Shown: positions 1-64,000 of the stretch, in pieces
How positions within the stretch are numbered: position 1 is the first letter of the stretch
Layout of the letters: every line of letters begins with the position of its first letter
NCBI GenBank assembly: GCA_016935115.1
Contig: JAFGRN010000004.1
Span: 5,778 to 69,777 of the forward strand
Source: Candidatus Omnitrophota bacterium
Lineage (GTDB): Bacteria; Omnitrophota; Gorgyraeia; 2-01-FULL-45-10
Direction: 5' to 3'
Length of the DNA stretch: 64,000 nt
Notes under the pieces: model-generated
What the model was told of the DNA's origin: nothing
The model's input: the letters and a program-made list of their open reading frames with translations, nothing else
Databases searched by the model: none
Made by a program: the position numbers and the translations under genes

Positions 1-995
1 TCATCAACTATCTTCGCCTCTATCTTCTGCCTGTTGCGGTTTTCCGTATCCAGTATCCTGGCAAGCTTCATAGCCTCACTCTCATCCTCACACATCAAAA
101 GGTCGAGCGCTTTCTGCGGTGAACCGATCCGCCCCATAGCATTTATCCTGGGGCCCAGCGCAAAACCGATATGCCCGCTCGATATATCCCTGGTACCCAG
201 CCCCGCGACATCCATCAGCGCCTTCAAGCCCGCGCGGCCGCGCGCATTAAGTTCCGCCAGGCCGTGCTTTGTCAGGGTCCTGTTCTCTCCGAGAAGCGGC
301 GCTATATCGGCCACCGTGCCAAGGCTCACAAGATCGAGAAAATCTTCGGCAAAGTGCGGGGTTCCGTCATACAACGCTTTCACGAGCTTGTATGCCAGCC
401 CCACGCCGGCCAGATGCTTAAATGGGTAATCACAGCCCGGCTGCAGCGGATTTATCACGGCGCAGGCATCCGGAACTCTGCCATCGGCTATCTCATGATG
501 ATCGGTAATTATCACATCTATGCCGAACGCCTTCGCCTGATCTATCTCCTTAAAAGACGTTATGCCGCAGTCGACAGTGATTATGAGCGAAGTCCCGTTC
601 GCGTGAGACCTTTTTATGGCATTATTATTGAGCCCGTAACCTTCTTCTACGCGGTTCGGTATATATGTGTCCACATTCGCGCCGAGTATCCTGAGCGCCG
701 AGCAGGTTATGGCAACGCTCGTCATGCCGTCCACATCATAGTCGCCATATACGAGGATCTTCTCCTTCTTCGCTATAGCCCTCCTGATGCGGCTCACCGC
801 TTTATCCATGCCTTTCAGCAGGAACGGATCATGACAGGACGAAAGGGATGCATTGAGGAACTCGGAAGCGCTGCCGGGGTTATCGATACCTCTATTTACC
901 AGAAGCTGCGCCGTAACGCTCGAGATATTCAATTTTGACGCGAGGCTATCCCTCAGCGCCGGACGGGAATCTTTTATCAGCCAGAGTTTCTGCAT
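1..995 (-). CDS. recJ: Single-stranded-DNA-specific exonuclease RecJ, N-terminal part (gene runs off the left edge)
   Basis: Absent from the ORF track because there is no stop in the window. My minus-strand translation from ATG 995..993 gives MQKLWLIKDSRPAL...ILVYGDYDVDGMTS...ITVDCGI...VIITDHHE, which are DHH-family motifs in RecJ order. Confidence 0.85.
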   Translation of the reverse strand, partial: MQKLWLIKDSRPALRDSLASKLNISSVTAQLLVNRGIDNPGSASEFLNASLSSCHDPFLLKGMDKAVSRIRRAIAKKEKILVYGDYDVDGMTSVAITCSALRILGANVDTYIPNRVEEGYGLNNNAIKRSHANGTSLIITVDCGITSFKEIDQAKAFGIDVIITDHHEIADGRVPDACAVINPLQPGCDYPFKHLAGVGLAYKLVKALYDGTPHFAEDFLDLVSLGTVADIAPLLGENRTLTKHGLAELNARGRAGLKALMDVAGLGTRDISSGHIGFALGPRINAMGRIGSPQKALDLLMCEDESEAMKLARILDTENRNRQKIEAKIVD

Positions 996-1028
996 AATAT
1001 CACGTGGGTTATATTGTAAGAGCGCCTA

Positions 1029-1913
1029 TTATTTGGGTTCGACATGCACAAGCACATCAGCCACTTCGGGAATGTTTGCCTTCAAAGCGCTCTCAACGGC
1101 ATAAGAGACCTTGTGCGCTTCATCTACGCTCATCCGGGAATCGACCTGCACATGGAGATCCACGCAAATATCATCCGGCCTTCCGCGCGTGCGTATCTTA
1201 TGGCAGGCCCTGACACCTTTAACATTCATTACTATGCCGGAAACTTTCCTTGAATCCAGTATGGCGGCCCTGTCGCACAATATCACGGAAGCATCCCTCG
1301 CTATCCTGAACGCGGCATATCCTATGAAAATAGCGATGATGAAAGTTATTACCGGATCCACTATAGGAAAACCCAGCCTTATTCCTATCAATGCCACGAT
1401 GACGGATAATGAGGTAAGAATATCCGCTCCCGTATGCATCGAATCCGCTATGAGAATATCGCTGCCGAGCTTCCTGCCCTCCCTGTATTCATATTTCATT
1501 ACCAGGATATTGATAGCCATTGTAGAGATGATAACGATGAAACTCATGGCTCCCGCGGCGGGAGCGACGGGATTGAAGAAACGAATAAAACTCTCTTTGA
1601 TAAGGCTGAACGATACCACCGCCAGAAGCGCGGCTATGCCCAGGGAGAATAAAGTCTCGTATTTCTTATGCCCGTAAGGATGGTCTTCGTCAACGGGGCG
1701 TTCCGACAGGGCTATACCGATGAGGCCGACTATATTAGAAGCTCCGTCGGATAGCGAATGGAAGCCATCGGCCATCATGCTCTGGCACCTTGTAATAAAA
1801 CCGGCTAAGATCTTAGCCCCTGCTACTATCCAGTTTAGGCCCAATACCACAATAAGCACTAATTTGATGCGCTTATATGCTATCATCTCTTTCCGGTAAG
1901 TTTGCCGTGCCAT
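1029..1913 (-). CDS. Cation diffusion facilitator (CDF) family metal efflux transporter
   Basis: 294-aa ORF with 6 predicted TM segments, the HSLSD and HTGAD motifs, and a C-terminal cytoplasmic domain. An alternative start at 1886 forms an ATGA overlap with the secDF stop. Confidence 0.85.
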   Translation of the reverse strand: MARQTYRKEMIAYKRIKLVLIVVLGLNWIVAGAKILAGFITRCQSMMADGFHSLSDGASNIVGLIGIALSERPVDEDHPYGHKKYETLFSLGIAALLAVVSFSLIKESFIRFFNPVAPAAGAMSFIVIISTMAINILVMKYEYREGRKLGSDILIADSMHTGADILTSLSVIVALIGIRLGFPIVDPVITFIIAIFIGYAAFRIARDASVILCDRAAILDSRKVSGIVMNVKGVRACHKIRTRGRPDDICVDLHVQVDSRMSVDEAHKVSYAVESALKANIPEVADVLVHVEPK

Positions 1914-4114
1914 GATATTACCAGAGGGCTCGCGATATAAACGGTAGAATAAACTCCTGTCATGAACCCGACGAATATACAGAACGAGAAGTTATTCAGC
2001 ACTTCGCCGCCGAAAATAAGCAGCGCGACTACCGCCAGCATTGTAACGCCGGTGGTAAGAACAGTCCTGCCGAGCATCTGGTTTACGGTCAAGTTCACTA
2101 TGTCGGCAAAGCTCCCCTTCTTTACTGCCCGTAAGTTCTCCCTTATCCTGTCATAGATTACCACCGTATCGTTGATCGAATAACCCGCAATCGTAAGAAG
2201 CGCCGCCACTACCGTGAGATCAAACTGTCTGTGGGTAATGGCCATAATGCCTACGGCAACCACAACATCATGTATGAGAGCCACCACGCCGGCAATGCCG
2301 TACTTCATATCAAATCTGAACATTATATAGATGGCTATGCCCGCGAGGCCCAGGCATAGGCTTATAAGGGCATTCTGCCGCAGGTTTCTTCCTACAGCCG
2401 GACCGACCGTCTCGACCCTCATAACCTGGAAACTGTTATCCTTTATCTCATTTGCCAGGGCATTATTCAGCTGCGTGGCGATATTCTGCTGTGTGCGTAT
2501 TATAACTTCCCTGGGGTCGCCGTACTGCTGTATGGAAGCATCTCCCTGCCCAAGGCCCCTAAGCACGCCTCTTATCACGTCCATCTGGACAGGCTTATTG
2601 AACATCAGCTGTTCCATGGTTCCGCCGGAAAAGTCCACGCCGAAATTTTTATCCCCGCGCATCGCGAAGACGGCGATGCCGCCTATTATAAGTATGGTTG
2701 AAAACGCATAACATATCTTTCTTTTGCTTATAAAGTCAAAATTCGTAGGAGGAAAGAGCTGCATAAACTTGAGTTTCGCGAGATTGAACTGGTCGCAGAG
2801 CACTTCGAATATCACCTTGGTACAGGCAACCGCCGTAAAGAGGTTTGCTATAAGGCCTATGGTAAGCGTAACCGCAAAACCCCTGACCGGACCGGATCCG
2901 AATTTAAATATAAGCGCGGCGGCCACTATGGTAGTGACATTGGAGTCTATGATCGCCGAAATCGCCCGATGGTATCCTGAGGCGATGGATGCCCGTAAGG
3001 TCTTACCAAGGCTCATCTCCTCGCGTATCCTCTCAAATATCAGGACGTTGGCGTCTACGGACATGCCCATGGTCAATATCAAACCTGCAATGCCGGGCAG
3101 TGTCAATGTCCCTTTGAATAAGGCGAGGCCGGCCAGTATAAGAAGCATGTTGAGCATGAGCGCTATATTAGCTACAATGCCGGCGAGCCTGTAATAGATA
3201 AACATAAAAACAAGCACGAGGAGAGCGCCTATTATTGCCGCCTTCATGCCGCTCTTTATTGAGTCTGCCCCCAGGAGAGGCCCCACAGTCCTCTCCTCTT
3301 CAACTATAACCGGCGCCGGAAGCGCGCCGGCCCTCAGGATAACCGATAGATCATTAGCCTGATCTATGGAGAAATTGCCGCTTATTTGCGCCTGTCCCGA
3401 AGGTATCGCTTCGCGTATTACCGGAGCTGATACGACTTTGCCGTCAAGCACTATCGCGAGCCGTTTATTGACATTGGCAGCAGTAACATCCGCGAATATC
3501 TGGGCGCCCTTGGAATTGAGCGTAAGGGATACATAAGGCTCGCCGAAACCGCGAGAACTGAACTCGGTCTTGGCATTAACCAGAAGATCTCCGGTAAGGC
3601 TGGCGTCCTTTGCGACCAGGAGCGGCTCGCGCCCTCCGCGCTCACTGTCGCCTTCCAGGTACTTAAGCTCATAACCCTCAACCGGTTCGTTATTTATGGC
3701 TTTTTTCAAATCCTCTACATTATCCGAGACGAGTTTGAACTCAAGATGCGCGGTCTTACCTATTATCTCCAGGGCCCTTTCCCTGTCGGTAACGCCCGGA
3801 AGCTGCACGATTATATTGTCTTTTCCCTGCCGCTGTATCGCCATCTCGCCGACGCCGAACTGGTCGACCCTGTTGCGTATGATCTCCATGGCCCTCTCAA
3901 CAGCATCCTTCCTCGCGTCTGCGGGCAGTTTCGACGTATCCACCTTAAGCACTACATGCATGCCGCCCTGAAGATCGAGGCCGAGATTGATCTTGCCCTT
4001 CTGTATTATCTGGCCGTCTTTATCTTTAACCGTAAACGGCGGCCATATGAGCCATACCGATACCGCGGCTATAAGAATTATTCCCAGCAACTTCCATTGA
4101 AGATTTCTGTTCAT
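1883..4114 (-). CDS. secDF: Protein translocase subunit SecDF (single fused polypeptide)
   Basis: 743-aa ORF. It has the SecD-type LGLDLQGG motif and large periplasmic loop, followed by a SecF-type GVDFSGGT half in the same frame with no stop. Confidence 0.93.
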   Translation of the reverse strand: MNRNLQWKLLGIILIAAVSVWLIWPPFTVKDKDGQIIQKGKINLGLDLQGGMHVVLKVDTSKLPADARKDAVERAMEIIRNRVDQFGVGEMAIQRQGKDNIIVQLPGVTDRERALEIIGKTAHLEFKLVSDNVEDLKKAINNEPVEGYELKYLEGDSERGGREPLLVAKDASLTGDLLVNAKTEFSSRGFGEPYVSLTLNSKGAQIFADVTAANVNKRLAIVLDGKVVSAPVIREAIPSGQAQISGNFSIDQANDLSVILRAGALPAPVIVEEERTVGPLLGADSIKSGMKAAIIGALLVLVFMFIYYRLAGIVANIALMLNMLLILAGLALFKGTLTLPGIAGLILTMGMSVDANVLIFERIREEMSLGKTLRASIASGYHRAISAIIDSNVTTIVAAALIFKFGSGPVRGFAVTLTIGLIANLFTAVACTKVIFEVLCDQFNLAKLKFMQLFPPTNFDFISKRKICYAFSTILIIGGIAVFAMRGDKNFGVDFSGGTMEQLMFNKPVQMDVIRGVLRGLGQGDASIQQYGDPREVIIRTQQNIATQLNNALANEIKDNSFQVMRVETVGPAVGRNLRQNALISLCLGLAGIAIYIMFRFDMKYGIAGVVALIHDVVVAVGIMAITHRQFDLTVVAALLTIAGYSINDTVVIYDRIRENLRAVKKGSFADIVNLTVNQMLGRTVLTTGVTMLAVVALLIFGGEVLNNFSFCIFVGFMTGVYSTVYIASPLVISWHGKLTGKR

Positions 4115-4147
4115 CTCCTTTTAACCCCCCTGAAATTTATATTATGC

Positions 4148-4419
4148 CTATTCCGACGATTTACGCCTTATCGACGCTACGCTCGACTTCTGTATCTCGA
4201 TCTTCACGTTATCGTCGACTTTCAATGTAACCGTAGAATCCTTGACATTAGCCACTGTGCCATGGATGCCGCCCGAAGTTATTATCTCGTCGTTCTTCTT
4301 CAAAGAAGCCACCATCTTCTTATGGTCATCCTGTATCTTTTTCTGCGGCCTTATCAAAAGAAAATAAAATACCACGAATATCAAGCCGATTGCTATCAAT
4401 TGCGACTGTACCGGATTCA

Positions 4420-4420
<1 letters not shown>
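4148..4420 (-). CDS. yajC: Preprotein translocase subunit YajC
   Basis: 90 aa with one N-terminal TM segment. The LIRPQKK...GGIHGTV pattern is typical of YajC, and it lies between tgt and secDF as in E. coli. Confidence 0.9.
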
Positions 4421-5562
<1,142 letters not shown>

Positions 5563-6567
5563 TCAGAGGATCAGCGTAGCGTCACCGTAGCTGAAGAACC
5601 TGTACCGCCTGTCGATCGCTTCACGATAGGCATCCATTATAAAATCCCTGCCGGCAAAAGCCGAGGCCAGGATGAGAAGCGTCGATCTCGGCAGGTGAAA
5701 ATTTGTTATAAGATGGTCTGTGATCTTAAAGCTGTACCCCGGATATATAAAGAGGTCCGTCCATCCGGAAGCCGCCTTCAAGCCGGTGCCGCAGTGTTCC
5801 AGCACCCTGTTCGAGGTCGTTCCGGCCGCGAATACCCTGCCTCCGCTCTCTTTTACCGCCCGTACTGTATCGGCGGCCTCCTGCGGCAGCTCGAAGTACT
5901 CCCTGTGCATCTTATGGCCTTCTATCTCTTCGCATTTTACCGGAGCGAATGTGCCGTAATTGGTATGGAGGGTGATATACGCTATCTTCACGCCCTTCGA
6001 CCTGATCTTATCCAGGATCTCCGAGGTGAAGTGCAGCCCCGCGGTCGGGCTCGCCGTCGCGCCCTCCCTGCTTCCGTAAACGGTCTGATAGTCGCCGATA
6101 TCTCCTTCTTCATCTTTTCTATCTATGTACGGCGGCAGCGGAACATGCCCCTCCCTGGCCAATACCTCATCTATCGGGCGGGCGAACCTTACGAACCTGC
6201 CCACCGGGCCTCTGCCCAGAACTTCAACCTCATCTCCGGATTCGAGCGCAACCCTCTCGCCCTCCTTTATCCGCACGGAAGGCCTGAGAAGCGCTTCGGC
6301 AGCGGGCTCTTTCTTCTCGAGGAGAAATATCTCAACCCTGCCGCCGGTCTTCCGCCTGGCAAATAACCTGGCAGGTATCACTTTTGTATTATTCAATACA
6401 AGGCAGTCGCCCGGGGAAAAGTAATCGACTATATCCCGGAATATCCTGTGTTCCACCGACCGTTTCGCGCGGTCCATTACCATAAGGCGGCATTTGTCAC
6501 GCTTCTTCGCCGGATACTGCGCTATAAGATCTTTTGGCAGGCTGTAATCGAATTCCGAAAGTTTCAT
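5563..6567 (-). CDS. queA: S-adenosylmethionine:tRNA ribosyltransferase-isomerase
   Basis: 334 aa. The N-terminus MKLSEFDYSLPKDLIAQYP and the GTTS.R and SYGDA motifs are typical of QueA. Confidence 0.95.
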   Translation of the reverse strand: MKLSEFDYSLPKDLIAQYPAKKRDKCRLMVMDRAKRSVEHRIFRDIVDYFSPGDCLVLNNTKVIPARLFARRKTGGRVEIFLLEKKEPAAEALLRPSVRIKEGERVALESGDEVEVLGRGPVGRFVRFARPIDEVLAREGHVPLPPYIDRKDEEGDIGDYQTVYGSREGATASPTAGLHFTSEILDKIRSKGVKIAYITLHTNYGTFAPVKCEEIEGHKMHREYFELPQEAADTVRAVKESGGRVFAAGTTSNRVLEHCGTGLKAASGWTDLFIYPGYSFKITDHLITNFHLPRSTLLILASAFAGRDFIMDAYREAIDRRYRFFSYGDATLIL

Positions 6568-6575
6568 ATATTCCT

Positions 6576-7673
6576 TCAGAAGGTCGACCTTCGTATTCCG
6601 ACGTTAATAAGCAGCCCTATAGCCACAAGCGTCGCCAGCAGGCTGGATCCGCCGTAGCTTACCAGCGGAAGAGGTATCCCCACGACCGGCATTAGCCCGA
6701 TCGTCATAGCGATATTTATAACGACCTGCAGGCCCAGAAGGACCGTGATGCCCGCGGCTATGCATTTTCCGCAACTATCACTGGTCAGGTTCCCGATATT
6801 GAAAGACCTGTGAATTACCAGGAGGTAAAGCAGTATGATCGCCGCGGCCCCAAGAAACCCCCACTCCTCGCCGATCACCGAAAATATGAAATCTGTATGC
6901 CGTTCGGGGATAAAATTGAGCTGGTTCTGGGTGCCATTGAGCCACCCTTTACCCAGAAGCCCTCCCGAACCTACCGCTATCTTCGACTGGATTATGGTAT
7001 ATCCGGCGCCGAGCGGATCGGTATTGGGATTGATAAATACCATGAGGCGCTGTTTTTGGTAGCCGCGCAGCATATGCCAGAAGAAAGGCGTCGCGGCGAG
7101 GCCGGCGGCTATCATCCAGATAAGATACTTAATCCTTGCGCCGCCGATCAACAGTATCGCGAAAAATACCGGTATCAACAGCAGCGCGGTACCGAGATCC
7201 GGCTGGAGTATGACCAGCGCGAACGGTACTCCCATCAGCAGTAACGGTACCATCAGGCTCTTCAGAGAATCCATATCCCCTTTTCTGCTTCCGACATAAG
7301 CGGATAGCGCGAGAATAAGGGTAAGTTTCATGAATTCGGACGGCTGGAACGCGAAACCCGCTATCGAAAACCATCTCTGGGCGCCGAGCCGCGCCTGGCC
7401 GAGAATAAGGACGAGCGCAAGCAGCGCCACATTAATGCCGTATAATATGTAAGCGGCATCCAGAAATTTATGATATGAGATCCTTGCCGCGATGATAAGG
7501 AATATGATAGCGACGCCAAACCATGTAAGTTGCTTAAAAAGGTAACCCTCCATAAAAGGCAGATTCTTCGCCTGCGTTGCGCTCTCTATGGAGAGAAGGC
7601 CTATTATGAATATTATAAAAACCAGCGCAAGCAGCATCGCGTCAAAATTTTTGATCTTCTTTATTTTCATCAT
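6576..7673 (-). CDS. rodA: Peptidoglycan glycosyltransferase RodA (SEDS family)
   Basis: 365-aa polytopic FtsW/RodA/SpoVE protein (PSEFMKL, SYGGSS) immediately downstream of PBP2 in the mre operon. Confidence 0.9.
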   Translation of the reverse strand: MMKIKKIKNFDAMLLALVFIIFIIGLLSIESATQAKNLPFMEGYLFKQLTWFGVAIIFLIIAARISYHKFLDAAYILYGINVALLALVLILGQARLGAQRWFSIAGFAFQPSEFMKLTLILALSAYVGSRKGDMDSLKSLMVPLLLMGVPFALVILQPDLGTALLLIPVFFAILLIGGARIKYLIWMIAAGLAATPFFWHMLRGYQKQRLMVFINPNTDPLGAGYTIIQSKIAVGSGGLLGKGWLNGTQNQLNFIPERHTDFIFSVIGEEWGFLGAAAIILLYLLVIHRSFNIGNLTSDSCGKCIAAGITVLLGLQVVINIAMTIGLMPVVGIPLPLVSYGGSSLLATLVAIGLLINVGIRRSTF

Positions 7674-9409
7674 TTAAAGTATCCCATGGCTTTCGCCTCC
7701 TCGAATACTCCCCTCGCCATTGATGCCGGCTCCAGCCCGCCCTTTCCGCCATGCTCCAGGAAGACCACTACGCATATTTTCGGATCGCCATAAGGAGCAT
7801 ACCCGCAGAACCACGCGTGCGTCGCCCCCTGCGGATTCTGCGCGGTCCCGGTCTTACCGGCAACCGCCACTCCCTCTGCCTTCGCCCTCTTTCCGGTACC
7901 TGCCTGCGCATTCACCACCGCAAAGAGCCCGCCTCTGACATTCTGAATGGTCGAGCTCTTCAACCCGATACTCCTGAGCTGCGGCATACGCGTCTGGATC
8001 GCGCCTATGCGTTTGACTATATGCGGCCTGACAAGGCTGCCGTTGTTAGCGATAACCGCGGCCATAACAAGCACCTGCATAGGCGTGACAAGCAGATAGC
8101 TCTGCCCTATGGCATAATGCAGTGTCTCGCCTTCATACCATCCGGCTTTTTTACGCGAAAGTTTCCACTCCCTGCCCGGGACTATCCCGCTCACTTCGTC
8201 CGGCAGATCCACTCCGGCAGGCCTTCCGTAGCCGAAAAGCTTGGCATATGCTTCCAGATTATCCACGCCGAGAGCCCGGCCCGTATTATAGAAGAAGACA
8301 TTGCACGAATTCATCAGGCCCTCAACCACATTCTGCGAACCGTGACCGCCCTCTTTCCAGCAATCAAAACTGAACTTGCCGAGCCTGTACGTCCCGCCGC
8401 AGAAGAACTTAGTCCCGTAAGATATCTTGCCAAGGTCGAGCGCGGCTGAGGCCGTCACTATCTTGAAGACCGATCCGGGCGGATATATTCCCGATATGGC
8501 CTTGTTCGACATGGGACGCCCTTTCCTGTCATTAAGAAGCTCCTTACGCCTTACCGATGTCCCGTGTTTCACAAATATATTTGGATCAAAGGTAGGATGG
8601 CTCGCGAGAGCAAGTATCCCGCCGCTGGCGGGATCCATCACAATAATAGCTCCCTTATGGTCTCCGAGGAGCTTGTCACAGGTGATCTGCAGGGGCATAT
8701 CTATAGTAAGCTGCAGGGGCGGTCCGTTCTCCGGCTCCTTTACGCCCAGTATCCGAGTCTGCCGTCCGCGGCTGTCTACCTCCACCTGAGTGCCTCCGTC
8801 TACACCTTTGAGATAACTTTCGTAGAATTTCTCCAGGCCCGACCTGCCGATAAGGTCACCGCTCCTGTAGCCGAGATCTTTAAGTGTTTCCAGCTCTCCC
8901 TCGGTGACTTCGCTCAGGTAACCGGCAAGATGACAGCCGTAGTGCTTATAAGGATATTCGCGTTTTGACCTGGTTTCTATCGTTAATCCTGTTACGTCAA
9001 AACTGGCTTCCTCAAGCTCTATCGCCGCGTCTTTGTTTATATCCTCCGCGATCGTGACCGGAGAATATGGCCTCTTCCTCGCCTTCTCAAGAGCCTTCAG
9101 GATCTCTTCGCCGGTCATGCCGAGTGCCTTGCTCAGGAGGCGCGCCAGTTTTCTGCGGTCATTTATCTCCTGATATACCAGCGCGACATCGAAGGAGAGG
9201 CGGTTAGTCACTATCGGCAGCCCGGAGCGGTCGTATATATCCCCGCGCGGGCCGTCAATCGGGATAACCCGTATGGAATTATTCCTGGCCAACCTGGAAT
9301 AATACCCATACCGCAGGATCTGGTTATAAAAAAGCCCCGCTATGAGCAGGAGGAAAGCGGCCGTGATGGCGCTTATAAGGAAATGATTCCTGGCCTCAAC
9401 GCTCATCAC
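7670..9409 (-). CDS. mrdA: Penicillin-binding protein 2 (class B transpeptidase, elongasome)
   Basis: 579 aa with an N-terminal TM segment and the SxxK (GSVFK), SxN (SCN) and KTGT motifs. It sits between mreD and rodA. Confidence 0.92.
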   Translation of the reverse strand: MMSVEARNHFLISAITAAFLLLIAGLFYNQILRYGYYSRLARNNSIRVIPIDGPRGDIYDRSGLPIVTNRLSFDVALVYQEINDRRKLARLLSKALGMTGEEILKALEKARKRPYSPVTIAEDINKDAAIELEEASFDVTGLTIETRSKREYPYKHYGCHLAGYLSEVTEGELETLKDLGYRSGDLIGRSGLEKFYESYLKGVDGGTQVEVDSRGRQTRILGVKEPENGPPLQLTIDMPLQITCDKLLGDHKGAIIVMDPASGGILALASHPTFDPNIFVKHGTSVRRKELLNDRKGRPMSNKAISGIYPPGSVFKIVTASAALDLGKISYGTKFFCGGTYRLGKFSFDCWKEGGHGSQNVVEGLMNSCNVFFYNTGRALGVDNLEAYAKLFGYGRPAGVDLPDEVSGIVPGREWKLSRKKAGWYEGETLHYAIGQSYLLVTPMQVLVMAAVIANNGSLVRPHIVKRIGAIQTRMPQLRSIGLKSSTIQNVRGGLFAVVNAQAGTGKRAKAEGVAVAGKTGTAQNPQGATHAWFCGYAPYGDPKICVVVFLEHGGKGGLEPASMARGVFEEAKAMGYFK

Positions 9410-9918
9410 AGATACTCCTCTGAACCGCGCAATCCGTAGATCTCGATGAGTTTAAAGAAGATGGGTATGGAGATAAGGGCGGTATATATGCATACCGGAA
9501 ATACTGAACCTAAGAAGTAGCCGCCGAAGCTTAATCCGATCCATCCCGAAAATATAGAAGCGATAAAGAAGTGAAGTGCCATCGAAAAGGCCGTAAGCAC
9601 CGCGACCAGCAGGCAGCGCGTCCTCGCGGAATCCCTCGAAAATTTGGTCCCGAGGATCCCGGCCAGGAGGCCTGTAAGGCCAAAAATGAATATGTGGATT
9701 CCGAAAAAATCGAGAGCAAAAAGATCGGCCAATGCTCCGGCGACGATCCCGGTTTCCAGCCCTCTGCCCGGACCCAGGAAGAGCCCGAAGAATACCGCCA
9801 GCATCACGAGAAGATCCGGCCTTACTCCGAATATCGCGATATGCCTCAAGACTGTTACCTGCAGGAGGAGCGCCAGCGCCAATATAAAATAGATCTGTAA
9901 ACGCCCTATCGTATGCAC
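9406..9918 (-). CDS. mreD: Rod shape-determining protein MreD
   Basis: 170-aa multi-TM protein between mreC and mrdA, overlapping both neighbours by a few nt. Confidence 0.8.
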   Translation of the reverse strand: MHTIGRLQIYFILALALLLQVTVLRHIAIFGVRPDLLVMLAVFFGLFLGPGRGLETGIVAGALADLFALDFFGIHIFIFGLTGLLAGILGTKFSRDSARTRCLLVAVLTAFSMALHFFIASIFSGWIGLSFGGYFLGSVFPVCIYTALISIPIFFKLIEIYGLRGSEEYL

Positions 9919-10685
9919 AGGACCTCTTCGAGCTTGGTCATATCCTGGGCGGGGCGGACTATCGCGTATTTATACAGGCGCCCGGGCTCTTTACCTACAG
10001 CCGCGACCTCGCCTATCAGGATACCCTTCGGGAAGACACTGCCGAATCCGGCTGTAATCACCCTATCGCCCGGAGCAACATCCGAATCAAGGGCTATGTA
10101 GATCATTTTGCAACTTCCGTCCGGCCTTCCGACCAATATGCCGCCCTGACGGTTGCGCTGTATAATAACCCCTGCTTTTGAATTTGGATCGGTTATAAGA
10201 AGTATTTTACTCGATGTCCGCCCGACTTCAAGAGTTCTTCCCACAAGCCCCTTCATCGAGATCACGGCCCTGTTATCATTTATCCCATGCGCGGAACCTT
10301 TATTTATGATGAGGGAATTTGACCAATTGGAAGGGTCGCGGCCTATAACTTCCGCGGGAATGGATGAGAATGGGATCGCGTTTTTGAAGCCGAGTATATC
10401 CTTCAGCCTTCGGTTCTCCGCGGAAAGCGTGCCGGATTCCTCGATGCGCCTGTTCAAGAGGTCTATGCGTTCACGCAATAACCTGTTCTCTTCCCTCAGG
10501 GAAGCGAAAGGGATTATCTTCTTAACCGCCCTCATCGCGCCGTTAAGGCCTTTGAGCGGCAGAGAAGCCGCCCCTGAAATGCCGGTCCTGAATGGATTCG
10601 ATATCGATCTGGAATTAATTATAAGAAATACGAGGAATGCCAGTACTGCGAGGATTTTTACTGCTATGTTCTTTCGGTTGCGCAC
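9906..10685 (-). CDS. mreC: Rod shape-determining protein MreC
   Basis: 259 aa with an N-terminal TM segment, a coiled coil (LLRERIDLLNRRIEE) and beta-rich domains with GD.V.T.G motifs. It follows mreB. Confidence 0.9.
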   Translation of the reverse strand: MRNRKNIAVKILAVLAFLVFLIINSRSISNPFRTGISGAASLPLKGLNGAMRAVKKIIPFASLREENRLLRERIDLLNRRIEESGTLSAENRRLKDILGFKNAIPFSSIPAEVIGRDPSNWSNSLIINKGSAHGINDNRAVISMKGLVGRTLEVGRTSSKILLITDPNSKAGVIIQRNRQGGILVGRPDGSCKMIYIALDSDVAPGDRVITAGFGSVFPKGILIGEVAAVGKEPGRLYKYAIVRPAQDMTKLEEVLCIR

Positions 10686-10687
10686 AT

Positions 10688-11761
10688 CTAGCGCTCAATC
10701 CTTGGGGACGCGGTCAGCATCTTAAGATACTTCATTTCGCTGAGCACTTTGCCGGTACCCATCGCGACTGCCGTCATGGGATCTTCCGAGAGGTGCACGG
10801 GCAGGCCCGTCTCTTCGGAGATAAGCTTGTCGATGCCGCGCAGGAGCGACCCGCCTCCGGCAAGCACTATGCCCTTCTCTATGAGGTCAGAGGATAGTTC
10901 CGGAGGCGTCCTCTCGAGCGTTATCCTTACAGCCTCGAGCACCTGGGCGATCGGCTCTGCCATCGCTTCGCGTATCTCTTCGCTCGTAAGCGTAACGCTC
11001 TTAGGCAGGCCCGCCACCAGGTCACGGCCCTTGACATCCATCTTAAGCTCTTCCTCGAGCGGATAGACAGAGCCTATCTTCATCTTTATATCTTCGGCCG
11101 TTCTCTCGCCTATCATCAGGTTATAATTTTTCTTTATATAATTGATTATCGCCTCATCGAGCTCGTCTCCGCCTACCCTCACGGACTTCGAGAATACTAC
11201 GCCGCCGAGCGATATTACCGCCATCTCCGTAGTGCCGCCGCCTATATCTATGATCATATTACCGGAAGGTTCCTGTGTCGGAAGGCCTACGCCTATGGCC
11301 GCGGCCATCGGCTCTTCGATAGTGAATACTTCACGCGCGCCGGCATGGAGCGCGGAATCTTTCACAGCGCGCCTCTCAACTTCCGTAATGCCCGAGGGTA
11401 TTGCTATGACTATGCGCGGCCTGCCGAGAGGCCTCGATTTATTGACTTTCTTGATGAAATATCTGAGCATCGCCTCGGAGATCTCAAAGTCGGTTATGAC
11501 TCCGTGCCTCATCGGCCTGATAGCCACGATGTTTCCGGGAGTCCTGCCGAGCATCCGTTTGGCTTCTTCTCCTACGGCAAGCACATTGGAGGTTCCCGCC
11601 TGGACAGCGACTACTGAAGGTTCGCAGAGGACTATGCCCTGGTTCTTGAGGTATACGAGAGTATTAGCGGTACCGAGATCTATGCCCATATCGTTGGCGA
11701 AAAGGCCCAACGTCTCATCATAAAGTTTTACGCCCGCGCCCCAGACTGTCTTTATGTTCAT
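10688..11761 (-). CDS. mreB: Rod shape-determining actin homologue MreB
   Basis: Contains [12 protein letters not shown] and DIGGGTTE. I start it at ATG 11761, which has AAGGAG upstream. The track start at 11809 would overlap the predicted -35 box. Confidence 0.93.
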
Positions 11762-11780
11762 AGAGTCTCCTTGACCAGCG

Positions 11781-11809
11781 ATATTAACAAAAAATCCCTC
11801 CCGTGTCAA
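11781..11809 (-). promoter_or_regulatory. Sigma-70-type promoter of the mre operon
   Basis: The minus strand reads TTGACA-17 nt-TAATAT, about 20 nt upstream of the AAGGAG/ATG of mreB. Confidence 0.5.
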
Positions 11810-11891
11810 ACATAATCCTCGCTATGCAAGCGTCGGGCTTAGGGGACGGTCCATTTGGGGACACCCCATACGATATTTTTTCCCACTCCGC

Positions 11892-11944
11892 CGTCATTGC
11901 GAGTAACCCCCTCACGTCATTGCGAGGGCGAAGCCCGAAGCAAT
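11892..11944. repeat. Two copies of CGTCATTGCGAG; the second copy extends into a nested hairpin
   Basis: cgtcattgcgag occurs at 11892-11903 and 11915-11926. The second continues as ATTGC-GA-GGGC-GAA-GCCC-GAA-GCAAT (11919-11944). The minus-strand translation gives the ...LRPRNDV...LLAMT... pseudo-peptide seen in ORF 11784..11966. Confidence 0.7.
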
Positions 11945-11992
11945 CTCTCCTCATGCAAAAAATCACTCTGACCCATTTTCTTGATCATAATA

Positions 11993-12107
11993 GAAAATTT
12001 AGGGACGTTTTCAAAATTAGCTTCAGACCTGTCCCCATGAAAATTTAGGGACGTTTTCAAAATTAGCTTCAGACCTGTCCCCATTTTTAGCTTCAGGTCT
12101 GTCCCCC
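11993..12107. repeat. Tandem 46-bp direct repeat (2 full units plus a 23-nt partial unit)
   Basis: The unit gaaaatttagggacgttttcaaaattagcttcagacctgtccccat occurs at 11993-12038 and is identical at 12039-12084. The partial unit ttttagcttcaggtctgtccccc (12085-12107) carries the core 8-mer CAGACCTG replaced by its reverse complement CAGGTCTG. Confidence 0.9.
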
Positions 12108-12131
12108 ACCCACTTTTTAGATAAACCCGGG

Positions 12132-13412
12132 CTATCGCCTGAGTTTACTGAGTAGCTCGAAGAATTCCGGCAATGACTTGCTGACGCACTCAACGTCGTC
12201 TATGGAGCTCGCTCCGGAGGCTGTGAGGGCGGCGATGGCCATCGACATCACGGTCCTGTGGTCACCGTAGCTCTTGAGTTCCGCGCCGCGGAGGCGCTCG
12301 ACGCCGTCTATGACAATCGTCCCCCTGTCAACTGAGATATTGGCGCCCATCCTGCCGAGGTTATACATCATCGAGTCAATCCTGTCAGTCTCCTTTACCC
12401 TGAGCTCCTCGGCGCCCTTTATCACAGTCCTGCCTTTTGCCAGAGAGGCAAGCACGAATATTACTGGCAACTCATCTATGATGCCCGGGATATCTCTCTG
12501 GCCTATCTCAACACCGTTTATCGGGCCGGATTCGACTTCAATATCCGCGTACGGCTCAAATGCATCGACTTTATTGACGATTTTGACACGCGCGCCCATT
12601 GCGGATAATATATTAAGGATGCCTACCCTGGTCGGATTGATACTGACCTTCCTTATATTTATCTTAGATCCGGCGAGAAGGACAGCTCCCGCGATGAAGA
12701 AACTCGCGCTCGAAATATCACCGGGTATCTCTATCTCCCTTCCGGCAAGCTCACGGCCTCCGGATACCGAAACTGCCAGCCCATTCGTCCTGACATCGGC
12801 GCCGAAATATTTCATCATCCTCTCGGTATGGTCGCGCGACTTCACCTTCTCATTTACAGTCGTCGTGCCGGAGGCATACAGGCCGGCGAATAGTATGGCG
12901 CTCTTCACCTGCGCGCTTGAGACCGGCATCTTGTAGCTGATTGCCTTCATGGCGGCGCCGTTTATCTTTATCGGAGGAAGCCCGTCGGGCCCGGCGGCGA
13001 TATTGACGCCCATCATCGCCAGCGGATCGACTATGCGCTTCATCGGCCTCCTCAGAAGGCCCTCGTTGCCGGTGAGCACCGCGCCGAATCCCTGGCCTGC
13101 CAGTATGCCTGCCAGAAGGCGCATGCTCGTTCCCGAGTTTCCTACATTTATCGGAGCCCGCGGCCTTTTCAGCCCCCTAAGCCCGGCCCCTTCAATTACG
13201 GTAATGCCGCCTTTCCGGGCCACGCGCAAGCCCATATCCTTGAAAGCGCGCGCCGTATACCTGCAATCATCGCAATCGAGAAGCCCCCGCACGGAGGTTT
13301 TGCCCCTCGCGATCGCGCCGAGCATGATAGCGCGGTGGGAGATAGATTTATCTCCGGGAAGCGTTATCTCGCCCGATAGCATCTTTGCCGGTAATAATTT
13401 TTTCGGTTTCAT
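12132..13412 (-). CDS. aroA: 3-phosphoshikimate 1-carboxyvinyltransferase (EPSP synthase)
   Basis: 426 aa with LPGDKSISHR and GNSGTSMRLL motifs. Confidence 0.95.
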   Translation of the reverse strand: MKPKKLLPAKMLSGEITLPGDKSISHRAIMLGAIARGKTSVRGLLDCDDCRYTARAFKDMGLRVARKGGITVIEGAGLRGLKRPRAPINVGNSGTSMRLLAGILAGQGFGAVLTGNEGLLRRPMKRIVDPLAMMGVNIAAGPDGLPPIKINGAAMKAISYKMPVSSAQVKSAILFAGLYASGTTTVNEKVKSRDHTERMMKYFGADVRTNGLAVSVSGGRELAGREIEIPGDISSASFFIAGAVLLAGSKINIRKVSINPTRVGILNILSAMGARVKIVNKVDAFEPYADIEVESGPINGVEIGQRDIPGIIDELPVIFVLASLAKGRTVIKGAEELRVKETDRIDSMMYNLGRMGANISVDRGTIVIDGVERLRGAELKSYGDHRTVMSMAIAALTASGASSIDDVECVSKSLPEFFELLSKLRR

Positions 13413-13422
13413 GATAGGTAAA

Positions 13423-14349
13423 TTATACCATACCTTTTTTAGCGGCGATCAACTTCTTCATGTCGGCCGGGAGCTCGCTCGAAAATTCCATGAATTTTTT
13501 TGTGACCGGATGGATGAACCCTATCGTCTTCGCGTGCAGCATCGGCCTCTTCAGCCCGGAGGCAGTCCCGTACCTGGCGTCCCCCAGTACCGGATGGCCC
13601 AGGTGCGCCATGTGTACCCTAACCTGGTGGGTGCGGCCCGTCCCGAGCGTAAGTTCGATCACAGTCGCGTCTTTGAATCTTTTCAGCACATGGTAGCGCG
13701 TCGTCGCTTCCCTGGCGCTCTCCGACTCAAAATCGACCGCCATCTTCATGCGATCGCGCCTGTCGCGCCCTATCGGCGCGTCGATTATGCCGTTATCATA
13801 CTGTACCACTCCTTTGACAACGGCGATATACACCCTCCTGGCCGTCTTGGCCTTGAATTGCTTCGCCAGGAAGCGGTGCGCCTGGTCGGTCTTCGCCACG
13901 ACCAGGAGCCCCGATGTCCCTTTGTCGAGCCTGTGCACTATGCCGGGCTTCTTCACCCCGCCCACACCGGAGAGATCCTTGCAGTGCGCAAGGAGCGCGT
14001 TCACCAGGGTACCGCTGTAATTGCCGGGCGCCGGATGTACAACCATATCGGAGGATTTGTTCACCACGAGGAGCTGGTCGTCTTCATAGACGATATCGAG
14101 CGGGATCTTCTCCGCCATGACATCGAATTCGCTGGGCGCAGGCAGCTCTATCTCCACGCGCTCTCCGGACCTTATCTCATAGTGGTTCTTTCTGGGCTCG
14201 CCGTCGACGAGCACATTTCCGTCTCTTATAAGGCGCTGGAGGAACGCGCGCGAAAATTTGTCATGCATCTTCTCCGCGGCAAATTTATCAAGTCTCTTGC
14301 CGCTGTCTCCGGCGGCTACTTCGATCCTGAAGATTTCTTTCTTTTCCAT
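13423..14349 (-). CDS. rluD: 23S rRNA pseudouridine synthase, RluA/RluD family
   Basis: S4-like N-terminus plus the HRLDKGTSGLLVVAK catalytic motif. I start it at ATG 14349 (MEKKEIFRIE...). The 117-codon upstream extension in the track overlaps lgt and looks non-coding. Confidence 0.9.
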   Translation of the reverse strand: MEKKEIFRIEVAAGDSGKRLDKFAAEKMHDKFSRAFLQRLIRDGNVLVDGEPRKNHYEIRSGERVEIELPAPSEFDVMAEKIPLDIVYEDDQLLVVNKSSDMVVHPAPGNYSGTLVNALLAHCKDLSGVGGVKKPGIVHRLDKGTSGLLVVAKTDQAHRFLAKQFKAKTARRVYIAVVKGVVQYDNGIIDAPIGRDRRDRMKMAVDFESESAREATTRYHVLKRFKDATVIELTLGTGRTHQVRVHMAHLGHPVLGDARYGTASGLKRPMLHAKTIGFIHPVTKKFMEFSSELPADMKKLIAAKKGMV

Positions 14350-15059
14350 TGATTGAACCTTATCATGAAGATAAATAGGGCTGTTATAAATACCGCTATG
14401 CTGATGAGCTGCGACATGGTGAGCCCGGAAAATATTTTCGGATTGTCGCCGCGAAGGAACTCTATCAAAAATCTTTTGAATGAATACAGCAGGCAATAGC
14501 CGAGAAATATCTCGCCTTGAAAACGCCTTCTTTCCTGCCATAAAAGCAAGATAATAAAAATAACAAAGAGCGTGATTGATGAGAATATCTGGGTCGGATA
14601 TCTGTCGCCAAAGGGAAACCAATTTGGCGCCGGAGCACCGTAACAGCACCCGTTCAGGTAACAACCTATCCTTCCGAACGCCTGGCCGAGGGCAATGCAC
14701 GGCGCCACAAGATCCGACGCGTTCCAGAACTCCACTTTTCTCGAACGGGCAAACCAGGCCGATGCTGCCAGCGCTATGATGAACCCTCCGTACCAGATAA
14801 GCCCGCCGCCGGACAGGTTCAGTATTTCGACCGGATTCGTGACATAATACCTGAAATTAAGCAGAACATAAAGCAGCCTGGCGCCGAGTATTCCCGCAAC
14901 AAGCAGCAGTATGATGTAATCTATCATCGTATTTCTATCAATGCCGAATTTTGGGGCGCGGATATATATTATAGCGGCGGCAAAAGCAAATCCCACAGCA
15001 ACCATTAAACCATAGGAGTAAAGGGTAAAAGGGCCTATCTTAAGGAGGATGGGGTGCAT
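14316..15059 (-). CDS. lgt: Prolipoprotein diacylglyceryl transferase
   Basis: 247-aa polytopic protein with GRIGCYLNGCCYG and GARLLYV motifs. Confidence 0.92.
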   Translation of the reverse strand: MHPILLKIGPFTLYSYGLMVAVGFAFAAAIIYIRAPKFGIDRNTMIDYIILLLVAGILGARLLYVLLNFRYYVTNPVEILNLSGGGLIWYGGFIIALAASAWFARSRKVEFWNASDLVAPCIALGQAFGRIGCYLNGCCYGAPAPNWFPFGDRYPTQIFSSITLFVIFIILLLWQERRRFQGEIFLGYCLLYSFKRFLIEFLRGDNPKIFSGLTMSQLISIAVFITALFIFMIRFNQWKRKKSSGSK

Positions 15060-15065
15060 AAGGCG

Positions 15066-15518
15066 TCAGGGCCTTTTGAGGAACATGGCTAAAGCCAGCA
15101 AAATAACGCCTATTGTTATCGCGGAATCCGCTATATTGAAGACCGGCCACACGCGAAAATCCAGGAAGTCTATAACATATCCGAACTTCAGCCGGTCGAC
15201 CAGGTTTCCGGAAGCTCCCCCCAGTATGAACGCAAAAGCTGTGGCCGTAATCACGTCCATAGTGTGTGAGCGCATTATAAAGAACATCATAAGCGCTATC
15301 GCCGCAATGGAAAATACAATAAAAAAACCGGCGCCGCTTTTGAATATCCCGAACGCCGCGCCGTTATTAAGCACGAGTGTTATATGGAAGATCCCGGAGA
15401 TGACCCTGACGGATTCGCCGGGATCGAGGTTCGCTGCGGCCAGGTATTTACTCAGCCTGTCCGCGGCGAATATCACCGCCGCTGTCAGGAATATATAGGG
15501 CCTGAAGCGGTAAGTCAT
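15066..15518 (-). CDS. lspA: Lipoprotein signal peptidase (signal peptidase II)
   Basis: 150 aa with 4 TM segments and the NNGAAFG and FNIADSAI motifs. Confidence 0.92.
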   Translation of the reverse strand: MTYRFRPYIFLTAAVIFAADRLSKYLAAANLDPGESVRVISGIFHITLVLNNGAAFGIFKSGAGFFIVFSIAAIALMMFFIMRSHTMDVITATAFAFILGGASGNLVDRLKFGYVIDFLDFRVWPVFNIADSAITIGVILLALAMFLKRP

Positions 15519-15988
15519 CTACTCTCTTTCTTCTCCTGGCACTCTATGCAGAGCTCGCTGTGGGGCAATGCCATAAGCCGCCTTTTGGCTATCTGGCGGC
15601 CGCAGACGAGGCAATTTCCGTATGAACCGTCTTCCACACGTTTTATCGCTTCATCTATCGCGTAGAGAAGCTTCTGTTCCTCCGTGGCCCGGCCCAATGA
15701 AAAATCTCTGTCATAGTCGTCGCTCGCCTGGTCCGCCATGTGATAAGAGTATCCCGAGAGGTCCCCCGACGCGTCTCTCGCCGACTTGTTCAGCGTATTC
15801 TTCGATATGTGCATGAGGTCTCCGCCTACCTGAGACCTCTCGCGCAAAAGCAGTTCCTTGTATTTTTTTAATTCTGATTTCGGCATCTTCCTGGTTTTCG
15901 CCGCCGGATGCGGCTTAACTTTCGCCCTTGCCTTTGGCCTGGCTTTTATTTTTGACTTTATCTTTCTCTTGCGTCTAGACTTAGCCAT
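15515..15988 (-). CDS. DksA/TraR-family C4 zinc-finger protein with a Lys/Arg-rich N-terminal tail
   Basis: C-terminal CLVCGRQI...LCIECQ zinc finger preceded by a coiled-coil region (ADQASDDYDRDFSL). The N-terminus is AKSRRKRKIKSKIKARPKARAKVK. ATG 15988 has AAGGA 7 nt upstream; the track start at 16003 is also possible. Confidence 0.8.
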   Translation of the reverse strand: MAKSRRKRKIKSKIKARPKARAKVKPHPAAKTRKMPKSELKKYKELLLRERSQVGGDLMHISKNTLNKSARDASGDLSGYSYHMADQASDDYDRDFSLGRATEEQKLLYAIDEAIKRVEDGSYGNCLVCGRQIAKRRLMALPHSELCIECQEKKESR

Positions 15989-16007
15989 AATATTTCCTTT
16001 CATTTAT

Positions 16008-18782
16008 CTATACAGCTTCCACACACCTCTCGCAGAGAGTGGGGTGAACTTTATCGGAACCGACCGATTCACTGTAACTCCAGCAGCGCTGGCACTTCTC
16101 CCCTTTCGCCTTCTCGATATGTATTGATACAGGCACGGCCGGATCCTCCGTATCTGAAGCGCTTACAGGAGCATCTCCGATCTTCACCTGTGATACTATA
16201 AAGAGGTATCTCAGCATATTTTCATTATCGGCAAGCAATTTCTTAAAATTACTGTCCCTGCTCGCCAATATCACCCTGGCCTCAAGGCCGGATCCTATAT
16301 CGCCGAAGCCCCTCTTCTCTTCCAGTTTCTTCAGGACAAGCTCCCTCAATGCTATCAGCTTCTCCCACTTCAGCTCGAGATCTTCATTGTGCCATTTTCC
16401 GAAGTTGTCTTCGGGCCATGGTTCGAGATGCACCGAATCCGATTTGCCGGGGTAATTAAGATAACCCCATGCCTCATCCGTGGTCATGGCCAGTATCGGC
16501 GCCATTATCCGCAGGAGAGTGGAGAGCATCCCGAACATGGCTGTCTGCCCGCTTCTGCGCTCCGGCGAATCGGCTCTGAAAGTATACATCCTATCTTTAG
16601 ATATGTCCAGATAGACCGATGAAATTTCATATACACAGAAACTGTAGACATCCCTGTATACTTTATGGAAAGCGTATTCGTCATAGTGGAGCGCGGCGGC
16701 CTGCGCCACGGATGAGAGCCTGGAAAGTATCCATCTGTCTATCTCGGCCATCTTTTCATAAGGCACCGAGTCTTTCGCGGGATCAAAGTCATAGAGGTTG
16801 CTTAAAAGATACTTGTATGTATTCCTTATCTTCCTGTAAGCATCGGCCAGCCGGGTTAATATCTCATCCGATAACCTTATATCTTCGGAATAATCGCTCG
16901 ACGAGACCCATAGCCTCAGGATGTCAGCGCCGTACTTCTTCATAACCTGTTCCGGAGTTATGACGTTGCCGAGGGATTTGGACATCTTCTTCCCTTCGCC
17001 ATCCACGACAAAACCGTGTGTCAGCACGCCCCTGTACGGCGGGATGCCGTCGATACCCATGCCGGCGATTAGCGACGACTGGAACCACCCCCTATGCTGG
17101 TCGGAACCTTCCAGGTAGAGTTCGCAGGGGTAATCCATCTCTTCCCTCTTCTTCAATACTATCTGATGGCTAACTCCCGAGTCGAACCAGACGTCGAGTA
17201 TATCGGTCTCTTTCCTGAATTCAACACCGCCGCACTTTCCGCACCTGGCCGAAGCGCCCAGCAGTTCCTTCTCGCTCCTGCGGAACCAGATATCGGCGCC
17301 GTCCTTCTCTACGAGCGACGCGATGCTGTCGATCACCTTCGGATCCAGCAGTACCCCGCCGCAAGCCTTGCAATAGAACGCTATTATCGGAACGCCCCAG
17401 TACCTCTGTCTCGACAGGCACCAGTCCGGCCTCCCTTTAAGCATCGAAGATATGCGCGATTCACCCATCACCGGTATCCACTTAATTTTCGACGAGACCG
17501 CATCGAGCATCCTGTTTCTCAGGTCCTCATGGTCTATCTTCATGAAATACTGCTCGGTAGCGCGGAATATTATGGGCTTCTTGCACCGCCAGCAGTGCGG
17601 ATACGAATGTTTCATGTCCGCCTGCTTTACGAGCTTGCCCAGGAGAGCCAGCCTTTCTATGATAGGCTTATCGGCATCGCGCACTTTCATCCCGGCAAAC
17701 TCACCCGCTGTTTTATCAAATCTGCCCCTCTGGTCAACAGGCATCACGATCGGCAGTTTATAACGCTTCCCGGTGTGATAATCATCCTGCCCGTGGCCCG
17801 GCGCCGTATGCACACAGCCCGTGCCGTCCTCCATTGTAACGTACGATGCAAGGACTACTTTGGATTTCCTGTCTATGAAAGGATGGCGCGCTTCAATGCC
17901 CTCAAGGTCCTTCCCCTTCATGGTCTTCAACACCTTATAGCTCTTTACCCCCGCTATCTCCATAACTCGCGCGGCAAGATCCTTCGCCAGTATGAACCTT
18001 TCGCCCCTGAATTCCCCGTCAGTCACTTCCGCCTGGACATAATCAAAATCCGGATGGACAGCGACCGCCACGTTTGCGATAAGCGTCCACGGAGTGGTCG
18101 TCCATATGATGAAATGTCCCGCCATACCGCTATGAATGGATTCAAATTTCACATAGATCGACGGAGATACCTTGTCTTCATATTCCACCTCGGCCTCGGC
18201 AAGCGCGGTCTCGCATGTCGAACACCAGTTTACCGGCTTCAGGTCCTTATAGATATATCCCTTTTCGACAAGCTTACCGAACGACCTGACGATACCGGCT
18301 TCGTAATCTTTCGACAGCGTAAGGTAAGGCCTGTCCCAGTATCCCATTATGCCGAGCCGCTTGAATTCATCGCGCTGTATAGCGACATACTTCATGGCAT
18401 AGTCATGGGCCTTCTTCCTGAACTCAACCTGGTCTATGTCATACTTGGTAAGTTTCAATTCCTTGAATAGCTGGTGTTCGACCGGCAGGCCGTGGCAGTC
18501 CCATCCCGGCACATACGGTGAATCAAACCCGCGCATGGTCTTATAGCGCACGACTATATCCTTAAGGATCTTGTTCAGGGCGTGGCCCATGTGGATGGAG
18601 CCGTTTGCGTACGGCGGGCCGTCGTGCAGGATAAACTTCGGCTTTCCGCGGGATTTGGCGGCCAATTTGGAATGAAGGCCTTTCTCCTCCCATTCCTTAA
18701 GAAGCTTCGGCTCGCGGTTAGGCAGGTCCGCCTTCATGGGAAAACCCGTCTTTGGCAGATTTAATGTGCTCTTATAATCCAT
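16008..18782 (-). CDS. ileS: Isoleucine--tRNA ligase
   Basis: 924 aa with the HIGH-type motif ([10 protein letters not shown]), KMSKS, and a C-terminal zinc-ribbon pattern CQRC...CERC. Confidence 0.97.
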
Positions 18783-18783
18783 A

Positions 18784-19647
18784 TTACTTTATATATTTTC
18801 CTATTATCGGCCTAAGTCGGTCCATGGTCTCCGGCGATATCGATTTGGGATCCGTAACGATAGCGTTCTTAAGCGCATCCGCGCACGCGCAGCCTCTGTG
18901 GCCCGAAAGCTTCGGAAGGGCTTCGGAGAGGATCTTCTTCGAGATATCGACATTCTTAAGCAGGTTCTGTATTATCATCTCGAGCGAAACCTCTTCTTCG
19001 GCCTGGTACCAGCAATCATAGTCGGTGATGCAGGCTAAGGTCGCGTAGCAGATCTCCGCTTCCCTGGCAAGCTTTGCCTCGGCCATATTGGTCATGCCGA
19101 TTATATCCATACCCCATGAGCGATATAGATTCGACTCCGCCCTGGTGGAAAATTGCGGGCCTTCCATATTTATATATGTCCCGCCCATGCGCATATTTGC
19201 GCCTACTTTCATGCCGGCATCATACAGCGCCTTGGCAAGGACCGGACAGACAGGATCCGCGAACTGTATATGCGCCACTACGCCTTCACCGAAGAATGTC
19301 ATTTGGCGGGCCTGGTTGGTCCTGTCCACAAACTGGTCCGGCAGGACGATGTCGAGCGGCTTCAATTCTTTCTTCAGGCTGCCGCAGGCGGAGACCGATA
19401 TTATCCTGTCGACGCCCAGTTTCTTCATCCCGTAGATGTTAGCGCGGTAGTTCACTTCGCTCGGCGATATTCTATGGCCCTTGCCGTGGCGCGTCAGGAA
19501 GACCACTTCTGCGCCCTCCATAGATCCCGTCATATATTCGTCGGAGGGGTCCCCGAATGGCGTGGCAATCTTTTCCTTCTTTGCTTTGGAGATCTTATCC
19601 ATGCTGTAGAGCCCGCTTCCGCCAATTATTCCTATCCTGCCTGCCAT
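18784..19647 (-). CDS. mtnP: S-methyl-5'-thioadenosine phosphorylase
   Basis: PNP/MTAP family with [10 protein letters not shown] and [18 protein letters not shown] motifs. ATG 19647 has AAGGGGG upstream; the track start at 19677 would overlap yggT. Confidence 0.88.
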
Positions 19648-19657
19648 GATACCCCCT

Positions 19658-19957
19658 TTATCCCATTCTTGACGCAATATTGAACAGTGTCTTCACCGCG
19701 AATAATTGCAGGAACCATATTACAAGCAGCGCAAATATCGGGGAAAGATCCAGCCCGGTATTATAAATGGGTATGATCCTGCGAAACGGCGCCAGCATGG
19801 GCTCCGTGGTCCTGTAAAGGAACTGCACTATCGGATTGTACGGGTCCGGATTCACCCAGCTCAATAGCGCCCTGATTATTATAAGCCAGTTCGCTATAGT
19901 CAGTATGTAGCTTATTATGGTAGCTATAGCATAGAGGAGATTCCCGAATACAAACAT
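19658..19957 (-). CDS. yggT: YggT-family membrane protein
   Basis: 99 aa with 2-3 TM segments. It sits next to proC and yggS, as in many Gram-negative genomes. Confidence 0.8.
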   Translation of the reverse strand: MFVFGNLLYAIATIISYILTIANWLIIIRALLSWVNPDPYNPIVQFLYRTTEPMLAPFRRIIPIYNTGLDLSPIFALLVIWFLQLFAVKTLFNIASRMG

Positions 19958-19959
19958 GA

Positions 19960-20775
19960 TTATCCTTTCGAAAGTTCTTTCGACCTTTTACACGCGGCTT
20001 CCGCGGCCAATCGGACTATATCGGCGAATTTTCTCTTCTTGAATACTTTTAGCGCGGCTTCGGTAGTGCCGCCCTTGGAGGTGACCCTGCGGCGGAGATC
20101 AGAGGGAGATGCCCCCGTCCATCCGAGTAGCCTGGCGCTTCCCGTGGCGGTCTTGACGGCAAGCTTCTCCGCGGTCTTACTGTTAAACTTCAATTTTTTC
20201 GCGGCATCCGCAAGAGCCTCCACCATATAGAAAAAATAAGCCGGGCCGCTGCCGCTTATAGCCGTCACGGCATCGACCATATTCTCCCCGACCTCTATCA
20301 CATCGCCCACCATGGAGAATATCTCGCGCGCCGCGCTCATATGCTCTTCCTTCGCCGAAACGCCCGGGCTGATCGAAGAGATCGCTTCGCCTACTATTGC
20401 CGGCATATTAGGCATGACACGCACTACCGGGATATTCTTGCCGACTATTTTCTCTATATGCCCCGTCTTCACTCCGGCGGCTATGGATATCAGAAGTTTC
20501 TGAGGCGATATCCCGCAGCATATCTCCTGCTTCAATAGCTGCTCGATATCCTTCGGCTTCACGGCGAGTATTATGATATCCGAATATTTGACGACATAAT
20601 TATTGTCGATCTCGACTATTATCTTGTATTTCGACTGGATAACGTCACGCCTCCCGGCGTCCATCTCGCTGACCATGAGCGATGTGCTCTTCTCCATCAC
20701 CGTTGCGAGCCGGCTGAATATTGCCTCGCCCATGTTGCCGCATCCGATTATGCCTATCTTTTTGTCTTTTATCAT
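19960..20775 (-). CDS. proC: Pyrroline-5-carboxylate reductase
   Basis: 271 aa with a Rossmann motif (IGIIGCGNMGEAI) and the C-terminal SKGGTTEAAL motif. Confidence 0.93.
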   Translation of the reverse strand: MIKDKKIGIIGCGNMGEAIFSRLATVMEKSTSLMVSEMDAGRRDVIQSKYKIIVEIDNNYVVKYSDIIILAVKPKDIEQLLKQEICCGISPQKLLISIAAGVKTGHIEKIVGKNIPVVRVMPNMPAIVGEAISSISPGVSAKEEHMSAAREIFSMVGDVIEVGENMVDAVTAISGSGPAYFFYMVEALADAAKKLKFNSKTAEKLAVKTATGSARLLGWTGASPSDLRRRVTSKGGTTEAALKVFKKRKFADIVRLAAEAACKRSKELSKG

Positions 20776-21440
20776 CTGAATATCGCCCTTCCTATGCGCA
20801 CAAGAGTGGCGCCCTCTTCTACCGCCACCTCAAAGTCATTGGACATTCCCATGGAGAGCATGGAGTAATTCGTTCCGAGCTCGACATTTACCTTTTCGAG
20901 AATCTGCCGAAGGCCCGCGAAATAAGGCCTCACCTCTTCGGGATCGTCCGCCTCGGGAGCGATCGTCATGAGCCCCCTGATCGAGATATTGGGGCAAGCA
21001 ACGATCTCTTTCAATACGCCCGCCGCCGATTCCGGCGGGATCCCGAACTTCGACTTCTCGCCGGATATATTGACCTGGACCAGGATATCCTGCCTCTTAC
21101 CGATACGGCCGGCTTCTTTATCTATTGCATCGGCAAGCCTAACGCTATCCACAGAGTGAATAAGCGAAAATATGCCTACGGCATCTCTCGCCTTATTCGT
21201 CTGCAGGTGGCCTATCAGGTGCCACTCGGCCCGGTTGCCTATCGCAGCGTGTTTGCGGGCCGCATCCTGCACCCTGTTTTCACCGAAAATCTTAATCCCC
21301 GCCCTGGCCGCCTCCAGCATCTGCGATACGGAGGCTTCTTTGGTCACACATACCAGCTGCACACTGCCGGCAGGCCGGCCTGTTTTTTCGCAACACTTTG
21401 CTATTCTTTGCGTTACGGATTTGATATTGTCGGCTATCAT
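20772..21440 (-). CDS. yggS: YggS-family pyridoxal-phosphate homeostasis protein
   Basis: Alanine-racemase-N fold protein with FGENRVQD, HLIGHLQTNK and SMGMS motifs. The start is uncertain: ATG 21440 or 21449, or TTG 21461. Confidence 0.88.
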   Translation of the reverse strand: MIADNIKSVTQRIAKCCEKTGRPAGSVQLVCVTKEASVSQMLEAARAGIKIFGENRVQDAARKHAAIGNRAEWHLIGHLQTNKARDAVGIFSLIHSVDSVRLADAIDKEAGRIGKRQDILVQVNISGEKSKFGIPPESAAGVLKEIVACPNISIRGLMTIAPEADDPEEVRPYFAGLRQILEKVNVELGTNYSMLSMGMSNDFEVAVEEGATLVRIGRAIFR

Positions 21441-21449
21441 TCGCGGCAT

Positions 21450-21478
21450 AAAATAACACAATAGTCCTCAAAAGTCAA
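21450..21478 (-). promoter_or_regulatory. Candidate promoter of the yggS-proC-yggT-mtnP-ileS unit
   Basis: The minus strand reads TTGACT-17 nt-TATTTT. The -10 box abuts the first ATG, so the transcript may be leaderless or nearly so at ATG 21440. Confidence 0.4.
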
Positions 21479-21520
21479 CGCAATTCAGGGCAAAAATATC
21501 CCCTGGCTCCTCCACCAGCT

Positions 21521-21802
21521 AAGCCATGATCCAAAGTTATGTTCGCACTGAAAATATCTCCCATGTACTCAAATCTACAGGGACCGGTCTTTTGTTCAGG
21601 ATAAAAAGGGGAACCTGCTTAAACTCGGCCACTTGGAAGTGGCCTCATCCTCCTACGCCTTCAACGCTTAGATTGTACGAGGCTTCGAAAGGACGCCTAT
21701 AGTAATACCACTGCGACATCCTCGGTTCTTTTTAACCCTTTTTATCCTTCTCAAAAGACCTGATATTTTCAATGTGCTCTCTATAACTTCGGATCATGGC
21801 TT
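21521..21802. repeat. Long imperfect palindrome (about 280 nt); MITE-like element or structured RNA
   Basis: Arm 21521-21615 is the reverse complement of 21726-21802. Paired blocks: 20 nt with 1 mismatch (aagccatgatccAaagttat), tgaaaatatc (10/10), ggtcttttg (9/9), ggataaaaaggg (12/12) and gaacc. The left arm has a 27-nt asymmetric bulge. The apex contains GGCCAC-TTGGAA-GTGGCC. Confidence 0.8.
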
Positions 21803-21894
21803 ACTGTATACAAGTAGTCCTAGTTTATGTATAGGCTACTTGCTACCCCCTCACGAGAGGGATTTTTCGGCTATTAGTTTCTGTAGTAGTAGAG

Positions 21895-21955
21895 TAGGGA
21901 CGTTTTCAAAATTAGCTTCAGATGTGTCCCCATTTTTAGCTTCAGACCTGTCCCC
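21895..21955. repeat. Second copy of the TAGGGACG...GTCCCC element seen at 12046-12107
   Basis: tagggacgttttcaaaattagcttcagatgtgtccccatttttagcttcagacctgtcccc is the same as 12047-12106 except for the two CAG-NNNN-TG cores. Confidence 0.9.
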
Positions 21956-21971
21956 GGCAGCTGCTTTCATA

Positions 21972-22182
21972 GCAAAAATATTGCATAGTCTGTAGCCCTG
22001 TGGCCCGGGTGCTAAAGCGGGGCGTCGAAAGTCGTAGGGCGTGGCATGGTTTTTTAGCCCGGGACACATACTATATGCTAAAAAGAACGAGCGACCTTTC
22101 CGAGTGGAAATTCCTCGCAGGGGAATTTCCACGTCCCCGCGAAGTACCCGGGCCACAGGGCAGAGCTGGGGGATATTTTTGC
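21972..22182. repeat. Second long imperfect palindrome (about 210 nt) abutting the glgB stop codon
   Basis: gcaaaaatat...gccctgtggcccgggt (21972-22010) pairs with 22146-22182 (the 16-nt block is perfect). Inner pairs are gcggggcgt/acgtccccgc and tttttagc/gctaaaaa. There is also an 11-bp side hairpin gtggaaattcc-tcgcagg-ggaatttccac (22104-22132). Confidence 0.8.
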
Positions 22183-24081
22183 TTATTCCTGCTGCTTGAA
22201 TGCCACGATACCCAGCGGCGGGAGGCTGAGGAGGAGAGAGTAATTTCTGCCGTGGCACGGAATAGCATCGGCAGTGACACCGCCGAAGTTGCCGTTACCG
22301 CTGCCGCCGTAATCGGCCGCGTCGCTATTGAGCGCCTCTTTCCAGAACCCGCCCGACGGAACGCCTACGCGGTAACCATGGCGGGGCACAGGCGTGAAAT
22401 TGCAAACTACGAGCAACGGTCCCGCCCCGCGCGAACGGCCCTTCCTTAAAAATGAGATTATGCTCCCTTCATAATCTTTCAGGTCGACCCATTCAAATCC
22501 CTCGCAGGAGAAGTCCGCTTCGTACAGAGCCGGTTCGTTCCTGTAGAAGCGGTTAAGGTCGTGGACCCAGCGCCGTATTCCGCGATGCACCGGCTCACGA
22601 TCCAGGTGCCAATCGAGGCTGCGCTCATGGTTCCACTCCGCCTGCTGGCCGAATTCTCCGCCCATAAATAGAAGCTTCTTGCCCGGATGCATCCACATAT
22701 AGCCTAAAAGCTGGCGCAATCCCGCGCACTTCTGCCAGAAATCCCCGGGCATCTTGCTGAAGAGTGAACCTTTGCCGTGCGCAACCTCATCATGGGATAA
22801 AGGCAGCATAAAGTTCTCGGTAAACGCATATAACAGGCTGAATGTCAGCATCCCGTGGTGATATTTTCTGAAGACCGGATCTTTCGAGATATACTCCAGG
22901 GTATCATGCATCCACCCCATATTCCACTTCATCCCGAAGCCCAGCCCGCCCACATACGTCGGGCGTGTCACCATCGGCCATGCGGTCGACTCTTCCGCGA
23001 TCACCTGGATTGACGGGAACTCCTTATATACCGTCTCATTCAGCAGCTTAAGGAAACTGACGGCTTCTATATTCTCCCTGCCCCCGAACTGGTTGGGAAT
23101 CCATTCGCCCGGTTTTCTGGAATAATCCAGATAGAGTATCGAAGCGACAGCGTCGATCCTCAGGCCGTCCGCGTGGTATTTATGGCACCAGAAGACGGCA
23201 TTGGATATAAGAAAACTGCGCACCTCATTGCGCCCGTAATTGAATATGAAACTATTCCAGTCCGGCTGAAAACCTTTACGCATATCCGCATGCTCATACA
23301 GGTGCGTACCATCGAAAAATATTAGGCCATGCTCGTCGGAGGGAAAGTGCGAAGGCACCCAGTCGAGGATCACTCCTATACCATGCTGATGAAGATAGTC
23401 GACCAGGTACATGAAATCCTGCGGAGTGCCGTACCGGGAAGTCGGCGCAAAGTACCCGGTTATCTGGTAACCCCACGAACCGTAGAACGGATGCTCCATG
23501 ACCGGCAGGAACTCTACATGCGTAAAACCCATCTCTCTCGCGTATGCCGCGAGAGCCGGGGCAAGCTCCCTGTATGTAAGAGGCCTGCCGCCTTCTTCAG
23601 GGACCCTGCGCCATGAACCAAGATGCACTTCATATACCGATATAGGAGATCCGAGGCTATTGGCCTTTGGCCGTGAATCGAGCCAGGAGTGGTCTTTCCA
23701 TTTATAATCCAGGTCCCATACTACGGATGCGGTCCTGGGGGGAGTCTCCCATAGGAGGGCAAACGGGTCCCCCTTTTCCGCCGAATAATTATTGAATTTG
23801 GATTTTATGAAATACTTATAAAGGGTACTGTTGCCGATGCCCGGTATGAAACCCTCCCATATGCCGGAAGAGTCCCTTCTTACAGCCAGAGGATGTGAAT
23901 CCCTGTTCCAGCCGTTAAATTCGCCTATTACGGATACAGACTCGGCATTCGGAGCCCAGACGGCAAAATAGGTGCCTTTCACTCCGTTATGCGAAACGAT
24001 ATGGGAACCCATCTTCTCATAAAGCCGGAAGTGGTTTCCCTCCCTGAAGAGGTGTATATCAAAATCGGAAAATAAGGTCAC
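22183..24081 (-). CDS. glgB: 1,4-alpha-glucan branching enzyme
   Basis: 632 aa. GH13 catalytic motifs are present (DGLRIDAVASILY, AEESTAWP, SHDEVAHGK), along with the N-terminal CBM48-like region. Confidence 0.95.
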   Translation of the reverse strand: MTLFSDFDIHLFREGNHFRLYEKMGSHIVSHNGVKGTYFAVWAPNAESVSVIGEFNGWNRDSHPLAVRRDSSGIWEGFIPGIGNSTLYKYFIKSKFNNYSAEKGDPFALLWETPPRTASVVWDLDYKWKDHSWLDSRPKANSLGSPISVYEVHLGSWRRVPEEGGRPLTYRELAPALAAYAREMGFTHVEFLPVMEHPFYGSWGYQITGYFAPTSRYGTPQDFMYLVDYLHQHGIGVILDWVPSHFPSDEHGLIFFDGTHLYEHADMRKGFQPDWNSFIFNYGRNEVRSFLISNAVFWCHKYHADGLRIDAVASILYLDYSRKPGEWIPNQFGGRENIEAVSFLKLLNETVYKEFPSIQVIAEESTAWPMVTRPTYVGGLGFGMKWNMGWMHDTLEYISKDPVFRKYHHGMLTFSLLYAFTENFMLPLSHDEVAHGKGSLFSKMPGDFWQKCAGLRQLLGYMWMHPGKKLLFMGGEFGQQAEWNHERSLDWHLDREPVHRGIRRWVHDLNRFYRNEPALYEADFSCEGFEWVDLKDYEGSIISFLRKGRSRGAGPLLVVCNFTPVPRHGYRVGVPSGGFWKEALNSDAADYGGSGNGNFGGVTADAIPCHGRNYSLLLSLPPLGIVAFKQQE

Positions 24082-24086
24082 AAATT

Positions 24087-24398
24087 TTAATCGATCGCGG
24101 CCCTGACAGCGTTTATCTTTTTATTCGACTGCTCAAGTTCAGCCTTAGCGCTATTCAGCTCTTCCTGTGCGGCGCTGAGTCCGCTCCTGGCAAGATTTAA
24201 CTCTTCTTCCCTGCGCGCTCTTTCCTTCATCAATTTCTTTATTATAACATCGCGCTGCTGCACCAGCATGTTATTTGTAGCTTCGGATGATATCGCCGCC
24301 TGATTGAAGATCTCTATGTTCCCGTAAATAATCCATAGTGAAATAAACATGATTACAACCAGTCCTACTGCCACGACGATCATCTCCTTCTTATCCAT
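24087..24398 (-). CDS. Small membrane-anchored coiled-coil protein, function unknown
   Basis: 103 aa with one N-terminal TM segment, then a heptad-rich segment (EEELNLARSGLSAAQEELNSAKAELEQ). AAGGAGGGAG lies upstream, and the ORF ends 5 nt before the glgB start. Confidence 0.65.
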   Translation of the reverse strand: MDKKEMIVVAVGLVVIMFISLWIIYGNIEIFNQAAISSEATNNMLVQQRDVIIKKLMKERARREEELNLARSGLSAAQEELNSAKAELEQSNKKINAVRAAID

Positions 24399-24460
24399 AC
24401 TCCCTCCTTTTGTTCCCGGCCTTGCTCAGGAAAATAATTCCGAGTCTGCCGATGGATTTT

Positions 24461-25099
24461 TTATTCTGTTATCAGGGCTCTCTCTGCCATGGGGATCCTG
24501 CCAACCCAGTACCAACGCGGAAAGATAACCGTAAAAGCAACCATTATCGCCGTAAATGGCCATCCCGCAACGATATCGATCGCCGCGGCCGCCTTCAGAT
24601 TAGTAAGGTTCAGGGTCACCAGTAACACTGCAAAAAACATATATGCCGCGCCCCATACAAAGGTAATTATCTGCCAGGCCTTTTTATAGAAAGGGCTCAA
24701 ACGGATCTCCGCCGGCATGGCAACTCCGGACGCTTCGGCAAGAATCTGGATAAGGCTGCGAGGAAAGAATAAGGATACCAGAAATATAATTCCACATAAT
24801 ACACTGTCCGCCGCCTGAGCAAAGAGGTAAAGAGCAGCGCTTTTGCTCGCAAGGACTACAGCTATTCTCATGAATATCATTAGGACAGCTATCACGGCAA
24901 AGACATTAATTTTGTGCTCACGAGCATAAGCCACAACCAATACGCCCAGGCACCATATCAACGCAAAAAACGAACCAGCGAACAACATGCCACGGCTTAT
25001 ACCGATAAAAAATATGGCCTTAGGTATAAGAAACCCGATGGTCATAGACTTCCAAGGAAATGTCTTTCTGAAATCGTTCCAGGATCGATTCAATGTCAC
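24461..25099 (-). CDS. Polytopic inner-membrane protein, function unknown (weak resemblance to YciB/IspZ-like proteins)
   Basis: 212 aa with about 6 hydrophobic segments. The resemblance to the YciB family (SLIQ...LP...W pattern) is by eye only. Confidence 0.6.
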   Translation of the reverse strand: MTLNRSWNDFRKTFPWKSMTIGFLIPKAIFFIGISRGMLFAGSFFALIWCLGVLVVAYAREHKINVFAVIAVLMIFMRIAVVLASKSAALYLFAQAADSVLCGIIFLVSLFFPRSLIQILAEASGVAMPAEIRLSPFYKKAWQIITFVWGAAYMFFAVLLVTLNLTNLKAAAAIDIVAGWPFTAIMVAFTVIFPRWYWVGRIPMAERALITE

Positions 25100-25104
25100 C
25101 TCGC

Positions 25105-25323
25105 CTATTTTGACGGCGTGTAATTCCTGGTAGTTCTGATTATATTCCCGGAGGAATCATACTCGGTCACTTCTTCATATGCAACAGGCCTCTCGGAATC
25201 ACGGCCAAAGGCCTCTTTCGCTGATTTGAAGACCGGCTTCGACAGCGCAATCGCTCCGAAAATACCAGCTATCAAGCCTATGATAACAAGAATCGCTATT
25301 ACAAAAGGTATTAATTTTTTCAC
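25105..25323 (-). CDS. Small single-pass membrane protein, function unknown
   Basis: 72 aa. The N-terminus MKKLIPFVIAILVIIGLIAGIFGAIAL forms a TM segment, and the ORF is tightly spaced with its neighbours. Confidence 0.55.
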   Translation of the reverse strand: MKKLIPFVIAILVIIGLIAGIFGAIALSKPVFKSAKEAFGRDSERPVAYEEVTEYDSSGNIIRTTRNYTPSK

Positions 25324-25352
25324 GAAATCCTCTTAAACTTAAACATATTCCT

Positions 25353-26045
25353 CTAACCTATCTGCTCTGTTTCCAACGGTATCGCCCTAGCCTTACCGTC
25401 GCTTATAAGGAGCTGATCAAGCGCCTCCGTGGCACCGACTTCCGAACACTTCCCGGGGCAATTGTAAGTGTAGAAGTCCATCCCAAGAATATATTTATCT
25501 ATGTCCACTGAAACATTGGCATCAAACAGGTCATTCAGGAGCTGCACATATTCCTTGATAAACATCAGCTTTTGCACATGCGTCAGTTTGTTCCAATCCA
25601 ACAGGTTGACTTTACTGCCGTCCCAACGGGAGGCCCCTGTCGGAAAGAACCAATTTTTTATTACTTCATTGCCATTAAATTCATAAAACGAGCCCTTATT
25701 TTCTGGGGCATGTTCATATTTTCTGCTCCATTTCACCACCCTGCCCTCTTCTATGTAGAACGTTATTACATCATTCCTGTTCCTGGATGTCCAGTCGTGA
25801 TAAACCAGCCATTCCTTATCAAGTATCTTATGCGGGATATCTACTCTGTCCTTATCCTGGAATATCTTCCGAAGCTCATCTTCAGGCATTCCCACATATA
25901 CAACACCCCGCCATGTCCTGATCTTCTCGTTAAACTCTTTCTGTGTGTCGGCGCTTCCCGACATCATCTGGCCTGTAGTCACCTCTCCCATGGCTGTCTG
26001 CGCGATGAAGAAGCTTATCATCAATAAACTGATTATCTTTTTCAT
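25353..26045 (-). CDS. Secreted protein, function unknown
   Basis: I start it at ATG 26045, which has AGGAGG upstream and yields the signal peptide MKKIISLLMISFFIAQTAMG. I recognise no catalytic motif. Confidence 0.65.
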   Translation of the reverse strand: MKKIISLLMISFFIAQTAMGEVTTGQMMSGSADTQKEFNEKIRTWRGVVYVGMPEDELRKIFQDKDRVDIPHKILDKEWLVYHDWTSRNRNDVITFYIEEGRVVKWSRKYEHAPENKGSFYEFNGNEVIKNWFFPTGASRWDGSKVNLLDWNKLTHVQKLMFIKEYVQLLNDLFDANVSVDIDKYILGMDFYTYNCPGKCSEVGATEALDQLLISDGKARAIPLETEQIG

Positions 26046-26190
26046 AGCCACCTCCTTGCTAAAAATTAAAAAACAACCCTTGAGGGTTGTCAATAATCCT
26101 ATTTCTGCCGTTTTATTCATCGTCATGGTAACCTCCCTCCCCGAGTTGCAAAATTATATTACCACTTATGCAGAAATTAGTCAACAACTA

Positions 26191-26220
26191 TTGGTAGGAA
26201 GCGGCTGGGCATGGTATAAT
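26191..26220 (+). promoter_or_regulatory. Candidate promoter of the hydrolase/acyl-CoA ligase pair; possibly a leaderless transcript
   Basis: TTGGTA-18 nt-TATAAT, with the -10 box ending 7 nt before ATG 26228. There is no Shine-Dalgarno sequence in between. Confidence 0.45.
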
Positions 26221-26227
26221 AATACAT

Positions 26228-27037
26228 ATGAAAAAGTGCGAAAAAAGAAATATCCTCTACAGGCAATGGGGGTGTTCGTCGCCCAGGGCATGCATGCTGA
26301 TGGTACACGGCCTTGGCGGCCACAGCAATAATTGGGAATTCGTCGCAAAATTTCTTGTCGAACATGGGATAACGTCCTACTCTATAGAGCTCAAGGGATT
26401 CGGAAATACTGAAGGGGTCAGGGGACATATTGACTCTCTTAACGTTTATATAAAGGATGTCCGCCGACTCTACAGCATTATACGAAAGGAACATAAACGT
26501 GTCCCTATCTTCATAGCTGGCGAAAGCATGGGTGGTCTCATAGGGTTTCTGACAGTACTGAAAAAACCACAGCTCTTCCGTGGATTGATATGCGTCTCTC
26601 CGGGCTTTAAAAGCAGCCTCAGTTTCTCCCTGATGGAATACCTGAAGATAATCACGGCCCGCCTGTACAACGCAAAGAAACAGTTTTATATGCCTTTCAC
26701 TAATGAGATGTGCACACGTGATCCGGAGTGCCTGAAGATAATGGACAATGACAAACTGGAGCATAAATGGGCGACCCCAAAACTCCTGCAGAGCATTCTT
26801 CTTGGGCAGATCACCAGTAATATGCTTAAACATAAGATAAAAACAGATACCCTATTCCTTCTGGCCAGTGCGGATACATTCGTAAGTTCGGAAGCGAGCA
26901 AAAAGATCTTTAAAGGAATAAAATTCGAACATAAGCATATTATCGAATATCCCGAGATGCGCCATAGCCTTACTATGGAACTTGGGCGGGAAAAAGTCTT
27001 CGATGACCTGCTGGGGTGGTTAAATAAAAGAATTTGA
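26228..27037 (+). CDS. Alpha/beta hydrolase (lysophospholipase / monoacylglycerol-lipase-like)
   Basis: 269 aa with an HGLGGHS oxyanion region and the nucleophile elbow GESMGG. It is a paralogue of 34899..35684. Confidence 0.85.
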   Translation: MKKCEKRNILYRQWGCSSPRACMLMVHGLGGHSNNWEFVAKFLVEHGITSYSIELKGFGNTEGVRGHIDSLNVYIKDVRRLYSIIRKEHKRVPIFIAGESMGGLIGFLTVLKKPQLFRGLICVSPGFKSSLSFSLMEYLKIITARLYNAKKQFYMPFTNEMCTRDPECLKIMDNDKLEHKWATPKLLQSILLGQITSNMLKHKIKTDTLFLLASADTFVSSEASKKIFKGIKFEHKHIIEYPEMRHSLTMELGREKVFDDLLGWLNKRI

Positions 27038-27057
27038 ACTCTAAGAATGGCGGTGTC

Positions 27058-28770
27058 ATGATCGATTCCATGGTCAGGAGCATTCTCCAGGATATTACCA
27101 TAAAAGATATCCTTGAAGCCATTAACAAAAAACACGGCAACAAACCGGCTCTCCGGATAAAGAACGACGATGGCGCATTCAGGGAAATATCTTTCGTAAA
27201 ACTTGGCCGGCGTGTAGTAAGCATATCCTCCGCGCTGATCAATCTCGGGATCAATAAGGGCGACAGGGTAGCTATACTCTCCGAAAACCGGCCCGAATGG
27301 GCCTGCGCCTACTTTGGCATACTTTCCTGCGGCGGCATAATTCTTCCTCTCGATGTAAAGCTATCCGATACAGAAGTTGAATTTATCCTGAATGACAGCC
27401 GGGCAAAATGCATCTTCCTGAGCGCTAAATATGCCGGCACAATAGACCGCATCAGAAATGTCCTGCCTTATCTCGAAAACATAATCCTACTGGATAAGAC
27501 CGATCGCGATGATCTAATACAGATGGGAAAACTCAGACCGCACAGAGGAAAAGAACGGACCAGGCATATCTATCCTTCGGATACCGCCATAGTAGTATAC
27601 ACATCCGGAACAACCGGGGTAGCGAAAGGCGTGGAGATAAGTTGTAAGAACCTGCTCTTCCAGGTCTCGGAGTTCAGCAGAATAATGGCTATAACCCCCA
27701 AAGAACGCCTTCTTTCGGTTCTTCCGTTAAACCATATGCTCGAGATAACGGGCGGCCTTATAGCGCCGCTCTATATAGGCTCATGCGTCACATATTGCGA
27801 TACCCTGAAGACCAATGAGCTGCTGCCGATAATAAGAGAGGCGGGCATCACCGCCATTATATGCGTGCCTCTGGTCCTCAAGATGCTCTATTCTTCCATC
27901 ATGAAAAAAGTATCCAGGCTGCCCGGCTACAAGCGGGCAGCTTTCGACATGCTCTTTAAACTGTCGAAATACCTGCTCATGCGCAATATATGGGCGGGAA
28001 GGATTCTATTTCGTTCAGTGCATAAAGAATTTGGCCACCGCCTGCGTATATTCATAAGCGGAGGCGCGCCTCTCGATAGCGAAGTTGAAATCGGGTTGAG
28101 CGCCCTCGGGTTCAGGATACTTCAGGGATACGGCCTAACCGAAACCGGCCCGGTCATATCAGTCAACACCCTGGAAGACCGCAGGTTCGGCTCCGTGGGG
28201 AAGCCTCTGCCGGGAGTCGAGGTTATGATATTGAGGGAGAAAAGTTCCGATAGCGGCGGCGAGATACTGACGCGCGGGCCGCATGTAATGAAAGGTTACT
28301 ACCGGAATCCGGAAAAGACATCGGAAGTCCTAAGGAACGGATGGCTGCATACGGGCGACCTGGGGTATATTGATGAGGATGGTTTTCTGTTCATATCCGG
28401 CCGGAAGAAGAACCTGATAGTGCTAGGGGGAGGGAAAAAAGTATTTCCCGAAGAAGTCGAAAGCGTAATAGGCGCAAGCCCCTACATAAAAGAGATCTGC
28501 GTAATGCCGAGAACCGCCGCCAGGGGCCTGCGCGAGGGCCATGAAGAGGTCTTCGCGGTGATAGTGCCGAATCTTGAAATTCTCGAAGGGCGCGGAATAG
28601 CTTCGCGGGAGGAGATATCGCGTATCATAACATCCGAACTCGCGCGTTTGGGCGGAAAACTCGCCCCTTATAAAAGAATAACGGCCTTTGACATCTCCTA
28701 TGAGGAACTGCCGAAGACCGTTACAAAAAAGATAATAAGGCCTGCCGTATCCAGGATGGTTGCTAAATAA
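27058..28770 (+). CDS. AMP-dependent synthetase/ligase (long-chain fatty-acid--CoA ligase-like)
   Basis: AMP-binding motif YTSGTTGVAKGV, plus GYGLTE and a TGDLG...GR.K-type C-terminal domain. The start is ATG 27058, or TTG 27034 which overlaps the upstream stop. Confidence 0.9.
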   Translation: MIDSMVRSILQDITIKDILEAINKKHGNKPALRIKNDDGAFREISFVKLGRRVVSISSALINLGINKGDRVAILSENRPEWACAYFGILSCGGIILPLDVKLSDTEVEFILNDSRAKCIFLSAKYAGTIDRIRNVLPYLENIILLDKTDRDDLIQMGKLRPHRGKERTRHIYPSDTAIVVYTSGTTGVAKGVEISCKNLLFQVSEFSRIMAITPKERLLSVLPLNHMLEITGGLIAPLYIGSCVTYCDTLKTNELLPIIREAGITAIICVPLVLKMLYSSIMKKVSRLPGYKRAAFDMLFKLSKYLLMRNIWAGRILFRSVHKEFGHRLRIFISGGAPLDSEVEIGLSALGFRILQGYGLTETGPVISVNTLEDRRFGSVGKPLPGVEVMILREKSSDSGGEILTRGPHVMKGYYRNPEKTSEVLRNGWLHTGDLGYIDEDGFLFISGRKKNLIVLGGGKKVFPEEVESVIGASPYIKEICVMPRTAARGLREGHEEVFAVIVPNLEILEGRGIASREEISRIITSELARLGGKLAPYKRITAFDISYEELPKTVTKKIIRPAVSRMVAK

Positions 28771-29209
28771 TACTCTCCTTAGCAGAAACTGTCTGCTGCT
28801 CAATCTTCATCACGGGCTTCTGGGGTGCCAAGACTTTTTCCGAGAACAGGTTCTTGGCTATCCACTGTTTAGCGGGGGTGCTTGGCGAAGCTACTTCGAC
28901 CTGTGTCTGTTTAGCGCTTACTTCGCCAAAATATACCCCGACCGGCGTGGTATCCGGGGTCAGGTAAAATACAGCTATCATATCGCCGGTCGTTGCGTAG
29001 ATAGAGACATTGGGCATCTCTTTCAGCAGCCTTCTCATCTTCGCATAGCACTTCTCGTACCTGTAGTCAAACACCTTTATATCCGCCTCGCCCCTCCATT
29101 CCTCTATCTCAGCCGTAGAATTGCCTATTAAACTGCTCATCACATCTTTAGACGTGGCACAACCGCACAATGCCGCGCATAATATCAGCGTGATAACGAT
29201 CTTTGCCAT
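28763..29209 (-). CDS. Lipoprotein, function unknown
   Basis: The start at ATG 29209 gives MAKIVITLILCAALCGCATS, with lipobox L-C-G-C. Its 3' end overlaps the convergent ligase gene by 8 nt. Confidence 0.65.
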   Translation of the reverse strand: MAKIVITLILCAALCGCATSKDVMSSLIGNSTAEIEEWRGEADIKVFDYRYEKCYAKMRRLLKEMPNVSIYATTGDMIAVFYLTPDTTPVGVYFGEVSAKQTQVEVASPSTPAKQWIAKNLFSEKVLAPQKPVMKIEQQTVSAKESII

Positions 29210-29228
29210 CTCGTCCCCCATTTGCATG

Positions 29229-29262
29229 CCAAATCAAATGCCCTCCGTTTCGCGAAGGGCAT
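29229..29262 (-). terminator. Terminator-like hairpin after the zinc-ribbon mini-gene
   Basis: The minus strand reads ATGCCCT-tcgcgaaacgg-AGGGCAT followed by TTGATTTGG. The stem is 7 bp and the U-tract is imperfect. Confidence 0.3.
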
Positions 29263-29285
29263 CTGAAAAATCACTACCTCTGCTC

Positions 29286-29444
29286 TTAACGACCGGCGTC
29301 CTTGCGCTTGGAAAAACAATCCTTGCAGTATACCGGACGGTCTTCTCTGGGTTTAAAAGGAACTTCACATTCCTTCTTGCAATCCGCGCAGATAGCCTTA
29401 TGCATCTCGCGAGGTCCGCCGAAACCGCCACCCTGATATGCCAT
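29286..29444 (-). CDS. CxxC-x17-CxxC zinc-ribbon mini-protein
   Basis: 52 aa from ATG 29444, with AGGAGG upstream: MAYQGGGFGGPREMHKAICADCKKECEVPFKPREDRPVYCKDCFSKRKDAGR. There are exactly 17 residues between the two CxxC pairs. Confidence 0.75.
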   Translation of the reverse strand: MAYQGGGFGGPREMHKAICADCKKECEVPFKPREDRPVYCKDCFSKRKDAGR

Positions 29445-29501
29445 GCTTCCTCCTTTTTTAAGCCTCTTCCTTATCGATTCGTTCCTGAATATCACGGGGA
29501 A

Positions 29502-29510
29502 AGTATACCA
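29502..29510 (-). promoter_or_regulatory. Extended -10 promoter element for the zinc-ribbon mini-gene
   Basis: The minus strand reads TGgTATACT immediately after the radical SAM stop codon, about 55 nt upstream of ATG 29444. Confidence 0.4.
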
Positions 29511-29513
29511 CAA

Positions 29514-30554
29514 TCATGGCGGGAATGGAAATATATTATTGTCATATCCGGCCTCGATGCTCCCGCGCGGCACATCACCGTGGGGCCTGAATATATTCCG
29601 GCGGCCCAGGGCCGATTCCGCGATAACGGCATTTTCTCTCCGGTAACCCATGACACTGGCGCCTTCGGCAGGATTATAAAAAATATGCCTTATAGGGCCG
29701 CGGGATGCTTCCTTTTTCAACAGCTTCCTGATCATATCTCCGTATATGCGCGAAGCCACCTTCTGCCCGAATGACTGATGGAATGGGCCGGCCAGCATAT
29801 CCCTCCCGCCAATAAGCCCTTCCGAGGGATGGAGCCCGCACCGAAGGACTTTTACTCCGCTTTTTCTGAATATTCTCACAAGGCTCGCGCAACGCGCGAC
29901 CGCCTCATCTTCGGTAAGCGGGCTGTATCTTCCACTCTTCCACATAACGGCCAGGGCCGTACCTCTCATAACAATAACCGGATATATCCTGACTTCCGAG
30001 GCTTTCATGGCGATCGACATGCGGGCTGTAGCCAGCTCTCCGGCAGGCGTACTGCCCGGCAATCCCACCATAATCTGATGCCCCAAAGTAAATTTCTCCA
30101 TACGGATAAACCGCGACGCTTTCCTGACATTGGCCGGGGTATGCCCCCTCTTCGCGGCGTCCAATACTCTGGCGGACATGGACTGCACTCCGAGCTCGAT
30201 ACAGTTAACATGGCATCTCTTAAGCATCTTCAGGATATCTTCATTTATGCAATCCGGCCGTGTAGATATCCGGATGCCGTGAATCCGGTGGCTCCTGATA
30301 AAAGGCCGGACCGCCATTAAATATGCCTCCTGTTTTTCTATCGGCAGGGCTGTAAAACTGCCACCGAAGAACGCGGCTTCCCTTTTCGTTCCTGTGTCCG
30401 GGATCGTCTTAAGGTATTTTCGGATGGTAGAAGATATTTCAGATACGCTTACAGCTCTCTTCCTGCCGGATATTTTCTTCTGCGCGCAGAAGATGCAGGT
30501 ATGCGGACAGCCTTCATGCGGTATAAAGAACGGAATAGTATAATGTTCTTTCAT
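29514..30554 (-). CDS. Radical SAM protein (Elp3-like radical SAM domain only, no acetyltransferase domain)
   Basis: 346 aa. The N-terminus IPFFIPHEGCPHTCIFCAQ contains CxxxCxxC, followed by a TIM-barrel-like core (FFGGSFT, ISTRPD, ELGVQS). Confidence 0.85.
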   Translation of the reverse strand: MKEHYTIPFFIPHEGCPHTCIFCAQKKISGRKRAVSVSEISSTIRKYLKTIPDTGTKREAAFFGGSFTALPIEKQEAYLMAVRPFIRSHRIHGIRISTRPDCINEDILKMLKRCHVNCIELGVQSMSARVLDAAKRGHTPANVRKASRFIRMEKFTLGHQIMVGLPGSTPAGELATARMSIAMKASEVRIYPVIVMRGTALAVMWKSGRYSPLTEDEAVARCASLVRIFRKSGVKVLRCGLHPSEGLIGGRDMLAGPFHQSFGQKVASRIYGDMIRKLLKKEASRGPIRHIFYNPAEGASVMGYRRENAVIAESALGRRNIFRPHGDVPRGSIEAGYDNNIFPFPP

Positions 30555-31102
30555 ATGAATGACAATGCTACGGTAGCGGCCGTGGCCAGAACCTGGCCCG
30601 CTACCGATATTACCGTGCGGGTAGAGCTGCGCTTCTTTGCCTCTTTCGTAACAGCATTCATTGCGGTGAGACAGGTTATCCTGACCGCGTTCTGCTGCTC
30701 TGTAAGCTCGCCCGCGCGATCCTCATAGTAAGAACCTGATTTGCAATCGAGGCAGTCATAAAGCCTCATAAGGTCGCAATCCTTCCATTTTGAGAGGGTG
30801 ACCTTATCATATTCTATATCGAATATTCCGGATTTTTTTATATATTCGGACCTTCTTTTGGCCAGGAGCGCCTGATACTCCTCCAGGGCAATGCTGCGGG
30901 CCACACCGTCTTCCCATGTTTCTTGTTTTATATTATATATGAGAGCTACCAGCTTGAGGGCCTTATCATCATCGAGATCCTCGAAATCTTTGAATTCCTG
31001 CCCCTCTACCCTGTATGCGCACGGATATCGCATAGTGGCGCAGCCGCATACAAAGATGCACAGGCAGGCAAAGAAAACCGATATCCGGACAGGACCTTTC
31101 AT
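30551..31102 (-). CDS. Cys-rich lipoprotein with a C-terminal hydrophobic segment, function unknown
   Basis: 183 aa with the signal/lipobox FVCGCA, a cluster CDLMRLYDCLDC, and the C-terminal segment VISVAGQVLATAATVALSFI. An ATGA overlap joins it to the radical SAM start. Confidence 0.65.
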   Translation of the reverse strand: MKGPVRISVFFACLCIFVCGCATMRYPCAYRVEGQEFKDFEDLDDDKALKLVALIYNIKQETWEDGVARSIALEEYQALLAKRRSEYIKKSGIFDIEYDKVTLSKWKDCDLMRLYDCLDCKSGSYYEDRAGELTEQQNAVRITCLTAMNAVTKEAKKRSSTRTVISVAGQVLATAATVALSFI

Positions 31103-31111
31103 AGGCCGCTA

Positions 31112-31582
31112 TTATTTCTTCTTCATCGCCGCAAAACTTCCGAATAGGGATTCCAAGACCGCGCTCCACATCACCTTGTACTGCTTATCAAAATATATGG
31201 AATCCGCAACAGGCTTCCCCTGAACGGTCATCAAGAGGACGCCTGTCCGGAAGATCTTTTTGTCATCATCTCCGCCGGAAATCATCTTGGACCAACGAAC
31301 CTGCCCTTCCATCTCAATCGAGCTTCTTACAATCGGCTCATAGACTTCCAGCAAAAGAATGTCACCCTTATTCAATTTCCTGACAGAATCAAAGCAGAGA
31401 CCCTCGACACTCACGTTCCTGCACACACCCAAATATTTATTATTATTATCACCGTCGGGGGCCGTTTCAACGACCCGGAACTCGACCCTTGTATTTATAT
31501 CATACTTGACCTTGAAATAGACCTTAAGCTCCGTATCGAACCTCGAGAATTTCCGTCTCTCTAAAAAACCCTTCTTTTTCAT
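31112..31582 (-). CDS. PilZ-domain (c-di-GMP-binding) protein
   Basis: Contains the RxxxR motif (RRKFSRF) and the N-x-S-x-x-G motif (NVSVEGL). I start it at ATG 31582, which has GGGAGG upstream. Confidence 0.8.
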   Translation of the reverse strand: MKKKGFLERRKFSRFDTELKVYFKVKYDINTRVEFRVVETAPDGDNNNKYLGVCRNVSVEGLCFDSVRKLNKGDILLLEVYEPIVRSSIEMEGQVRWSKMISGGDDDKKIFRTGVLLMTVQGKPVADSIYFDKQYKVMWSAVLESLFGSFAAMKKK

Positions 31583-31619
31583 ATCATCAGCCTCCCGATC
31601 TTTCTTCGGCAACAGCGCC

Positions 31620-32384
31620 TTATACCTTCAGCGGCAGTATGTGCCTCCATTTATCCGAAAGGATCCTGCAGTTCTTCTTGAGGAGCCCATAATCATCTTT
31701 TACATACTCTTTATATTCTGACGCCCTTCTTGACCTTCCGCCATTACCTACATGCATGGCCTCGACATTTACAACCACATTCCTGTATCCGGCGGCTATA
31801 CTCGCCAGCGAAACATCGAGATCATAGCAGTGCATAAAACCATAGCTCTCATCCAGGCCCTTTATGCGCTCCAGCAGCTGGCGTCTCATCGTAAAACATA
31901 ACCCGTCAACCACGGCGACATCCGAAACATCCTCATCCATGGGCTCATTCAGATCCTCATTCTGGAGGTTATGCCGGAGGCTGGATTCATTGACGCATCC
32001 ATTCTTATATATCTCTTTCCTTCCGGCCAGGCCGGCTATGCCTATCTTCGGATCCTTGTCCATTACTTCCGCTATCTTCTGAAGCCACCTTTCATCCATT
32101 ATTATCACATCATTATGGATGACCATTATATAATCGTATCGCGCGGCGGCTATTCCCTGGTTTATAGCCCTGATCGGCCCGAGATTCCTGTCATTCCTTA
32201 TGTAGGTTAGAGGCGCCTTATCGTTTATGCCGTCAAAGTATTGCTTCACTTCCGGCCTGGAGCCGTTATCTATTATGATGAGTTCGAACGGGATTCCGGC
32301 CGAATTTCTCAATATCGATTCCACAGCCAGCTTTGTGTAGCCGAGCTGGTTCCAGACCGCGATTATAATGCTCATGCCTCTCAT
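31620..32384 (-). CDS. Family 2 glycosyltransferase
   Basis: 254 aa. The N-terminal SIIIAVWN...IIIDNGS region and a later HND/DGLCF region are typical of the GT-A fold. Confidence 0.85.
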   Translation of the reverse strand: MRGMSIIIAVWNQLGYTKLAVESILRNSAGIPFELIIIDNGSRPEVKQYFDGINDKAPLTYIRNDRNLGPIRAINQGIAAARYDYIMVIHNDVIIMDERWLQKIAEVMDKDPKIGIAGLAGRKEIYKNGCVNESSLRHNLQNEDLNEPMDEDVSDVAVVDGLCFTMRRQLLERIKGLDESYGFMHCYDLDVSLASIAAGYRNVVVNVEAMHVGNGGRSRRASEYKEYVKDDYGLLKKNCRILSDKWRHILPLKV

Positions 32385-32404
32385 AATATATGCCCTACCT
32401 TAGG

Positions 32405-32806
32405 TTACGGTTCCATTCCGACGGGCCTGCGCAGCGACTTCTTCTCGGAATGCATCCTTTTATCCCTGAGCATCTTCTCCCTGGAGCGGCGCGAGCGCCT
32501 GCGTTTCTGGCGGCGGATCTTCTCCATCCTTTTCCGCGATTCCGCCTCACGGCCCAGGACAATCGACTCTATCTTATCGGCAAGTATCCTTCTGGCCAAA
32601 AACCGGTTAAGGGCCTGGGACCGGGTCTCTTGGCATTTGATCTCGATGCCAGTTGGCCTGTGCTTAAGATAAACGCACGCGGATGTCTTATTGACCTTCT
32701 GCCCGCCCTTCTTGCCGGCAAGAATAAATAACTCCGTAATGTCCGCTTCGCGTATTCCAAGAGCAGCCATCTTTACAGCCAGCGCTTCTTCTTTATTCTT
32801 ACGCAT
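32405..32806 (-). CDS. GGQ-domain peptidyl-tRNA hydrolase, ArfB/ICT1-like ribosome-rescue factor
   Basis: 133 aa. It contains GKKGGQKVNKTSACVYLKH.PTGIEIKCQETRSQ..N, followed by a very basic tail (RKRMEKIRRQKRRRSRRSREK). Confidence 0.8.
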   Translation of the reverse strand: MRKNKEEALAVKMAALGIREADITELFILAGKKGGQKVNKTSACVYLKHRPTGIEIKCQETRSQALNRFLARRILADKIESIVLGREAESRKRMEKIRRQKRRRSRRSREKMLRDKRMHSEKKSLRRPVGMEP

Positions 32807-32826
32807 AATCCGGATGGCCGGCGCGA

Positions 32827-33240
32827 TTATCTTCGCGCACGGCTTTTTCGGTACCGCAGCAGTAATTCTCCGTAACGCGCGTCACGGCGGATATATTCCA
32901 GATCGGGATCCCTGTCCATATGTTTAAATGCCCTATAGCCGAACTTAATCGCTTTCTCGAGCGCCTCTATGCAAGAATCGGATCTCTTCAGGAGTGAATA
33001 GTCACAGGCAAGGTTATAGCGGATTGTGGGATCTGTCGGGAGCAGGTTGGCGAGCCTGAGGTCCATCTCCAGCCCTTTTGCGTACAGGCCCTTTTTAGTA
33101 TAAGCATCGCCCAGGAGAAAAAGCGCATTGACATGATCGGGGCTCTCCCTGATCACGTCCTCATAGAAAGATATCTCGAAGTCGATGTCATCTTCTTCGA
33201 GATATCTTCCGGCCTTTAATATACCCCATTCCTTATTCAT
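32827..33240 (-). CDS. TPR-repeat protein
   Basis: 137 aa with 2-3 TPR-like units (ALFLLGDAYTKKGLYAKGLE, RYNLACDYSLL). Confidence 0.7.
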   Translation of the reverse strand: MNKEWGILKAGRYLEEDDIDFEISFYEDVIRESPDHVNALFLLGDAYTKKGLYAKGLEMDLRLANLLPTDPTIRYNLACDYSLLKRSDSCIEALEKAIKFGYRAFKHMDRDPDLEYIRRDARYGELLLRYRKSRARR

Positions 33241-33282
33241 GCGGCATATTATATCATTGCCCGCGGTAATTTAGCAAAAATT

Positions 33283-33804
33283 TTATACCCCTGCGGGGCC
33301 GTCCTTGCCGCCATCATCTTTATGGCCGTGCCAATGGCCCTTACTCTTACCGCTCCTGTCCTTGAAGCGCCTCATCTTCTTCTCCATCGAAGCTTTCATC
33401 TTACCAAACTGCTCCGGTGTCAGGACCCGCTTCATGGCCGTCACCTTATCCACCCTGTACTGTATCTGCTGGCCTACCAGATTTTTCAGGTCGGCAACCA
33501 GGGTATTCACGCGGGCCGTATCCGTTACCGGTTTCTCGAGCTCCTCTTTAAGGGCAACACGCGCGGCACGGATCTTCTCTTTAAGATCCTTCGACTTAGC
33601 CATAAACTCAGCGCGGTCCTTATCGAGCGCATCCTTCTGTTCCGGTGTCAGCTTCAGCTCTTCAGCCATCTTCTTAAAGTGCGCATCTCTCTTCGCCGCA
33701 CCCTGCGGGACGCCTCTCATCTCGCCGGCATAGACAAAAGCTGCCGAAAATATAACCGCCGCGGCTGTTACCACCGCCATAAATCCGCCGATACCTCTCC
33801 TCAT
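33283..33804 (-). CDS. Periplasmic Spy/CpxP/ZraP-family (LTxxQ) protein
   Basis: 173 aa with a signal peptide, two LTPEQ motifs and a His-rich tail (GHWHGHKDD). Confidence 0.75.
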   Translation of the reverse strand: MRRGIGGFMAVVTAAAVIFSAAFVYAGEMRGVPQGAAKRDAHFKKMAEELKLTPEQKDALDKDRAEFMAKSKDLKEKIRAARVALKEELEKPVTDTARVNTLVADLKNLVGQQIQYRVDKVTAMKRVLTPEQFGKMKASMEKKMRRFKDRSGKSKGHWHGHKDDGGKDGPAGV

Positions 33805-33858
33805 AACATCACCCCCCTTTTTATCCCTTAGACATGTGTATTATAAAAAAAGTTCCCG

Positions 33859-34335
33859 CTACAGAAGTAATTCCGCCCCGGTCCCTATGTCGGTATTGAA
33901 GATACCGTAACCATTAACCTCTTCGGCATCAAGGTTCGTTATATAACCCATCTGTTCATCCAGATATTCGTTCAGCGGGTTCTTTCCCGCCACCGGTACC
34001 GCCACAACCAGGGCTATAATTACCGCAACCGCTGCCGCAAATGCTGCAATCGGCCCCGGATTGTGACAGAGAGAAGCGATTAGCTCCGCAATAGATTGCC
34101 GAACCGGCCGTCCCGCCGTTACGCGCTCCCTGATCCTCTCGAATATATAGGCAGGAGGCTCTTCTCTGACAGATGCCCTAAAAGGCTCTATCGCGCCGGA
34201 GTGCACCCTTTTTTCCAGTTCGCGGCAGGCCGCGCACCGGCTTATATGGGCCTCTACCTCGCTTCGCACGATTGCCGCAAGTTCTCCGTCAACGTAATCC
34301 GTAAAAAGCAGGTCTCTTACCTTTTTACAATCCAT
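33859..34335 (-). CDS. Anti-sigma factor (zf-HC2 type, single-pass membrane)
   Basis: 158 aa with the N-terminal H-x3-C-x2-C motif (HISRCAACRE) and a central TM segment. It lies directly downstream of the ECF sigma gene. Confidence 0.8.
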   Translation of the reverse strand: MDCKKVRDLLFTDYVDGELAAIVRSEVEAHISRCAACRELEKRVHSGAIEPFRASVREEPPAYIFERIRERVTAGRPVRQSIAELIASLCHNPGPIAAFAAAVAVIIALVVAVPVAGKNPLNEYLDEQMGYITNLDAEEVNGYGIFNTDIGTGAELLL

Positions 34336-34337
34336 GG

Positions 34338-34886
34338 CTATCGCCCCTTTCTTCCCATAGCAAGGAGTCTTTCACGCGCCCTCCTGAGCCTGGAACGGAC
34401 CGTATTTATATTGATATGCAGAGTATCTGCTATGGCCCGGTAATCAAGCCCCTCTATCTCCCTTAATACTATACAGGCGCGCTGGTCGGGATCGAGCGCA
34501 TCGATAAGAGGCTCTACGGCTTCCATAAACTCTTCCTTATCGAATTGCCGGCTTTCGGCCCGCGGAGCCTCCCTGTCATGCAAGGCCGGATCATACTCCA
34601 ATCTGCCACATACATGCCGCGCTCGGCATTTGCAATAGTTTATAGCGGTATTGGCCGTGATTCGGTATATCCAGGTCTTGAGCGATGACCTGAACCCAAA
34701 ACCGCGGAGATTACGGTGCACCTTCACAAAGACATCCTGGGTAACCTCATCCGCGTCATCGCGATTATTGGTTATCCGCAGCGCCACATTATAGACGAAC
34801 GGGCTCGTAGACCTGTATATATCCTCAAAAGCCGCCATATCGCCTTTTGCCGCCCTGGCTATTACATCGTTCGATATATCGGACAT
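34338..34886 (-). CDS. ECF-type RNA polymerase sigma factor
   Basis: 182 aa with region 2 (DADEVTQDVFVKV, WIYRIT.N) and region 4 (LREIEGLDYRAIADTL). Confidence 0.9.
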   Translation of the reverse strand: MSDISNDVIARAAKGDMAAFEDIYRSTSPFVYNVALRITNNRDDADEVTQDVFVKVHRNLRGFGFRSSLKTWIYRITANTAINYCKCRARHVCGRLEYDPALHDREAPRAESRQFDKEEFMEAVEPLIDALDPDQRACIVLREIEGLDYRAIADTLHININTVRSRLRRARERLLAMGRKGR

Positions 34887-34898
34887 ACTGAACCCTCA

Positions 34899-35684
34899 TT
34901 ACCTTTGACAGGCGATCCGCCTGGAAAGTTCCCTTTTTTTGACCCATTCCGCCATATCCTCGAATACCTTCTCTTTGCCGAGATCGATCGAGAGGGCATG
35001 ATACATATCGGGATATTCAATAAGTGTTTTATCGCAAACTGTAAGCTTGGTGAATACATTTCTGGCCGCTGAGGGATCCACCAATTTGTCATTACCCGAT
35101 AAGAGAAATAGGACCGGCACTTTCAGCCTTGCCTTCAATATACAGGCCATCAGCTGATCGACCATTATATTAAACAGCGTGACGGCATTTGCCGAGCGGC
35201 GCTCGCGCTCATCGGAATCCATCTTATCGCTGTAATCGGTATCGCGCGTGCACATATTGGAACTAAACGGTATTTTAAAATACCGCTTCCGATCATAGAT
35301 AAGCGCTATGAATATTTTCAGATACTCCAGAGGCGGCAGTTTCATCCTGCTGGCAAATGCGGGCGATAAGCATATAAGCCCTTCGAACAATTTCGGATGC
35401 CTGATAGCAAGCAAAAACGATTCCAGTGCTCCAAGGCTCTCACCTACCAGATATATTTTCTTTGAGGGATTAGCTCCGGAAGCTATATCGTAAATCCGCA
35501 GGATTTTATCATAATATCCAGGGGCTCCGGAAAGCTCCGGGGCATAAGACGATATGCCTTTTTTGAGAAAGAATCCGGCAAGCGCTTCCCAGCGCCCCGC
35601 ATGCGCTCCGAGGCCGTGTACCAATAAAAAAACGGCTTCCGGCGCCGGAGTCACCCATTGCCTGTAGCCGCTGACATTTTTCAT
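34899..35684 (-). CDS. Alpha/beta hydrolase (lysophospholipase-like), paralogue of 26228..27037
   Basis: 261 aa with HGLGAHAGRWE and GESLGA. It is collinear with the other hydrolase (LICLSPAF, MCTRD, IEYPDMYHAL). Confidence 0.85.
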   Translation of the reverse strand: MKNVSGYRQWVTPAPEAVFLLVHGLGAHAGRWEALAGFFLKKGISSYAPELSGAPGYYDKILRIYDIASGANPSKKIYLVGESLGALESFLLAIRHPKLFEGLICLSPAFASRMKLPPLEYLKIFIALIYDRKRYFKIPFSSNMCTRDTDYSDKMDSDERERRSANAVTLFNIMVDQLMACILKARLKVPVLFLLSGNDKLVDPSAARNVFTKLTVCDKTLIEYPDMYHALSIDLGKEKVFEDMAEWVKKRELSRRIACQR

Positions 35685-35709
35685 CAGGCCATACCCTGTC
35701 GTGAATACC

Positions 35710-36741
35710 CTAAAAGTAATTATTAAATATCTCTACGAGCCTTGTCGAAAGGCGCACTGCTATGCCGGACTCTGCCGAGGCTTTCTTATCACGCGCATAT
35801 TCGGCGAGCCCTATGGCCGTTACAAGACAGACACTCTCTATGCCGGATATTCTTCCGCGCGTATCCTTCACGGCACCCAGCTTCACAGGACAGGAGATCT
35901 TCTCTTCTATAAGCTCTATCATGCCGTCTGCCAGGGCAGAACCTCCTGTAATAATAACTGATGGAGAAGCGGATCCTTTCTTCGAACATTCCGCCAGTCT
36001 TTTCGATATCCCTGAGATTGCAGCATCGAAGCCCGCGATTTCCCTATCCAGTATATCAAAAGATTCCAGGATGCCTCCGAAGAAAACCGATATTTCCGTC
36101 AGAGAACTGCCCATATCTACAAGTATGGCGCCCGACTCCTTCTGGTTCTTGTCAAGAAGGCTCATTCCGTCGGCCACTCCGGTAAAGACGACCTCTTTAA
36201 CATCATACCCGGCATCATTAACGCATTTATATATGCTCTGGATATGGTTGCTGTTCGCGGTTATTACAAATATTTCGCAGGCAAGCCGCGACGCGTAAAG
36301 GCCGAAGGGATTCTTTATCCACGGCTGGTCATCGATCGAAAAACCACGAACTATCCTGTGAACTATCTCCCTGTCAAACGGAAGATGTATGGTGCCGGCC
36401 GCATCTATACTCTTATTTATATCAGACCGCGTTATCTCCCTGCCTCTAAGCGAAATCGGCACCATACCTGCAGACCGCGTACCTTTCAGGTCGCCGCCGC
36501 TGACATTGACATATATTTCACCGCATCTTCTGTCAGGGCCTGATTTAAGTTTTGCCAGCGCCTTTGTAACAGATTCCGTCAGGCTGCTTACATCCGTGAC
36601 CATGCCTTTTGATACGCCATGCGAATCGACCGTCGCATGCGATAATATTTCGAATCCGCCGTCTTTACCTATTAATGCCATGACTGCGGCAATCTTCGAA
36701 GATCCTATGTCCAGCCCCGTAACGACAGAAGGTTTCCTCAT
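35710..36741 (-). CDS. ftsA: Cell division protein FtsA (short form, 343 aa)
   Basis: Actin-fold motifs are present (GLDIGSSKIAAV, VDMGSSLTEI, IITGGSA), and the gene sits after ftsQ. It is about 75 aa shorter than E. coli FtsA. Confidence 0.85.
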   Translation of the reverse strand: MRKPSVVTGLDIGSSKIAAVMALIGKDGGFEILSHATVDSHGVSKGMVTDVSSLTESVTKALAKLKSGPDRRCGEIYVNVSGGDLKGTRSAGMVPISLRGREITRSDINKSIDAAGTIHLPFDREIVHRIVRGFSIDDQPWIKNPFGLYASRLACEIFVITANSNHIQSIYKCVNDAGYDVKEVVFTGVADGMSLLDKNQKESGAILVDMGSSLTEISVFFGGILESFDILDREIAGFDAAISGISKRLAECSKKGSASPSVIITGGSALADGMIELIEEKISCPVKLGAVKDTRGRISGIESVCLVTAIGLAEYARDKKASAESGIAVRLSTRLVEIFNNYF

Positions 36742-37538
36742 GATAATTTTGGCCCTATTATGACATCTTTAAAACGAACATCTATATACTTTATATTATC
36801 CATGACAAGCCTCGGATCCCTGAGTGTCCTCGCCAGGAGTTCAAGCCTATCCTTGAAACGTTCCGAGCCTATCCTGACTTCCACCCCGCCTTTAAGGTAA
36901 AAGATAAGATTATTCGGATCATTAACACTGATCGATATGACCCCGATGTTCGTAAGCTGGCGTACCTGGCCTATCTCCCGAAGAAGATCTAGCGCGCGCC
37001 TGAGATTCTTAGTCGCGGCATGCGAACTTCCGGCGCCAATATTCACGCCTATTATGATCGGCATATCATTTAGCGCGTCGACCCTGCTTCCCGCCGGAAG
37101 CACTACCCCATCTTCATCGACGGGATAGAATCTGGCCCCTTTTACAAGAGCCACCGGCCTGCGCATCTTAAGATTTATAACGAGCCTGTCGGGAGGGGCA
37201 ATGCTCACAACCACATCCTTCACGTCGCCGTAACTGTTCTGGATAAACCTGGCTATATACTTCAGGTCTATATTGAATACATTCCGTCCGCTATTCGCTT
37301 TTAAAACATAATCACTGATATAGGATGAAGCCTGGGGCGAAAGAAATGAAGACTTTAGATCCACGGATCGCAGCTTGAAATAACCCGACTCATTCAGGAA
37401 TGCCCTCACAAGCATCACCGCAAAGAATATGAAGAATCCTATAACAGCGAGCGTCATTGCTTTCGAAACCACAAAATCCCTGATTCCAGGCGCTGATGAG
37501 CCGTTCCTGCTTTTCTTTGTCTTCCTGAATCTTCCCAT
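36738..37538 (-). CDS. ftsQ: Cell division protein FtsQ
   Basis: 266 aa with a basic N-terminus, a TM segment, and POTRA plus FtsQ-type beta domains. It lies between ddl and ftsA. Confidence 0.85.
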   Translation of the reverse strand: MGRFRKTKKSRNGSSAPGIRDFVVSKAMTLAVIGFFIFFAVMLVRAFLNESGYFKLRSVDLKSSFLSPQASSYISDYVLKANSGRNVFNIDLKYIARFIQNSYGDVKDVVVSIAPPDRLVINLKMRRPVALVKGARFYPVDEDGVVLPAGSRVDALNDMPIIIGVNIGAGSSHAATKNLRRALDLLREIGQVRQLTNIGVISISVNDPNNLIFYLKGGVEVRIGSERFKDRLELLARTLRDPRLVMDNIKYIDVRFKDVIIGPKLS

Positions 37539-37547
37539 ATCCTCCGC

Positions 37548-38468
37548 CTATCTTTTTAACAACGCATTATTGATAAGTTTAATACATAAATCCCCAAAAC
37601 TCAAGCCAATTGCCTGAGCGGCTTTCGGCAACAGGCTTCTTTCGGTCATTCCAGGGATCGTATTTGCCTCCAAAACATACATCTCTCCTAAATTATTCAT
37701 CATTATATCTACACGCGAAAAACACCTGCACCCGAGCGCCCTATGCGACCTCTTCCCGAGTTCCCTGGCCTTGGCCGCGGTCGCCTCATCAAGCGGCGCC
37801 GGCACAAGATACTTTGTCTCGGGATCCTTATATTTCGCCTCGAAATCATAAAGACTGCCCTTAGTGACTATCTCTATCACCGGCAACGGTTCATCATTGA
37901 TTATTCCGACCGTCAGTTCCCTGCCGGATATGTACTCTTCCAGAAGCACCAGGTCGCCGTATTCAAATGCCTTATCAAGCGCGAATGGAAGTTTTTCCTT
38001 ACCCTTAACCACGGAGAGGCCTATGCTCGATCCTTCCAGGTGCGGCTTCACAACCATAGGAAATCCGAGATCATAGCAATCCTCTATCCTGTAATCGTCC
38101 TTCTTAAATACCACATAACGCGGCACCGGAAGGGCCGACTTCTCAAATACTTTCTTGGCCAGTACTTTATCTATCGTGGTCCTGGAAGCCTCGGGACCTG
38201 ACCCTGTGTAGGCTATTTTAAGGTCCTCCAGCATCTTCTGGACAGTACCGTCTTCTCCGAATCTCCCGTGGAGCGCGATGAAGGCAACATCTATTTTATT
38301 CCTCGTGATCGCTTCTCTGGCATCACCGTGGACATCCAGCAATACGGCATCAATGCCTTCCCGCAGAAGGGCCTCATGGACCGCTTTGCCGGACATCAGG
38401 CTTATATCCCTTTCGTTCGACTGCCCGCCGGCGAGAACTCCTACCCTGCCGATAACCTTCCGTTTCAT
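37548..38468 (-). CDS. ddl: D-alanine--D-alanine ligase
   Basis: 306-aa ATP-grasp protein with FIALHGRFGEDG and E.N..PG motifs. Confidence 0.95.
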   Translation of the reverse strand: MKRKVIGRVGVLAGGQSNERDISLMSGKAVHEALLREGIDAVLLDVHGDAREAITRNKIDVAFIALHGRFGEDGTVQKMLEDLKIAYTGSGPEASRTTIDKVLAKKVFEKSALPVPRYVVFKKDDYRIEDCYDLGFPMVVKPHLEGSSIGLSVVKGKEKLPFALDKAFEYGDLVLLEEYISGRELTVGIINDEPLPVIEIVTKGSLYDFEAKYKDPETKYLVPAPLDEATAAKARELGKRSHRALGCRCFSRVDIMMNNLGEMYVLEANTIPGMTERSLLPKAAQAIGLSFGDLCIKLINNALLKR

Positions 38469-40774
38469 ATAAGTTTCACTTCCATATCAAGATCCATCCC
38501 GTAATTCTCTCTGACTTTATCCCTTACATATTCGGCCAGGTCAAGGACATCTCTGCAGGTTGCGCCGCCGCGATTTATAATAAAATTCGCGTGCTTCTCC
38601 GATATCTCAGCGGCGCCGATCCTCTTGCCTTTTAATTTCAGCATATCTATCATCTGGCCGCAGGTAAACTGAAAATTATCCGGATTCTTGAACATACATC
38701 CGGCGCTTGGGGCGTCAAGTACCTGCTTATCTCTCTTTATCTTAAGGAACCTGCGGCAACTGGAATTCAGGCTCTCTTTTCCGGACCTGTCTAACTCAAG
38801 CTCCGCTTCAAGTATTACATACCTGTCAAGATTTGAAGACCTGTATCCGAAGCGGAGATCCTTTCTGCTGAGCGTATGCGTCTTCCCGGAAAAGTCCATA
38901 ACCTTCAGCGACCTGATAAGTTCCCCTATGTTCCTGTAGGCAGGATTTTTGTGTCCGCCGGCATTCATGGAGATCGCTCCGCCCACGGTACCCGGTATGC
39001 CGACGAGCGACTCGAGCCCGCCAAGCCCTTTGTCACAGGCCGTCTTTACAAGCCTGGGCAGGCTGAAACCCGCACCGACCCTGACGGTAGTTCCGGTTAT
39101 CCTGATAGATTTAAAAAATTCATTTCCAAGATGCGCCAATAAGCCGCTGAAGCCTCTGTCGCGCGCAAGCACATTCGACCCGTTGCCGATCACGAGCATA
39201 GGCACCTTATGCTTACGCACAAACCGCAGGAGCCTTTTCAGGTCCACGGCATCTGCCGGTTCCACCCACAGGTCGGCCGGTCCGCCTATCCTGAATGACG
39301 TATGCGCGGAGAGTTTCTCGCCCGTCTTTACCTTCCCCTTGACTGTCTTCTTTAATTCCGGGGCCAGTTTCGAATAGCCCCTGTATCCCGCCGATGCGCA
39401 TGCGTTCTTATTCATCATACCGCTCAATCTGTCCGCTACGCTCTTTATATCACCGGCGCCGAGAACGAGCACTATATCTCCCGGCTTCTTGATCTTCATT
39501 ATGCGGCCGGGTATCATATCCTTCGGCAGGACTTCGACATCCGATATACCGCTATCTTTCACTCTGGTATATATGTTCATTATCGAAACGCCTTTTATCT
39601 CCTTTTCGCTTGCGGAATAGATATCGGTAAGTATCAATTTGTCCACGCCCTTAAAACATCTTCCGAATTCTTCCGCGAGGAATTTTGTGCGTGAATAACG
39701 GTGAGGCTGGAAGACGGCTATTACCCTTCTTCCTTTCCAGTTACGGCAGACATCGAGCACCGCCCTTATCTCCGTGGGATGATGCGCATAATCATCGATG
39801 AGCATTACGCCATCCGCATCTGCCCTGAGCTGGAAGCGCCTCTTTGCTCCGTCGAAATCCTTTATGGCGCCCGCTATCTCCCTGAAACTTATCCCGGCCT
39901 TCAGGCCCACAAGCACCGCGGCCAATGCATTCAGGATATTATGCCTGCCCGGTATGCTGAGACTGACCGTACCCAGCAGCCTGTTCTTATATACACATTT
40001 GAACAAGGCCCTGAAGCCGTCCATCCTGATATCCGTCGGATATATATCCGCTTCTTTCGAGAATCCGAAACTTTCGCTGTGCCTGCGGAAGCCTTTCATC
40101 ATGATGCGGATATTCAGGTCTTCAATATTATAGAAAACTGACCCTCCGGGCTTCACATTATCTATGAAGGCCCTGAAGGCGGAGCGTATATGGCCAAGGG
40201 ACCTGAAATGGTCGAGATGCTCCATCTCGATGTTCGTGATCACGGCATACATGGGCTTAAGGCGCACGAACGAACCGTCGCTTTCGTCCGCCTCGACTAC
40301 CGCATATTCCCCTTCGCCGGTCTTCGCATTGCCTCCGAACCTGCTCACTTCCCCGCCGATTATAGCTGTGGGTTTCAATCCCGCGTTTTCGAGCATTACC
40401 GATATTAGAGATGTCGTCGTGGTCTTACCGTGGGTGCCGCTTATGGCGATCCCTTTCCTGCGGTTGAATATCTCGCCCAGCATCCCGGCGCGATGCATGA
40501 TCCTGACCCTGCGCCTGAGGGCCGCCTTCACCTCCGGATTATTCCTCGAGATCGAGGAAGAGTAGACGAGGATATCCGCGTCTGCTGGGAGATTAGAGGC
40601 CCGGTGGCCAGCAAACATCTTCCCGCCCATACCCTCGAGCCTGTCGGTTATATGGTTCTTTTCGATATCCGAACCCGATACCTCATGGCCCATCTCCAGG
40701 AGTACCCGGGCGATGCCGCTCATGCCTATCCCGCCTACTCCCACGAAATGTATCTTCTTTCTGGAGCTTACCAT
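38465..40774 (-). CDS. murC/murB: Fused UDP-N-acetylmuramate--L-alanine ligase / UDP-N-acetylenolpyruvoylglucosamine reductase (MurC-MurB)
   Basis: Single 769-aa ORF. The N-terminal roughly 460 aa are MurC (GVGGIGMSGIA, GTHGKTTTT). The C-terminal roughly 290 aa are MurB (HTSFRIGGPA, IGNGSNVL, SAGCMFKNP). Confidence 0.92.
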   Translation of the reverse strand: MVSSRKKIHFVGVGGIGMSGIARVLLEMGHEVSGSDIEKNHITDRLEGMGGKMFAGHRASNLPADADILVYSSSISRNNPEVKAALRRRVRIMHRAGMLGEIFNRRKGIAISGTHGKTTTTSLISVMLENAGLKPTAIIGGEVSRFGGNAKTGEGEYAVVEADESDGSFVRLKPMYAVITNIEMEHLDHFRSLGHIRSAFRAFIDNVKPGGSVFYNIEDLNIRIMMKGFRRHSESFGFSKEADIYPTDIRMDGFRALFKCVYKNRLLGTVSLSIPGRHNILNALAAVLVGLKAGISFREIAGAIKDFDGAKRRFQLRADADGVMLIDDYAHHPTEIRAVLDVCRNWKGRRVIAVFQPHRYSRTKFLAEEFGRCFKGVDKLILTDIYSASEKEIKGVSIMNIYTRVKDSGISDVEVLPKDMIPGRIMKIKKPGDIVLVLGAGDIKSVADRLSGMMNKNACASAGYRGYSKLAPELKKTVKGKVKTGEKLSAHTSFRIGGPADLWVEPADAVDLKRLLRFVRKHKVPMLVIGNGSNVLARDRGFSGLLAHLGNEFFKSIRITGTTVRVGAGFSLPRLVKTACDKGLGGLESLVGIPGTVGGAISMNAGGHKNPAYRNIGELIRSLKVMDFSGKTHTLSRKDLRFGYRSSNLDRYVILEAELELDRSGKESLNSSCRRFLKIKRDKQVLDAPSAGCMFKNPDNFQFTCGQMIDMLKLKGKRIGAAEISEKHANFIINRGGATCRDVLDLAEYVRDKVRENYGMDLDMEVKLI

Positions 40775-40775
40775 A

Positions 40776-41894
40776 TTATCTTCTTCCCGCCAATTTCACT
40801 ACCTCTTCCGCGAGGCGCGCCGATGCATCGGGCACCGCAATGTTTCCGGCCGCCTCGGCCATAGACCTCATTCTGCCCGTATCATCCATCAGGCCCGTCA
40901 CGCAATCCCTGAGCGCCTCAGGCTTAAGGCCTGCCTCCTCCATGACGATCGCCGCGCCGTGCTTCGCAAAAGCGAGCGCATTATCCAGCTGGTGGCTCTT
41001 TGCGTACGGATATGGTATTAGTATCATAGGCTTGCGCAATGCCGCCAGTTCAAATAGCGCTGATGCGCCCGACCTTGTTATTACGAGATCCGCCGCGCCA
41101 TAGGCTTCCTCTATCCTGTCGATAAAAGAGTATACTCTCGATTCAACCTCCAGCGCTTCATAAGCCTTAAGCACCCACTCGTAATCCTTAACTCCGGTTA
41201 TATGTACGACCTGGACTGATGATTTGCGCCCGGCGTCCATTAGCCGCAGGGCGTCGATGAACGCCCTGCTCAATAATGTCGCGCCCTGGCTGCCGCCGAT
41301 AACTAGGACCGTAAACTTTTTCGGGCTGAGCCCGAAGTGTCCGGGGCCGTCTTTGCGGCCGCCGTGCAATACTTCCGGACGCACGGGATTACCGGTAAAT
41401 ACTACCTTGCCTGAATCTTTATCCATCGAGGCTTTTGTCTCCCTGAAACTTACCGCTATCCTGTCGGCAAAATTAAATAGCGCCTTATTGGCCCGGCCGG
41501 GCATAAGATTCTGCTCATGCACTAACCTAGGAATGCCAAAAATCCCCGCGATAAATACTACGGGAAACGAGACATATCCGCCAAATCCTACCACAATATC
41601 AGGCCTGTATGAAAGCATCATAGGCACGACTCTGCAGATATCAAAAGCCAATTTCACGGATGCGGCCATGATCTCGGGCGACATTCCGTACGGAAGCTTA
41701 TTCGCCGAAAGCGTGGCATATCGCGCGCCCTCCCTTTCGAATATCCTCTTATCAAGGGCCTTGCCGCTGCCGATGTACATTACATCGATACCTTCGCGGC
41801 GGCTTCTTAACGAACGTCCGAGGGCTATCGCCGGAAATATATGGCCCCCCGAACCCCCCGCCGCGATCATGACCCTGATACCTGCGGATCTCAA
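40776..41894 (-). CDS. murG: UDP-N-acetylglucosamine--N-acetylmuramyl-(pentapeptide) pyrophosphoryl-undecaprenol GlcNAc transferase
   Basis: 372 aa with a GGSGGHIFPA motif. The TTG start forms a TTGA overlap with the ftsW stop. Confidence 0.93.
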   Translation of the reverse strand: MRSAGIRVMIAAGGSGGHIFPAIALGRSLRSRREGIDVMYIGSGKALDKRIFEREGARYATLSANKLPYGMSPEIMAASVKLAFDICRVVPMMLSYRPDIVVGFGGYVSFPVVFIAGIFGIPRLVHEQNLMPGRANKALFNFADRIAVSFRETKASMDKDSGKVVFTGNPVRPEVLHGGRKDGPGHFGLSPKKFTVLVIGGSQGATLLSRAFIDALRLMDAGRKSSVQVVHITGVKDYEWVLKAYEALEVESRVYSFIDRIEEAYGAADLVITRSGASALFELAALRKPMILIPYPYAKSHQLDNALAFAKHGAAIVMEEAGLKPEALRDCVTGLMDDTGRMRSMAEAAGNIAVPDASARLAEEVVKLAGRR

Positions 41895-42985
41895 TGTACC
41901 GCCTCGCCCTTCTTCGCGATATTAAGCAATAATCCGACCGCCATAAGATGGAATATCAGGCCGCTGCCTCCGTAGCTTATAAAAGGCAGCGGCAATCCTT
42001 TTGTCGGCAATGCCCCCGCGGTGACCCCGATATTGATTATTGCCTCCAGCGCTATTGTAGATACTATGCCGAAACTTAACATCTTTTCGAACATCCCCGC
42101 GGATGCCATAACGACCTTCATCCCCTGCCAGACAAAAAGTATGAAGAGCATGACGATCGAAGCTGTTCCCAAAAATCCAAGCTCCTCGCCTATTATGGAA
42201 AATATGAAATCCGTATGCGACGCCGGCAGATAAAATAATTTCTGCCTCGACTGTCCCAGGCCCACGCCGAAGAGCCCTCCGGAACCGAGAGCTATAAATG
42301 ATTGTATTATCTGGAATCCCGTACCGCGCTTATCCGCCCATGGATTTAAAAATATCATAAGGCGCCGCCTTCTGAACGCCACTTTGAAGAGGAGCATATA
42401 CAGAACGGGCAGGCTGGCCAGTACCGAAGCAATAATATATGACAGTCTCAGCCCGCTGACATAGAGCATCAATATGGTAACCACCGAGACCGTCACTGCA
42501 GTGCCCAGGTCGGGCTCGAGCAGTATCAACCCGACCGTCGCTCCCAATACCATCATAGCCGGCATATAACCCTGCAGGAAACTCTTGATAAGCTCCTTCT
42601 TCCGGGCAATAAAGTCCGCCATATAGATGAGTACGGCTATCTTGGCCAATTCGGATGGCTGAAAGTTGACAGGCCCAAGCCTGAACCAGCGTTTCGCGCC
42701 GGAGATCTCCTTGCCGATATGCGGAACGAGCACAAGGACAAGAAGCGCCATAGAGGCGAGCATGACCGGCTTGGACCACTCCTTTATCTTCCTGAGGTCT
42801 ATCGACATCGCCACAAGCATCAGCACGAGCCCCAAAATAAGATATATCAGATGCCTCTTCAGAAAATAGAGGCTGTCCTGCATATTGCTGTAGGCGTATA
42901 TGGCGCTCGCCGAATATATCATAACGATGCCCACGCCTACCAGGGCGGCAACTATCGCAAGTATAGATATGCGCACATCTCTCAT
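41891..42985 (-). CDS. ftsW: Cell division SEDS protein FtsW
   Basis: 364-aa polytopic FtsW/RodA family protein between murD and murG. Confidence 0.9.
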   Translation of the reverse strand: MRDVRISILAIVAALVGVGIVMIYSASAIYAYSNMQDSLYFLKRHLIYLILGLVLMLVAMSIDLRKIKEWSKPVMLASMALLVLVLVPHIGKEISGAKRWFRLGPVNFQPSELAKIAVLIYMADFIARKKELIKSFLQGYMPAMMVLGATVGLILLEPDLGTAVTVSVVTILMLYVSGLRLSYIIASVLASLPVLYMLLFKVAFRRRRLMIFLNPWADKRGTGFQIIQSFIALGSGGLFGVGLGQSRQKLFYLPASHTDFIFSIIGEELGFLGTASIVMLFILFVWQGMKVVMASAGMFEKMLSFGIVSTIALEAIINIGVTAGALPTKGLPLPFISYGGSGLIFHLMAVGLLLNIAKKGEAVH

Positions 42986-42989
42986 TGTC

Positions 42990-44375
42990 CTATGCCTTTG
43001 CCGTATCGAGGCGATCCTTCAGCTTATCGACCGCCTCCCTGAATTTATCACCGCGCTCTTTGTAATCTTTATACATATCGAAGCTGGAACACATGGGTGA
43101 CAGAAGCACTATCCAGCCGTCTTTCGCGAACCTGCCGGAGAGATCCACGGCTTCATTCATGTCTTTAGCCTCATGAACGGACACAACATCCTTAAGCGCC
43201 TTCTTTATTTCATCCGCGGCTTCGCCTATAAGCACCAGATGCCTCACCTTATCCTCCACTACATCCTTGATTACCGTGTAATCACTATGTTTATCCTTGC
43301 CGCCCGCTATGAGCACAACCGGCTTCTCGCATGACTCAAGCGCGCGCTTTGTGGAATCTACGGTCGTACCTTTGGAATCATCTATATATTCCACCCCTTC
43401 GATCGTAGCAACCGTCTCGAACCTGTGCCTGAGGCCGGTGAAGCCCCTCACGGCATCCCTTATAGGCCTTTCCGCAACTCCGGCGATCATGCCCACCAGC
43501 GAAGATACGACCGCATTCTCCAGATTATGGACGCCCCTGAGTTTTATATCATTCAGGTGCACCACCTCTTTTTCGCTCTTACCGCAGATACAGCATATCC
43601 AGTCATCTTTAACATATGCCGCGACATCGTAACCGCTCACAGCCACGGCGCCTTTCGCGTAAAACAGCACCCTGGAGCGCGCAAGGCCCTTAATGCGCCG
43701 CAGGTTCTCGGCATCGTAATTCAGTATCAGGATATCGTCCTCATCCTGGTTACGGAATATCTTCAGTTTATGGTTAAAGTACTCATAGAAATTTTTATAA
43801 CGGTCCATATGATCGTCGGTTATATTCAATATGACGGCTATCCGCGGCTTGAATCTCTCTATGCGCTCCAGCTGGGCGGAACTCACCTCGAGCACTACCC
43901 AGGTATCCTTCTTTATATTATCTACCTCCCCGCAGAGAGAGTTGCCTATATTGCCGCAAACGACCACGTCCGCTTTGCCCGCCCTTAGGATATCGCCTAT
44001 AAGTGTCGTCACAGTGCTCTTGCCGTTCGTACCGGTCACGGCTATTATCCTGCCCTTACAGAAACGGTAACCCAGCTCCATCTCTCCTATGACCGGTATG
44101 TTGTGCAGGGCCGCCCATTTAAGGGCCTGTGATGAATCCTCAACGCCGGGGCTCACCACCACCAGGTCGCTCCCTTTCACAAAATCCTCGGTATGGGCGC
44201 CTATCTCGACGGAAATTTTCCTCGCCTTGAGTTTTTCCCCTGTTTTTTTCAGTTCGGAAGAATTTCCCGCATCCGTCGCCCAGACTTTTGCCCCATGCTT
44301 TGCCAGCAAGAACGCCGCATTTACCCCGCTGTTACCCAGGCCTATAACCGTGACACGTTTACCCTTAAGATCCAT
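42990..44375 (-). CDS. murD: UDP-N-acetylmuramoylalanine--D-glutamate ligase
   Basis: Contains VIGLGNSG and GTNGKSTV. I start it at ATG 44375 (MDLKGKR), which has AGGGGA upstream and avoids overlapping mraY. Confidence 0.93.
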   Translation of the reverse strand: MDLKGKRVTVIGLGNSGVNAAFLLAKHGAKVWATDAGNSSELKKTGEKLKARKISVEIGAHTEDFVKGSDLVVVSPGVEDSSQALKWAALHNIPVIGEMELGYRFCKGRIIAVTGTNGKSTVTTLIGDILRAGKADVVVCGNIGNSLCGEVDNIKKDTWVVLEVSSAQLERIERFKPRIAVILNITDDHMDRYKNFYEYFNHKLKIFRNQDEDDILILNYDAENLRRIKGLARSRVLFYAKGAVAVSGYDVAAYVKDDWICCICGKSEKEVVHLNDIKLRGVHNLENAVVSSLVGMIAGVAERPIRDAVRGFTGLRHRFETVATIEGVEYIDDSKGTTVDSTKRALESCEKPVVLIAGGKDKHSDYTVIKDVVEDKVRHLVLIGEAADEIKKALKDVVSVHEAKDMNEAVDLSGRFAKDGWIVLLSPMCSSFDMYKDYKERGDKFREAVDKLKDRLDTAKA

Positions 44376-44385
44376 GCATGATCCC

Positions 44386-45474
44386 CTATTGTAATTTAAG
44401 CGTGGCAAGGCTCAACAGCGCAAGGATAATCGCCACGATCCAGAATCGTATTGTAACTTTAGGCTCTTCCCATTTCAAGAGCTGAAAATGGTGGTGAATA
44501 GGCGCCATCTTAAAAAGCCTCTTACCGGTAGTTTTGAACCAGGCGATCTGCAGAAGAACCGATAATGCCTCGATTACAAATATACCGCCCACCAGGAACA
44601 ACAAAAGCTCTTTCTTTATGAATACCGCGACTACACCGAGCGCGCCACCCAGCGCAAGCGACCCTGTATCCCCCATGAAGACATCCGCTTTGGGGCAGTT
44701 GAACCACAGGAACCCCAGTCCGGAACCCACCATCGCCGAGCAGAAGATAGTAAGTTCGCCCGCCCCTTCGAGGCAGAAGACGTTCAGATAATCGGCAAGT
44801 TTGAAGTTTCCCGCCACATAGCTCAATATGGCATACGAGAGGGCCGCTATTATGGTGCAGCCGATAGCCAGGCCATCCAGGCCGTCAGTAAGATTAACCG
44901 CGTTGCTCGCGCTCGTAACCACGATCACTACGAAGACCACATAGAAGATCCCGAGGTTAACGGCGAAATTCTTCATGAAAGGCAGGGCCAGCTCCGTCGG
45001 TATAGGAGTAAAACGCATTATGTATAGAGCTATCGCGGCGCCGAGCGTTATCTGCGCCAGTAGTTTTGCCCTGGCCGTAATGCCTTCATTGGTCTTCTTT
45101 TTTATCTTCGCGTAATCGTCCCTGTACCCGACAAGCCCGAGGAATAGAAATGACGCGAGCGTAAGCAGGATATACTGGTTAAGGACATCCGCCCACAGCA
45201 GGGTCGAAACTGTTATGGCCAGTATTATCAGAAGCCCTCCCATCGTAGGCGTGCCCTTCTTATCCTCATGCAATACGTACAGGCTCTCTACATGCTCTTT
45301 CCTGATATATTGGCCGAATTTAAGCTTCTTAAGCAGGTTTATCACCATCGGGCCGAATATCACAGATATCAGGAATGCCGTAAGAGCGGCCATCGCCGCC
45401 CTGAATGTCAGGTACTTGAATACATTGAACCCGAACCAGAGATCCCTAAGCGGATAAAAAATATAGTATAGCAT
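44386..45474 (-). CDS. mraY: Phospho-N-acetylmuramoyl-pentapeptide transferase
   Basis: 362 aa with GTPTMGG and NLTDGLDGLA motifs. Confidence 0.95.
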   Translation of the reverse strand: MLYYIFYPLRDLWFGFNVFKYLTFRAAMAALTAFLISVIFGPMVINLLKKLKFGQYIRKEHVESLYVLHEDKKGTPTMGGLLIILAITVSTLLWADVLNQYILLTLASFLFLGLVGYRDDYAKIKKKTNEGITARAKLLAQITLGAAIALYIMRFTPIPTELALPFMKNFAVNLGIFYVVFVVIVVTSASNAVNLTDGLDGLAIGCTIIAALSYAILSYVAGNFKLADYLNVFCLEGAGELTIFCSAMVGSGLGFLWFNCPKADVFMGDTGSLALGGALGVVAVFIKKELLLFLVGGIFVIEALSVLLQIAWFKTTGKRLFKMAPIHHHFQLLKWEEPKVTIRFWIVAIILALLSLATLKLQ

Positions 45475-45475
45475 T

Positions 45476-46831
45476 TTATCCTTTCAGCCCTTCTATCACC
45501 CGTTCCATCCTCATGCCGCGGGAACCTTTTACAAGGACAAGATCGCCCGATGCCGCCACTCTCTTCAATATTCCGACAATCTCTCCATGCGTGCCGCAGC
45601 GCCAAAGGCTCTGTCTTCTCATGCCGCCGGCGGATGCGCCCGCAATGGTATCCCCGGAAAATTTCCCCAGCGCCAGAAGCCCATCGGCTCCGGAAGCGGC
45701 GACCAGCCTGCCGGCCATTTTATGGAAGTAGACAGCCTGCTTCCCGAGCTCCAGCATGTCACCAAAAACGATCCACCTTGCCTTTGCCGCGCAGGCAACG
45801 GCAGTTTTAAGCGCGCTCTCCACCGAGAGAGGATTTGAATTATATGAATCATTGATTATGGAAATATTGCCCACTTTCAAGCGGTTGAGCCTCATATCGG
45901 CCGGCCTGAAACCCGCGAGGGCCTTCTTCATGGAAAAACGGCTTATATTGAATTGCGAAGAGGCCGCTATTGCCGCAAGCGCGTTATGGACATTATGCCC
46001 GCCCAGTATGCTCAGGGCAAACTCTGTGCCGGAGGCCCTGAATCCTATGCCATCGCCGGAGGCGCGAATATTCTCCGCCCTGAGATCATTGCGCGCATCC
46101 AGGCCGTAACGGACCAATCTGCGGCTGCCGGGCCTTATCCGTTTCAGGAAACGGTCATCGCCGTTCACTATCACCGTGCCGCCTTTCGCAAGCGATCCGA
46201 TGATCCGGCGTTTTTCATTATAGACGCCTTCGAGATCGGACAGAAATTCGAGATGTGACGCTCCTATATTCGTAAGCACAGCCATGGTAGGCCCGGCTAT
46301 CGACGAAAGAGCTCTTATCTCGCCCTGGTGGTTCGTCCCGAGTTCGAGGACGCAGATATCATGCCCATTATTAAGCCTTAGGAGTGTCTGGGGGACCCCT
46401 ATGTGGTTATTCTTCGTGCCCTCCGTCTTTAGGACATTATATCTTTCCGACAGGATGGCCGCTATCATATCCTTTACCGTGGTCTTACCGTTACTGCCGG
46501 TTATGCATATGACAGGTATGCTGAATTTTTTTCTGTGAGAGGCGGCTATATCCTGTAAGGCTCTCGTCGTATCCTTAACCTTTATAATTATCTTCCTTAA
46601 GGCTCCGGGAGAACCCGCAGGACGGCTTATGATCGCGCCTATGGCGCCCTTTTCGAAAGCAGCTCCCGCAAAATCACTGCCGCGAAAATTCGGGCCGTCG
46701 AGCGCTATAAATAACTCCCCCTTTTTTATGGACCTCGAATCGGTCGAGACTTTTGACAGGTCAATATCAGCTTCCCTGTCTCCCGACAGAAGCTTCCCGC
46801 CCGTAACTTTTAAAATTTCACTTACCTTCAC
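45476..46831 (-). CDS. murF: UDP-N-acetylmuramoyl-tripeptide--D-alanyl-D-alanine ligase
   Basis: Mur ligase with GSNGKTT. I place the start at GTG 46831, which forms a GTGA overlap with the murE stop. Confidence 0.92.
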   Translation of the reverse strand: MKVSEILKVTGGKLLSGDREADIDLSKVSTDSRSIKKGELFIALDGPNFRGSDFAGAAFEKGAIGAIISRPAGSPGALRKIIIKVKDTTRALQDIAASHRKKFSIPVICITGSNGKTTVKDMIAAILSERYNVLKTEGTKNNHIGVPQTLLRLNNGHDICVLELGTNHQGEIRALSSIAGPTMAVLTNIGASHLEFLSDLEGVYNEKRRIIGSLAKGGTVIVNGDDRFLKRIRPGSRRLVRYGLDARNDLRAENIRASGDGIGFRASGTEFALSILGGHNVHNALAAIAASSQFNISRFSMKKALAGFRPADMRLNRLKVGNISIINDSYNSNPLSVESALKTAVACAAKARWIVFGDMLELGKQAVYFHKMAGRLVAASGADGLLALGKFSGDTIAGASAGGMRRQSLWRCGTHGEIVGILKRVAASGDLVLVKGSRGMRMERVIEGLKG

Positions 46832-48306
46832 GCAGGCCTGCCCCCCGTCAATCTTCTCAATACATCCAGCGCTGTTTCGCAATCATTATACGGTATAGCC
46901 TCGTCCTTTATTATCTGGCAGTTCTCATGCCCTTTGCCGGCTATCATCACTATATCCTCGCCGGAAGCGCAGCCCAGGGCCTTACCGATAGCCTCCGCCC
47001 TGTCGATAACCACATCGTAATTCGAAAACTCATCCTTTATCCCCGCTTCTATCTCATCCGTGATCGCCCGCGGGTCTTCGAAACGCGGATTATCCGAGGT
47101 TATTATGACATGGTCCGAATAGCGGCACGCTATCCGTCCCATAACGGGACGCTTTGTCCTGTCCCTGTTTCCGCCGCATCCGAAAACCGTTACGATCCTG
47201 CGCCTCGCCACCTGCCTAAGAAGAGTCAGCACATTAAGCAGGGCGTCGGCGGTATGCGCGAAGTCCACGAATACCATGAATGGCTGTCCGGCATCCACGA
47301 TCTCGAGCCGTCCCGGCACATTCGCAACCGATCCTATGCCTTTCAATATGGCCTTCCTGGGAATCTTTAATGATATTGCGGCCGATACTGACGCCAGGAT
47401 ATTCGACACATTATGGGCACCTATAAGCCTGGTATGCACAGGAGCGGACCATGCCGGGGTAACCAATGTAAAATCGGTTCCGCGCATGGACATAGCCACA
47501 TCCTTCGACATCACATCCGCTTTTGTCTTTACGCCATAAGTTACAACTTTACAATTCATTAATCGCGCAAGGCCGGCCACTTTCCTGTCATCGGCATTAA
47601 GTATGGCCGTACCGGTATCTTTCAGCCTGTCGAAAAGCCGTTTCTTCGCTTTAAAATAATTCGCGGCGGTCTTATGGTAATCCAGATGATCGCCTGTTAT
47701 ATTGGTGAATATGCCCGCGTCGAATAATACCCTGTCCACCCTGCCCTGGTCGAGTGAATGGCTCGAAACCTCCATCACGGCAAATTTCACTTTCCTGCGG
47801 ACCATCTCTCCCAGCATGCCCTGAAGGTCCAATGCCCCCGGCGTCGTATTCTTTGCAGGCACTGCCCTGCCCTTAATGCGGTAATTTATAGTGCCTATTA
47901 CTCCCGCATCCGCGCCGCTTGCATTGACTATGCTTTCGATAATGTATGTTATGGTAGTCTTGCCGTTCGTGCCCGTCACCCCGACAACCTTAAGCCGCCG
48001 GGACGGACTGTTGTAAAAATTATCCGCTATAATGCCGGCCGCCTGCCGCGAATCGTCGACGAGAATCTTTGCCACGCCTTCCGGAGCCTTAAAGTCCTTT
48101 TCAGCCACAATGGCCCCGGCTCCGTTTTTTATGGCCATGCCTATAAAATCCGCGCCGTCAGCGGAATATCCCCTGGCCGCGATGAAGAGGCAACCTCGCG
48201 AGACCTTGCGTGAATCGTCGGCAATACTGCCCACTCTTATGCTCCCGATATCTCTATCGGCCCTGTATCTTATCCCCTTCAATATATCTTTCAGGCGCGC
48301 CGTCAT
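46828..48306 (-). CDS. murE: UDP-N-acetylmuramoyl-L-alanyl-D-glutamate--2,6-diaminopimelate ligase
   Basis: 492 aa with GTNGKTT and the DNPR motif (TSDNPRFEDP), which is associated with meso-DAP specificity. Confidence 0.93.
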   Translation of the reverse strand: MTARLKDILKGIRYRADRDIGSIRVGSIADDSRKVSRGCLFIAARGYSADGADFIGMAIKNGAGAIVAEKDFKAPEGVAKILVDDSRQAAGIIADNFYNSPSRRLKVVGVTGTNGKTTITYIIESIVNASGADAGVIGTINYRIKGRAVPAKNTTPGALDLQGMLGEMVRRKVKFAVMEVSSHSLDQGRVDRVLFDAGIFTNITGDHLDYHKTAANYFKAKKRLFDRLKDTGTAILNADDRKVAGLARLMNCKVVTYGVKTKADVMSKDVAMSMRGTDFTLVTPAWSAPVHTRLIGAHNVSNILASVSAAISLKIPRKAILKGIGSVANVPGRLEIVDAGQPFMVFVDFAHTADALLNVLTLLRQVARRRIVTVFGCGGNRDRTKRPVMGRIACRYSDHVIITSDNPRFEDPRAITDEIEAGIKDEFSNYDVVIDRAEAIGKALGCASGEDIVMIAGKGHENCQIIKDEAIPYNDCETALDVLRRLTGGRPA

Positions 48307-49988
48307 ATCGCTTTAAGCCCCCTGGTATTCAGGTATTTCAGCGTCTCCCCAACCACGCCTTTAAACACAGGCGCCGCGACATCGCCCCCGTAATAGACAG
48401 GACGGGGCTGGTCAACGCTGACCGCTACCGCAAGTATCGGCTTCTCCATCGGGGCGAAGCCTATGAAGGATGCTATGAATTTACTGTGCGAATATGTCCC
48501 GTTCTCTACTTTCTGCGCTGTGCCGGTCTTGCCTCCGACCCTGAACTCCTCGACCTTAGCCTTTCTTCCAGTCCCGTTCTCGACTACACCGTTAAGTATA
48601 TGCCTCATATAAACGGCGGTCTTCGGCGTTATGATTTTTCTCTCTATTATCGGAGGAAAACTCTTTACTACCTCCCCGCTTTCATCCACTATCTCCTTAA
48701 CAATCCTGGGTTTTACATAGAAACCGTTATTGGCTATTATCGATATCGCGGCGGCAAGCTGTATCGCGGTTACGGTCACCTCCTGTCCCATCGGTATGGC
48801 GTTCATGCTGACCTTCGACCATTTTTCCACGGGACGGTTTATTCCAACCACCTCTCCCGGAAGATCAATGCCTGTACGGTCAGTAAAACCGAACGCCTTT
48901 ATGTACTTATACATCTTTTCGGGGCCCAGAAGCCTCGCGAATTTGACCGTGCCTATATTCGAGGACTTCTCTATCACTTCCCTGAAGGTTAATGTGCCAT
49001 AGGGATGAACATCATGCAATATCTTCGCGCCCGCCTTCCATTCGCCGTTCTCGCAAAAAACCCTGTCGCCAAGGCGCACGAGCCCTTCTTCGATAAGGGC
49101 GCTCGCGGTTACAACCTTGAATATGCTGCCCGGCTCATAAAAATCATTGATCGCCCTGTTTCTTAAAGATTCAGGATCCCTTTTATTAAGGTCATTGAGA
49201 TCGAAATTTGGCAGGTTTGCGAGCGCCAATATGGCTCCGGTGCGGGGATCCATCACCACTATGGAAGCCGCTTTCGCATTATGTTTCTCGAAGGCTCTGC
49301 GCAGTTCGCGCTCGGCGATCGACTGTATGACCTCGTCGATAGTAAGGACCAGGTTCATCCCGTTTTTCGGCGGGATAAATTCAAACTGGTACGACTCAAG
49401 CAGTTTGCGCTTCGCGTCACGGGTAGATATGAGCCAGCCGCTGGCGCCTTTGAGATATCTATTATAGATATTCTCCACGCCCTCGAGACCGTTATTGTCT
49501 ATGTTGACGGCTCCCAGTATATGACAGGCCAGTGTCCGGTCGGGGTAGACTCTTTTAGACTCCTCTATTAATTCGATCCCTTTTATCTTAAGAGCTTTTA
49601 TCTCATCCGATTCCCGGGGAGTGATCTTCCTCTTTATCCAGATAAAACCCTTATCCCTGGACAGCCTTTCGAGAATATATTTCCTGTCCAGGTTCAGGAT
49701 GCGCGACAATTTCCCTGCGACGGCTTCCTTGTCATTCACTTCGCGCGCATTCGCGAAGACAGAATCCGAATTGATATTGAGCGCCAGAACCTGCATATTG
49801 CGGTCGTATATGGCTCCGCGGCGCGGCTGGATTTCGGTGGATACGATATGCTGTTCGTTAGCTATTTTGTAATAAAAATTTTGCTTGATTACCTGAATAT
49901 AGAATAGGCGTAATAATAGAAGAGCTAATGATAGGAGAAAAAAAAGAGAGATGAATAACTGGCGTACCCTGAAGATTCCGCTATGCAC
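48303..49988 (-). CDS. ftsI: Penicillin-binding protein 3 / FtsI (class B, divisome)
   Basis: 561 aa with a TM anchor and the SxxK (GSIFK), SxN (SSN) and KTGT motifs. Confidence 0.92.
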   Translation of the reverse strand: MHSGIFRVRQLFISLFFLLSLALLLLRLFYIQVIKQNFYYKIANEQHIVSTEIQPRRGAIYDRNMQVLALNINSDSVFANAREVNDKEAVAGKLSRILNLDRKYILERLSRDKGFIWIKRKITPRESDEIKALKIKGIELIEESKRVYPDRTLACHILGAVNIDNNGLEGVENIYNRYLKGASGWLISTRDAKRKLLESYQFEFIPPKNGMNLVLTIDEVIQSIAERELRRAFEKHNAKAASIVVMDPRTGAILALANLPNFDLNDLNKRDPESLRNRAINDFYEPGSIFKVVTASALIEEGLVRLGDRVFCENGEWKAGAKILHDVHPYGTLTFREVIEKSSNIGTVKFARLLGPEKMYKYIKAFGFTDRTGIDLPGEVVGINRPVEKWSKVSMNAIPMGQEVTVTAIQLAAAISIIANNGFYVKPRIVKEIVDESGEVVKSFPPIIERKIITPKTAVYMRHILNGVVENGTGRKAKVEEFRVGGKTGTAQKVENGTYSHSKFIASFIGFAPMEKPILAVAVSVDQPRPVYYGGDVAAPVFKGVVGETLKYLNTRGLKAI

Positions 49989-50026
49989 GAATTAAAAAAA
50001 TCCTTAAACTTAGAGCTGCAAAACCG

Positions 50027-50404
50027 TTATCTATTAACCTGAGCTTCGGCTTTAGGCGTAAGAAAATCAAAAAATGAGAAAAGATCGGGCCCCTTGGAAA
50101 CCTTTAACCTGTACGGCCGGCCCGCTCCGGAACGTTTCGTGCTTGCCATCTTTATCACATGGCCCCTTTTAGGGAAGGCCACCTCTATCCTGTTGGCAAG
50201 TAGCACTTCTTCCAGGCGGGAGGGCGCTTCAAGATTGTCGATATTATAGCCCAGCCCTTCATTACGGTCAAGCATATCCTTTAACACCTTCTCCTTGCAC
50301 TCTATGGCATAGCTTATCTTTACAAGCTCCACCTGCTGGTGAACATATAAAAGCGCTACCAGCGTAACTGTCGCGATCATGCCTATTGTTCTGAATGCCC
50401 TCAT
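50027..50404 (-). CDS. ftsL: FtsL-like cell division protein
   Basis: 125 aa with one TM segment followed by a short coiled coil, at the canonical position between rsmH and ftsI. Confidence 0.7.
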   Translation of the reverse strand: MRAFRTIGMIATVTLVALLYVHQQVELVKISYAIECKEKVLKDMLDRNEGLGYNIDNLEAPSRLEEVLLANRIEVAFPKRGHVIKMASTKRSGAGRPYRLKVSKGPDLFSFFDFLTPKAEAQVNR

Positions 50405-51303
50405 AATGCCCCTACCCTCTCAGCAATTCTCAATTTTGCGCTTCTTGAACGCGGATTGACCGCCTTCTCTTCTTCGGAAGCCGTAATAGGCTTCCTCGTT
50501 ATTATCTTTAATATCCCCGATGCGGCGCAGGACTTGAATATGTTCTTAACTATCCTGTCTTCAAGGGAATGGAAAGATATTACCGCTATCCTTCCGCCTT
50601 CGGATAATCTATCTATAGCCTTCTTCAGGCCCTCATCGAGCGCGCCGAGCTCGTCATTAACCGCTATGCGCAGAGCCTGGAATGTCCTGGTAGCAGGATC
50701 TATCCTGCCCCGCCTGCCCCTTACCGCCCTGTGCACAATCGACCTAAGTTCTCCCGTAGTATCTATAGGTTTTTCGGCTCTTGAATTGACGATATACCGC
50801 GCCACGCGCCGCGCAAATCTCTCTTCGCCGTAATTATAAATAATATCGGAGAGGTCCTCTTCCCTGTACTTATTGACGATATCCCAGGCCGATATCCTCA
50901 ACCCGGGATCCATCCTCATGTCCAGGCGCGCATCGCGCTGAAAACTGAAGCCGCGATCCGCGTCATCCATCTGGAATGACGATATTCCGACATCAAATAA
51001 GCACGCGTCTATCTTCTTGATACCCTCTCTCTCGAAGACGCTGTCCAGATTCCTGAAATTCTCATTAACCAATATGCAGAGCGCCGCGGAATCCCCTAAA
51101 GCACCGCGTGCCCTGGAAACGGCAGACGCATCCGCGTCAAGGCCGATCAGTTTTCCGCCGGGCTTTATCCTGTCAAGGATCTCAATGGCATGGCCACCGC
51201 CTCCGATGGTCGCATCCAACACTGTATGGCCCGGCTTTAAGTTCAAAGAGCTTACGATTTTATCAAGCATTACCGGAAGGTGCACACCGGAATCCGTTCC
51301 CAA
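50401..51303 (-). CDS. rsmH: 16S rRNA (cytosine1402-N4)-methyltransferase
   Basis: 300 aa with HLPVML and DATIGGGGH motifs. The start is ambiguous (TTG 51303 or GTG 51285). Confidence 0.93.
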   Translation of the reverse strand: MGTDSGVHLPVMLDKIVSSLNLKPGHTVLDATIGGGGHAIEILDRIKPGGKLIGLDADASAVSRARGALGDSAALCILVNENFRNLDSVFEREGIKKIDACLFDVGISSFQMDDADRGFSFQRDARLDMRMDPGLRISAWDIVNKYREEDLSDIIYNYGEERFARRVARYIVNSRAEKPIDTTGELRSIVHRAVRGRRGRIDPATRTFQALRIAVNDELGALDEGLKKAIDRLSEGGRIAVISFHSLEDRIVKNIFKSCAASGILKIITRKPITASEEEKAVNPRSRSAKLRIAERVGAL

Positions 51304-51306
51304 ATC

Positions 51307-51495
51307 TTACAAAAACCTCGTCATGACATTCGACCTGGAATTCATAAAGAACATCTTCCAGATATAGCAATCGAGCCCGACATCGGCAGGATTGCAATTG
51401 AGCGCCCTGACCTTCTTGAGCCTCTCCGTCAGCGTATCGACACTTGCCCGGCACTCTTTATCTTTCTGAGCCGTCTTTGCGCATTTATTGGGCAT
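51307..51495 (-). CDS. Hypothetical 62-aa Cys-containing protein wedged between mraZ and rsmH
   Basis: ATG 51495 lies 6 nt after GGAGGAG, and the ORF fills the whole mraZ-rsmH gap (it starts 1 nt after the mraZ stop and stops 3 nt before the rsmH TTG). It has 4 Cys and I recognise no family. Confidence 0.4.
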   Translation of the reverse strand: MPNKCAKTAQKDKECRASVDTLTERLKKVRALNCNPADVGLDCYIWKMFFMNSRSNVMTRFL

Positions 51496-51496
51496 A

Positions 51497-51946
51497 TTAA
51501 TCTCCTCCTTCCTGCATCATTAATTTCTCCGCGATCTCCTCGAAGGATTCCTTTGAGTTATTGTAATATAGCCCCCAGGCGTCCCTTGACCATATCTCCA
51601 TCCTGTTGGATACGCCTATGATCATCACATCCCTTTTTATCGCGGCATAATCCTTCAGATATTTTGGTATGAGTATCCTGCCCTGTTTATCGCATTCTAT
51701 CTCCGAGGCGCCCGCGAAATAGATCCTGTTAAATTTCCTCGATTCCGATTTTGTGAAGGATATCGATTTGAACTTCGATTCCTGGGTTTTCCATTCGTTC
51801 TCGGTAAACATAAACAGGCACTTGTCGAGGCCGCGCGTTATGAAGAGCTTCTCGACATCGTATTCCTTGAAGGCATCCCGAAATTTGGACGGGATGATAA
51901 GCCTTCCTTTTTTATCTATAGTGTGTTCGTATTCGCCGTAAAACAT
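51497..51946 (-). CDS. mraZ: Transcriptional regulator MraZ
   Basis: 149 aa with two SpoVT/AbrB-like repeats carrying DKKGRLIIP and DKQGRILIP. Confidence 0.95.
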   Translation of the reverse strand: MFYGEYEHTIDKKGRLIIPSKFRDAFKEYDVEKLFITRGLDKCLFMFTENEWKTQESKFKSISFTKSESRKFNRIYFAGASEIECDKQGRILIPKYLKDYAAIKRDVMIIGVSNRMEIWSRDAWGLYYNNSKESFEEIAEKLMMQEGGD

Positions 51947-51960
51947 TTTTCAGGTATTCC

Positions 51961-51985
51961 TCCCCTTCCCTCCACTTTGCACCAC
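51961..51985 (-). promoter_or_regulatory. Putative MraZ operator: three direct repeats with a 10-nt period
   Basis: The minus strand reads aaaGTGGTgcaaaGTGGAgggaaGGGGA, with cores at 51985-81, 51975-71 and 51965-61. It lies between the predicted -10 box and the mraZ ATG. Confidence 0.55.
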
Positions 51986-51996
51986 TTTATGGTCAA

Positions 51997-52025
51997 AGTA
52001 TACACCAAGCCGCACCCTATGTCAA
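51997..52025 (-). promoter_or_regulatory. Pmra-like sigma-70 promoter of the dcw cluster
   Basis: The minus strand reads TTGACA-17 nt-TATACT, about 50 nt upstream of the mraZ ATG. Confidence 0.6.
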
Positions 52026-52049
52026 GGATTTCTGATATTTTTTAATTAT

Positions 52050-52092
52050 AAAAAAATAGGGACTTTCCCCGAAGGGAACTGTCCCTATTTTT
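52050..52092 (-). terminator. Rho-independent terminator downstream of rnpB (symmetric, could act in both directions)
   Basis: aaaaaaa-TAGGGACtTTCCC-cgaa-GGGAAcTGTCCCTA-ttttt. The minus-strand U-tract follows the stem 19 nt after the rnpB 3' end. Confidence 0.75.
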
Positions 52093-52110
52093 AATGATTC
52101 AAATTATAAG

Positions 52111-52533
52111 TTTCGCAGGCCTGTAAGCCGAGTTCTGTCTTGCCCGGCTTGCGCCGGACGAGGCGTTCATCTATCTAGGCCGCGGATCACTCCGCGGCTC
52201 CAGCGACCTTACCCGCTCCGATACTGACGTCTATTCCAGTAGGATCGAGCAGATCCTTGATCGGAGCCTATTTGGTCTTGCTCCGCGTAGAGATTGGTCG
52301 TCTCACCCCTGCCGCCTTTCGGCGACAGGACTCGTCTCTGTCCTCTCATTGCCGTAGTTTCTACTGGCAATGATCCCGAGCGGCACTTAGTAAAGCTTGG
52401 TGCGCGCCGAGGGATTATCCTCGCCTTTCGACGGGCGGCCGTTAGCCGCTACGCTGCTCTGTGGAGCTCGGACTTTCCTCCCCCGCCGTTTTGCAAAGCA
52501 AAGCGGCGGGGGCGAACGCCCGGCCTGCGAAAA
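52111..52533 (-). ncRNA. rnpB: RNase P RNA, bacterial type A
   Basis: The minus strand contains GGGGAGGAAAGUCCGAGCUCC (P4 5' strand), ACAGAACUCGGCUUACAGG (P4 3' strand region), AGGGUGAGA / GCGGAGCAAGACCAAAUAGG-type conserved blocks, and a P1 helix UUCGCAGGCC/GGCCUGCGAA. The ends are approximate to within about 5 nt. Confidence 0.93.
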
Positions 52534-52559
52534 CAGTTACTTAAGTCAAATTTTTGTTA

Positions 52560-53003
52560 TTAAAACAGTCCCGCGAGATTGATGGCTTTATTTACAAGCT
52601 TATCGGCATCCTTATTCTTCTCGCGCGCTATATGCCTGATCTCGAAAGACGTGAATCTCTTAAGCAGCGAAAGAGCCTTATCAAAGAGGGTTTTCATGTT
52701 TGTATCTTTCACCTTATATTCGCCGTTAAGCTGTTTTACCAGAAGCTCGCTATCCAGATATATTACTATGTCGGTCGCGCCGAGTGCCGAGGCCTCTTCC
52801 AGGCCGCATATAAGCGCATTGTATTCCGCCACATTGTTCGTGGCCTCACCGATATACCTGAATATCTCTTTCAACTTTCTCTTGTCGGAATCTAATATTA
52901 TGGCGCCTATTCCGGAAGGGCCGGGGTTGCCGCGGCTTCCTCCGTCAGCATAGAGGTGCAGTCTCTTACTCTTCAACGTAAAGTATCCTCGTGCAGCTTT
53001 CAC
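52560..53003 (-). CDS. rnhA: Ribonuclease HI family protein
   Basis: 147 aa with YADGGSRGNPGPSG, NNVAEYNALI and NK.AD motifs (the DEDD catalytic pattern). Confidence 0.88.
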   Translation of the reverse strand: MKAARGYFTLKSKRLHLYADGGSRGNPGPSGIGAIILDSDKRKLKEIFRYIGEATNNVAEYNALICGLEEASALGATDIVIYLDSELLVKQLNGEYKVKDTNMKTLFDKALSLLKRFTSFEIRHIAREKNKDADKLVNKAINLAGLF

Positions 53004-53679
53004 AGCAGACTATTGCGTTCTTCATCTTTACTTCGTTTATCACCTGGGCCGGCATGCGGCTGAAGCACCCCTGGCAGGATTCGTCCACTATCGGGGCGAC
53101 CGCGAGCCCTCCCCTGTTCTTAAGTATCCTCTCATACTTCGCGAGGATGGCCTTATCTATTTTTGCCGCAAGGCCATCTCTCTCGATCTTCAACTTATCC
53201 GCGTCACCTTTTATCCTGACGGCATCAGCGTCAAGCTTTTTCTTCTCCCCGGCCGCGACAGCATCCTCTTTCTTGAGCAGCTCTTTTTCGCCCGCAACTT
53301 CGGCATTCACTCCATCGATCTGGTCAAATATCTTCAGGATATCCTCTTCTATAAGCGAATTGTCGGCCTTGACCCTGTTGATCTCATCCTGAAGGGCGGA
53401 ATACTCTTTATTGGTCTTCACCTGGTGCATCTGCGAAGTGTACTTCTTTATGGTCTCTTCCTTTGTCTGGAGCTCCACCTCTTTCTCTTTCCGTTTCAAC
53501 TGGAGCGCTTTCAGGTTGTCTTCATGCTTCTTAAGGGACGCGCCCTTCTCCTTTAGGGACTGGTCGATCGCGCCGATCCTTTCCGGTATGGATGTAAGCT
53601 CATCCTTTATCTTAAGCAAACGGGTATCAAACCCCTGGAGCTCGATAAGTAATTTTAATTGTTCCTCAAAGTTAACCAT
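52966..53679 (-). CDS. COG1579-type coiled-coil protein with a C-terminal C4 zinc ribbon
   Basis: 237 aa with a long coiled coil, then CQGC...CCESC. This family is often found near NIF3 genes. Confidence 0.8.
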   Translation of the reverse strand: MVNFEEQLKLLIELQGFDTRLLKIKDELTSIPERIGAIDQSLKEKGASLKKHEDNLKALQLKRKEKEVELQTKEETIKKYTSQMHQVKTNKEYSALQDEINRVKADNSLIEEDILKIFDQIDGVNAEVAGEKELLKKEDAVAAGEKKKLDADAVRIKGDADKLKIERDGLAAKIDKAILAKYERILKNRGGLAVAPIVDESCQGCFSRMPAQVINEVKMKNAIVCCESCTRILYVEE

Positions 53680-53700
53680 CTCATCCTTTATATCGAGTCA

Positions 53701-53777
53701 TGGTGGGCACTAGTGGACTTGAACCACTGACCTCTGCGATGTGAGCGCAACGCTCTAACCAACTGAGCTAAGTGCCC
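53701..53777 (-). tRNA. tRNA-Val (anticodon CAC), CCA encoded
   Basis: The cloverleaf folds by hand: acceptor GGGCACU/AGUGCCC, D stem GCUC/GAGC, anticodon loop CUCACAU, T arm AGUGG-UUCAAGU-CCACU, discriminator A plus CCA. Confidence 0.9.
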
Positions 53778-53929
53778 GCGCTAAACGCTAAATAGTGGCA
53801 GGTAAATAACCTCTCCACGTAAAATTATCTCTCTTATTACCCTGCACCATTCACTTCATTCAGGTACAGGGCGCGGCTGCGCCATGTACCCGAACAAAAA
53901 TTTTGATAGAAATTTTTGTGAGTGGTACA

Positions 53930-54006
53930 TGGTGGGCCCGCAAGGATTTGAACCTTGGACCAATAGATTATGAGTCTACTGCTCTGCCAGACTGAGCTAC
54001 AGGCCC
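53930..54006 (-). tRNA. tRNA with a CAU anticodon; probably tRNA-Ile2 (lysidine) rather than elongator Met; CCA encoded
   Basis: Acceptor GGGCCUG/CGGGCCC, anticodon loop CUCAUAA, T arm CAAGG-UUCAAAU-CCUUG. There is no GGG/CCC anticodon stem, so it is not an initiator. The acceptor stem is Ile-like, with C4:G69 and C5:G68. Confidence 0.85.
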
Positions 54007-54097
54007 ACACTGTTTAATTCAGAAGCCTAGTCTCTCCGTTTACTTCAGGCGTGTTATTATATCCAATTTCAAAATCACTGTAAAGCGCGATTTTCCC

Positions 54098-55843
54098 CTA
54101 CTCGCCTATGCCGATGGCCAGAAAGTTCTTGAGTTTTCGGGACCTGGTCGGATGCCTGAGTTTTCTCAATGCTTTTGCCTCTATCTGCCTTACACGTTCG
54201 CGTGTCACTTTAAATACCGCGCCCACCTCTTCGAGCGTCCTTGGATAACCGTCCCCTATCCCGAACCTGAGCCTCAGGACCTTCTTCTCGCGCTCGGTGA
54301 GAGTGCCAAGGACATCGTCCATCTGCTCTTTCAGCATCGAGTATGCGGTAGCATTGGCCGGAGATACGGCCCTCTTATCCTCGATGAAATCGCCGAAATG
54401 CGTGTCACCCTCGTCTCCGATCGGCGTCTGCAGGCTTATCGGTTCCTGCGCTATCTTCAATATGCCCCTCACCTTGTCCACCGGCATCCTCATCTTATGC
54501 GCGATCTCTTCCGGCGTCGGCTCCTTGCCGTTCTGCTGGACCAGGGCGCGCGAGACCTTGATGAGCTTATTGATCGTCTCGGTCATATGGACAGGTATCC
54601 TTATAGTCCTCGACTGGTCCGCTATCGAACGCGTTATGGCCTGTCGTATCCACCATGTAGCATAGGTCGAAAATTTATAACCGCGCTTGTATTCGAATTT
54701 ATCGACCGCTTTCATCAGGCCTATATTCCCTTCCTGGATCAGGTCAAGGAACGAAAGGCCCCTGTTGGTATATTTCTTCGCGATGCTGACGACAAGCCTG
54801 AGGTTCGCGGCCACGAGCTCTTTCTTGGCCTTCGTAAACTTTGCCTCGGTAGATTTGATAAGCTTGAACTGCTCTTTTATATCATCGATCGGCTCCCCGA
54901 AATCGCGCTCCATCTTTCTCCTGCGCTTTACAAGCCTCCTGGCCTCTTCCCTGTCTTTTCTGGCCCTCTGCCTGGCTATAGCGCCGTCCAGTTTCGAGTA
55001 TTCGTCGAGCCTGGCTTCTATATCTTTCGCGATCTCCTCGATGAGCGACATGACAAGGTTCATGTCGCGTATAGTTTTGGCTATCTCCGCTTTATTCCTC
55101 GTCGTCCTAAGCTTGTCTATAAGATGGGCGAACTTCTTCTTCAGCCTGGCCCCTTTATATTTCGGGTCGATATTAATAAACTCTTCAGGATTTATCTCAA
55201 GGTTCATTATCTGGCCGGCAACTTCTATGGCTTTATATTTCGATAGCTTGACGCCCAGTACCGCGTCCCTAAACTTTGCCTCGGCATGCTTGATGCGCTC
55301 GGCTATCTCTATCTCCTCTTTCCTGGTAAGAAGCGGTATCTGGCCCATCTGCCGGAGATACATCTTAACCGGGTCGTCTATGTGAGCGAGCTTTACGGGC
55401 GGGCTGGCCTTCTTCTCCTCGGCCGCATCTTCTTCCGCTGCCGGCGCTTCAGTCGCACCTTCAGGGCCGCGGATGGCGATCCTTCCGGAAACCTCAGCCG
55501 CGCCTGCGGTGGTTTCCTTCAGCGCATCCTCCTCGTTATCCACCAGTTTGATGTTCTCGTCGCCAAGCGTAGTCAATATTTCATCTATCTCTTCGGAGGA
55601 TATGACATCTACAGGAAGCATATTATTGACTTCTTCGAATGTAAGATGCCCTTTCTCCTTGCCGAGCGCGATGAGCTCGGTCAGCTCTTTGGAGCGCTTC
55701 TTGCCGGAGGGCTCTTTTGCCGCGGGCACAGCGGCGCTTTTCGGTATAGCCCTCTTATTTGGCCGCGCCGGCTTTTTCTTCAACAGCCTTCTCTTCTTCA
55801 GGGGCTTATTTTTCTTAAAAGTTCTCTTCTTTTTATTTGCCAT
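54098..55843 (-). CDS. rpoD: RNA polymerase primary sigma factor RpoD with a basic N-terminal extension
   Basis: 581 aa with region 2 ([12 protein letters not shown]) and regions 3 and 4. Ahead of region 1.1/1.2 is a roughly 55-aa Lys/Arg-rich tail ([31 protein letters not shown]...). Confidence 0.95.
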
Positions 55844-55856
55844 CTATTTTTATGCC

Positions 55857-57602
55857 CTATCTGTTGGTCTTTACAAGGCCATCGTATTCGGCGACCAATC
55901 TCCTGACCTTTGTTTCATCTTTCTGGCCGTGGGCCACACGAATGGCCTCCTGGAGCATTTTAAGCCGGTCCTTCAGGTTATCCTTTTTTATCCTGGCAAT
56001 ACAGTCATCCAGCGCTTTCTGCTTATCATCCAGCATCTCGGCCATGCTCGCGGCCTCCGATATCAGGCTGGCCGCTTCGGAGCCTGATCCAAAATCATTC
56101 ACCAGGCGCGCGGCGCTGATGCCTTTGTTGTGCCCGCGCAGATTCAATACAGCGGCCACGATGTCACGCACTGTCGAATTTCTGATCTCTTCCGCAGGAA
56201 GCAGCCTCTTGACGATATCGACATAATCTCCGCCTTCCAGCATGAGCGATATGACCACCAGCTCAGCCCTGCCGGCGCCCTGCCTAGCTTCGGCCGGCTT
56301 GATGCTAACCTTGCGCTCGCTGAAGTCCGGCTTGACCTTCTTCAGCTCCGCTTTTACGGCGTCCTCGTCCACGGAGAGGCGTTTGGCAAGCTTCTTCATC
56401 ATCTCACTCCTGGCAACAGCATTGCCTATCTTTGAGATGGTGGGGAGCATTTCATTGACTATCCCGGCCTTGCCGTTCGTCGTGGCCGGATTATGCCTCT
56501 TCGACAGCTTATCGAACTTATAGTCGAATATGTTCTTGCTCGATTTTATCAGCCTGGTAAAATCGTCTGTACCGTGTTTCCTGATGTAACTGTCCGGGTC
56601 TAGGCCTTTCGGCAGTTCCGCGATGTATACATTGATGTCCTCGCTCACGAATATGTCAAGGCCGCGCAGGCTCGCGGATTCTCCGGCTTCGTCCGGATCG
56701 TAAACCATCACCACGGTCTTCGCGAACCTCTTCAGGAGCTTCGCCTGGTCCACTGTGAGCGCCGTGCCCAATGTGGCCACTATATTCTGCACGCCGGCCT
56801 GGTACGGGACCAGAAAATCGAGATAGCCCTCGACGATGAGCGCGTGGGCCTTGCCCTTTATCGCGTCGCGGCTGAAGTTCAATCCGTAGAGGTTCCTGCC
56901 TTTCGAGTATATCGGCGTCTCGGGCGAATTGATATACTTCGGCAGGCTCGAATCCATCACCCGGCCGCCGAAACCGAGGACCCTTCCCTTAAGGTCCATT
57001 ATCGGAAAAGTGATCCTTTTCCTGAAACGGTCATAATGTCCGCCCTTATCGTTCGGAATAGCCAGGCCCGCCTTCTCCGCGATGCCAGCGTCGAAGCCCT
57101 TCGCCTTCAGGTGGTTTATCAGCTCTTCCCACGCGTCGGGGGCGCAGCCGATCTTGAACTTCTTCACGGCTTCCTCGCCCACCCCGCGCATTGCGAGATA
57201 TTCCCGGGCGGTTTTGTTTCCCGCCAGATTCGCCTGAAAGAACTGCGCCGCTATTTCATTGGCCTTATAGAGCTTGTTATCGAGCTCGCTCGAGGCACCC
57301 CTGGATATCTCCCGCGGCAGGGTGATGCCGGCGTTTTCGGCAAGCATCTCCACGGCCTCCGGAAACTGGATGTTCTCCTGCTTCATCAGGAAAGAGAAGA
57401 CATTGCCGCCGGCGCCGCACCCGAAACAGTGATAGATCTGCTTGTCGGGGCTTACGATAAAGGACGGTGTCTTTTCATGATGGAACGGACAGGGAGCCTT
57501 AAAATTCCTTCCGACCTTCTTCAGCGGCACATACCTGGATATGACTTCAACTATGTCACTCCTGGACTGTACCTGTTCTATTACACTATCCGGAATCGCC
57601 AT
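55857..57602 (-). CDS. dnaG: DNA primase
   Basis: 581 aa with the zinc finger CPFHHEKTPSF...CFGCGAGG, the RNA polymerase core and TOPRIM (VEGYLD, DPDEAG). Confidence 0.95.
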   Translation of the reverse strand: MAIPDSVIEQVQSRSDIVEVISRYVPLKKVGRNFKAPCPFHHEKTPSFIVSPDKQIYHCFGCGAGGNVFSFLMKQENIQFPEAVEMLAENAGITLPREISRGASSELDNKLYKANEIAAQFFQANLAGNKTAREYLAMRGVGEEAVKKFKIGCAPDAWEELINHLKAKGFDAGIAEKAGLAIPNDKGGHYDRFRKRITFPIMDLKGRVLGFGGRVMDSSLPKYINSPETPIYSKGRNLYGLNFSRDAIKGKAHALIVEGYLDFLVPYQAGVQNIVATLGTALTVDQAKLLKRFAKTVVMVYDPDEAGESASLRGLDIFVSEDINVYIAELPKGLDPDSYIRKHGTDDFTRLIKSSKNIFDYKFDKLSKRHNPATTNGKAGIVNEMLPTISKIGNAVARSEMMKKLAKRLSVDEDAVKAELKKVKPDFSERKVSIKPAEARQGAGRAELVVISLMLEGGDYVDIVKRLLPAEEIRNSTVRDIVAAVLNLRGHNKGISAARLVNDFGSGSEAASLISEAASMAEMLDDKQKALDDCIARIKKDNLKDRLKMLQEAIRVAHGQKDETKVRRLVAEYDGLVKTNR

Positions 57603-58559
57603 TTACCTTTTAACCCGCACAAAGCCCGAGCATGGTATTATCTTCAGGTCTTTATCGATCTTCTGTAATTGGTCAAGCAGCAGGTTCAGGCCAATAGTGT
57701 CGCTGGCCATGTGCCCCGCTATTATCACGTTTATAAACTCGTCTTTTGCGTGCCTGAAGTGCTCCTCGCTCAGATGCATGCAGACTATGGTGCCTACGCC
57801 TGCCTGGGACAGGCGCGGGAATATCTTCTTCGGCCCTTCCGTGCCGCCCGTCATGTCCACAAATACCCTGCCCGCCTTTTTCTTCGGATCGCCGATAAGG
57901 ATCCTGGGGCCGGAACCTTTCTTCAGGCCGTCGGCATATTCCGGCACGGTCTTTAGTAATGCCACGACATCGGCTAATGTGGCCGGAGCTTTCCTGTCCA
58001 GCATCTTCTGCAGATATGTATTGACATGGTTATCGGCCGGCGTATGACAGCACATATAAGGGATATCGAGAAGCCTTGCTGTATCGACGCTCCGCAGGTG
58101 ATTGGCCGGCGCGACCGCCCTCTCGACCTCCTTCATCCTGTCTTTCAGCATGGCCTCACCCACGGATTTCGGGATACCAAACTTGGCAAGTGTCGCGATC
58201 TGCAGTTTCATCACATCGTAGAAATTTGCCCAGGCAGTGCCCTCCGGATGGTGAGCCATCACAAGGTCCACCGGACAGCCCTTTTCATTCAAACGGTCCG
58301 CAAGCAGTATTTCGGGCATCTCCATATCGATGCCGACCATGATGGTCTTTATATCCGCCTGAGGGTCGCCATACAGGATCCTCGTATCGGCATACGGATT
58401 GGAAAAACGCTCCTTGTCGAACGCGGCTTTATCCGGGCCTTTCAGCTTTCTGTATTCACCGCGCGCCTTATTGAACTCCTGCCTCATTTCCCGTGCGGTA
58501 CGCGGATCCTTCGACATGCCTCTCTTTATCGCATTGCGGTATATATCGATCAACTTCAT
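57603..58559 (-). CDS. NIF3-family (YbgI/GTP cyclohydrolase 1 type 2-like) dinuclear metal protein
   Basis: I start it at ATG 58559 (MKLIDIY), which has GGAGGA upstream. It contains AHHPEG, CCHTPADN and AGHMASD motifs. The 47-codon extension in the track lacks support. Confidence 0.8.
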   Translation of the reverse strand: MKLIDIYRNAIKRGMSKDPRTAREMRQEFNKARGEYRKLKGPDKAAFDKERFSNPYADTRILYGDPQADIKTIMVGIDMEMPEILLADRLNEKGCPVDLVMAHHPEGTAWANFYDVMKLQIATLAKFGIPKSVGEAMLKDRMKEVERAVAPANHLRSVDTARLLDIPYMCCHTPADNHVNTYLQKMLDRKAPATLADVVALLKTVPEYADGLKKGSGPRILIGDPKKKAGRVFVDMTGGTEGPKKIFPRLSQAGVGTIVCMHLSEEHFRHAKDEFINVIIAGHMASDTIGLNLLLDQLQKIDKDLKIIPCSGFVRVKR

Positions 58560-58594
58560 CTTAAATCCTCCGGTTATTTGATATGATTTCTTAA

Positions 58595-58647
58595 GAAAAA
58601 AGCGTCCCGAGAATGCCGGGTATTGATAACAAACGCATTCTTGGGAC
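58595..58647 (-). terminator. Rho-independent terminator after cvpA
   Basis: The minus strand reads GTCCCAAGAATGC-18 nt-GCATTCTCGGGAC (13-bp stem with one G-U pair) followed by GCTTTTTTCTT. Confidence 0.7.
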
Positions 58648-58666
58648 CTGAGCTTAAGGCCGTTGA

Positions 58667-59185
58667 TTACCCTTTTATCTTTATCACCGGCAGCATCCAC
58701 GATACGCGAGAATGTATTGCCGGCACGATCTTTAAGAAGAACGCTCCCGAAATGGATCTCTCTTTAATCGAATGTTTAAAATAAGGGACCGGCGAAAGCG
58801 AAAAGATGATGAGCAATATGCTGACCACTACCGACCCTCTCAAAACCCCCAATATCAATCCTCCGAACTTCTCAACAAAAGGATGCCAGGTTACCTGGGC
58901 TATTATATCTACCAGCATGCGAATGAGCTTAAAGACCAGCCCCACCCCCACTATAAGCAGCAAAAATGCCAGCAGGTCCAGGATCGATACCGGTACGCCC
59001 AACGTATCCCCTATGAGAGATGCAAGATCTTTATAATACTGAAGGCTTATAGCGGCTGTTAAGGAAGTCCCTATCAGCGGGAATATCTCGTGGCTCAGGC
59101 CATCCTGAAAAGCAACGTAAGTTATTCTTATCAATACAATTACAGCTAAAACATCTACCCAGTTTATTTTGCTTAATATATCCAT
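58667..59185 (-). CDS. cvpA: CvpA-family membrane protein
   Basis: 172 aa with 4 TM segments. The N-terminus NWVDVLAVIVLIRITYVAFQDGL is typical of CvpA. Confidence 0.85.
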   Translation of the reverse strand: MDILSKINWVDVLAVIVLIRITYVAFQDGLSHEIFPLIGTSLTAAISLQYYKDLASLIGDTLGVPVSILDLLAFLLLIVGVGLVFKLIRMLVDIIAQVTWHPFVEKFGGLILGVLRGSVVVSILLIIFSLSPVPYFKHSIKERSISGAFFLKIVPAIHSRVSWMLPVIKIKG

Positions 59186-59250
59186 ATTTTTATTAGTTGA
59201 TTAGAAATGGAAGTATATCATATGATTATGACTCTGTCAAGGTGGCGGGA

Positions 59251-59295
59251 ATAAAAAGAGGCTCCCGTAAAGATCACCTCCGCCTCAAGAGCCTC
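59251..59295 (-). terminator. Possible terminator of the two-gene cassette
   Basis: The minus strand reads GAGGCTC-24 nt-GAGCCTC followed by TTTTTAT. The stem is only 7 bp and the loop is large. Confidence 0.35.
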
Positions 59296-59312
59296 GTGTA
59301 AATTAACCCTGA

Positions 59313-59471
59313 TTATGCGTGATGCAGCCTGGTTTTCAGGTATTTCGACTCAAAAATCGACATAGCGCGGCTTATTTCTTCGCACAGCTTCTTTGCCTTC
59401 CTGAAATCCGATAATTTTGATTGCTTCCTGCCGTGTGAATAATGCCCCCTGCCTCTGCCAGTATGCGGCAT
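59313..59471 (-). CDS. Hypothetical 52-aa basic protein (below the ORF-track cutoff)
   Basis: My translation is MPHTGRGRGHYSHGRKQSKLSDFRKAKKLCEEISRAMSIFESKYLKTRLHHA. The ATG is preceded by AAGGAGGA at a 4-nt spacing, 26 nt downstream of the 122-aa ORF. Confidence 0.45.
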   Translation of the reverse strand: MPHTGRGRGHYSHGRKQSKLSDFRKAKKLCEEISRAMSIFESKYLKTRLHHA

Positions 59472-59497
59472 AGATCCTCCTTCTTATCCCCCGTCTT

Positions 59498-59866
59498 TTA
59501 AGTCAACGCATGTTTCGTAAAACGGACTTTGAATGAATGCAGAAAGGCAATTGTAAATACGACGTTATTTATGACGGCATAGAAATTGCCGAGTATCTTG
59601 CAGATAAGCTTGTCCTCGCCTGTCTGGTCGCTATGTTGTTTGAAGATGAAAAACTGCCGCTTGTTGATGGAGCCCGCCTCGGTCTGCGCGGCCACCCACG
59701 TCTGCAGGTCCTGCGGCTTGTCAAGGTGCTCGATGCTCTTTATGAAGTAAAAGCATCTCCTCTCGGTCTTCGCTATAACTCCGTCTTTTTCGAAGACCTC
59801 CTGCAGGAAGACGTCTTTTTTCCTGGAATTATTTGATATCAGGTTCTTATAGAGCACTTCTCTCAT
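59498..59866 (-). CDS. Hypothetical 122-aa protein
   Basis: I start it at ATG 59866 (MREVLYKNLISNNSRKKDVF...), which has GGGGGTG upstream. I recognise no family, and there is no TM segment or signal peptide. Confidence 0.6.
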   Translation of the reverse strand: MREVLYKNLISNNSRKKDVFLQEVFEKDGVIAKTERRCFYFIKSIEHLDKPQDLQTWVAAQTEAGSINKRQFFIFKQHSDQTGEDKLICKILGNFYAVINNVVFTIAFLHSFKVRFTKHALT

Positions 59867-59935
59867 AAGCACCCCCGCGGGAAACTTTTTAAAAACTTTT
59901 AATTGATACCCAAAAAAAATACTCTCTTCCCGCAC

Positions 59936-59970
59936 ATCTTAAGTATACATGATGAATTGTCAAGCGTCAA
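59936..59970 (-). promoter_or_regulatory. Overlapping sigma-70 promoters for the 122-aa/52-aa cassette
   Basis: The minus strand reads TTGACG-17 nt-TATACT, overlapping TTGACA-16 nt-TAAGAT, about 65-75 nt upstream of ATG 59866. Confidence 0.5.
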
Positions 59971-60024
59971 GGCCAGAAAACTAACTTTTATAGTATTTAA
60001 CAACCACTGCTACAAAGTAAAATC

Positions 60025-60651
60025 TTATTTCTTGAATATATGGGTTTTGGACTCCTCTCCCCTCACAAGCCGACGGATGTTGTCCCTGTGCTTATAGATG
60101 GAGAGGCTGCAGATGGCTACGCTAAAGAGGATCGTGTAGAACGGATACTTCAGGACACAGGCTATCGGAGGGAATAAAAGTAGGGCCATGATCGAGGCGA
60201 GTGAAACGTAATTAGTTATATAAAATACTATGAACCATATTATGGCGGCGGGTATAAGCGCAAAGGGCGTTAACCCTACCGCCACTCCGAGCGTTGTGGC
60301 CACCCCCTTGCCTCCCTTGAATTTGAGGAACACGCTCCAGACATGGCCACAGACAACCGCCAGCCCCATAAGGCCCCTGTAAAAATCGTGCTGCAGGTCA
60401 ATTCCAAACGGGTAAAAATAGTCGGCAACGAACGTCACGACGATCAGGCCTTTTAGGAGATCAAGAACGAGGGTAATGAGCGCGGGTAATTTCCCGACGC
60501 TTCTTAAGACATTGGTAGCGCCGGCATTTCCCGAGCCTACCTGGCGGATATCTATGCCCTTAAGCCTTCTGGCAAGGATAAAACTGGTCGGGATAGACCC
60601 TATGAGATATGCAAGTATAAGCGATCCCGCCAGCGCCAGTATCGGCCCCAT
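60025..60651 (-). CDS. plsY: Glycerol-3-phosphate acyltransferase PlsY
   Basis: 208 aa with GSGNAGATN and FKGGKG motifs. Confidence 0.93.
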   Translation of the reverse strand: MGPILALAGSLILAYLIGSIPTSFILARRLKGIDIRQVGSGNAGATNVLRSVGKLPALITLVLDLLKGLIVVTFVADYFYPFGIDLQHDFYRGLMGLAVVCGHVWSVFLKFKGGKGVATTLGVAVGLTPFALIPAAIIWFIVFYITNYVSLASIMALLLFPPIACVLKYPFYTILFSVAICSLSIYKHRDNIRRLVRGEESKTHIFKK

Positions 60652-60658
60652 ATATTAC

Positions 60659-61216
60659 CTATGCTTTCTTAAAATTGTTATTCTCGCTTAGGAGCTTACT
60701 GCCCTTTATGACATAGTCGAATCCTGAAACCATAGTCAGCGCTATAGTGATATTCCATATGATATAAGAGTGATGGAACCTCAGTAGTATGCACAGGATC
60801 GTCATCATCTGGAAGAACGTGGTAATCTTTCCTATGATACTGGGCGCGATTTTTATGTCTCCTCTGACCACATAGACAATGGCAGACCCCACTACTATGA
60901 TGACGTCCCTCGATATCACTATGATAGGCACATACGCCGGCATCCGAAGGTGCTCTGGCACGGTGCCGACTATCGAAAGGCATATATAGGCGCTCGTAAG
61001 AAGGAGCTTGTCCGCCACAGGGTCCAGGATCGTGCCGAGCTGCGTCTGCTGTCTCAGAGCACGCGCTATAAAGCCATCTATCCCATCGGATACAACGGCT
61101 ACGGCAAATACAACAAACGCTATATCGAGCCTCGAATATACCACCGCCATGATAAAGAACGGTATCAGTATGATACGCAGGACCGATATCTTGTTTGCCA
61201 GTGTTACTTTTCCCAT
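60659..61216 (-). CDS. pgsA: CDP-diacylglycerol--glycerol-3-phosphate 3-phosphatidyltransferase
   Basis: 185 aa with the CDP-alcohol phosphatidyltransferase motif DGIDGFIAR...G..LDPVADK. Confidence 0.9.
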   Translation of the reverse strand: MGKVTLANKISVLRIILIPFFIMAVVYSRLDIAFVVFAVAVVSDGIDGFIARALRQQTQLGTILDPVADKLLLTSAYICLSIVGTVPEHLRMPAYVPIIVISRDVIIVVGSAIVYVVRGDIKIAPSIIGKITTFFQMMTILCILLRFHHSYIIWNITIALTMVSGFDYVIKGSKLLSENNNFKKA

Positions 61217-61221
61217 ATCCC

Positions 61222-61827
61222 CTACTTTACCACTCTTATCCTGTTCAGTGGCCAGTATATAACCATCGCCTTCCCTATCAGGTTCTTCTTTGGCACATAA
61301 CCCCAGTAACGCGAGTCACGCGAATTGACACTGTTGTCGCCAAGCGTGAAGTACGAATCCGGCGGCACCACCACTACCTTATTCTCGGCCCCGTAGTCAC
61401 CGGCATTATTGTAAAAGTTGCCTTTTATCACCGGATCCTGGATCGCGTGGCCGTTCACGAGTATCCGCCCCTCCCTGATCTCCACCTTCTCCCCGCCGAA
61501 TGCTATGAGGCGCTTCACAAAATCCTTCTTCGGGTCCTCCGGCGATACGAAGACTATGATATCGCCGCGCTTAGGCTGTTTTATATCCAGTATGGGAAAC
61601 CTCCAGTTCACGAAAGGCACGCGGGCGCTGTAAAGGAACTTATTGACAAATATCCTGTCTCCAACCTGGAATGTCGGGATCATCGAACCCGACGGTATCT
61701 TGAATGCCTGCAGAATAAAAGTCTGGATAAATATAGCTATTGCCAGCGCTACAAGTATCGACTCTGCCCACTCCCTTAACTGCGACTTTACCTTAACATC
61801 AAACTCCTCTTTATGCGATTTTGTCAT
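61222..61827 (-). CDS. lepB: Signal peptidase I
   Basis: 201 aa with the catalytic Ser box PSGSMIPT, the Lys box and GDNSVNSRDSRYWG. Confidence 0.93.
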   Translation of the reverse strand: MTKSHKEEFDVKVKSQLREWAESILVALAIAIFIQTFILQAFKIPSGSMIPTFQVGDRIFVNKFLYSARVPFVNWRFPILDIKQPKRGDIIVFVSPEDPKKDFVKRLIAFGGEKVEIREGRILVNGHAIQDPVIKGNFYNNAGDYGAENKVVVVPPDSYFTLGDNSVNSRDSRYWGYVPKKNLIGKAMVIYWPLNRIRVVK

Positions 61828-61835
61828 AGTCTTCC

Positions 61836-63632
61836 CTATTGTGCTTTAAGAGCCGCGAAGAACGCCTCCTGCGGTATCTCGACCTTCCCAAACTGCTTCA
61901 TCTTCTTCTTCCCGGCTTTCTGTTTCTCCCAGAGCTTCCTCTTTCTCGTTATATCGCCGCCATAACACTTCGCCGTTACGTTCTTACCGACGGACTTTAT
62001 CGTTTCGCGCGCTATGATCGTCCCGCCTATGGCGGCCTGCAGTATGACCTGGAAGAGATGGCGCGGGATCGTCTCCTTCAGCTTCTCGATAATAGCCTTT
62101 CCTTTAGCGTATGCCCTGTCCTTGAAGACTATCGAGGAGAAGGCATCATAGACCTCTCCGTTTATCAGTATGTCCAGTTTTACTATGTTCGTGGGACGAT
62201 AATCCAGAAATTCATAATCAAGCGATCCGTAGCCTTTTGTGACCGACTTTATCCTGTCGTAAAAATCGACTATCACTTCGGAGAGCGGGATATCGTAAAC
62301 TATCCTCACGCGTGTCTCGTCAAGGTATTCCGTTGAAACATAAGAACCCCTGCGCGATTCGGAAAGTTCCAGTATCGTGCCTATCGACTCCTTGGGCGCT
62401 ATTATGTAAGCGCGCACATAGGGCTCTTCTGTCTCCTCTATCTCCGCGCTGCCCGGAAGCTTCACGGGATTATCCACTGAGACCACATCCCCGTCCTTCT
62501 TCAATATCCTGTAGACGACGCTCGGCGTGGTAATGACAAGGTTAAGGTCAAATTCCCGCTCAAGCCTCTCTTCCACTATCTCCATATGGAGAAGCCCCAG
62601 GAATCCGCACCTGAAACCCATGCCGAGGGAAGCGGACTTCTCCGGTTCGAAGATAAATGCGGCATCCGAGAGCCTAAGTTTTTCTATGGCATTCTTTAGC
62701 GCGGGGAAATCGGCGCTGTTGGCCGGATAGATACCGCTGAATACCATCGGATGGACCTTCTTGTATCCGGCAAGGGGCGAAGCCGCCGGATTATCGGAAT
62801 CCGTTACCGTATCTCCAACGGATACCTCTCTGGCTTCGCGTATATTGCAGGCTATATAACCCACCTCTCCGCACGAAAGCCTGTCAATCTGCGCCGGGCG
62901 GGGATTGAATATGCCCACCTCCATCACTTCATACATGGCGCCGCTCGACATCATCTTTACCTTCTGGCCTTTATGGATGACACCGTTCATCACCCTTATA
63001 AGCACTATCACACCTTTATATGTATCGAACCTGGAATCGAATACGAGCGCCTGCAGGGCATTAGCCGCCTCTCCGCTGGGCGGCGGCACTTTCCTGACCA
63101 CAGCCTCGAGTATATCTTCGGTCCCCTTGCCGAGCTTGGCGCTTGCAAGCACTATATCGGACTTGTCTAGTCCGAGTATATGCGATATCTCGTGTTTCAC
63201 ATTATCTATCTGGGCGCTGGGCAGGTCTATCTTATTTATGACCGGGATGATTACGAGGTTATGCTCCATGGCAAGATACAGGTTGGCCACAGTCTGTGCC
63301 TCGACCCCCTGGGAAGCATCCACCACGAGAAGCGCGCCTTCGCAGGCGCCGATCGACTTCGATACCTCATAGGTAAAATCGACATGGCCGGGCGTATCGA
63401 TCAGGTTCAGTTCGTAAGTCCTGCCGTCCCTGGCAGTGTAATTGATCCTGACGGCGCTGGCCTTTATCGTAATGCCGCGTTCCCTCTCAAGGTCCATGTC
63501 GTCGAGGAGCTGGTCGTGAAACTCCCTTTCGCTTATCGCGCCCGTGAATTGCAGTATACGGTCGGCAAGCGTAGACTTGCCGTGATCGATATGGGCTATG
63601 ATAGAGAAATTACGGATTAATGATTTGTCCAT
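61836..63632 (-). CDS. lepA: Translation elongation factor 4 (LepA)
   Basis: 598 aa with the GTPase motifs AHIDHGKST and DTPGH, plus the LepA-specific C-terminal domain. Confidence 0.96.
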
Positions 63633-63633
63633 G

Positions 63634-64000
63634 CTATACGCTGAACGCTATCTCCTTGCCTCTCTGCAGTATCCCAAGCGCCTTCTTCTCCGTCGGCGCT
63701 TCGGCATATATCCTGAGGATGGGCTCCGTCCCCGAGAGCCTCAGCATGAGCCATGACATGTCGTCGCAGATAAATTTATACCCATCCGTCTTCTTCACCT
63801 CGACCACCTTCCTGCCGAGCACCTCTTTCGGAGGATCCGCATCGAGCATGGCCATAAGAGCGGGTTTCTTTTCATCGGGATATTTGAGGTCGAGCCTCTT
63901 GTACTCATAGGTACCGTATTCTTTGTCGATCGCCTTCAATATATCCAGTATCTTCTTCTTCCTCATAGCCATCATCTCCAGGATAAGCAGGCCCGACAGG
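63634..64000 (-). CDS. Phosphoglucomutase/phosphomannomutase-family protein, C-terminal part (gene starts beyond the right edge)
   Basis: Contains the C-terminal domain motif [15 protein letters not shown]. The frame stays open upstream of the track's Met to position 64000 (...[14 protein letters not shown]). Confidence 0.85.

Follow-up and report, generated by a model that had tools for sequence, protein, structure and literature searches.

What does the gap between glgB and yggS contain, and is it a gene, a mobile element or mere folded DNA? In the window, by which we mean the whole 64-kb stretch of Candidatus Omnitrophota DNA that was analysed, this gap is the largest ORF-free stretch (718 bp by crude ORF tiling), as the initial annotation had pointed out, and the next-largest ones (418 and 347 bp) hold tRNAs and RNase P RNA. 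The Omnitrophota are uncultivated, ultra-small bacteria, and to our knowledge the phylum has no cultured model; a literature search returned nothing on Omnitrophota non-coding RNAs or intergenic repeats.

The island between glgB and yggS

On the right, the island is bordered by the glgB stop codon TAA (22185-22183, minus strand), which the right arm of an outer inverted repeat directly adjoins. On the left, the conserved start of yggS is ATG 21440 rather than TTG 21461 or the annotated ATG 21449, and its promoter borders the unit just outside the left repeat arm; since the start lies at 21440 and the promoter at 21478-21450, the non-coding stretch comes to about 730–740 bp. Two relatives share the TTGACT box and the ATGATAGCCGA start of yggS, and the yggS mRNA is probably leaderless or near-leaderless, driven by this promoter from ATG 21440. 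The features of the island are as follows, with the strand given where a feature has one; L020 is a JGI contig carrying a second copy of the unit, described below.

21450-21478, minus strand: yggS promoter from the promoter scan (-35 box TTGACT at 21478-21473, -10 box TATTTT at 21455-21450, spacer 17)
21490-21509: outer inverted repeat, left arm GCAAAAATATCCCCTGGCTC, made up of an A-tract and then a G+C half-stem
21493-21518, minus strand: small hairpin CTGGTGGAGGAGCCAG then GGGATATTTT, terminator-like in the terminator scan
21516-21806: hairpin A (left palindrome), the unit's conserved core, a rod of helices P1-P5 that carries an apical hairpin and, on one side, a bulge hairpin
21526-21532: helix P1 longer by 7 bp in the window (ATGATCC, with GGATCAT opposite at 21791-21797); both L020 arms lack this extension
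21558-21584: one-sided 27-nt bulge with its own small hairpin; conserved in position, variable in sequence, with one compensatory pair inside
21648-21716: 69-nt apex insertion, specific to the window (2 nt in L020)
21811-21842, plus strand: short hairpin right after hairpin A; an unrelated hairpin stands at the same position in L020 (5366-5400)
21848-21866, plus strand: terminator-like site CCCTCACGAGAGGG then ATTTTT from the terminator scan, in the window copy only
21895-21955: dispersed short repeat (TAGGGACGTTTTCAAAATTAGCTTCAGA..TGTCCCC units), inserted mid-unit outside the conserved core
21971-22183: hairpin B (right palindrome), long and G+C-rich, closed by GCAAAAAT / ATTTTTGC, conserved at its base alone
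22163-22182: outer inverted repeat, right arm GAGCTGGGGGATATTTTTGC, which doubles as the 3' base of hairpin B; its last position is the one before the glgB stop codon

All the repeats listed in the initial annotation were found again in place. The arms of the outer repeat, which enclose 653 bp, are complementary at 18/20 positions, and both mismatches are G.T on the plus strand. Hairpin A is built from the blocks 21520-21540/21783-21803 (20/21), 21546-21558/21762-21774 and 21586-21610/21736-21760, and its apex measures about 110 nt where about 105 nt had been given. Hairpin B contains the blocks 21971-21981/22173-22183 (11/11), a perfect 16-mer (21995-22010/22146-22161) and an 11-bp side hairpin (22104-22132), and it ends at the glgB stop codon as described; the plus-strand hairpin and the terminator-like site between the two palindromes were recovered as well. 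The motif said to recur through the island does so at up to two mismatches (four matches to the 14-mer GCAAAAATATCCCC versus 0.84 expected), but the exact matches are only the two outer repeat arms. A 16-nt direct repeat (21484-21499/21966-21981, 14/16) flanks neither palindrome.

Such repeats go far beyond what chance would give: of all inverted repeats in the window with arms at most 800 nt apart, the four longest lie inside the island, and their arms are collinear and near-perfect. The folding z-scores of the whole island are -14.5 on the plus and -10.7 on the minus strand, and each palindrome alone reaches -8 to -12 (hairpin A -10.0 on plus and -12.4 on minus; hairpin B -9.6 and -8.1). Moreover, the lack of recognisable coding content was borne out, since Pfam gave no match for four island ORFs, the concatenated six-frame translation of the island had no similar protein among 5.8 billion, and no short ORF is conserved between the window and L020 copies; ORFs that start in conserved blocks diverge at once (21 versus 79 codons on the plus strand, 24 versus 27 on the minus strand). 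A degraded gene or a hidden small gene was rejected on these three results. An assembly artefact was rejected too, as the arms have diverged from each other (85–88% identity, with indels) and a homologue is present in the independent assembly of another study. The island is thus confirmed as a real, highly folded non-coding unit.

A second copy and the conservation of hairpin A

The homologue is carried by L020, which belongs to another, distantly related Omnitrophota lineage (GlgB 79% identical). There, the unit lies at a different locus, 1.4 kb downstream of glgB, in a gap of 651 bp whose neighbours are a Cu-oxidase_4 gene and a HemN-like gene. Its parts follow one another as in the window: the A/T-tract repeat, then hairpin A, a short hairpin and hairpin B. 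Both blastn (E 2e-22 and 2e-10) and nhmmer place the homologue of hairpin A at L020 5146-5343, and the counterpart of hairpin B lies at 5419-5589, where the alignment z-score is 7.7 for the 3' base, 3.4 for the 5' base and -0.2 for the interior. The counterpart of the outer repeat (about 5094-5117) is weaker, with TGGCTGCTCCA versus TGGCTCCTCCA at 10/11, a weak A/T-rich pairing that alone is not significant (z 2.3), and GGGGATTGTTTCT stands at the place that corresponds to the small hairpin at 21493-21518. The region between the hairpins is unalignable (z -0.2). Part of this middle, 21895-21955, is 93% identical to 12046-12106 of the window, related to 12000-12060 too and missing from L020; by this comparison, dispersed repeats have been inserted into the middle of the island in the window only. 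The outer repeat, the two hairpins and their order appear from the alignments to be one unit, inherited together and not assembled by independent insertions.

Hairpin A is the part that has been kept. Its core is 81% identical between the two copies (172/213), with identical runs of 19–27 nt. The consensus structure, which was derived from the same two sequences and thus makes the covariation one pairwise comparison, has 61 pairs, 60 of them comparable: 55 are unchanged, five are compensatory, and none is one-sided or broken. When the 3' partner was slid by 1–3 columns as a control, 0–1 compensatory and 31–40 broken pairs were obtained. RNAalifold on a MAFFT alignment agrees (63 pairs, eight with both sides changed, none broken). 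In addition, differences between the copies fall at 10/120 paired and 31/93 unpaired positions, and the indels are mirrored across both arms. Several unpaired loops are identical in both copies, namely AGAGA/GAAC, the UUAAAAA bulge and CGAGGAUG, for which palindrome maintenance alone would not be enough. The comparison of two sequences thus shows a shape of hairpin A conserved with covariation. The proposal of one or two structured RNAs of 200–400 nt in the initial annotation, together with the covariation that it gave as a check, gains support in these two sequences, at any rate for the left palindrome; the right one is conserved at its base only and has an unalignable interior.

How much this conservation means can be judged from glgB. 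Between the window and L020, its third codon positions are 44.5% identical and its roughly four-fold sites 37%, i.e. saturated, and the hairpin A core is held as tightly as its first and second codon positions. That the unit was conserved while synonymous sites were randomised suggests that something selects on it, and the patchiness of the conservation, with 81% in the core of A and an unalignable middle and B interior, points to long-term constraint rather than recent transfer.

The unit is flipped relative to glgB between the two genomes, its flanking genes also differ, and its distance from the glgB stop codon is 0 kb in the window and 1.4 kb in L020. For a randomly placed single-copy element, linkage to glgB in both genomes would be a coincidence of about 2% (six glgB loci examined). 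The unit is not near glgB in five other relatives, nor near glgB or yggS in seven other relatives. Except for L020, the glgB relatives have different downstream genes with spacers of 20–184 bp; the yggS relatives keep the yggS-proC-yggT-MTAP-ileS-dksA cluster, with differing upstream genes and spacers of 78–130 bp. An identical ProC also occurs in SRR13394437. An empty site, which had been suggested as a thing to look for, was identified in none of the glgB or yggS relatives.

Dispersed copies were looked for too, and none was found: the window has no second copy of the unit, and there is no copy besides L020 in about 110 kb of Omnitrophota loci (25, fetched around glgB and yggS homologues). 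Exact-match scans, which miss diverged ends, gave one chance match of the left-palindrome repeat among species-representative genomes (a Lachnospiraceae genome) and eight unrelated single matches of the outer repeat in JGI metagenomes, about the chance expectation and none with a partner arm. Six scans of viral contigs, which covered five island motifs, were empty but for three chance 18-mers, and blastn against plasmids and phages gave no match. The public collections scanned do not contain the window's own MAG, as exact 20-mers of the window failed to return it. Furthermore, Rfam, also named as a check in the initial annotation, gave no real match on either copy: nothing for the island at the gathering score, applied to the whole window, or at E up to 1, and only noise at E up to 10, and nothing at E up to 10 for the L020 copy. 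ARAGORN found no tRNA or tmRNA in the island. By these comparisons, the unit neither gives a coding signal nor matches any known RNA family, and it is present in two distant genomes.

Strand signals and possible readings of the unit

The signals for the strand conflict, since hairpin A has its three wobble positions on the minus strand while hairpin B and the outer repeat have six G.U pairs on the plus strand and none on the minus strand. Folding energies favour minus for A and plus for B by 8–18 kcal/mol in both genomes (for hairpin B in the window, -114.4 kcal/mol on plus versus -96.0 on minus). A strand call from these energies was dropped, as shuffles traced the difference mainly to base composition and the two strands are not told apart by their z-scores. 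For hairpin A, there is a mild preference for the minus strand, on which the small hairpin at 21493-21518 would sit directly 3' of it. Promoter and terminator scans of the window gave no consistent transcription unit. The promoter-like sites in the window copy are the yggS promoter and one plus-strand match at 21427-21454, both outside the repeats, with none between them; in the L020 copy, five promoter-like candidates are spread over both strands. The plus-strand terminator-like site (21848-21866) falls mid-unit in the window copy. Ordinary terminators in the group share the A-tract/stem/T-tract form (window 52052-52092, L007 4895-4939), and the L020 gene upstream of the unit has its own ordinary terminator before it.

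We tentatively regard the island as most likely a candidate locus for a new structured non-coding RNA. Under this reading, the unit would be a 0.5–0.7-kb non-coding locus in which hairpins A and B are bracketed by an A-tract/T-tract inverted repeat, and it would be the gene for one such RNA, possibly a pair. Hairpin A would be the functional core, a rod of about 210 nt whose compensating substitutions keep the helices paired, and its asymmetric internal loops, invariant and purine-rich on the minus strand, would probably be where a protein or RNA partner makes contact; the window copy would carry lineage-specific expansions (a stem longer by 7 bp and an apical branch of 69 nt). Hairpin B, together with tails of the GGGGATATTTTTGC type, might form end modules, an oversized terminator or stabiliser of A-tract, G+C stem and U-tract that would set the transcript ends and shield the adjacent leaderless yggS promoter from read-through. 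The simplest route of expression in the window would be read-through from glgB on the minus strand, in the order B, A, U-rich tail. We infer from the above that the folded molecule is RNA and not single-stranded DNA, and so too the expressed strand of the unit, the terminator role of hairpin B and the binding partner of hairpin A. The fuller version, in which a two-domain structured RNA of 0.5–0.7 kb, not described before, is sighted here for the first time, linked to glgB in a clade of the Omnitrophota and with hairpin A as a protein-binding rod, is possible but doubtful.

A non-autonomous mobile element, MITE-like and composite or nested as the initial annotation had it, whose terminal repeats (GCAAAAATATCCCC...) would be read by a transposase encoded elsewhere and whose long hairpins would be kept for movement, e.g. 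as binding sites or in a single-stranded intermediate (DNA or RNA), is a less likely explanation, though one to be taken seriously. It fits the bracketing repeats (20-bp outer repeats at 18/20, hairpin A termini at 20/21), the differing neighbours, the flip relative to glgB and the absence from five glgB relatives; moreover, the unit has no coding capacity, is missing near glgB or yggS in seven other relatives and sits at a synteny breakpoint, and the window genome holds dispersed short repeats, one of them inside the island. Both termini of hairpin A read TA|AGCC...GGCT|TA in both copies, compatible with a TA duplication, but these TA flanks belong to the palindrome, and the outer repeat has no flanking direct repeat. 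From the earlier proposal, the terminal repeats and the lack of coding content stand; no target-site duplication is evident, and the palindromes were inherited together. A related autonomous element sharing these ends turned up neither in the window nor in the genome scan (left-palindrome repeat) or the JGI metagenome scan (outer repeat), where exact matching misses diverged ends, nor in plasmids and phages; the viral scans, made with five other island motifs, gave chance matches at most, and the collections that returned no further copy lack the window's own genome. Linkage to glgB in both genomes would need a high copy number or coincidence. Conservation peaks inside hairpin A with compensatory changes while the termini are weak (the 7-bp indel in P1, the degenerate outer repeat in L020), the reverse of the usual MITE pattern; were the unit mobile, it would be an unusually large hairpin element constrained in its interior, not at its ends. 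The invertible segment also suggested there, in which a recombinase would flip the 653 bp between the 20-bp repeats and thereby alter glgB read-through into the yggS operon, is very improbable. The spacing of the repeats, the one-directional terminator-like site inside them and the opposite orientation of the unit relative to glgB in the two genomes would suit it, but the yggS promoter lies outside the repeats with no promoter-like site inside in the window, the differing flanking genes mean that the flip is not a simple in-place inversion, and inversion gives no reason for the covariation inside hairpin A. Nor is a recombinase evident over about 12 kb on the yggS side and 8 kb on the glgB side, where the neighbours, judged by eye from their translations and by Pfam on seven ORFs (three without match), are housekeeping genes or unknown proteins.

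The same structures could be read as functionless DNA palindromes, i.e. bidirectional terminators at an operon boundary, grown by inverted duplication, kept symmetric by template-switch (quasipalindrome) correction and having no more than an incidental role in termination or in stabilising mRNA 3' ends; we consider this improbable. In its favour, the B base and the outer repeat share the A-tract, G+C stem and T-tract form of the group's terminators, the arms are collinear and near-perfect, and the B interior and middle region evolve freely. Template switching during replication can make and maintain hairpins (PMC8794818), and it can produce compensating changes in DNA palindromes in one step, without selection on RNA (PMC8794818, PMC7202029). 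However, symmetry correction should erase asymmetric loops, and those of hairpin A are identical in a core of 81% identity while synonymous sites are saturated; in addition, the L020 gene upstream has its own terminator, which makes the unit dispensable for termination there. It is hardly probable that the island is a divergent form of a known RNA or locus, such as 6S RNA, a CsrB/Rsm-like CsrA sponge, SRP RNA, tmRNA or a type I toxin-antitoxin system, as Rfam at E up to 10 gave noise at best on both copies and neither tmRNA nor tRNA was found. The rod of hairpin A with its closing stem recalls 6S RNA; this idea was rejected for want of a model match and because the bulge opens on one side only, whereas 6S has a two-sided bubble. 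At its apex, hairpin A has a conserved CGAGGAUGU that looks like a site for CsrA binding, and the linkage to glgB had raised the idea of a CsrA sponge; it was rejected because GGA counts over the whole unit are at or below the shuffle expectation on both strands of both copies (only 6 on plus and 4 on minus in the 476-nt L020 unit), the sole higher value being 6 versus 2.4 ± 1.4 expected for the plus strand of hairpin A in the window. The long-range pairing of the unit ends recalls type I toxin mRNAs, but the window and L020 copies have no short ORF in common and no conserved short hydrophobic one.

If the structured RNA reading is right, the unit would represent a new large structured RNA family and a target for metatranscriptomics and structure probing. 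Whether the unit is an RNA gene or mobile, the three exact conserved words CCTCGGTTCTTTTTAACCCTTTTT, GTTATGTTCGCACTGAAAATA and GTGCTCTCTATAACTTCGG would fetch the family from any sequence collection.

Comparison with known repeats, terminators and RNAs

The dispersed repeat inside the island is like REP/BIME-type repeats in that its units (21895-21955) are about 20–40 nt, partly palindromic and in tandem, with a second intergenic site at 12000-12106; it differs in that the two sites lack a shared GTAG-type REP signature, no RAYT-type transposase was seen, and the loci observed are two only. For the unit as a whole, Correia/NEMIS in Neisseria, ERIC in enterobacteria and RUP in pneumococcus offer the nearest mobile parallel; these MITE-like palindromes of intergenic regions exert their effect as RNA, measure 100–160 bp and number from tens to hundreds of copies, with target duplications. 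Like them, the unit is non-coding, intergenic and bracketed by terminal inverted repeats, would form a long hairpin when transcribed, and could carry or disrupt terminators and alter the stability of neighbouring mRNAs. Unlike them, it measures 500–700 bp, has yielded no further copy and no evident duplication, and is conserved most in its interior, not at its ends. Bidirectional intrinsic terminators share with the B base (GCAAAAAT ... GGGGGATATTTTTGC) and the outer repeat the layout of A-tract, G+C stem-loop and U-tract, but the 'stem' enclosed in the unit is 170–650 nt versus 10–20 bp, and no compact G+C stem stands immediately before its U-tract.

The large RNAs OLE, GOLLD, ROOL and HEARO, together with the rod-shaped 6S RNA, differ from the unit in that it matches none of their covariance models; it has two nearly collinear long hairpins in place of multi-junction folds and is known from two examples at the level of DNA sequence, and the 6S bubble is two-sided where the bulge of hairpin A is one-sided. 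The unit is like them in being several hundred nucleotides long and non-coding, with ends able to pair and close the molecule, helices that covary, unpaired loops that are invariant, stem lengths that vary, apical insertions, and a distribution within a narrow clade. Should the two-domain RNA reading prove true, the unit would join OLE, GOLLD and ROOL as a large non-coding RNA of the orphan kind.

The island between glgB and yggS

All genes surrounding the island, the gene-free gap between glgB and yggS, lie on the minus strand, and both glgB and yggS were confirmed by Pfam. At about 730 bp this is the biggest ORF-free gap of the window, as the initial annotation had stated, and every inverted repeat listed there is present; they are the four longest across the entire 64 kb. 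Folding of the island is much stronger than that of shuffled sequences whichever strand is taken (z -10.7 and -14.5), and the same holds for each palindrome alone. Its layout is as follows.

Features of the island and its borders
21440, minus strand: conserved ATG start of yggS
21478-21450, minus strand: yggS promoter box TTGACT-17-TATTTT, also present in two relatives
21484-21499 and 21966-21981: 16-nt direct repeat, TTCAGGGCAAAAATAT / TTCATAGCAAAAATAT, 14/16 positions matching
21490-21509 and 22163-22182: 20-bp outer inverted repeat
21516-21806: hairpin A, the left palindrome
21971-22183: hairpin B, the right palindrome
22185-22183, minus strand: stop codon TAA of glgB

The direct repeat extends 6 nt past the inverted repeat, and its two copies flank hairpin A together with the middle region (between A and B), so that the right end (22163-22182) is able to pair locally (21971-21981) or distally (21490-21509). 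The earlier view that recognisable ORF content is lacking holds, with no Pfam match among the island ORFs; the concatenated six-frame translation had no match among 5.8 billion proteins, and Rfam, a check proposed at that stage, and ARAGORN gave none on the island. The conserved yggS start across relatives is ATGATAGCCGA (window 21438-21478, minus strand; L007 4960-5010; L009 4940-5012); the annotated start (MPRM...) stands three codons upstream of it. The promoter ends 9 nt ahead of this conserved start, which suggests that the yggS mRNA may be leaderless or near-leaderless.

In relatives whose YggS is about 68% identical, the order yggS-proC-yggT-MTAP-ileS-dksA is retained, with different upstream genes and spacers of 78-130 bp; those with 76-80% GlgB identity have different genes downstream of glgB. 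Among loci L002, L004, L007, L009, L019, L021 and L025, the glgB-yggS adjacency (junction 21462-22182) is confined to the window's lineage. Since the sampled relatives have other neighbours at both genes, the island occupies a synteny breakpoint produced by rearrangement. A 2.7-kb Logan contig (L001, SRR13394437) encodes a ProC identical to that of the window and ends inside yggS, about 220 bp short of the island; this sequencing run thus contains the window's organism or a strain very near to it.

A second copy in another Omnitrophota lineage

The island was compared by blastn with all fetched loci, which were sampled only around glgB and yggS homologues. L020, an 8.3-kb JGI contig fetched solely for its GlgB (79% identical to the window's), matched in two segments: window 21716-21792 with 5267-5343 (88%, E 2e-22) and window 21536-21647 with 5154-5265 (75%, E 2e-10). 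Both segments fall 1.4 kb downstream of glgB, where 651 bp separate a Cu-oxidase_4 gene from a HemN-like gene; this gap, when read and folded, has the layout of the window.

Parts of the L020 copy, in order
Before hairpin A: A/T-rich stretch with a small hairpin
5146-5343: hairpin A
Between A and B: short hairpin, unrelated to the window's
5419-5589: long hairpin B, closed by GCAAAAAT / GGGGGAAATTTTTGC

In hairpin B, homology between the two genomes is clear for the 3' base (z 7.7) and weak for the 5' base (z 3.4); B's interior and the middle region do not align (z about 0). The matching layout indicates that the island, outer repeats included, is a real evolutionary unit. The only gene common to L020 and the window is glgB, relative to which the unit is flipped. 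Of the six other lineages sampled, one has the unit no more than 8 kb from glgB; such linkage would arise by coincidence in about 2% of cases for a single-copy locus placed at random, and is unremarkable if the family has 50 or more copies. In addition, at 5622-5663 of L020 a TTGTAA-17-TATAAT box stops 10 nt short of the ATG of the HemN-like gene, likely a second leaderless start in the group, and a divergent TTTACA-17-CATACT site is directed back into the unit.

The one part of the island with another occurrence in the window is the middle segment 21895-21955, which is found again at 12000-12106 in the mreB-aroA spacer (61 nt, 93% identity). This short dispersed repeat is distinct from the palindromes and has the units TAGGGACGTTTTCAAAA and TTAGCTTCAGACCTGTCCCC (three tandem occurrences in the mreB-aroA spacer, two inside the island); viral contigs and the fetched loci gave no match to it. 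The same spacer holds another repeat-like motif, CGTCATTGCGAG twice, 23 nt apart (11892-11950), followed by a nested palindrome ATTGCGAGGGCGAAGCCCGAAGCAAT. Exact-word scans with the left-palindrome repeat against genome representatives and with the outer repeat against JGI metagenomes gave chance matches only; neither returned the window sequence, so the window's own genome lies outside both collections. Searches of plasmids, phages and viral contigs gave nothing.

Conservation and covariation of hairpin A

At third codon positions of glgB the window and L020 share 44.5% identity, and at roughly four-fold sites 37%, meaning that neutral DNA is randomised between both genomes; the hairpin A core nevertheless retains 81% identity and includes unbroken matching runs of 19-27 nt. 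The two cores were aligned by hand after removal of three insertions found only in the window.

Window-only insertions in hairpin A
21526-21532: ATGATCC
21648-21716: 69-nt apex insertion
21791-21797: GGATCAT, mirror of ATGATCC

Consensus pairs of hairpin A in the two copies (61, of which 60 comparable)
Same in both: 55/60
Changed on both sides, still Watson-Crick: 5/60 (UA to GC, CG to UA, UA to GC, AU to GC, CG to UA)
Change confined to one side: 0/60
Broken: 0/60
Control with the 3' partner shifted 1-3 columns: 0-1 pairs compensatory and 31-40 broken
Paired positions differing: 10/120
Unpaired positions differing: 31/93

Covariation, a check put forward initially, thus gives five compensatory and no broken pairs for A, in two sequences from which the structure was itself inferred. 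RNAalifold on a MAFFT alignment concurs (63 pairs, 8 changed on both sides, 0 broken). Moreover, indels are mirrored across both arms (a 7-bp extension in the window, one extra pair in L020), and several asymmetric unpaired loops are identical in the two genomes. These patterns indicate selection on A, both on its fold and on its loops, for which a structured RNA is the usual reading. Recent transfer would yield even identity over the whole unit, and the identity observed is uneven. It is known that in imperfect DNA palindromes 'compensating' changes can arise in one step via replication template switching (PMC8794818, PMC7202029); the invariant asymmetric loops argue against this as the sole cause.

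In both genomes, folding energies favour the minus strand for A and the plus strand for B, and shuffles attribute this asymmetry largely to G versus C content, the z-scores failing to separate the strands. Hairpin A has three positions that are G.U on the minus strand and A.C on the plus strand, and read on the minus strand its conserved loops are rich in purines; B with the outer repeat has six G.U pairs on the plus strand and none on the minus strand. The promoter scan of the window found no promoter-like site between the outer repeats, so the simplest expression route would be minus-strand read-through from glgB, which would end at a hairpin plus GGGATATTTT, ahead of the yggS promoter. L020 offers promoter-like sites for every expression model.

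Possible nature of the unit

The comparison establishes that the two-hairpin unit is conserved and non-coding, that it is linked to glgB in both genomes, and that in hairpin A the helices covary and the loops are invariant. The unit carries lineage-specific expansions, and the window's middle region holds the inserted dispersed repeat. Among the three readings first offered, a structured RNA is the best supported, owing to the covariation in A. We tentatively favour, as a nearly even call, an RNA with A as its working part, the loops of which may contact a partner, and with B and the GGGGATATTTTTGC-type tails as enlarged terminators, which would set the transcript's limits, stabilise it and shield the leaderless promoter next to it.

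A non-autonomous mobile element is rather unlikely: it would account for the terminal repeats, the different neighbour genes, the flipped orientation and the patchy distribution, but the searches described above found no further copy, no target duplication is evident and conservation peaks in the interior. That these are function-free palindromes or oversized terminators is improbable; plain decaying palindromes would be expected to give no alignment at all. The invertible segment offered at first is now very improbable, because the repeats do not enclose the yggS promoter, the neighbouring genes include no evident recombinase and the two genomes have different flanks. Equally slight is the chance of a divergent known RNA: no model matches, GGA motifs show no enrichment, the bulge opens on one side only, and the two copies share no conserved ORF.

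The unit belongs to no described family and is a candidate new structured non-coding locus. Hairpin B and the tails can be likened to the ordinary A-tract/stem/U-tract terminators of this group, at window 52052-52092 and L007 4895-4939, of which the former illustrates the terminator style of this genome.

Reference features in the window
52052-52092: A-tract/stem/T-tract hairpin adjoining the RNase P RNA
52108-52531: RNase P RNA, class A, 189 bits
53704-53777 and 53933-54006: two tRNA genes

Follow-up and report, generated by a model that had tools for sequence, protein, structure and literature searches.

RESULTS

Gene order at the dcw locus

The DNA analyzed, referred to here as the window, is a 64-kb stretch of a 79-kb contig from a Candidatus Omnitrophota MAG. 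Its reverse strand carries a dcw cluster (positions 35710-51946) that consists of mraZ (51497-51946), rsmH (50401-51303), an ftsL-like gene (50027-50404), ftsI (48303-49988), murE (46828-48306), murF (45476-46882), mraY (44386-45474), murD (42990-44408), ftsW (41891-42985), murG (40776-41894), a fused murC-murB (38465-40774), ddl (37548-38468), ftsQ (36738-37538), and a short form of ftsA that encodes 343 amino acids (35710-36741). Each gene gave a Pfam match above the cut-off, except for the FtsL-like 125-amino-acid open reading frame (ORF), which contains a transmembrane helix and a coiled coil and had no HMM match. The first-pass annotation of this sequence had described the run from mraZ to ftsA (51946 down to 35710) as complete and in canonical order, and the Pfam analysis bears this out; only the terminal ftsZ is missing. 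The start of ftsA overlaps ftsQ by 4 nt, and ftsA was located directly 3' of ftsQ in all related loci.

The elongasome genes mreB, mreC, mreD, PBP2, and rodA are found on the same strand at positions 6576-11809, as identified by Pfam. Among them, mreB (10688-11809; NCBIfam MreB, 528 bits), the PBP2 gene (7670-9409), and rodA (6576-7673) had already been reported in the first-pass annotation. They form the far end of a syntenic run, and a related locus (L009) has the same ftsA...aroA-mreB run. Several other ORFs of the window gave no Pfam match.

Genes downstream of ftsA

The ftsA stop codon is followed, after a spacer of exactly 25 nt read directly from the sequence (35685-35709), by the ATG of an alpha/beta hydrolase gene on the same strand (34899-35684). 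Its 261-amino-acid product belongs to the Hydrolase_4 family (PF12146, 107.9 bits) and resembles monoacylglycerol lipases and lysophospholipases. The catalytic set is intact, comprising the HG of VHGLG, the GESLG motif, D199, and H229, which were all invariant in an alignment of the hydrolases, and the protein is predicted to be an ordinary cytoplasmic lipase-type enzyme. Further downstream, also on the reverse strand, are genes for an ECF sigma factor (34338-34886; PF04542 and PF08281), a zf-HC2 anti-sigma factor (33859-34335; PF13490), and an LTXXQ/Metal_resist periplasmic protein (33283-33804; Pfam). The sigma factor contains Sigma70 regions 2 and 4 only and is followed by the anti-sigma gene, as is characteristic of ECF pairs, and the two are predicted to form an envelope-stress module. 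This order of hydrolase and sigma/anti-sigma genes agrees with what had been noted at first pass.

The same ftsQ-ftsA-hydrolase-sigma junction was present on an independent 4.4-kb Logan contig (L001) and in five relatives (L002, L003, L004, L014, and L051), in which hydrolase orthologues are located directly 3' of ftsA; the junction is therefore not an assembly artefact. One of these relatives, L004, may be an Omnitrophota locus mislabelled as planctomycete. The sigma module follows the hydrolase in L003, and in L002 and L051, it is shifted downstream by 5 kb. The junction is thus shared with relatives, as the first-pass annotation had proposed to check, although it is limited to a subclade in which FtsA is at least 58% identical.

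A synteny comparison revealed that the hydrolase gene is the first gene of a lineage-specific block of about 14 kb (21462-35684, reverse strand) that separates ftsA from yggS. Apart from the hydrolase and the sigma module, the block encodes TPR, ArfB-like RF-1 domain, GT2, PilZ, and radical SAM proteins, an AMP-binding enzyme, a second Hydrolase_4 protein, and GlgB. It is followed on the same strand by the yggS-proC-yggT or "ylm" extension (19658-21461), delimited by synteny with L009 and L013, which is composed of yggS (20772-21461; TIGR00044 YggS, 184 bits), proC (19960-20775; Pfam P5CR_dimer), and a YggT-like 99-amino-acid ORF (19658-19957). In the window, yggS is 14,252 nt beyond ftsA, and the downstream run yggS...mreB...rodA is kept but displaced by 14 kb. 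In contrast, yggS directly follows ftsA in L005, L009/L010, L012, L013, and L095, and the order ftsQ-ftsA-yggS-proC-yggT was also observed in 12 metagenome loci, with FtsA identities down to about 30%. Across the phylum, yggS(-proC-yggT) is the commonest direct neighbour of ftsA. In other bacteria, this extension is located after ftsZ. The fact that ftsA mostly adjoins yggS-proC-yggT across the phylum suggests a clean loss of ftsZ from the place that it usually occupies.

The hydrolase and the ECF module had been said to occupy the position where ftsZ normally follows. This is correct as regards position; as functional stand-ins they do not hold up, since they belong to a subclade-specific insertion, and the hydrolase/ECF junction is ordinary local gene-order variation. 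We considered whether one or both had nevertheless been given a division job, such as septal lipid remodelling or envelope-stress control. The 25-nt gap, the shared strand, and the lack of a terminator-like site between ftsA and the hydrolase gene in a promoter/terminator scan of the junction would fit such a recruitment, as would the conservation of the junction in six independent loci with hydrolases that are 51-56% identical. The numbers of promoters and terminators around the junction were within shuffle expectation. Tight spacing suggests that the 14-kb block is cotranscribed with the dcw cluster, but nothing ties it to division. Most loci outside the subclade have yggS or unrelated genes after ftsA. 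In L002 and L004, the hydrolase gene is followed by genes for glycerol kinase and a glycerol-3-phosphate-dehydrogenase-like protein, an arrangement suggestive of lipid or glycerol catabolism, and another part of the window encodes a 40%-identical paralogue next to an acyl-CoA-synthetase-like gene. We thus consider recruitment to division very improbable.

A short FtsA that lacks most of subdomain 2B

The first-pass annotation has to be corrected on one point, as the ftsA product is not full length: it has 343 amino acids, compared to the usual ~410. It matched the FtsA equivalog model TIGR01174 in two stretches with 204.6 bits (cut-off, 175.85) and SHS2_FTSA (PF02491) over its full length (1-79/79; 70.5 bits), and it scored 26.2 bits with the Pfam FtsA family PF14450, below the cut-off of 31.8. 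The AF2 model of the protein (pLDDT, 82.5; pTM, 0.82) was compared to known structures using Foldseek. The top 19 matches were all FtsA, the best being canonical FtsA of Escherichia coli, Vibrio maritimus, Thermotoga maritima, and Staphylococcus aureus (PDB 7Q6D, 7Q6F, 4A2A, and 3WQT), with E values from 2e-29 to 1e-21. The second-best structural family was PilM, a type IV pilus protein that shares the FtsA-like actin fold and subdomain 1C; it is a membrane-associated adaptor that accommodates a short cytoplasmic peptide in its IA-IC cleft and does not tether FtsZ (PMC7613929). We rejected the identification as PilM or another actin-fold paralogue because FtsA structures matched ten orders of magnitude better (E values of 2e-29 and 1e-18, respectively) and because the gene is part of a dcw cluster and not of a pil operon. 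The scores for PilM_2 (Pfam) and pilM (NCBIfam) were below their cut-offs.

The short FtsA retains subdomains 1A, 1C (the SHS2 insert; residues 82-161, positions 36259-36498), and 2A, as well as the C-terminal amphipathic helix, but most of 2B is gone. In the AF2 model, what remains of 2B is a single helix (residues 233-254, positions 35980-36045) between strands 224-232 and 261-265, and at this site, canonical FtsA carries approximately 65-85 additional residues. The 15 residues 231-245 of the window protein stand for residues 232-315 of the FtsA chain in 7q6g, which is Xenorhabdus poinarii FtsA and is 90% identical to the E. coli protein (PMC7613929). Positions 242-247 of the family profile correspond to residues 243-307 of gammaproteobacterial FtsA; about 65 residues of 2B are thus missing in the family, and more in the window protein. 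The segment between the flanking strands had a median length of 40 residues in 138 short forms and of 92 residues in 121 canonical sequences. The best 120 homologues of the short FtsA were all intact ORFs of 336-373 residues, and the named members among them were from Omnitrophota; the identical protein is annotated at NCBI as FtsA from Ca. Omnitrophica. These short forms aligned in one stretch, whereas canonical FtsAs of 400-435 residues aligned in two.

The missing subdomain is central to how FtsA interacts with FtsZ. Deletion of 2B abolishes FtsZ binding in characterized FtsA (PMC4281207), the 4A2A co-crystal shows the FtsZ peptide in contact with 2B (PMC5256927), and the longitudinal contact in FtsA filaments is between IIA and IIB (PMC7613929). 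The window protein therefore lacks the part by which canonical FtsA binds the C-terminal peptide of FtsZ and makes this filament contact. A literature search yielded no published report of a 2B-less FtsA.

The remainder of the protein is well conserved. Over 38 short FtsA sequences, the mean column identity was 63%, with dozens of invariant positions, and the phosphate 1 (DIGSSK) and adenosine (TGG) motifs are preserved. The phosphate 2 motif reads D[MI]GxSLTE, as opposed to DIGGGTTD in canonical FtsA; 106 of 138 sequences have retained the Asp of this motif. The C-terminal helix (residues 327-343, ending in VRLSTRLVEIFNNYF; positions 35713-35763) was modelled by AF2 with low pLDDT. It has a hydrophobic moment of 0.64, a value reached by 0.9% of shuffled sequences, and is probably a membrane-targeting sequence. 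In the terminal FNNYF motif, which sets the short form apart from canonical FtsA, residues F339, N340, Y342, and F343 were invariant in all 38 sequences.

The loss of a whole subdomain, the departure of the phosphate 2 loop from the DIGGGT consensus, with an Asp that is not universal, and the subthreshold score for the Pfam FtsA domain might be taken to indicate that the gene is a decaying relic without a remaining division role. We regard this as very improbable considering that the best 120 homologues all have intact ORFs of almost uniform length, that the sequence is conserved, that the position after ftsQ is fixed, and that the fold prediction is confident. The conservation pattern argues for purifying selection on the short FtsA. 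Its closest orthologues are only about 60% identical, a divergence at which synonymous sites would be saturated.

Absence of ftsZ

A six-frame scan of the 64-kb window for the motif GGG[TS]G[TSA]G gave no hit, none of its ~60 largest ORFs matched a Tubulin/FtsZ Pfam family, and a tblastn search of the window with E. coli FtsZ returned no match at an E value of ≤1e-5. The query was validated by the ftsZ matches that it produced in control loci. The first-pass statement that the 64 kb contain no tubulin-like ORF was thus confirmed by three approaches. We then extended the tblastn analysis to other ftsA loci, the closest of which to that of the window are from Omnitrophota MAGs. There was no ftsZ within 10 kb of ftsA in any of the ~30 distinct short-ftsA loci (~418 kb of flanking sequence in total), whereas all 12 canonical-ftsA loci with enough sequence had ftsZ within 2 kb downstream of ftsA. 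None of the called neighbours in the loci compared matched a Tubulin Pfam family. We also considered a divergent tubulin just 3' of ftsA; this was rejected since, in the loci in which ftsA is followed by genes other than yggS or the hydrolase gene, the neighbours are not tubulin-like and include a pseudouridine synthase with a GATase, a PilZ protein with a transglutaminase-like protein, giant ORFs, and genes on the opposite strand.

As the window covers 64 kb of the 79-kb contig, the absence of ftsZ from the source genome as a whole rests on published surveys of the phylum. Omnitrophota species representatives were reported to lack ftsZ (Seymour et al. 2023, PMC10066038, Supplementary Note 1); the sole exception encodes a protein that is 89% identical to an archaeal one and that we read as a contaminant. 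A supplementary table of Pende et al. (2021) lists three Omnitrophica genomes with FtsA but without FtsZ and SepF. OLB16, the one "Omnitrophica" genome in which FtsZ occurs, was subsequently described by Seymour et al. (2023) as misclassified. A 2025 comparison of the PVC superphylum groups Omnitrophota with phyla that have "highly conserved" dcw genes, ftsZ implicitly included (PMC12283558); its supplements contain no Omnitrophota entries. Cell division is not discussed in the main text of Seymour et al. (2023) or in a complete-genome preprint of 2026 (10.64898/2026.06.07.730766), and recent reviews name Planctomycetota and Chlamydiota as FtsZ-less phyla without listing Omnitrophota. The first-pass suggestion of a lineage that has FtsA but not FtsZ is hence supported by the surveys of 2021 and 2023, by the loss of 2B, and by the ~30 short-ftsA loci free of ftsZ. 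Phylum-wide ftsZ absence and FtsA without FtsZ have already been published, although coverage is confined to supplementary material (one note and one table) and a figure legend; this state is therefore real but not new.

The simplest alternative is a rearrangement that left ftsZ, still intact, in a part of the genome not covered by the 64 kb. The window is part of one contig, several phyla have fragmented dcw clusters, and the PVC comparison places Omnitrophota among the dcw-conserving phyla that use FtsZ. However, the phylum survey found only the archaeal-like contaminant, the three tabulated genomes have FtsA and no FtsZ, the FtsZ-binding subdomain of FtsA has been lost, and none of the ~30 short-ftsA loci has ftsZ within 10 kb. 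A mere rearrangement is therefore highly unlikely. The losses of 2B and ftsZ are probably a single evolutionary event, and their correlation does not amount to statistically independent support.

Surveys based on markers or HMMs would overlook a very divergent tubulin-like protein. Such a protein, or an unrelated cytoskeletal protein invisible to FtsZ models, could use another surface of FtsA, for example the FNNYF tail or 1C. The four invariant tail residues exceed what a generic membrane helix needs, FtsA is strongly constrained although its canonical partner is gone, and the window has several ORFs without a Pfam match. On the other hand, no candidate was found, and the strong amphipathicity of the tail is what a simple membrane anchor would show. 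Nor does any conserved gene of unknown function accompany ftsA across lineages; its neighbours vary (yggS, hydrolase, PilZ, and pseudouridine synthase genes). We consider a hidden partner of this kind unlikely, though less so than the other alternatives.

DISCUSSION

The reading that we favor, with a probability of roughly 80%, is that the ancestor of the phylum lost ftsZ and kept the other dcw genes, that FtsA adapted to this loss, and that the ~14-kb block was inserted later in a subclade. Under this scenario, ftsZ would ancestrally have stood between ftsA and yggS-proC-yggT and been removed from there; the ftsA-yggS arrangement of many Omnitrophota would be the survivor of this removal, and the junction between these two genes would be the site at which the block entered in the subclade of the window. 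The retained FtsA would be orthologous to canonical FtsA and adapted to FtsZ-free life. Judging from its homologues, it would no longer tether a Z ring and would probably not form actin-like filaments; it may instead act as a membrane-bound hub, with 1C recruiting or activating FtsQ, FtsL, FtsW, and FtsI. Septal synthesis would then be positioned by something else; the foremost candidate, in analogy to Chlamydia, is MreB.

Compared to canonical FtsA, the short form shares the place after ftsQ, the actin-like fold with the 1C insert, and the C-terminal amphipathic helix; it differs in the absence of about 65 residues of 2B, in the phosphate 2 sequence, in the invariant FNNYF, and, according to the phylum surveys, in the lack of an encoded FtsZ partner. 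Within the PVC superphylum, ftsZ loss is also found in Planctomycetota and Chlamydiota. Chlamydiota, which divide without FtsZ and organize septal peptidoglycan synthesis by MreB/RodZ/FtsK, resemble Omnitrophota in having kept peptidoglycan genes, ftsQ/L/W/I, and mreB (PMC5147048, PMC7029139). However, Chlamydiota and most Planctomycetota have also lost ftsA (PMC8178401, PMC12283558), whereas Omnitrophota keep a remodelled version; the window gene is present and conserved, contrary to what is typical of FtsZ-less PVC lineages. In addition, the Omnitrophota dcw cluster is essentially intact and ordered, in contrast to that of Chlamydiota, and the cluster in the window is complete apart from ftsZ, which distinguishes it from Planctomycetota. 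Verrucomicrobium spinosum has the same fused murC-murB and the same overall dcw order (PMC12283558), but its cluster ends with ftsQ-ftsA-ftsZ, all of which are essential, whereas that of the window ends at a truncated ftsA.

We tentatively propose, at somewhat less than even odds, that Omnitrophota represent a third, distinct FtsZ-independent system, in which a 2B-stripped FtsA alone would serve as membrane-anchored organizer and activator of FtsQLB-FtsWI. In a stronger version of this idea, the invariant FNNYF tail may dock an as-yet unrecognized partner that replaces FtsZ.

The missing FtsZ of this phylum was known, whereas we found no earlier description of the trimmed FtsA. Omnitrophota appear as a different intermediate, with an ordered dcw cluster complete but for ftsZ, peptidoglycan genes, MreB, and an FtsA devoid of the subdomain for FtsZ binding and filament formation. 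The 2B deletion provides a simple sequence marker of the FtsZ-less state in fragmentary MAGs, and a minimal FtsA of about 350 residues that arose by natural evolution makes FtsZ-independent functions of FtsA testable. If the proposed reading is true, this protein would be a natural separation-of-function variant, indicating that the divisome activation by FtsA can outlive the Z ring.

Structure and placement of the dcw cluster

The minus strand carries every ORF of the dcw region, and Pfam assigned mraZ, rsmH, ftsI, murE, murF, mraY, murD, ftsW, murG, murC-murB, ddl, ftsQ and ftsA. A 125-aa ORF in the ftsL position contains a transmembrane helix followed by a coiled coil and received no Pfam assignment. 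The stop codon of ftsA (35710-36741, -) is separated by 25 nt from the gene for a 261-aa Hydrolase_4 alpha/beta hydrolase (34899-35684, -), followed by an ECF sigma factor, a zf-HC2 anti-sigma factor and an LTXXQ protein (33283-34886, -). Pfam and the sequence thus bear out the first-pass annotation, in which the cluster ended at ftsA with the hydrolase and sigma/anti-sigma genes next; it had also listed MreB, PBP2 and RodA, and mreBCD, PBP2 and rodA were all found in the window. The ftsA-hydrolase junction was seen again on an independent Logan contig.

The murC-murB fusion is a single 769-aa ORF (38465-40774, -); it also occurs in three related ftsA-bearing loci (L007, L009, L013) and in Verrucomicrobium spinosum (PMC12283558), and the genes are separate in two others (L012, L094). 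Just upstream of mraZ lies a class A RNase P RNA (52108-52531, -; 189 bits), and a gene for a CT398-like coiled-coil and zinc-ribbon protein (52966-53679) stands between it and tRNA-Val(CAC) (53701-53777, -) and tRNA-Met(CAT) (53930-54006, -).

At NCBI, the identical protein sits on a 79,287-bp contig and is annotated as the FtsA of a Ca. Omnitrophica MAG. Among species-representative genomes, the nearest ftsA loci belong to Candidatus Omnitrophota MAGs (FtsA identity of 47-60%). One of these loci, L004 (CAZHIO010000008.1), titled "uncultured Planctomycetia bacterium," harbors an Omnitrophota-type short ftsA (58% identical) and a downstream hydrolase 51% identical to that of the window. Its title is probably a taxonomic mislabel, of a type that could yield spurious calls of FtsA in Planctomycetes.

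FtsA lacks the core of subdomain 2B

The window FtsA has 343 aa, about 70 residues fewer than canonical FtsA. A phmmer search against PDB sequences aligned aa 6-230 with FtsA residues 9-231 and aa 246-322 with 316-392. A profile of 38 family members gave a similar result (positions 4-241 matching residues 7-242, and 248-332 matching 308-392), with about 65 FtsA residues replaced by six profile positions. In an alignment of 259 FtsAs, the region bounded by the flanking strands had a median length of 40 aa among the 138 short forms versus 92 aa in 121 canonical sequences, and an all-against-representatives search returned one matching stretch for short forms and two for canonical FtsAs. The AlphaFold2 model (pLDDT 82.5, pTM 0.82) contains a single helix (233-254) at the deletion site, and its best PDB matches were all FtsA. 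The part lost is the core of subdomain 2B/IIB, which binds the FtsZ C-terminal peptide and whose deletion abolishes the FtsA-FtsZ interaction (PMC4281207, PMC5256927); the same subdomain makes the longitudinal contact (IIA-IIB) of FtsA filaments (PMC7613929).

The protein lacks 2B yet retains the 1C/SHS2 domain (Pfam) and the membrane helix, which is C-terminal, strongly amphipathic and ends in an invariant FNNYF; its TIGR01174 score exceeds the cut-off. In the same alignment, the phosphate-2 loop (aa 208-216 of the 35710-36741 ORF, -) reads D[MI]GxSLTE in the short family versus the canonical DIGGGTTD, and only 106 of the 138 short sequences retain its Asp; nucleotide binding may therefore differ or be lost. 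The best 120 homologues listed all measure 336-373 aa, and those with names are Omnitrophota, as are the named distant short forms. The high conservation of the short form argues against ftsA being a decaying relic.

Absence of ftsZ

A six-frame scan of the window for the FtsZ signature motif, Pfam searches of about 60 of its largest ORFs and tblastn with E. coli FtsZ, a query that picks up ftsZ in control loci, all failed to detect FtsZ; the earlier statement that the 64 kb hold no tubulin-like ORF therefore stands. The FtsA family alignment served as query against metagenome contigs, and we classed the results together with the other ftsA loci. No ftsZ was present in about 418 kb flanking short ftsA genes, and all 12 canonical-ftsA loci with enough downstream DNA had ftsZ within 2 kb. 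The gene is missing from the locus in the sampled members of the phylum.

The alternative of an ftsZ elsewhere in the genome is addressed by the literature, which reports genome-wide absence at the phylum level. Seymour et al. (2023) found ftsZ absent from Omnitrophota species representatives apart from a single case, whose product shares 89% identity with a protein from archaea (PMC10066038, Supplementary Note 1). The supplementary table of Pende et al. lists FtsA as present and FtsZ and SepF as absent in Ca. Omnitrophus magneticus, RIFOXYB12_FULL_50_7 and WOR_2 SM23_29 (PMC8178401). OLB16, the only "Omnitrophica" with FtsZ and the source of ambiguity in Rivas-Marin 2016, was misclassified according to Seymour et al. 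(PMC10066038). Recent PVC papers (including PMC12283558) nevertheless name Planctomycetota and Chlamydiota alone as FtsZ-less and place Omnitrophota among the dcw-conserving phyla. FtsA without FtsZ in Omnitrophota, the core of the first-pass annotation, is thus by itself already in print, but poorly propagated. Seymour et al. further report that ribosomal protein L30 is missing throughout Omnitrophota, as is the SRP receptor ftsY, whose absence is seen in no other PVC phylum (PMC10066038, Supplementary Note 1).

Genes that follow ftsA across the phylum

Deep-branching relatives (L009/L010, L012, L013, L095, L005), several of them named Omnitrophota and with FtsAs about 30-55% identical to that of the window, have the order ftsQ-ftsA-yggS-proC-yggT-PNP-...-ileS-dksA-lspA-lgt-rluD-aroA-mreB. 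The run from yggS (20772-21461) to rodA (6576) is kept in the window (6576-21461, -), 14,252 nt away from ftsA. The yggS/ylmE and yggT/ylmG genes of other bacteria sit immediately behind ftsZ (ylm region). In the simplest reading, ftsZ would have been cleanly lost, bringing ftsA next to yggS, and roughly 14 kb would later have been inserted after ftsA in the subclade of the window.

This long conserved run (yggS-proC-yggT-PNP-ileS-dksA-lspA-lgt-rluD-aroA-mreBCD-PBP2-rodA; 11224-21074 in L009, 9312-17065 in L013) joins the dcw end to the elongasome and begins immediately 3' of ftsA in many Omnitrophota. The window's rluD ORF as called (13423-14700, -; 425 aa) overlaps lgt (14316-15059, -) by about 385 nt; its L009 orthologue has 307 aa, and translation probably begins at a codon inside the called ORF.

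Of the short-ftsA loci whose downstream sequence sufficed for a verdict (29 counted automatically, plus L012), 12 (plus L012) have yggS as the next gene, 5 have the hydrolase and 12 have something different. The ftsA-hydrolase junction is shared only by relatives whose FtsA is at least 58% identical. The other neighbors, in the loci examined by Pfam or ORF listing, were a pseudouridine synthase with a GATase, PilZ with a transglutaminase-like protein, giant ORFs or genes on the opposite strand. Giant ORFs of 1952 aa (L031, 11250-17108) and 2566 aa (L049, 12565-20265) occur a short way past ftsA in two contigs from Omnitrophota, in line with reports of very long proteins in the phylum.

The hydrolase and the sigma module

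There is no terminator between ftsA and the hydrolase, which, together with their tight spacing, suggests read-through transcription from the dcw operon. The catalytic set of the hydrolase (HG/GESLG/Asp/His) is intact. In L002 and L004, glycerol kinase and a glycerol-3-phosphate-dehydrogenase-like gene come after it, an arrangement suggestive of lipid or glycerol metabolism. The window holds a further Hydrolase_4 paralogue, which shares 40% identity with the hydrolase beside ftsA and precedes, with a 4-nt overlap, an AMP-binding (acyl-CoA-synthetase-like) gene (26228-28770, +); both are among the few plus-strand genes of the window. A division role of the hydrolase would be another alternative; we found no tie between division and either the hydrolase or the sigma module. 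Three ORFs without a Pfam match (212, 257 and 218 aa; 24461-26833, -) occupy the part of the window with the lowest GC content (about 0.455 versus about 0.51 elsewhere).

Implications for cell division

The 2B-less protein is a variant of FtsA, and in the literature searched we found no description of it or of the ftsA-yggS junction. A cryptic partner protein, an ftsZ at another place in the genome, an ftsA that is only a relic and involvement of the hydrolase in division, even taken jointly, appear unlikely to us. We favor instead that FtsA has lost Z-ring tethering, that canonical filaments are probably out of its reach, and that it would persist as a membrane-anchored adaptor or activator of FtsQ/L/W/I via 1C. 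Positioning would then come from another system, for which MreB is the candidate by analogy with Chlamydia (PMC7029139).
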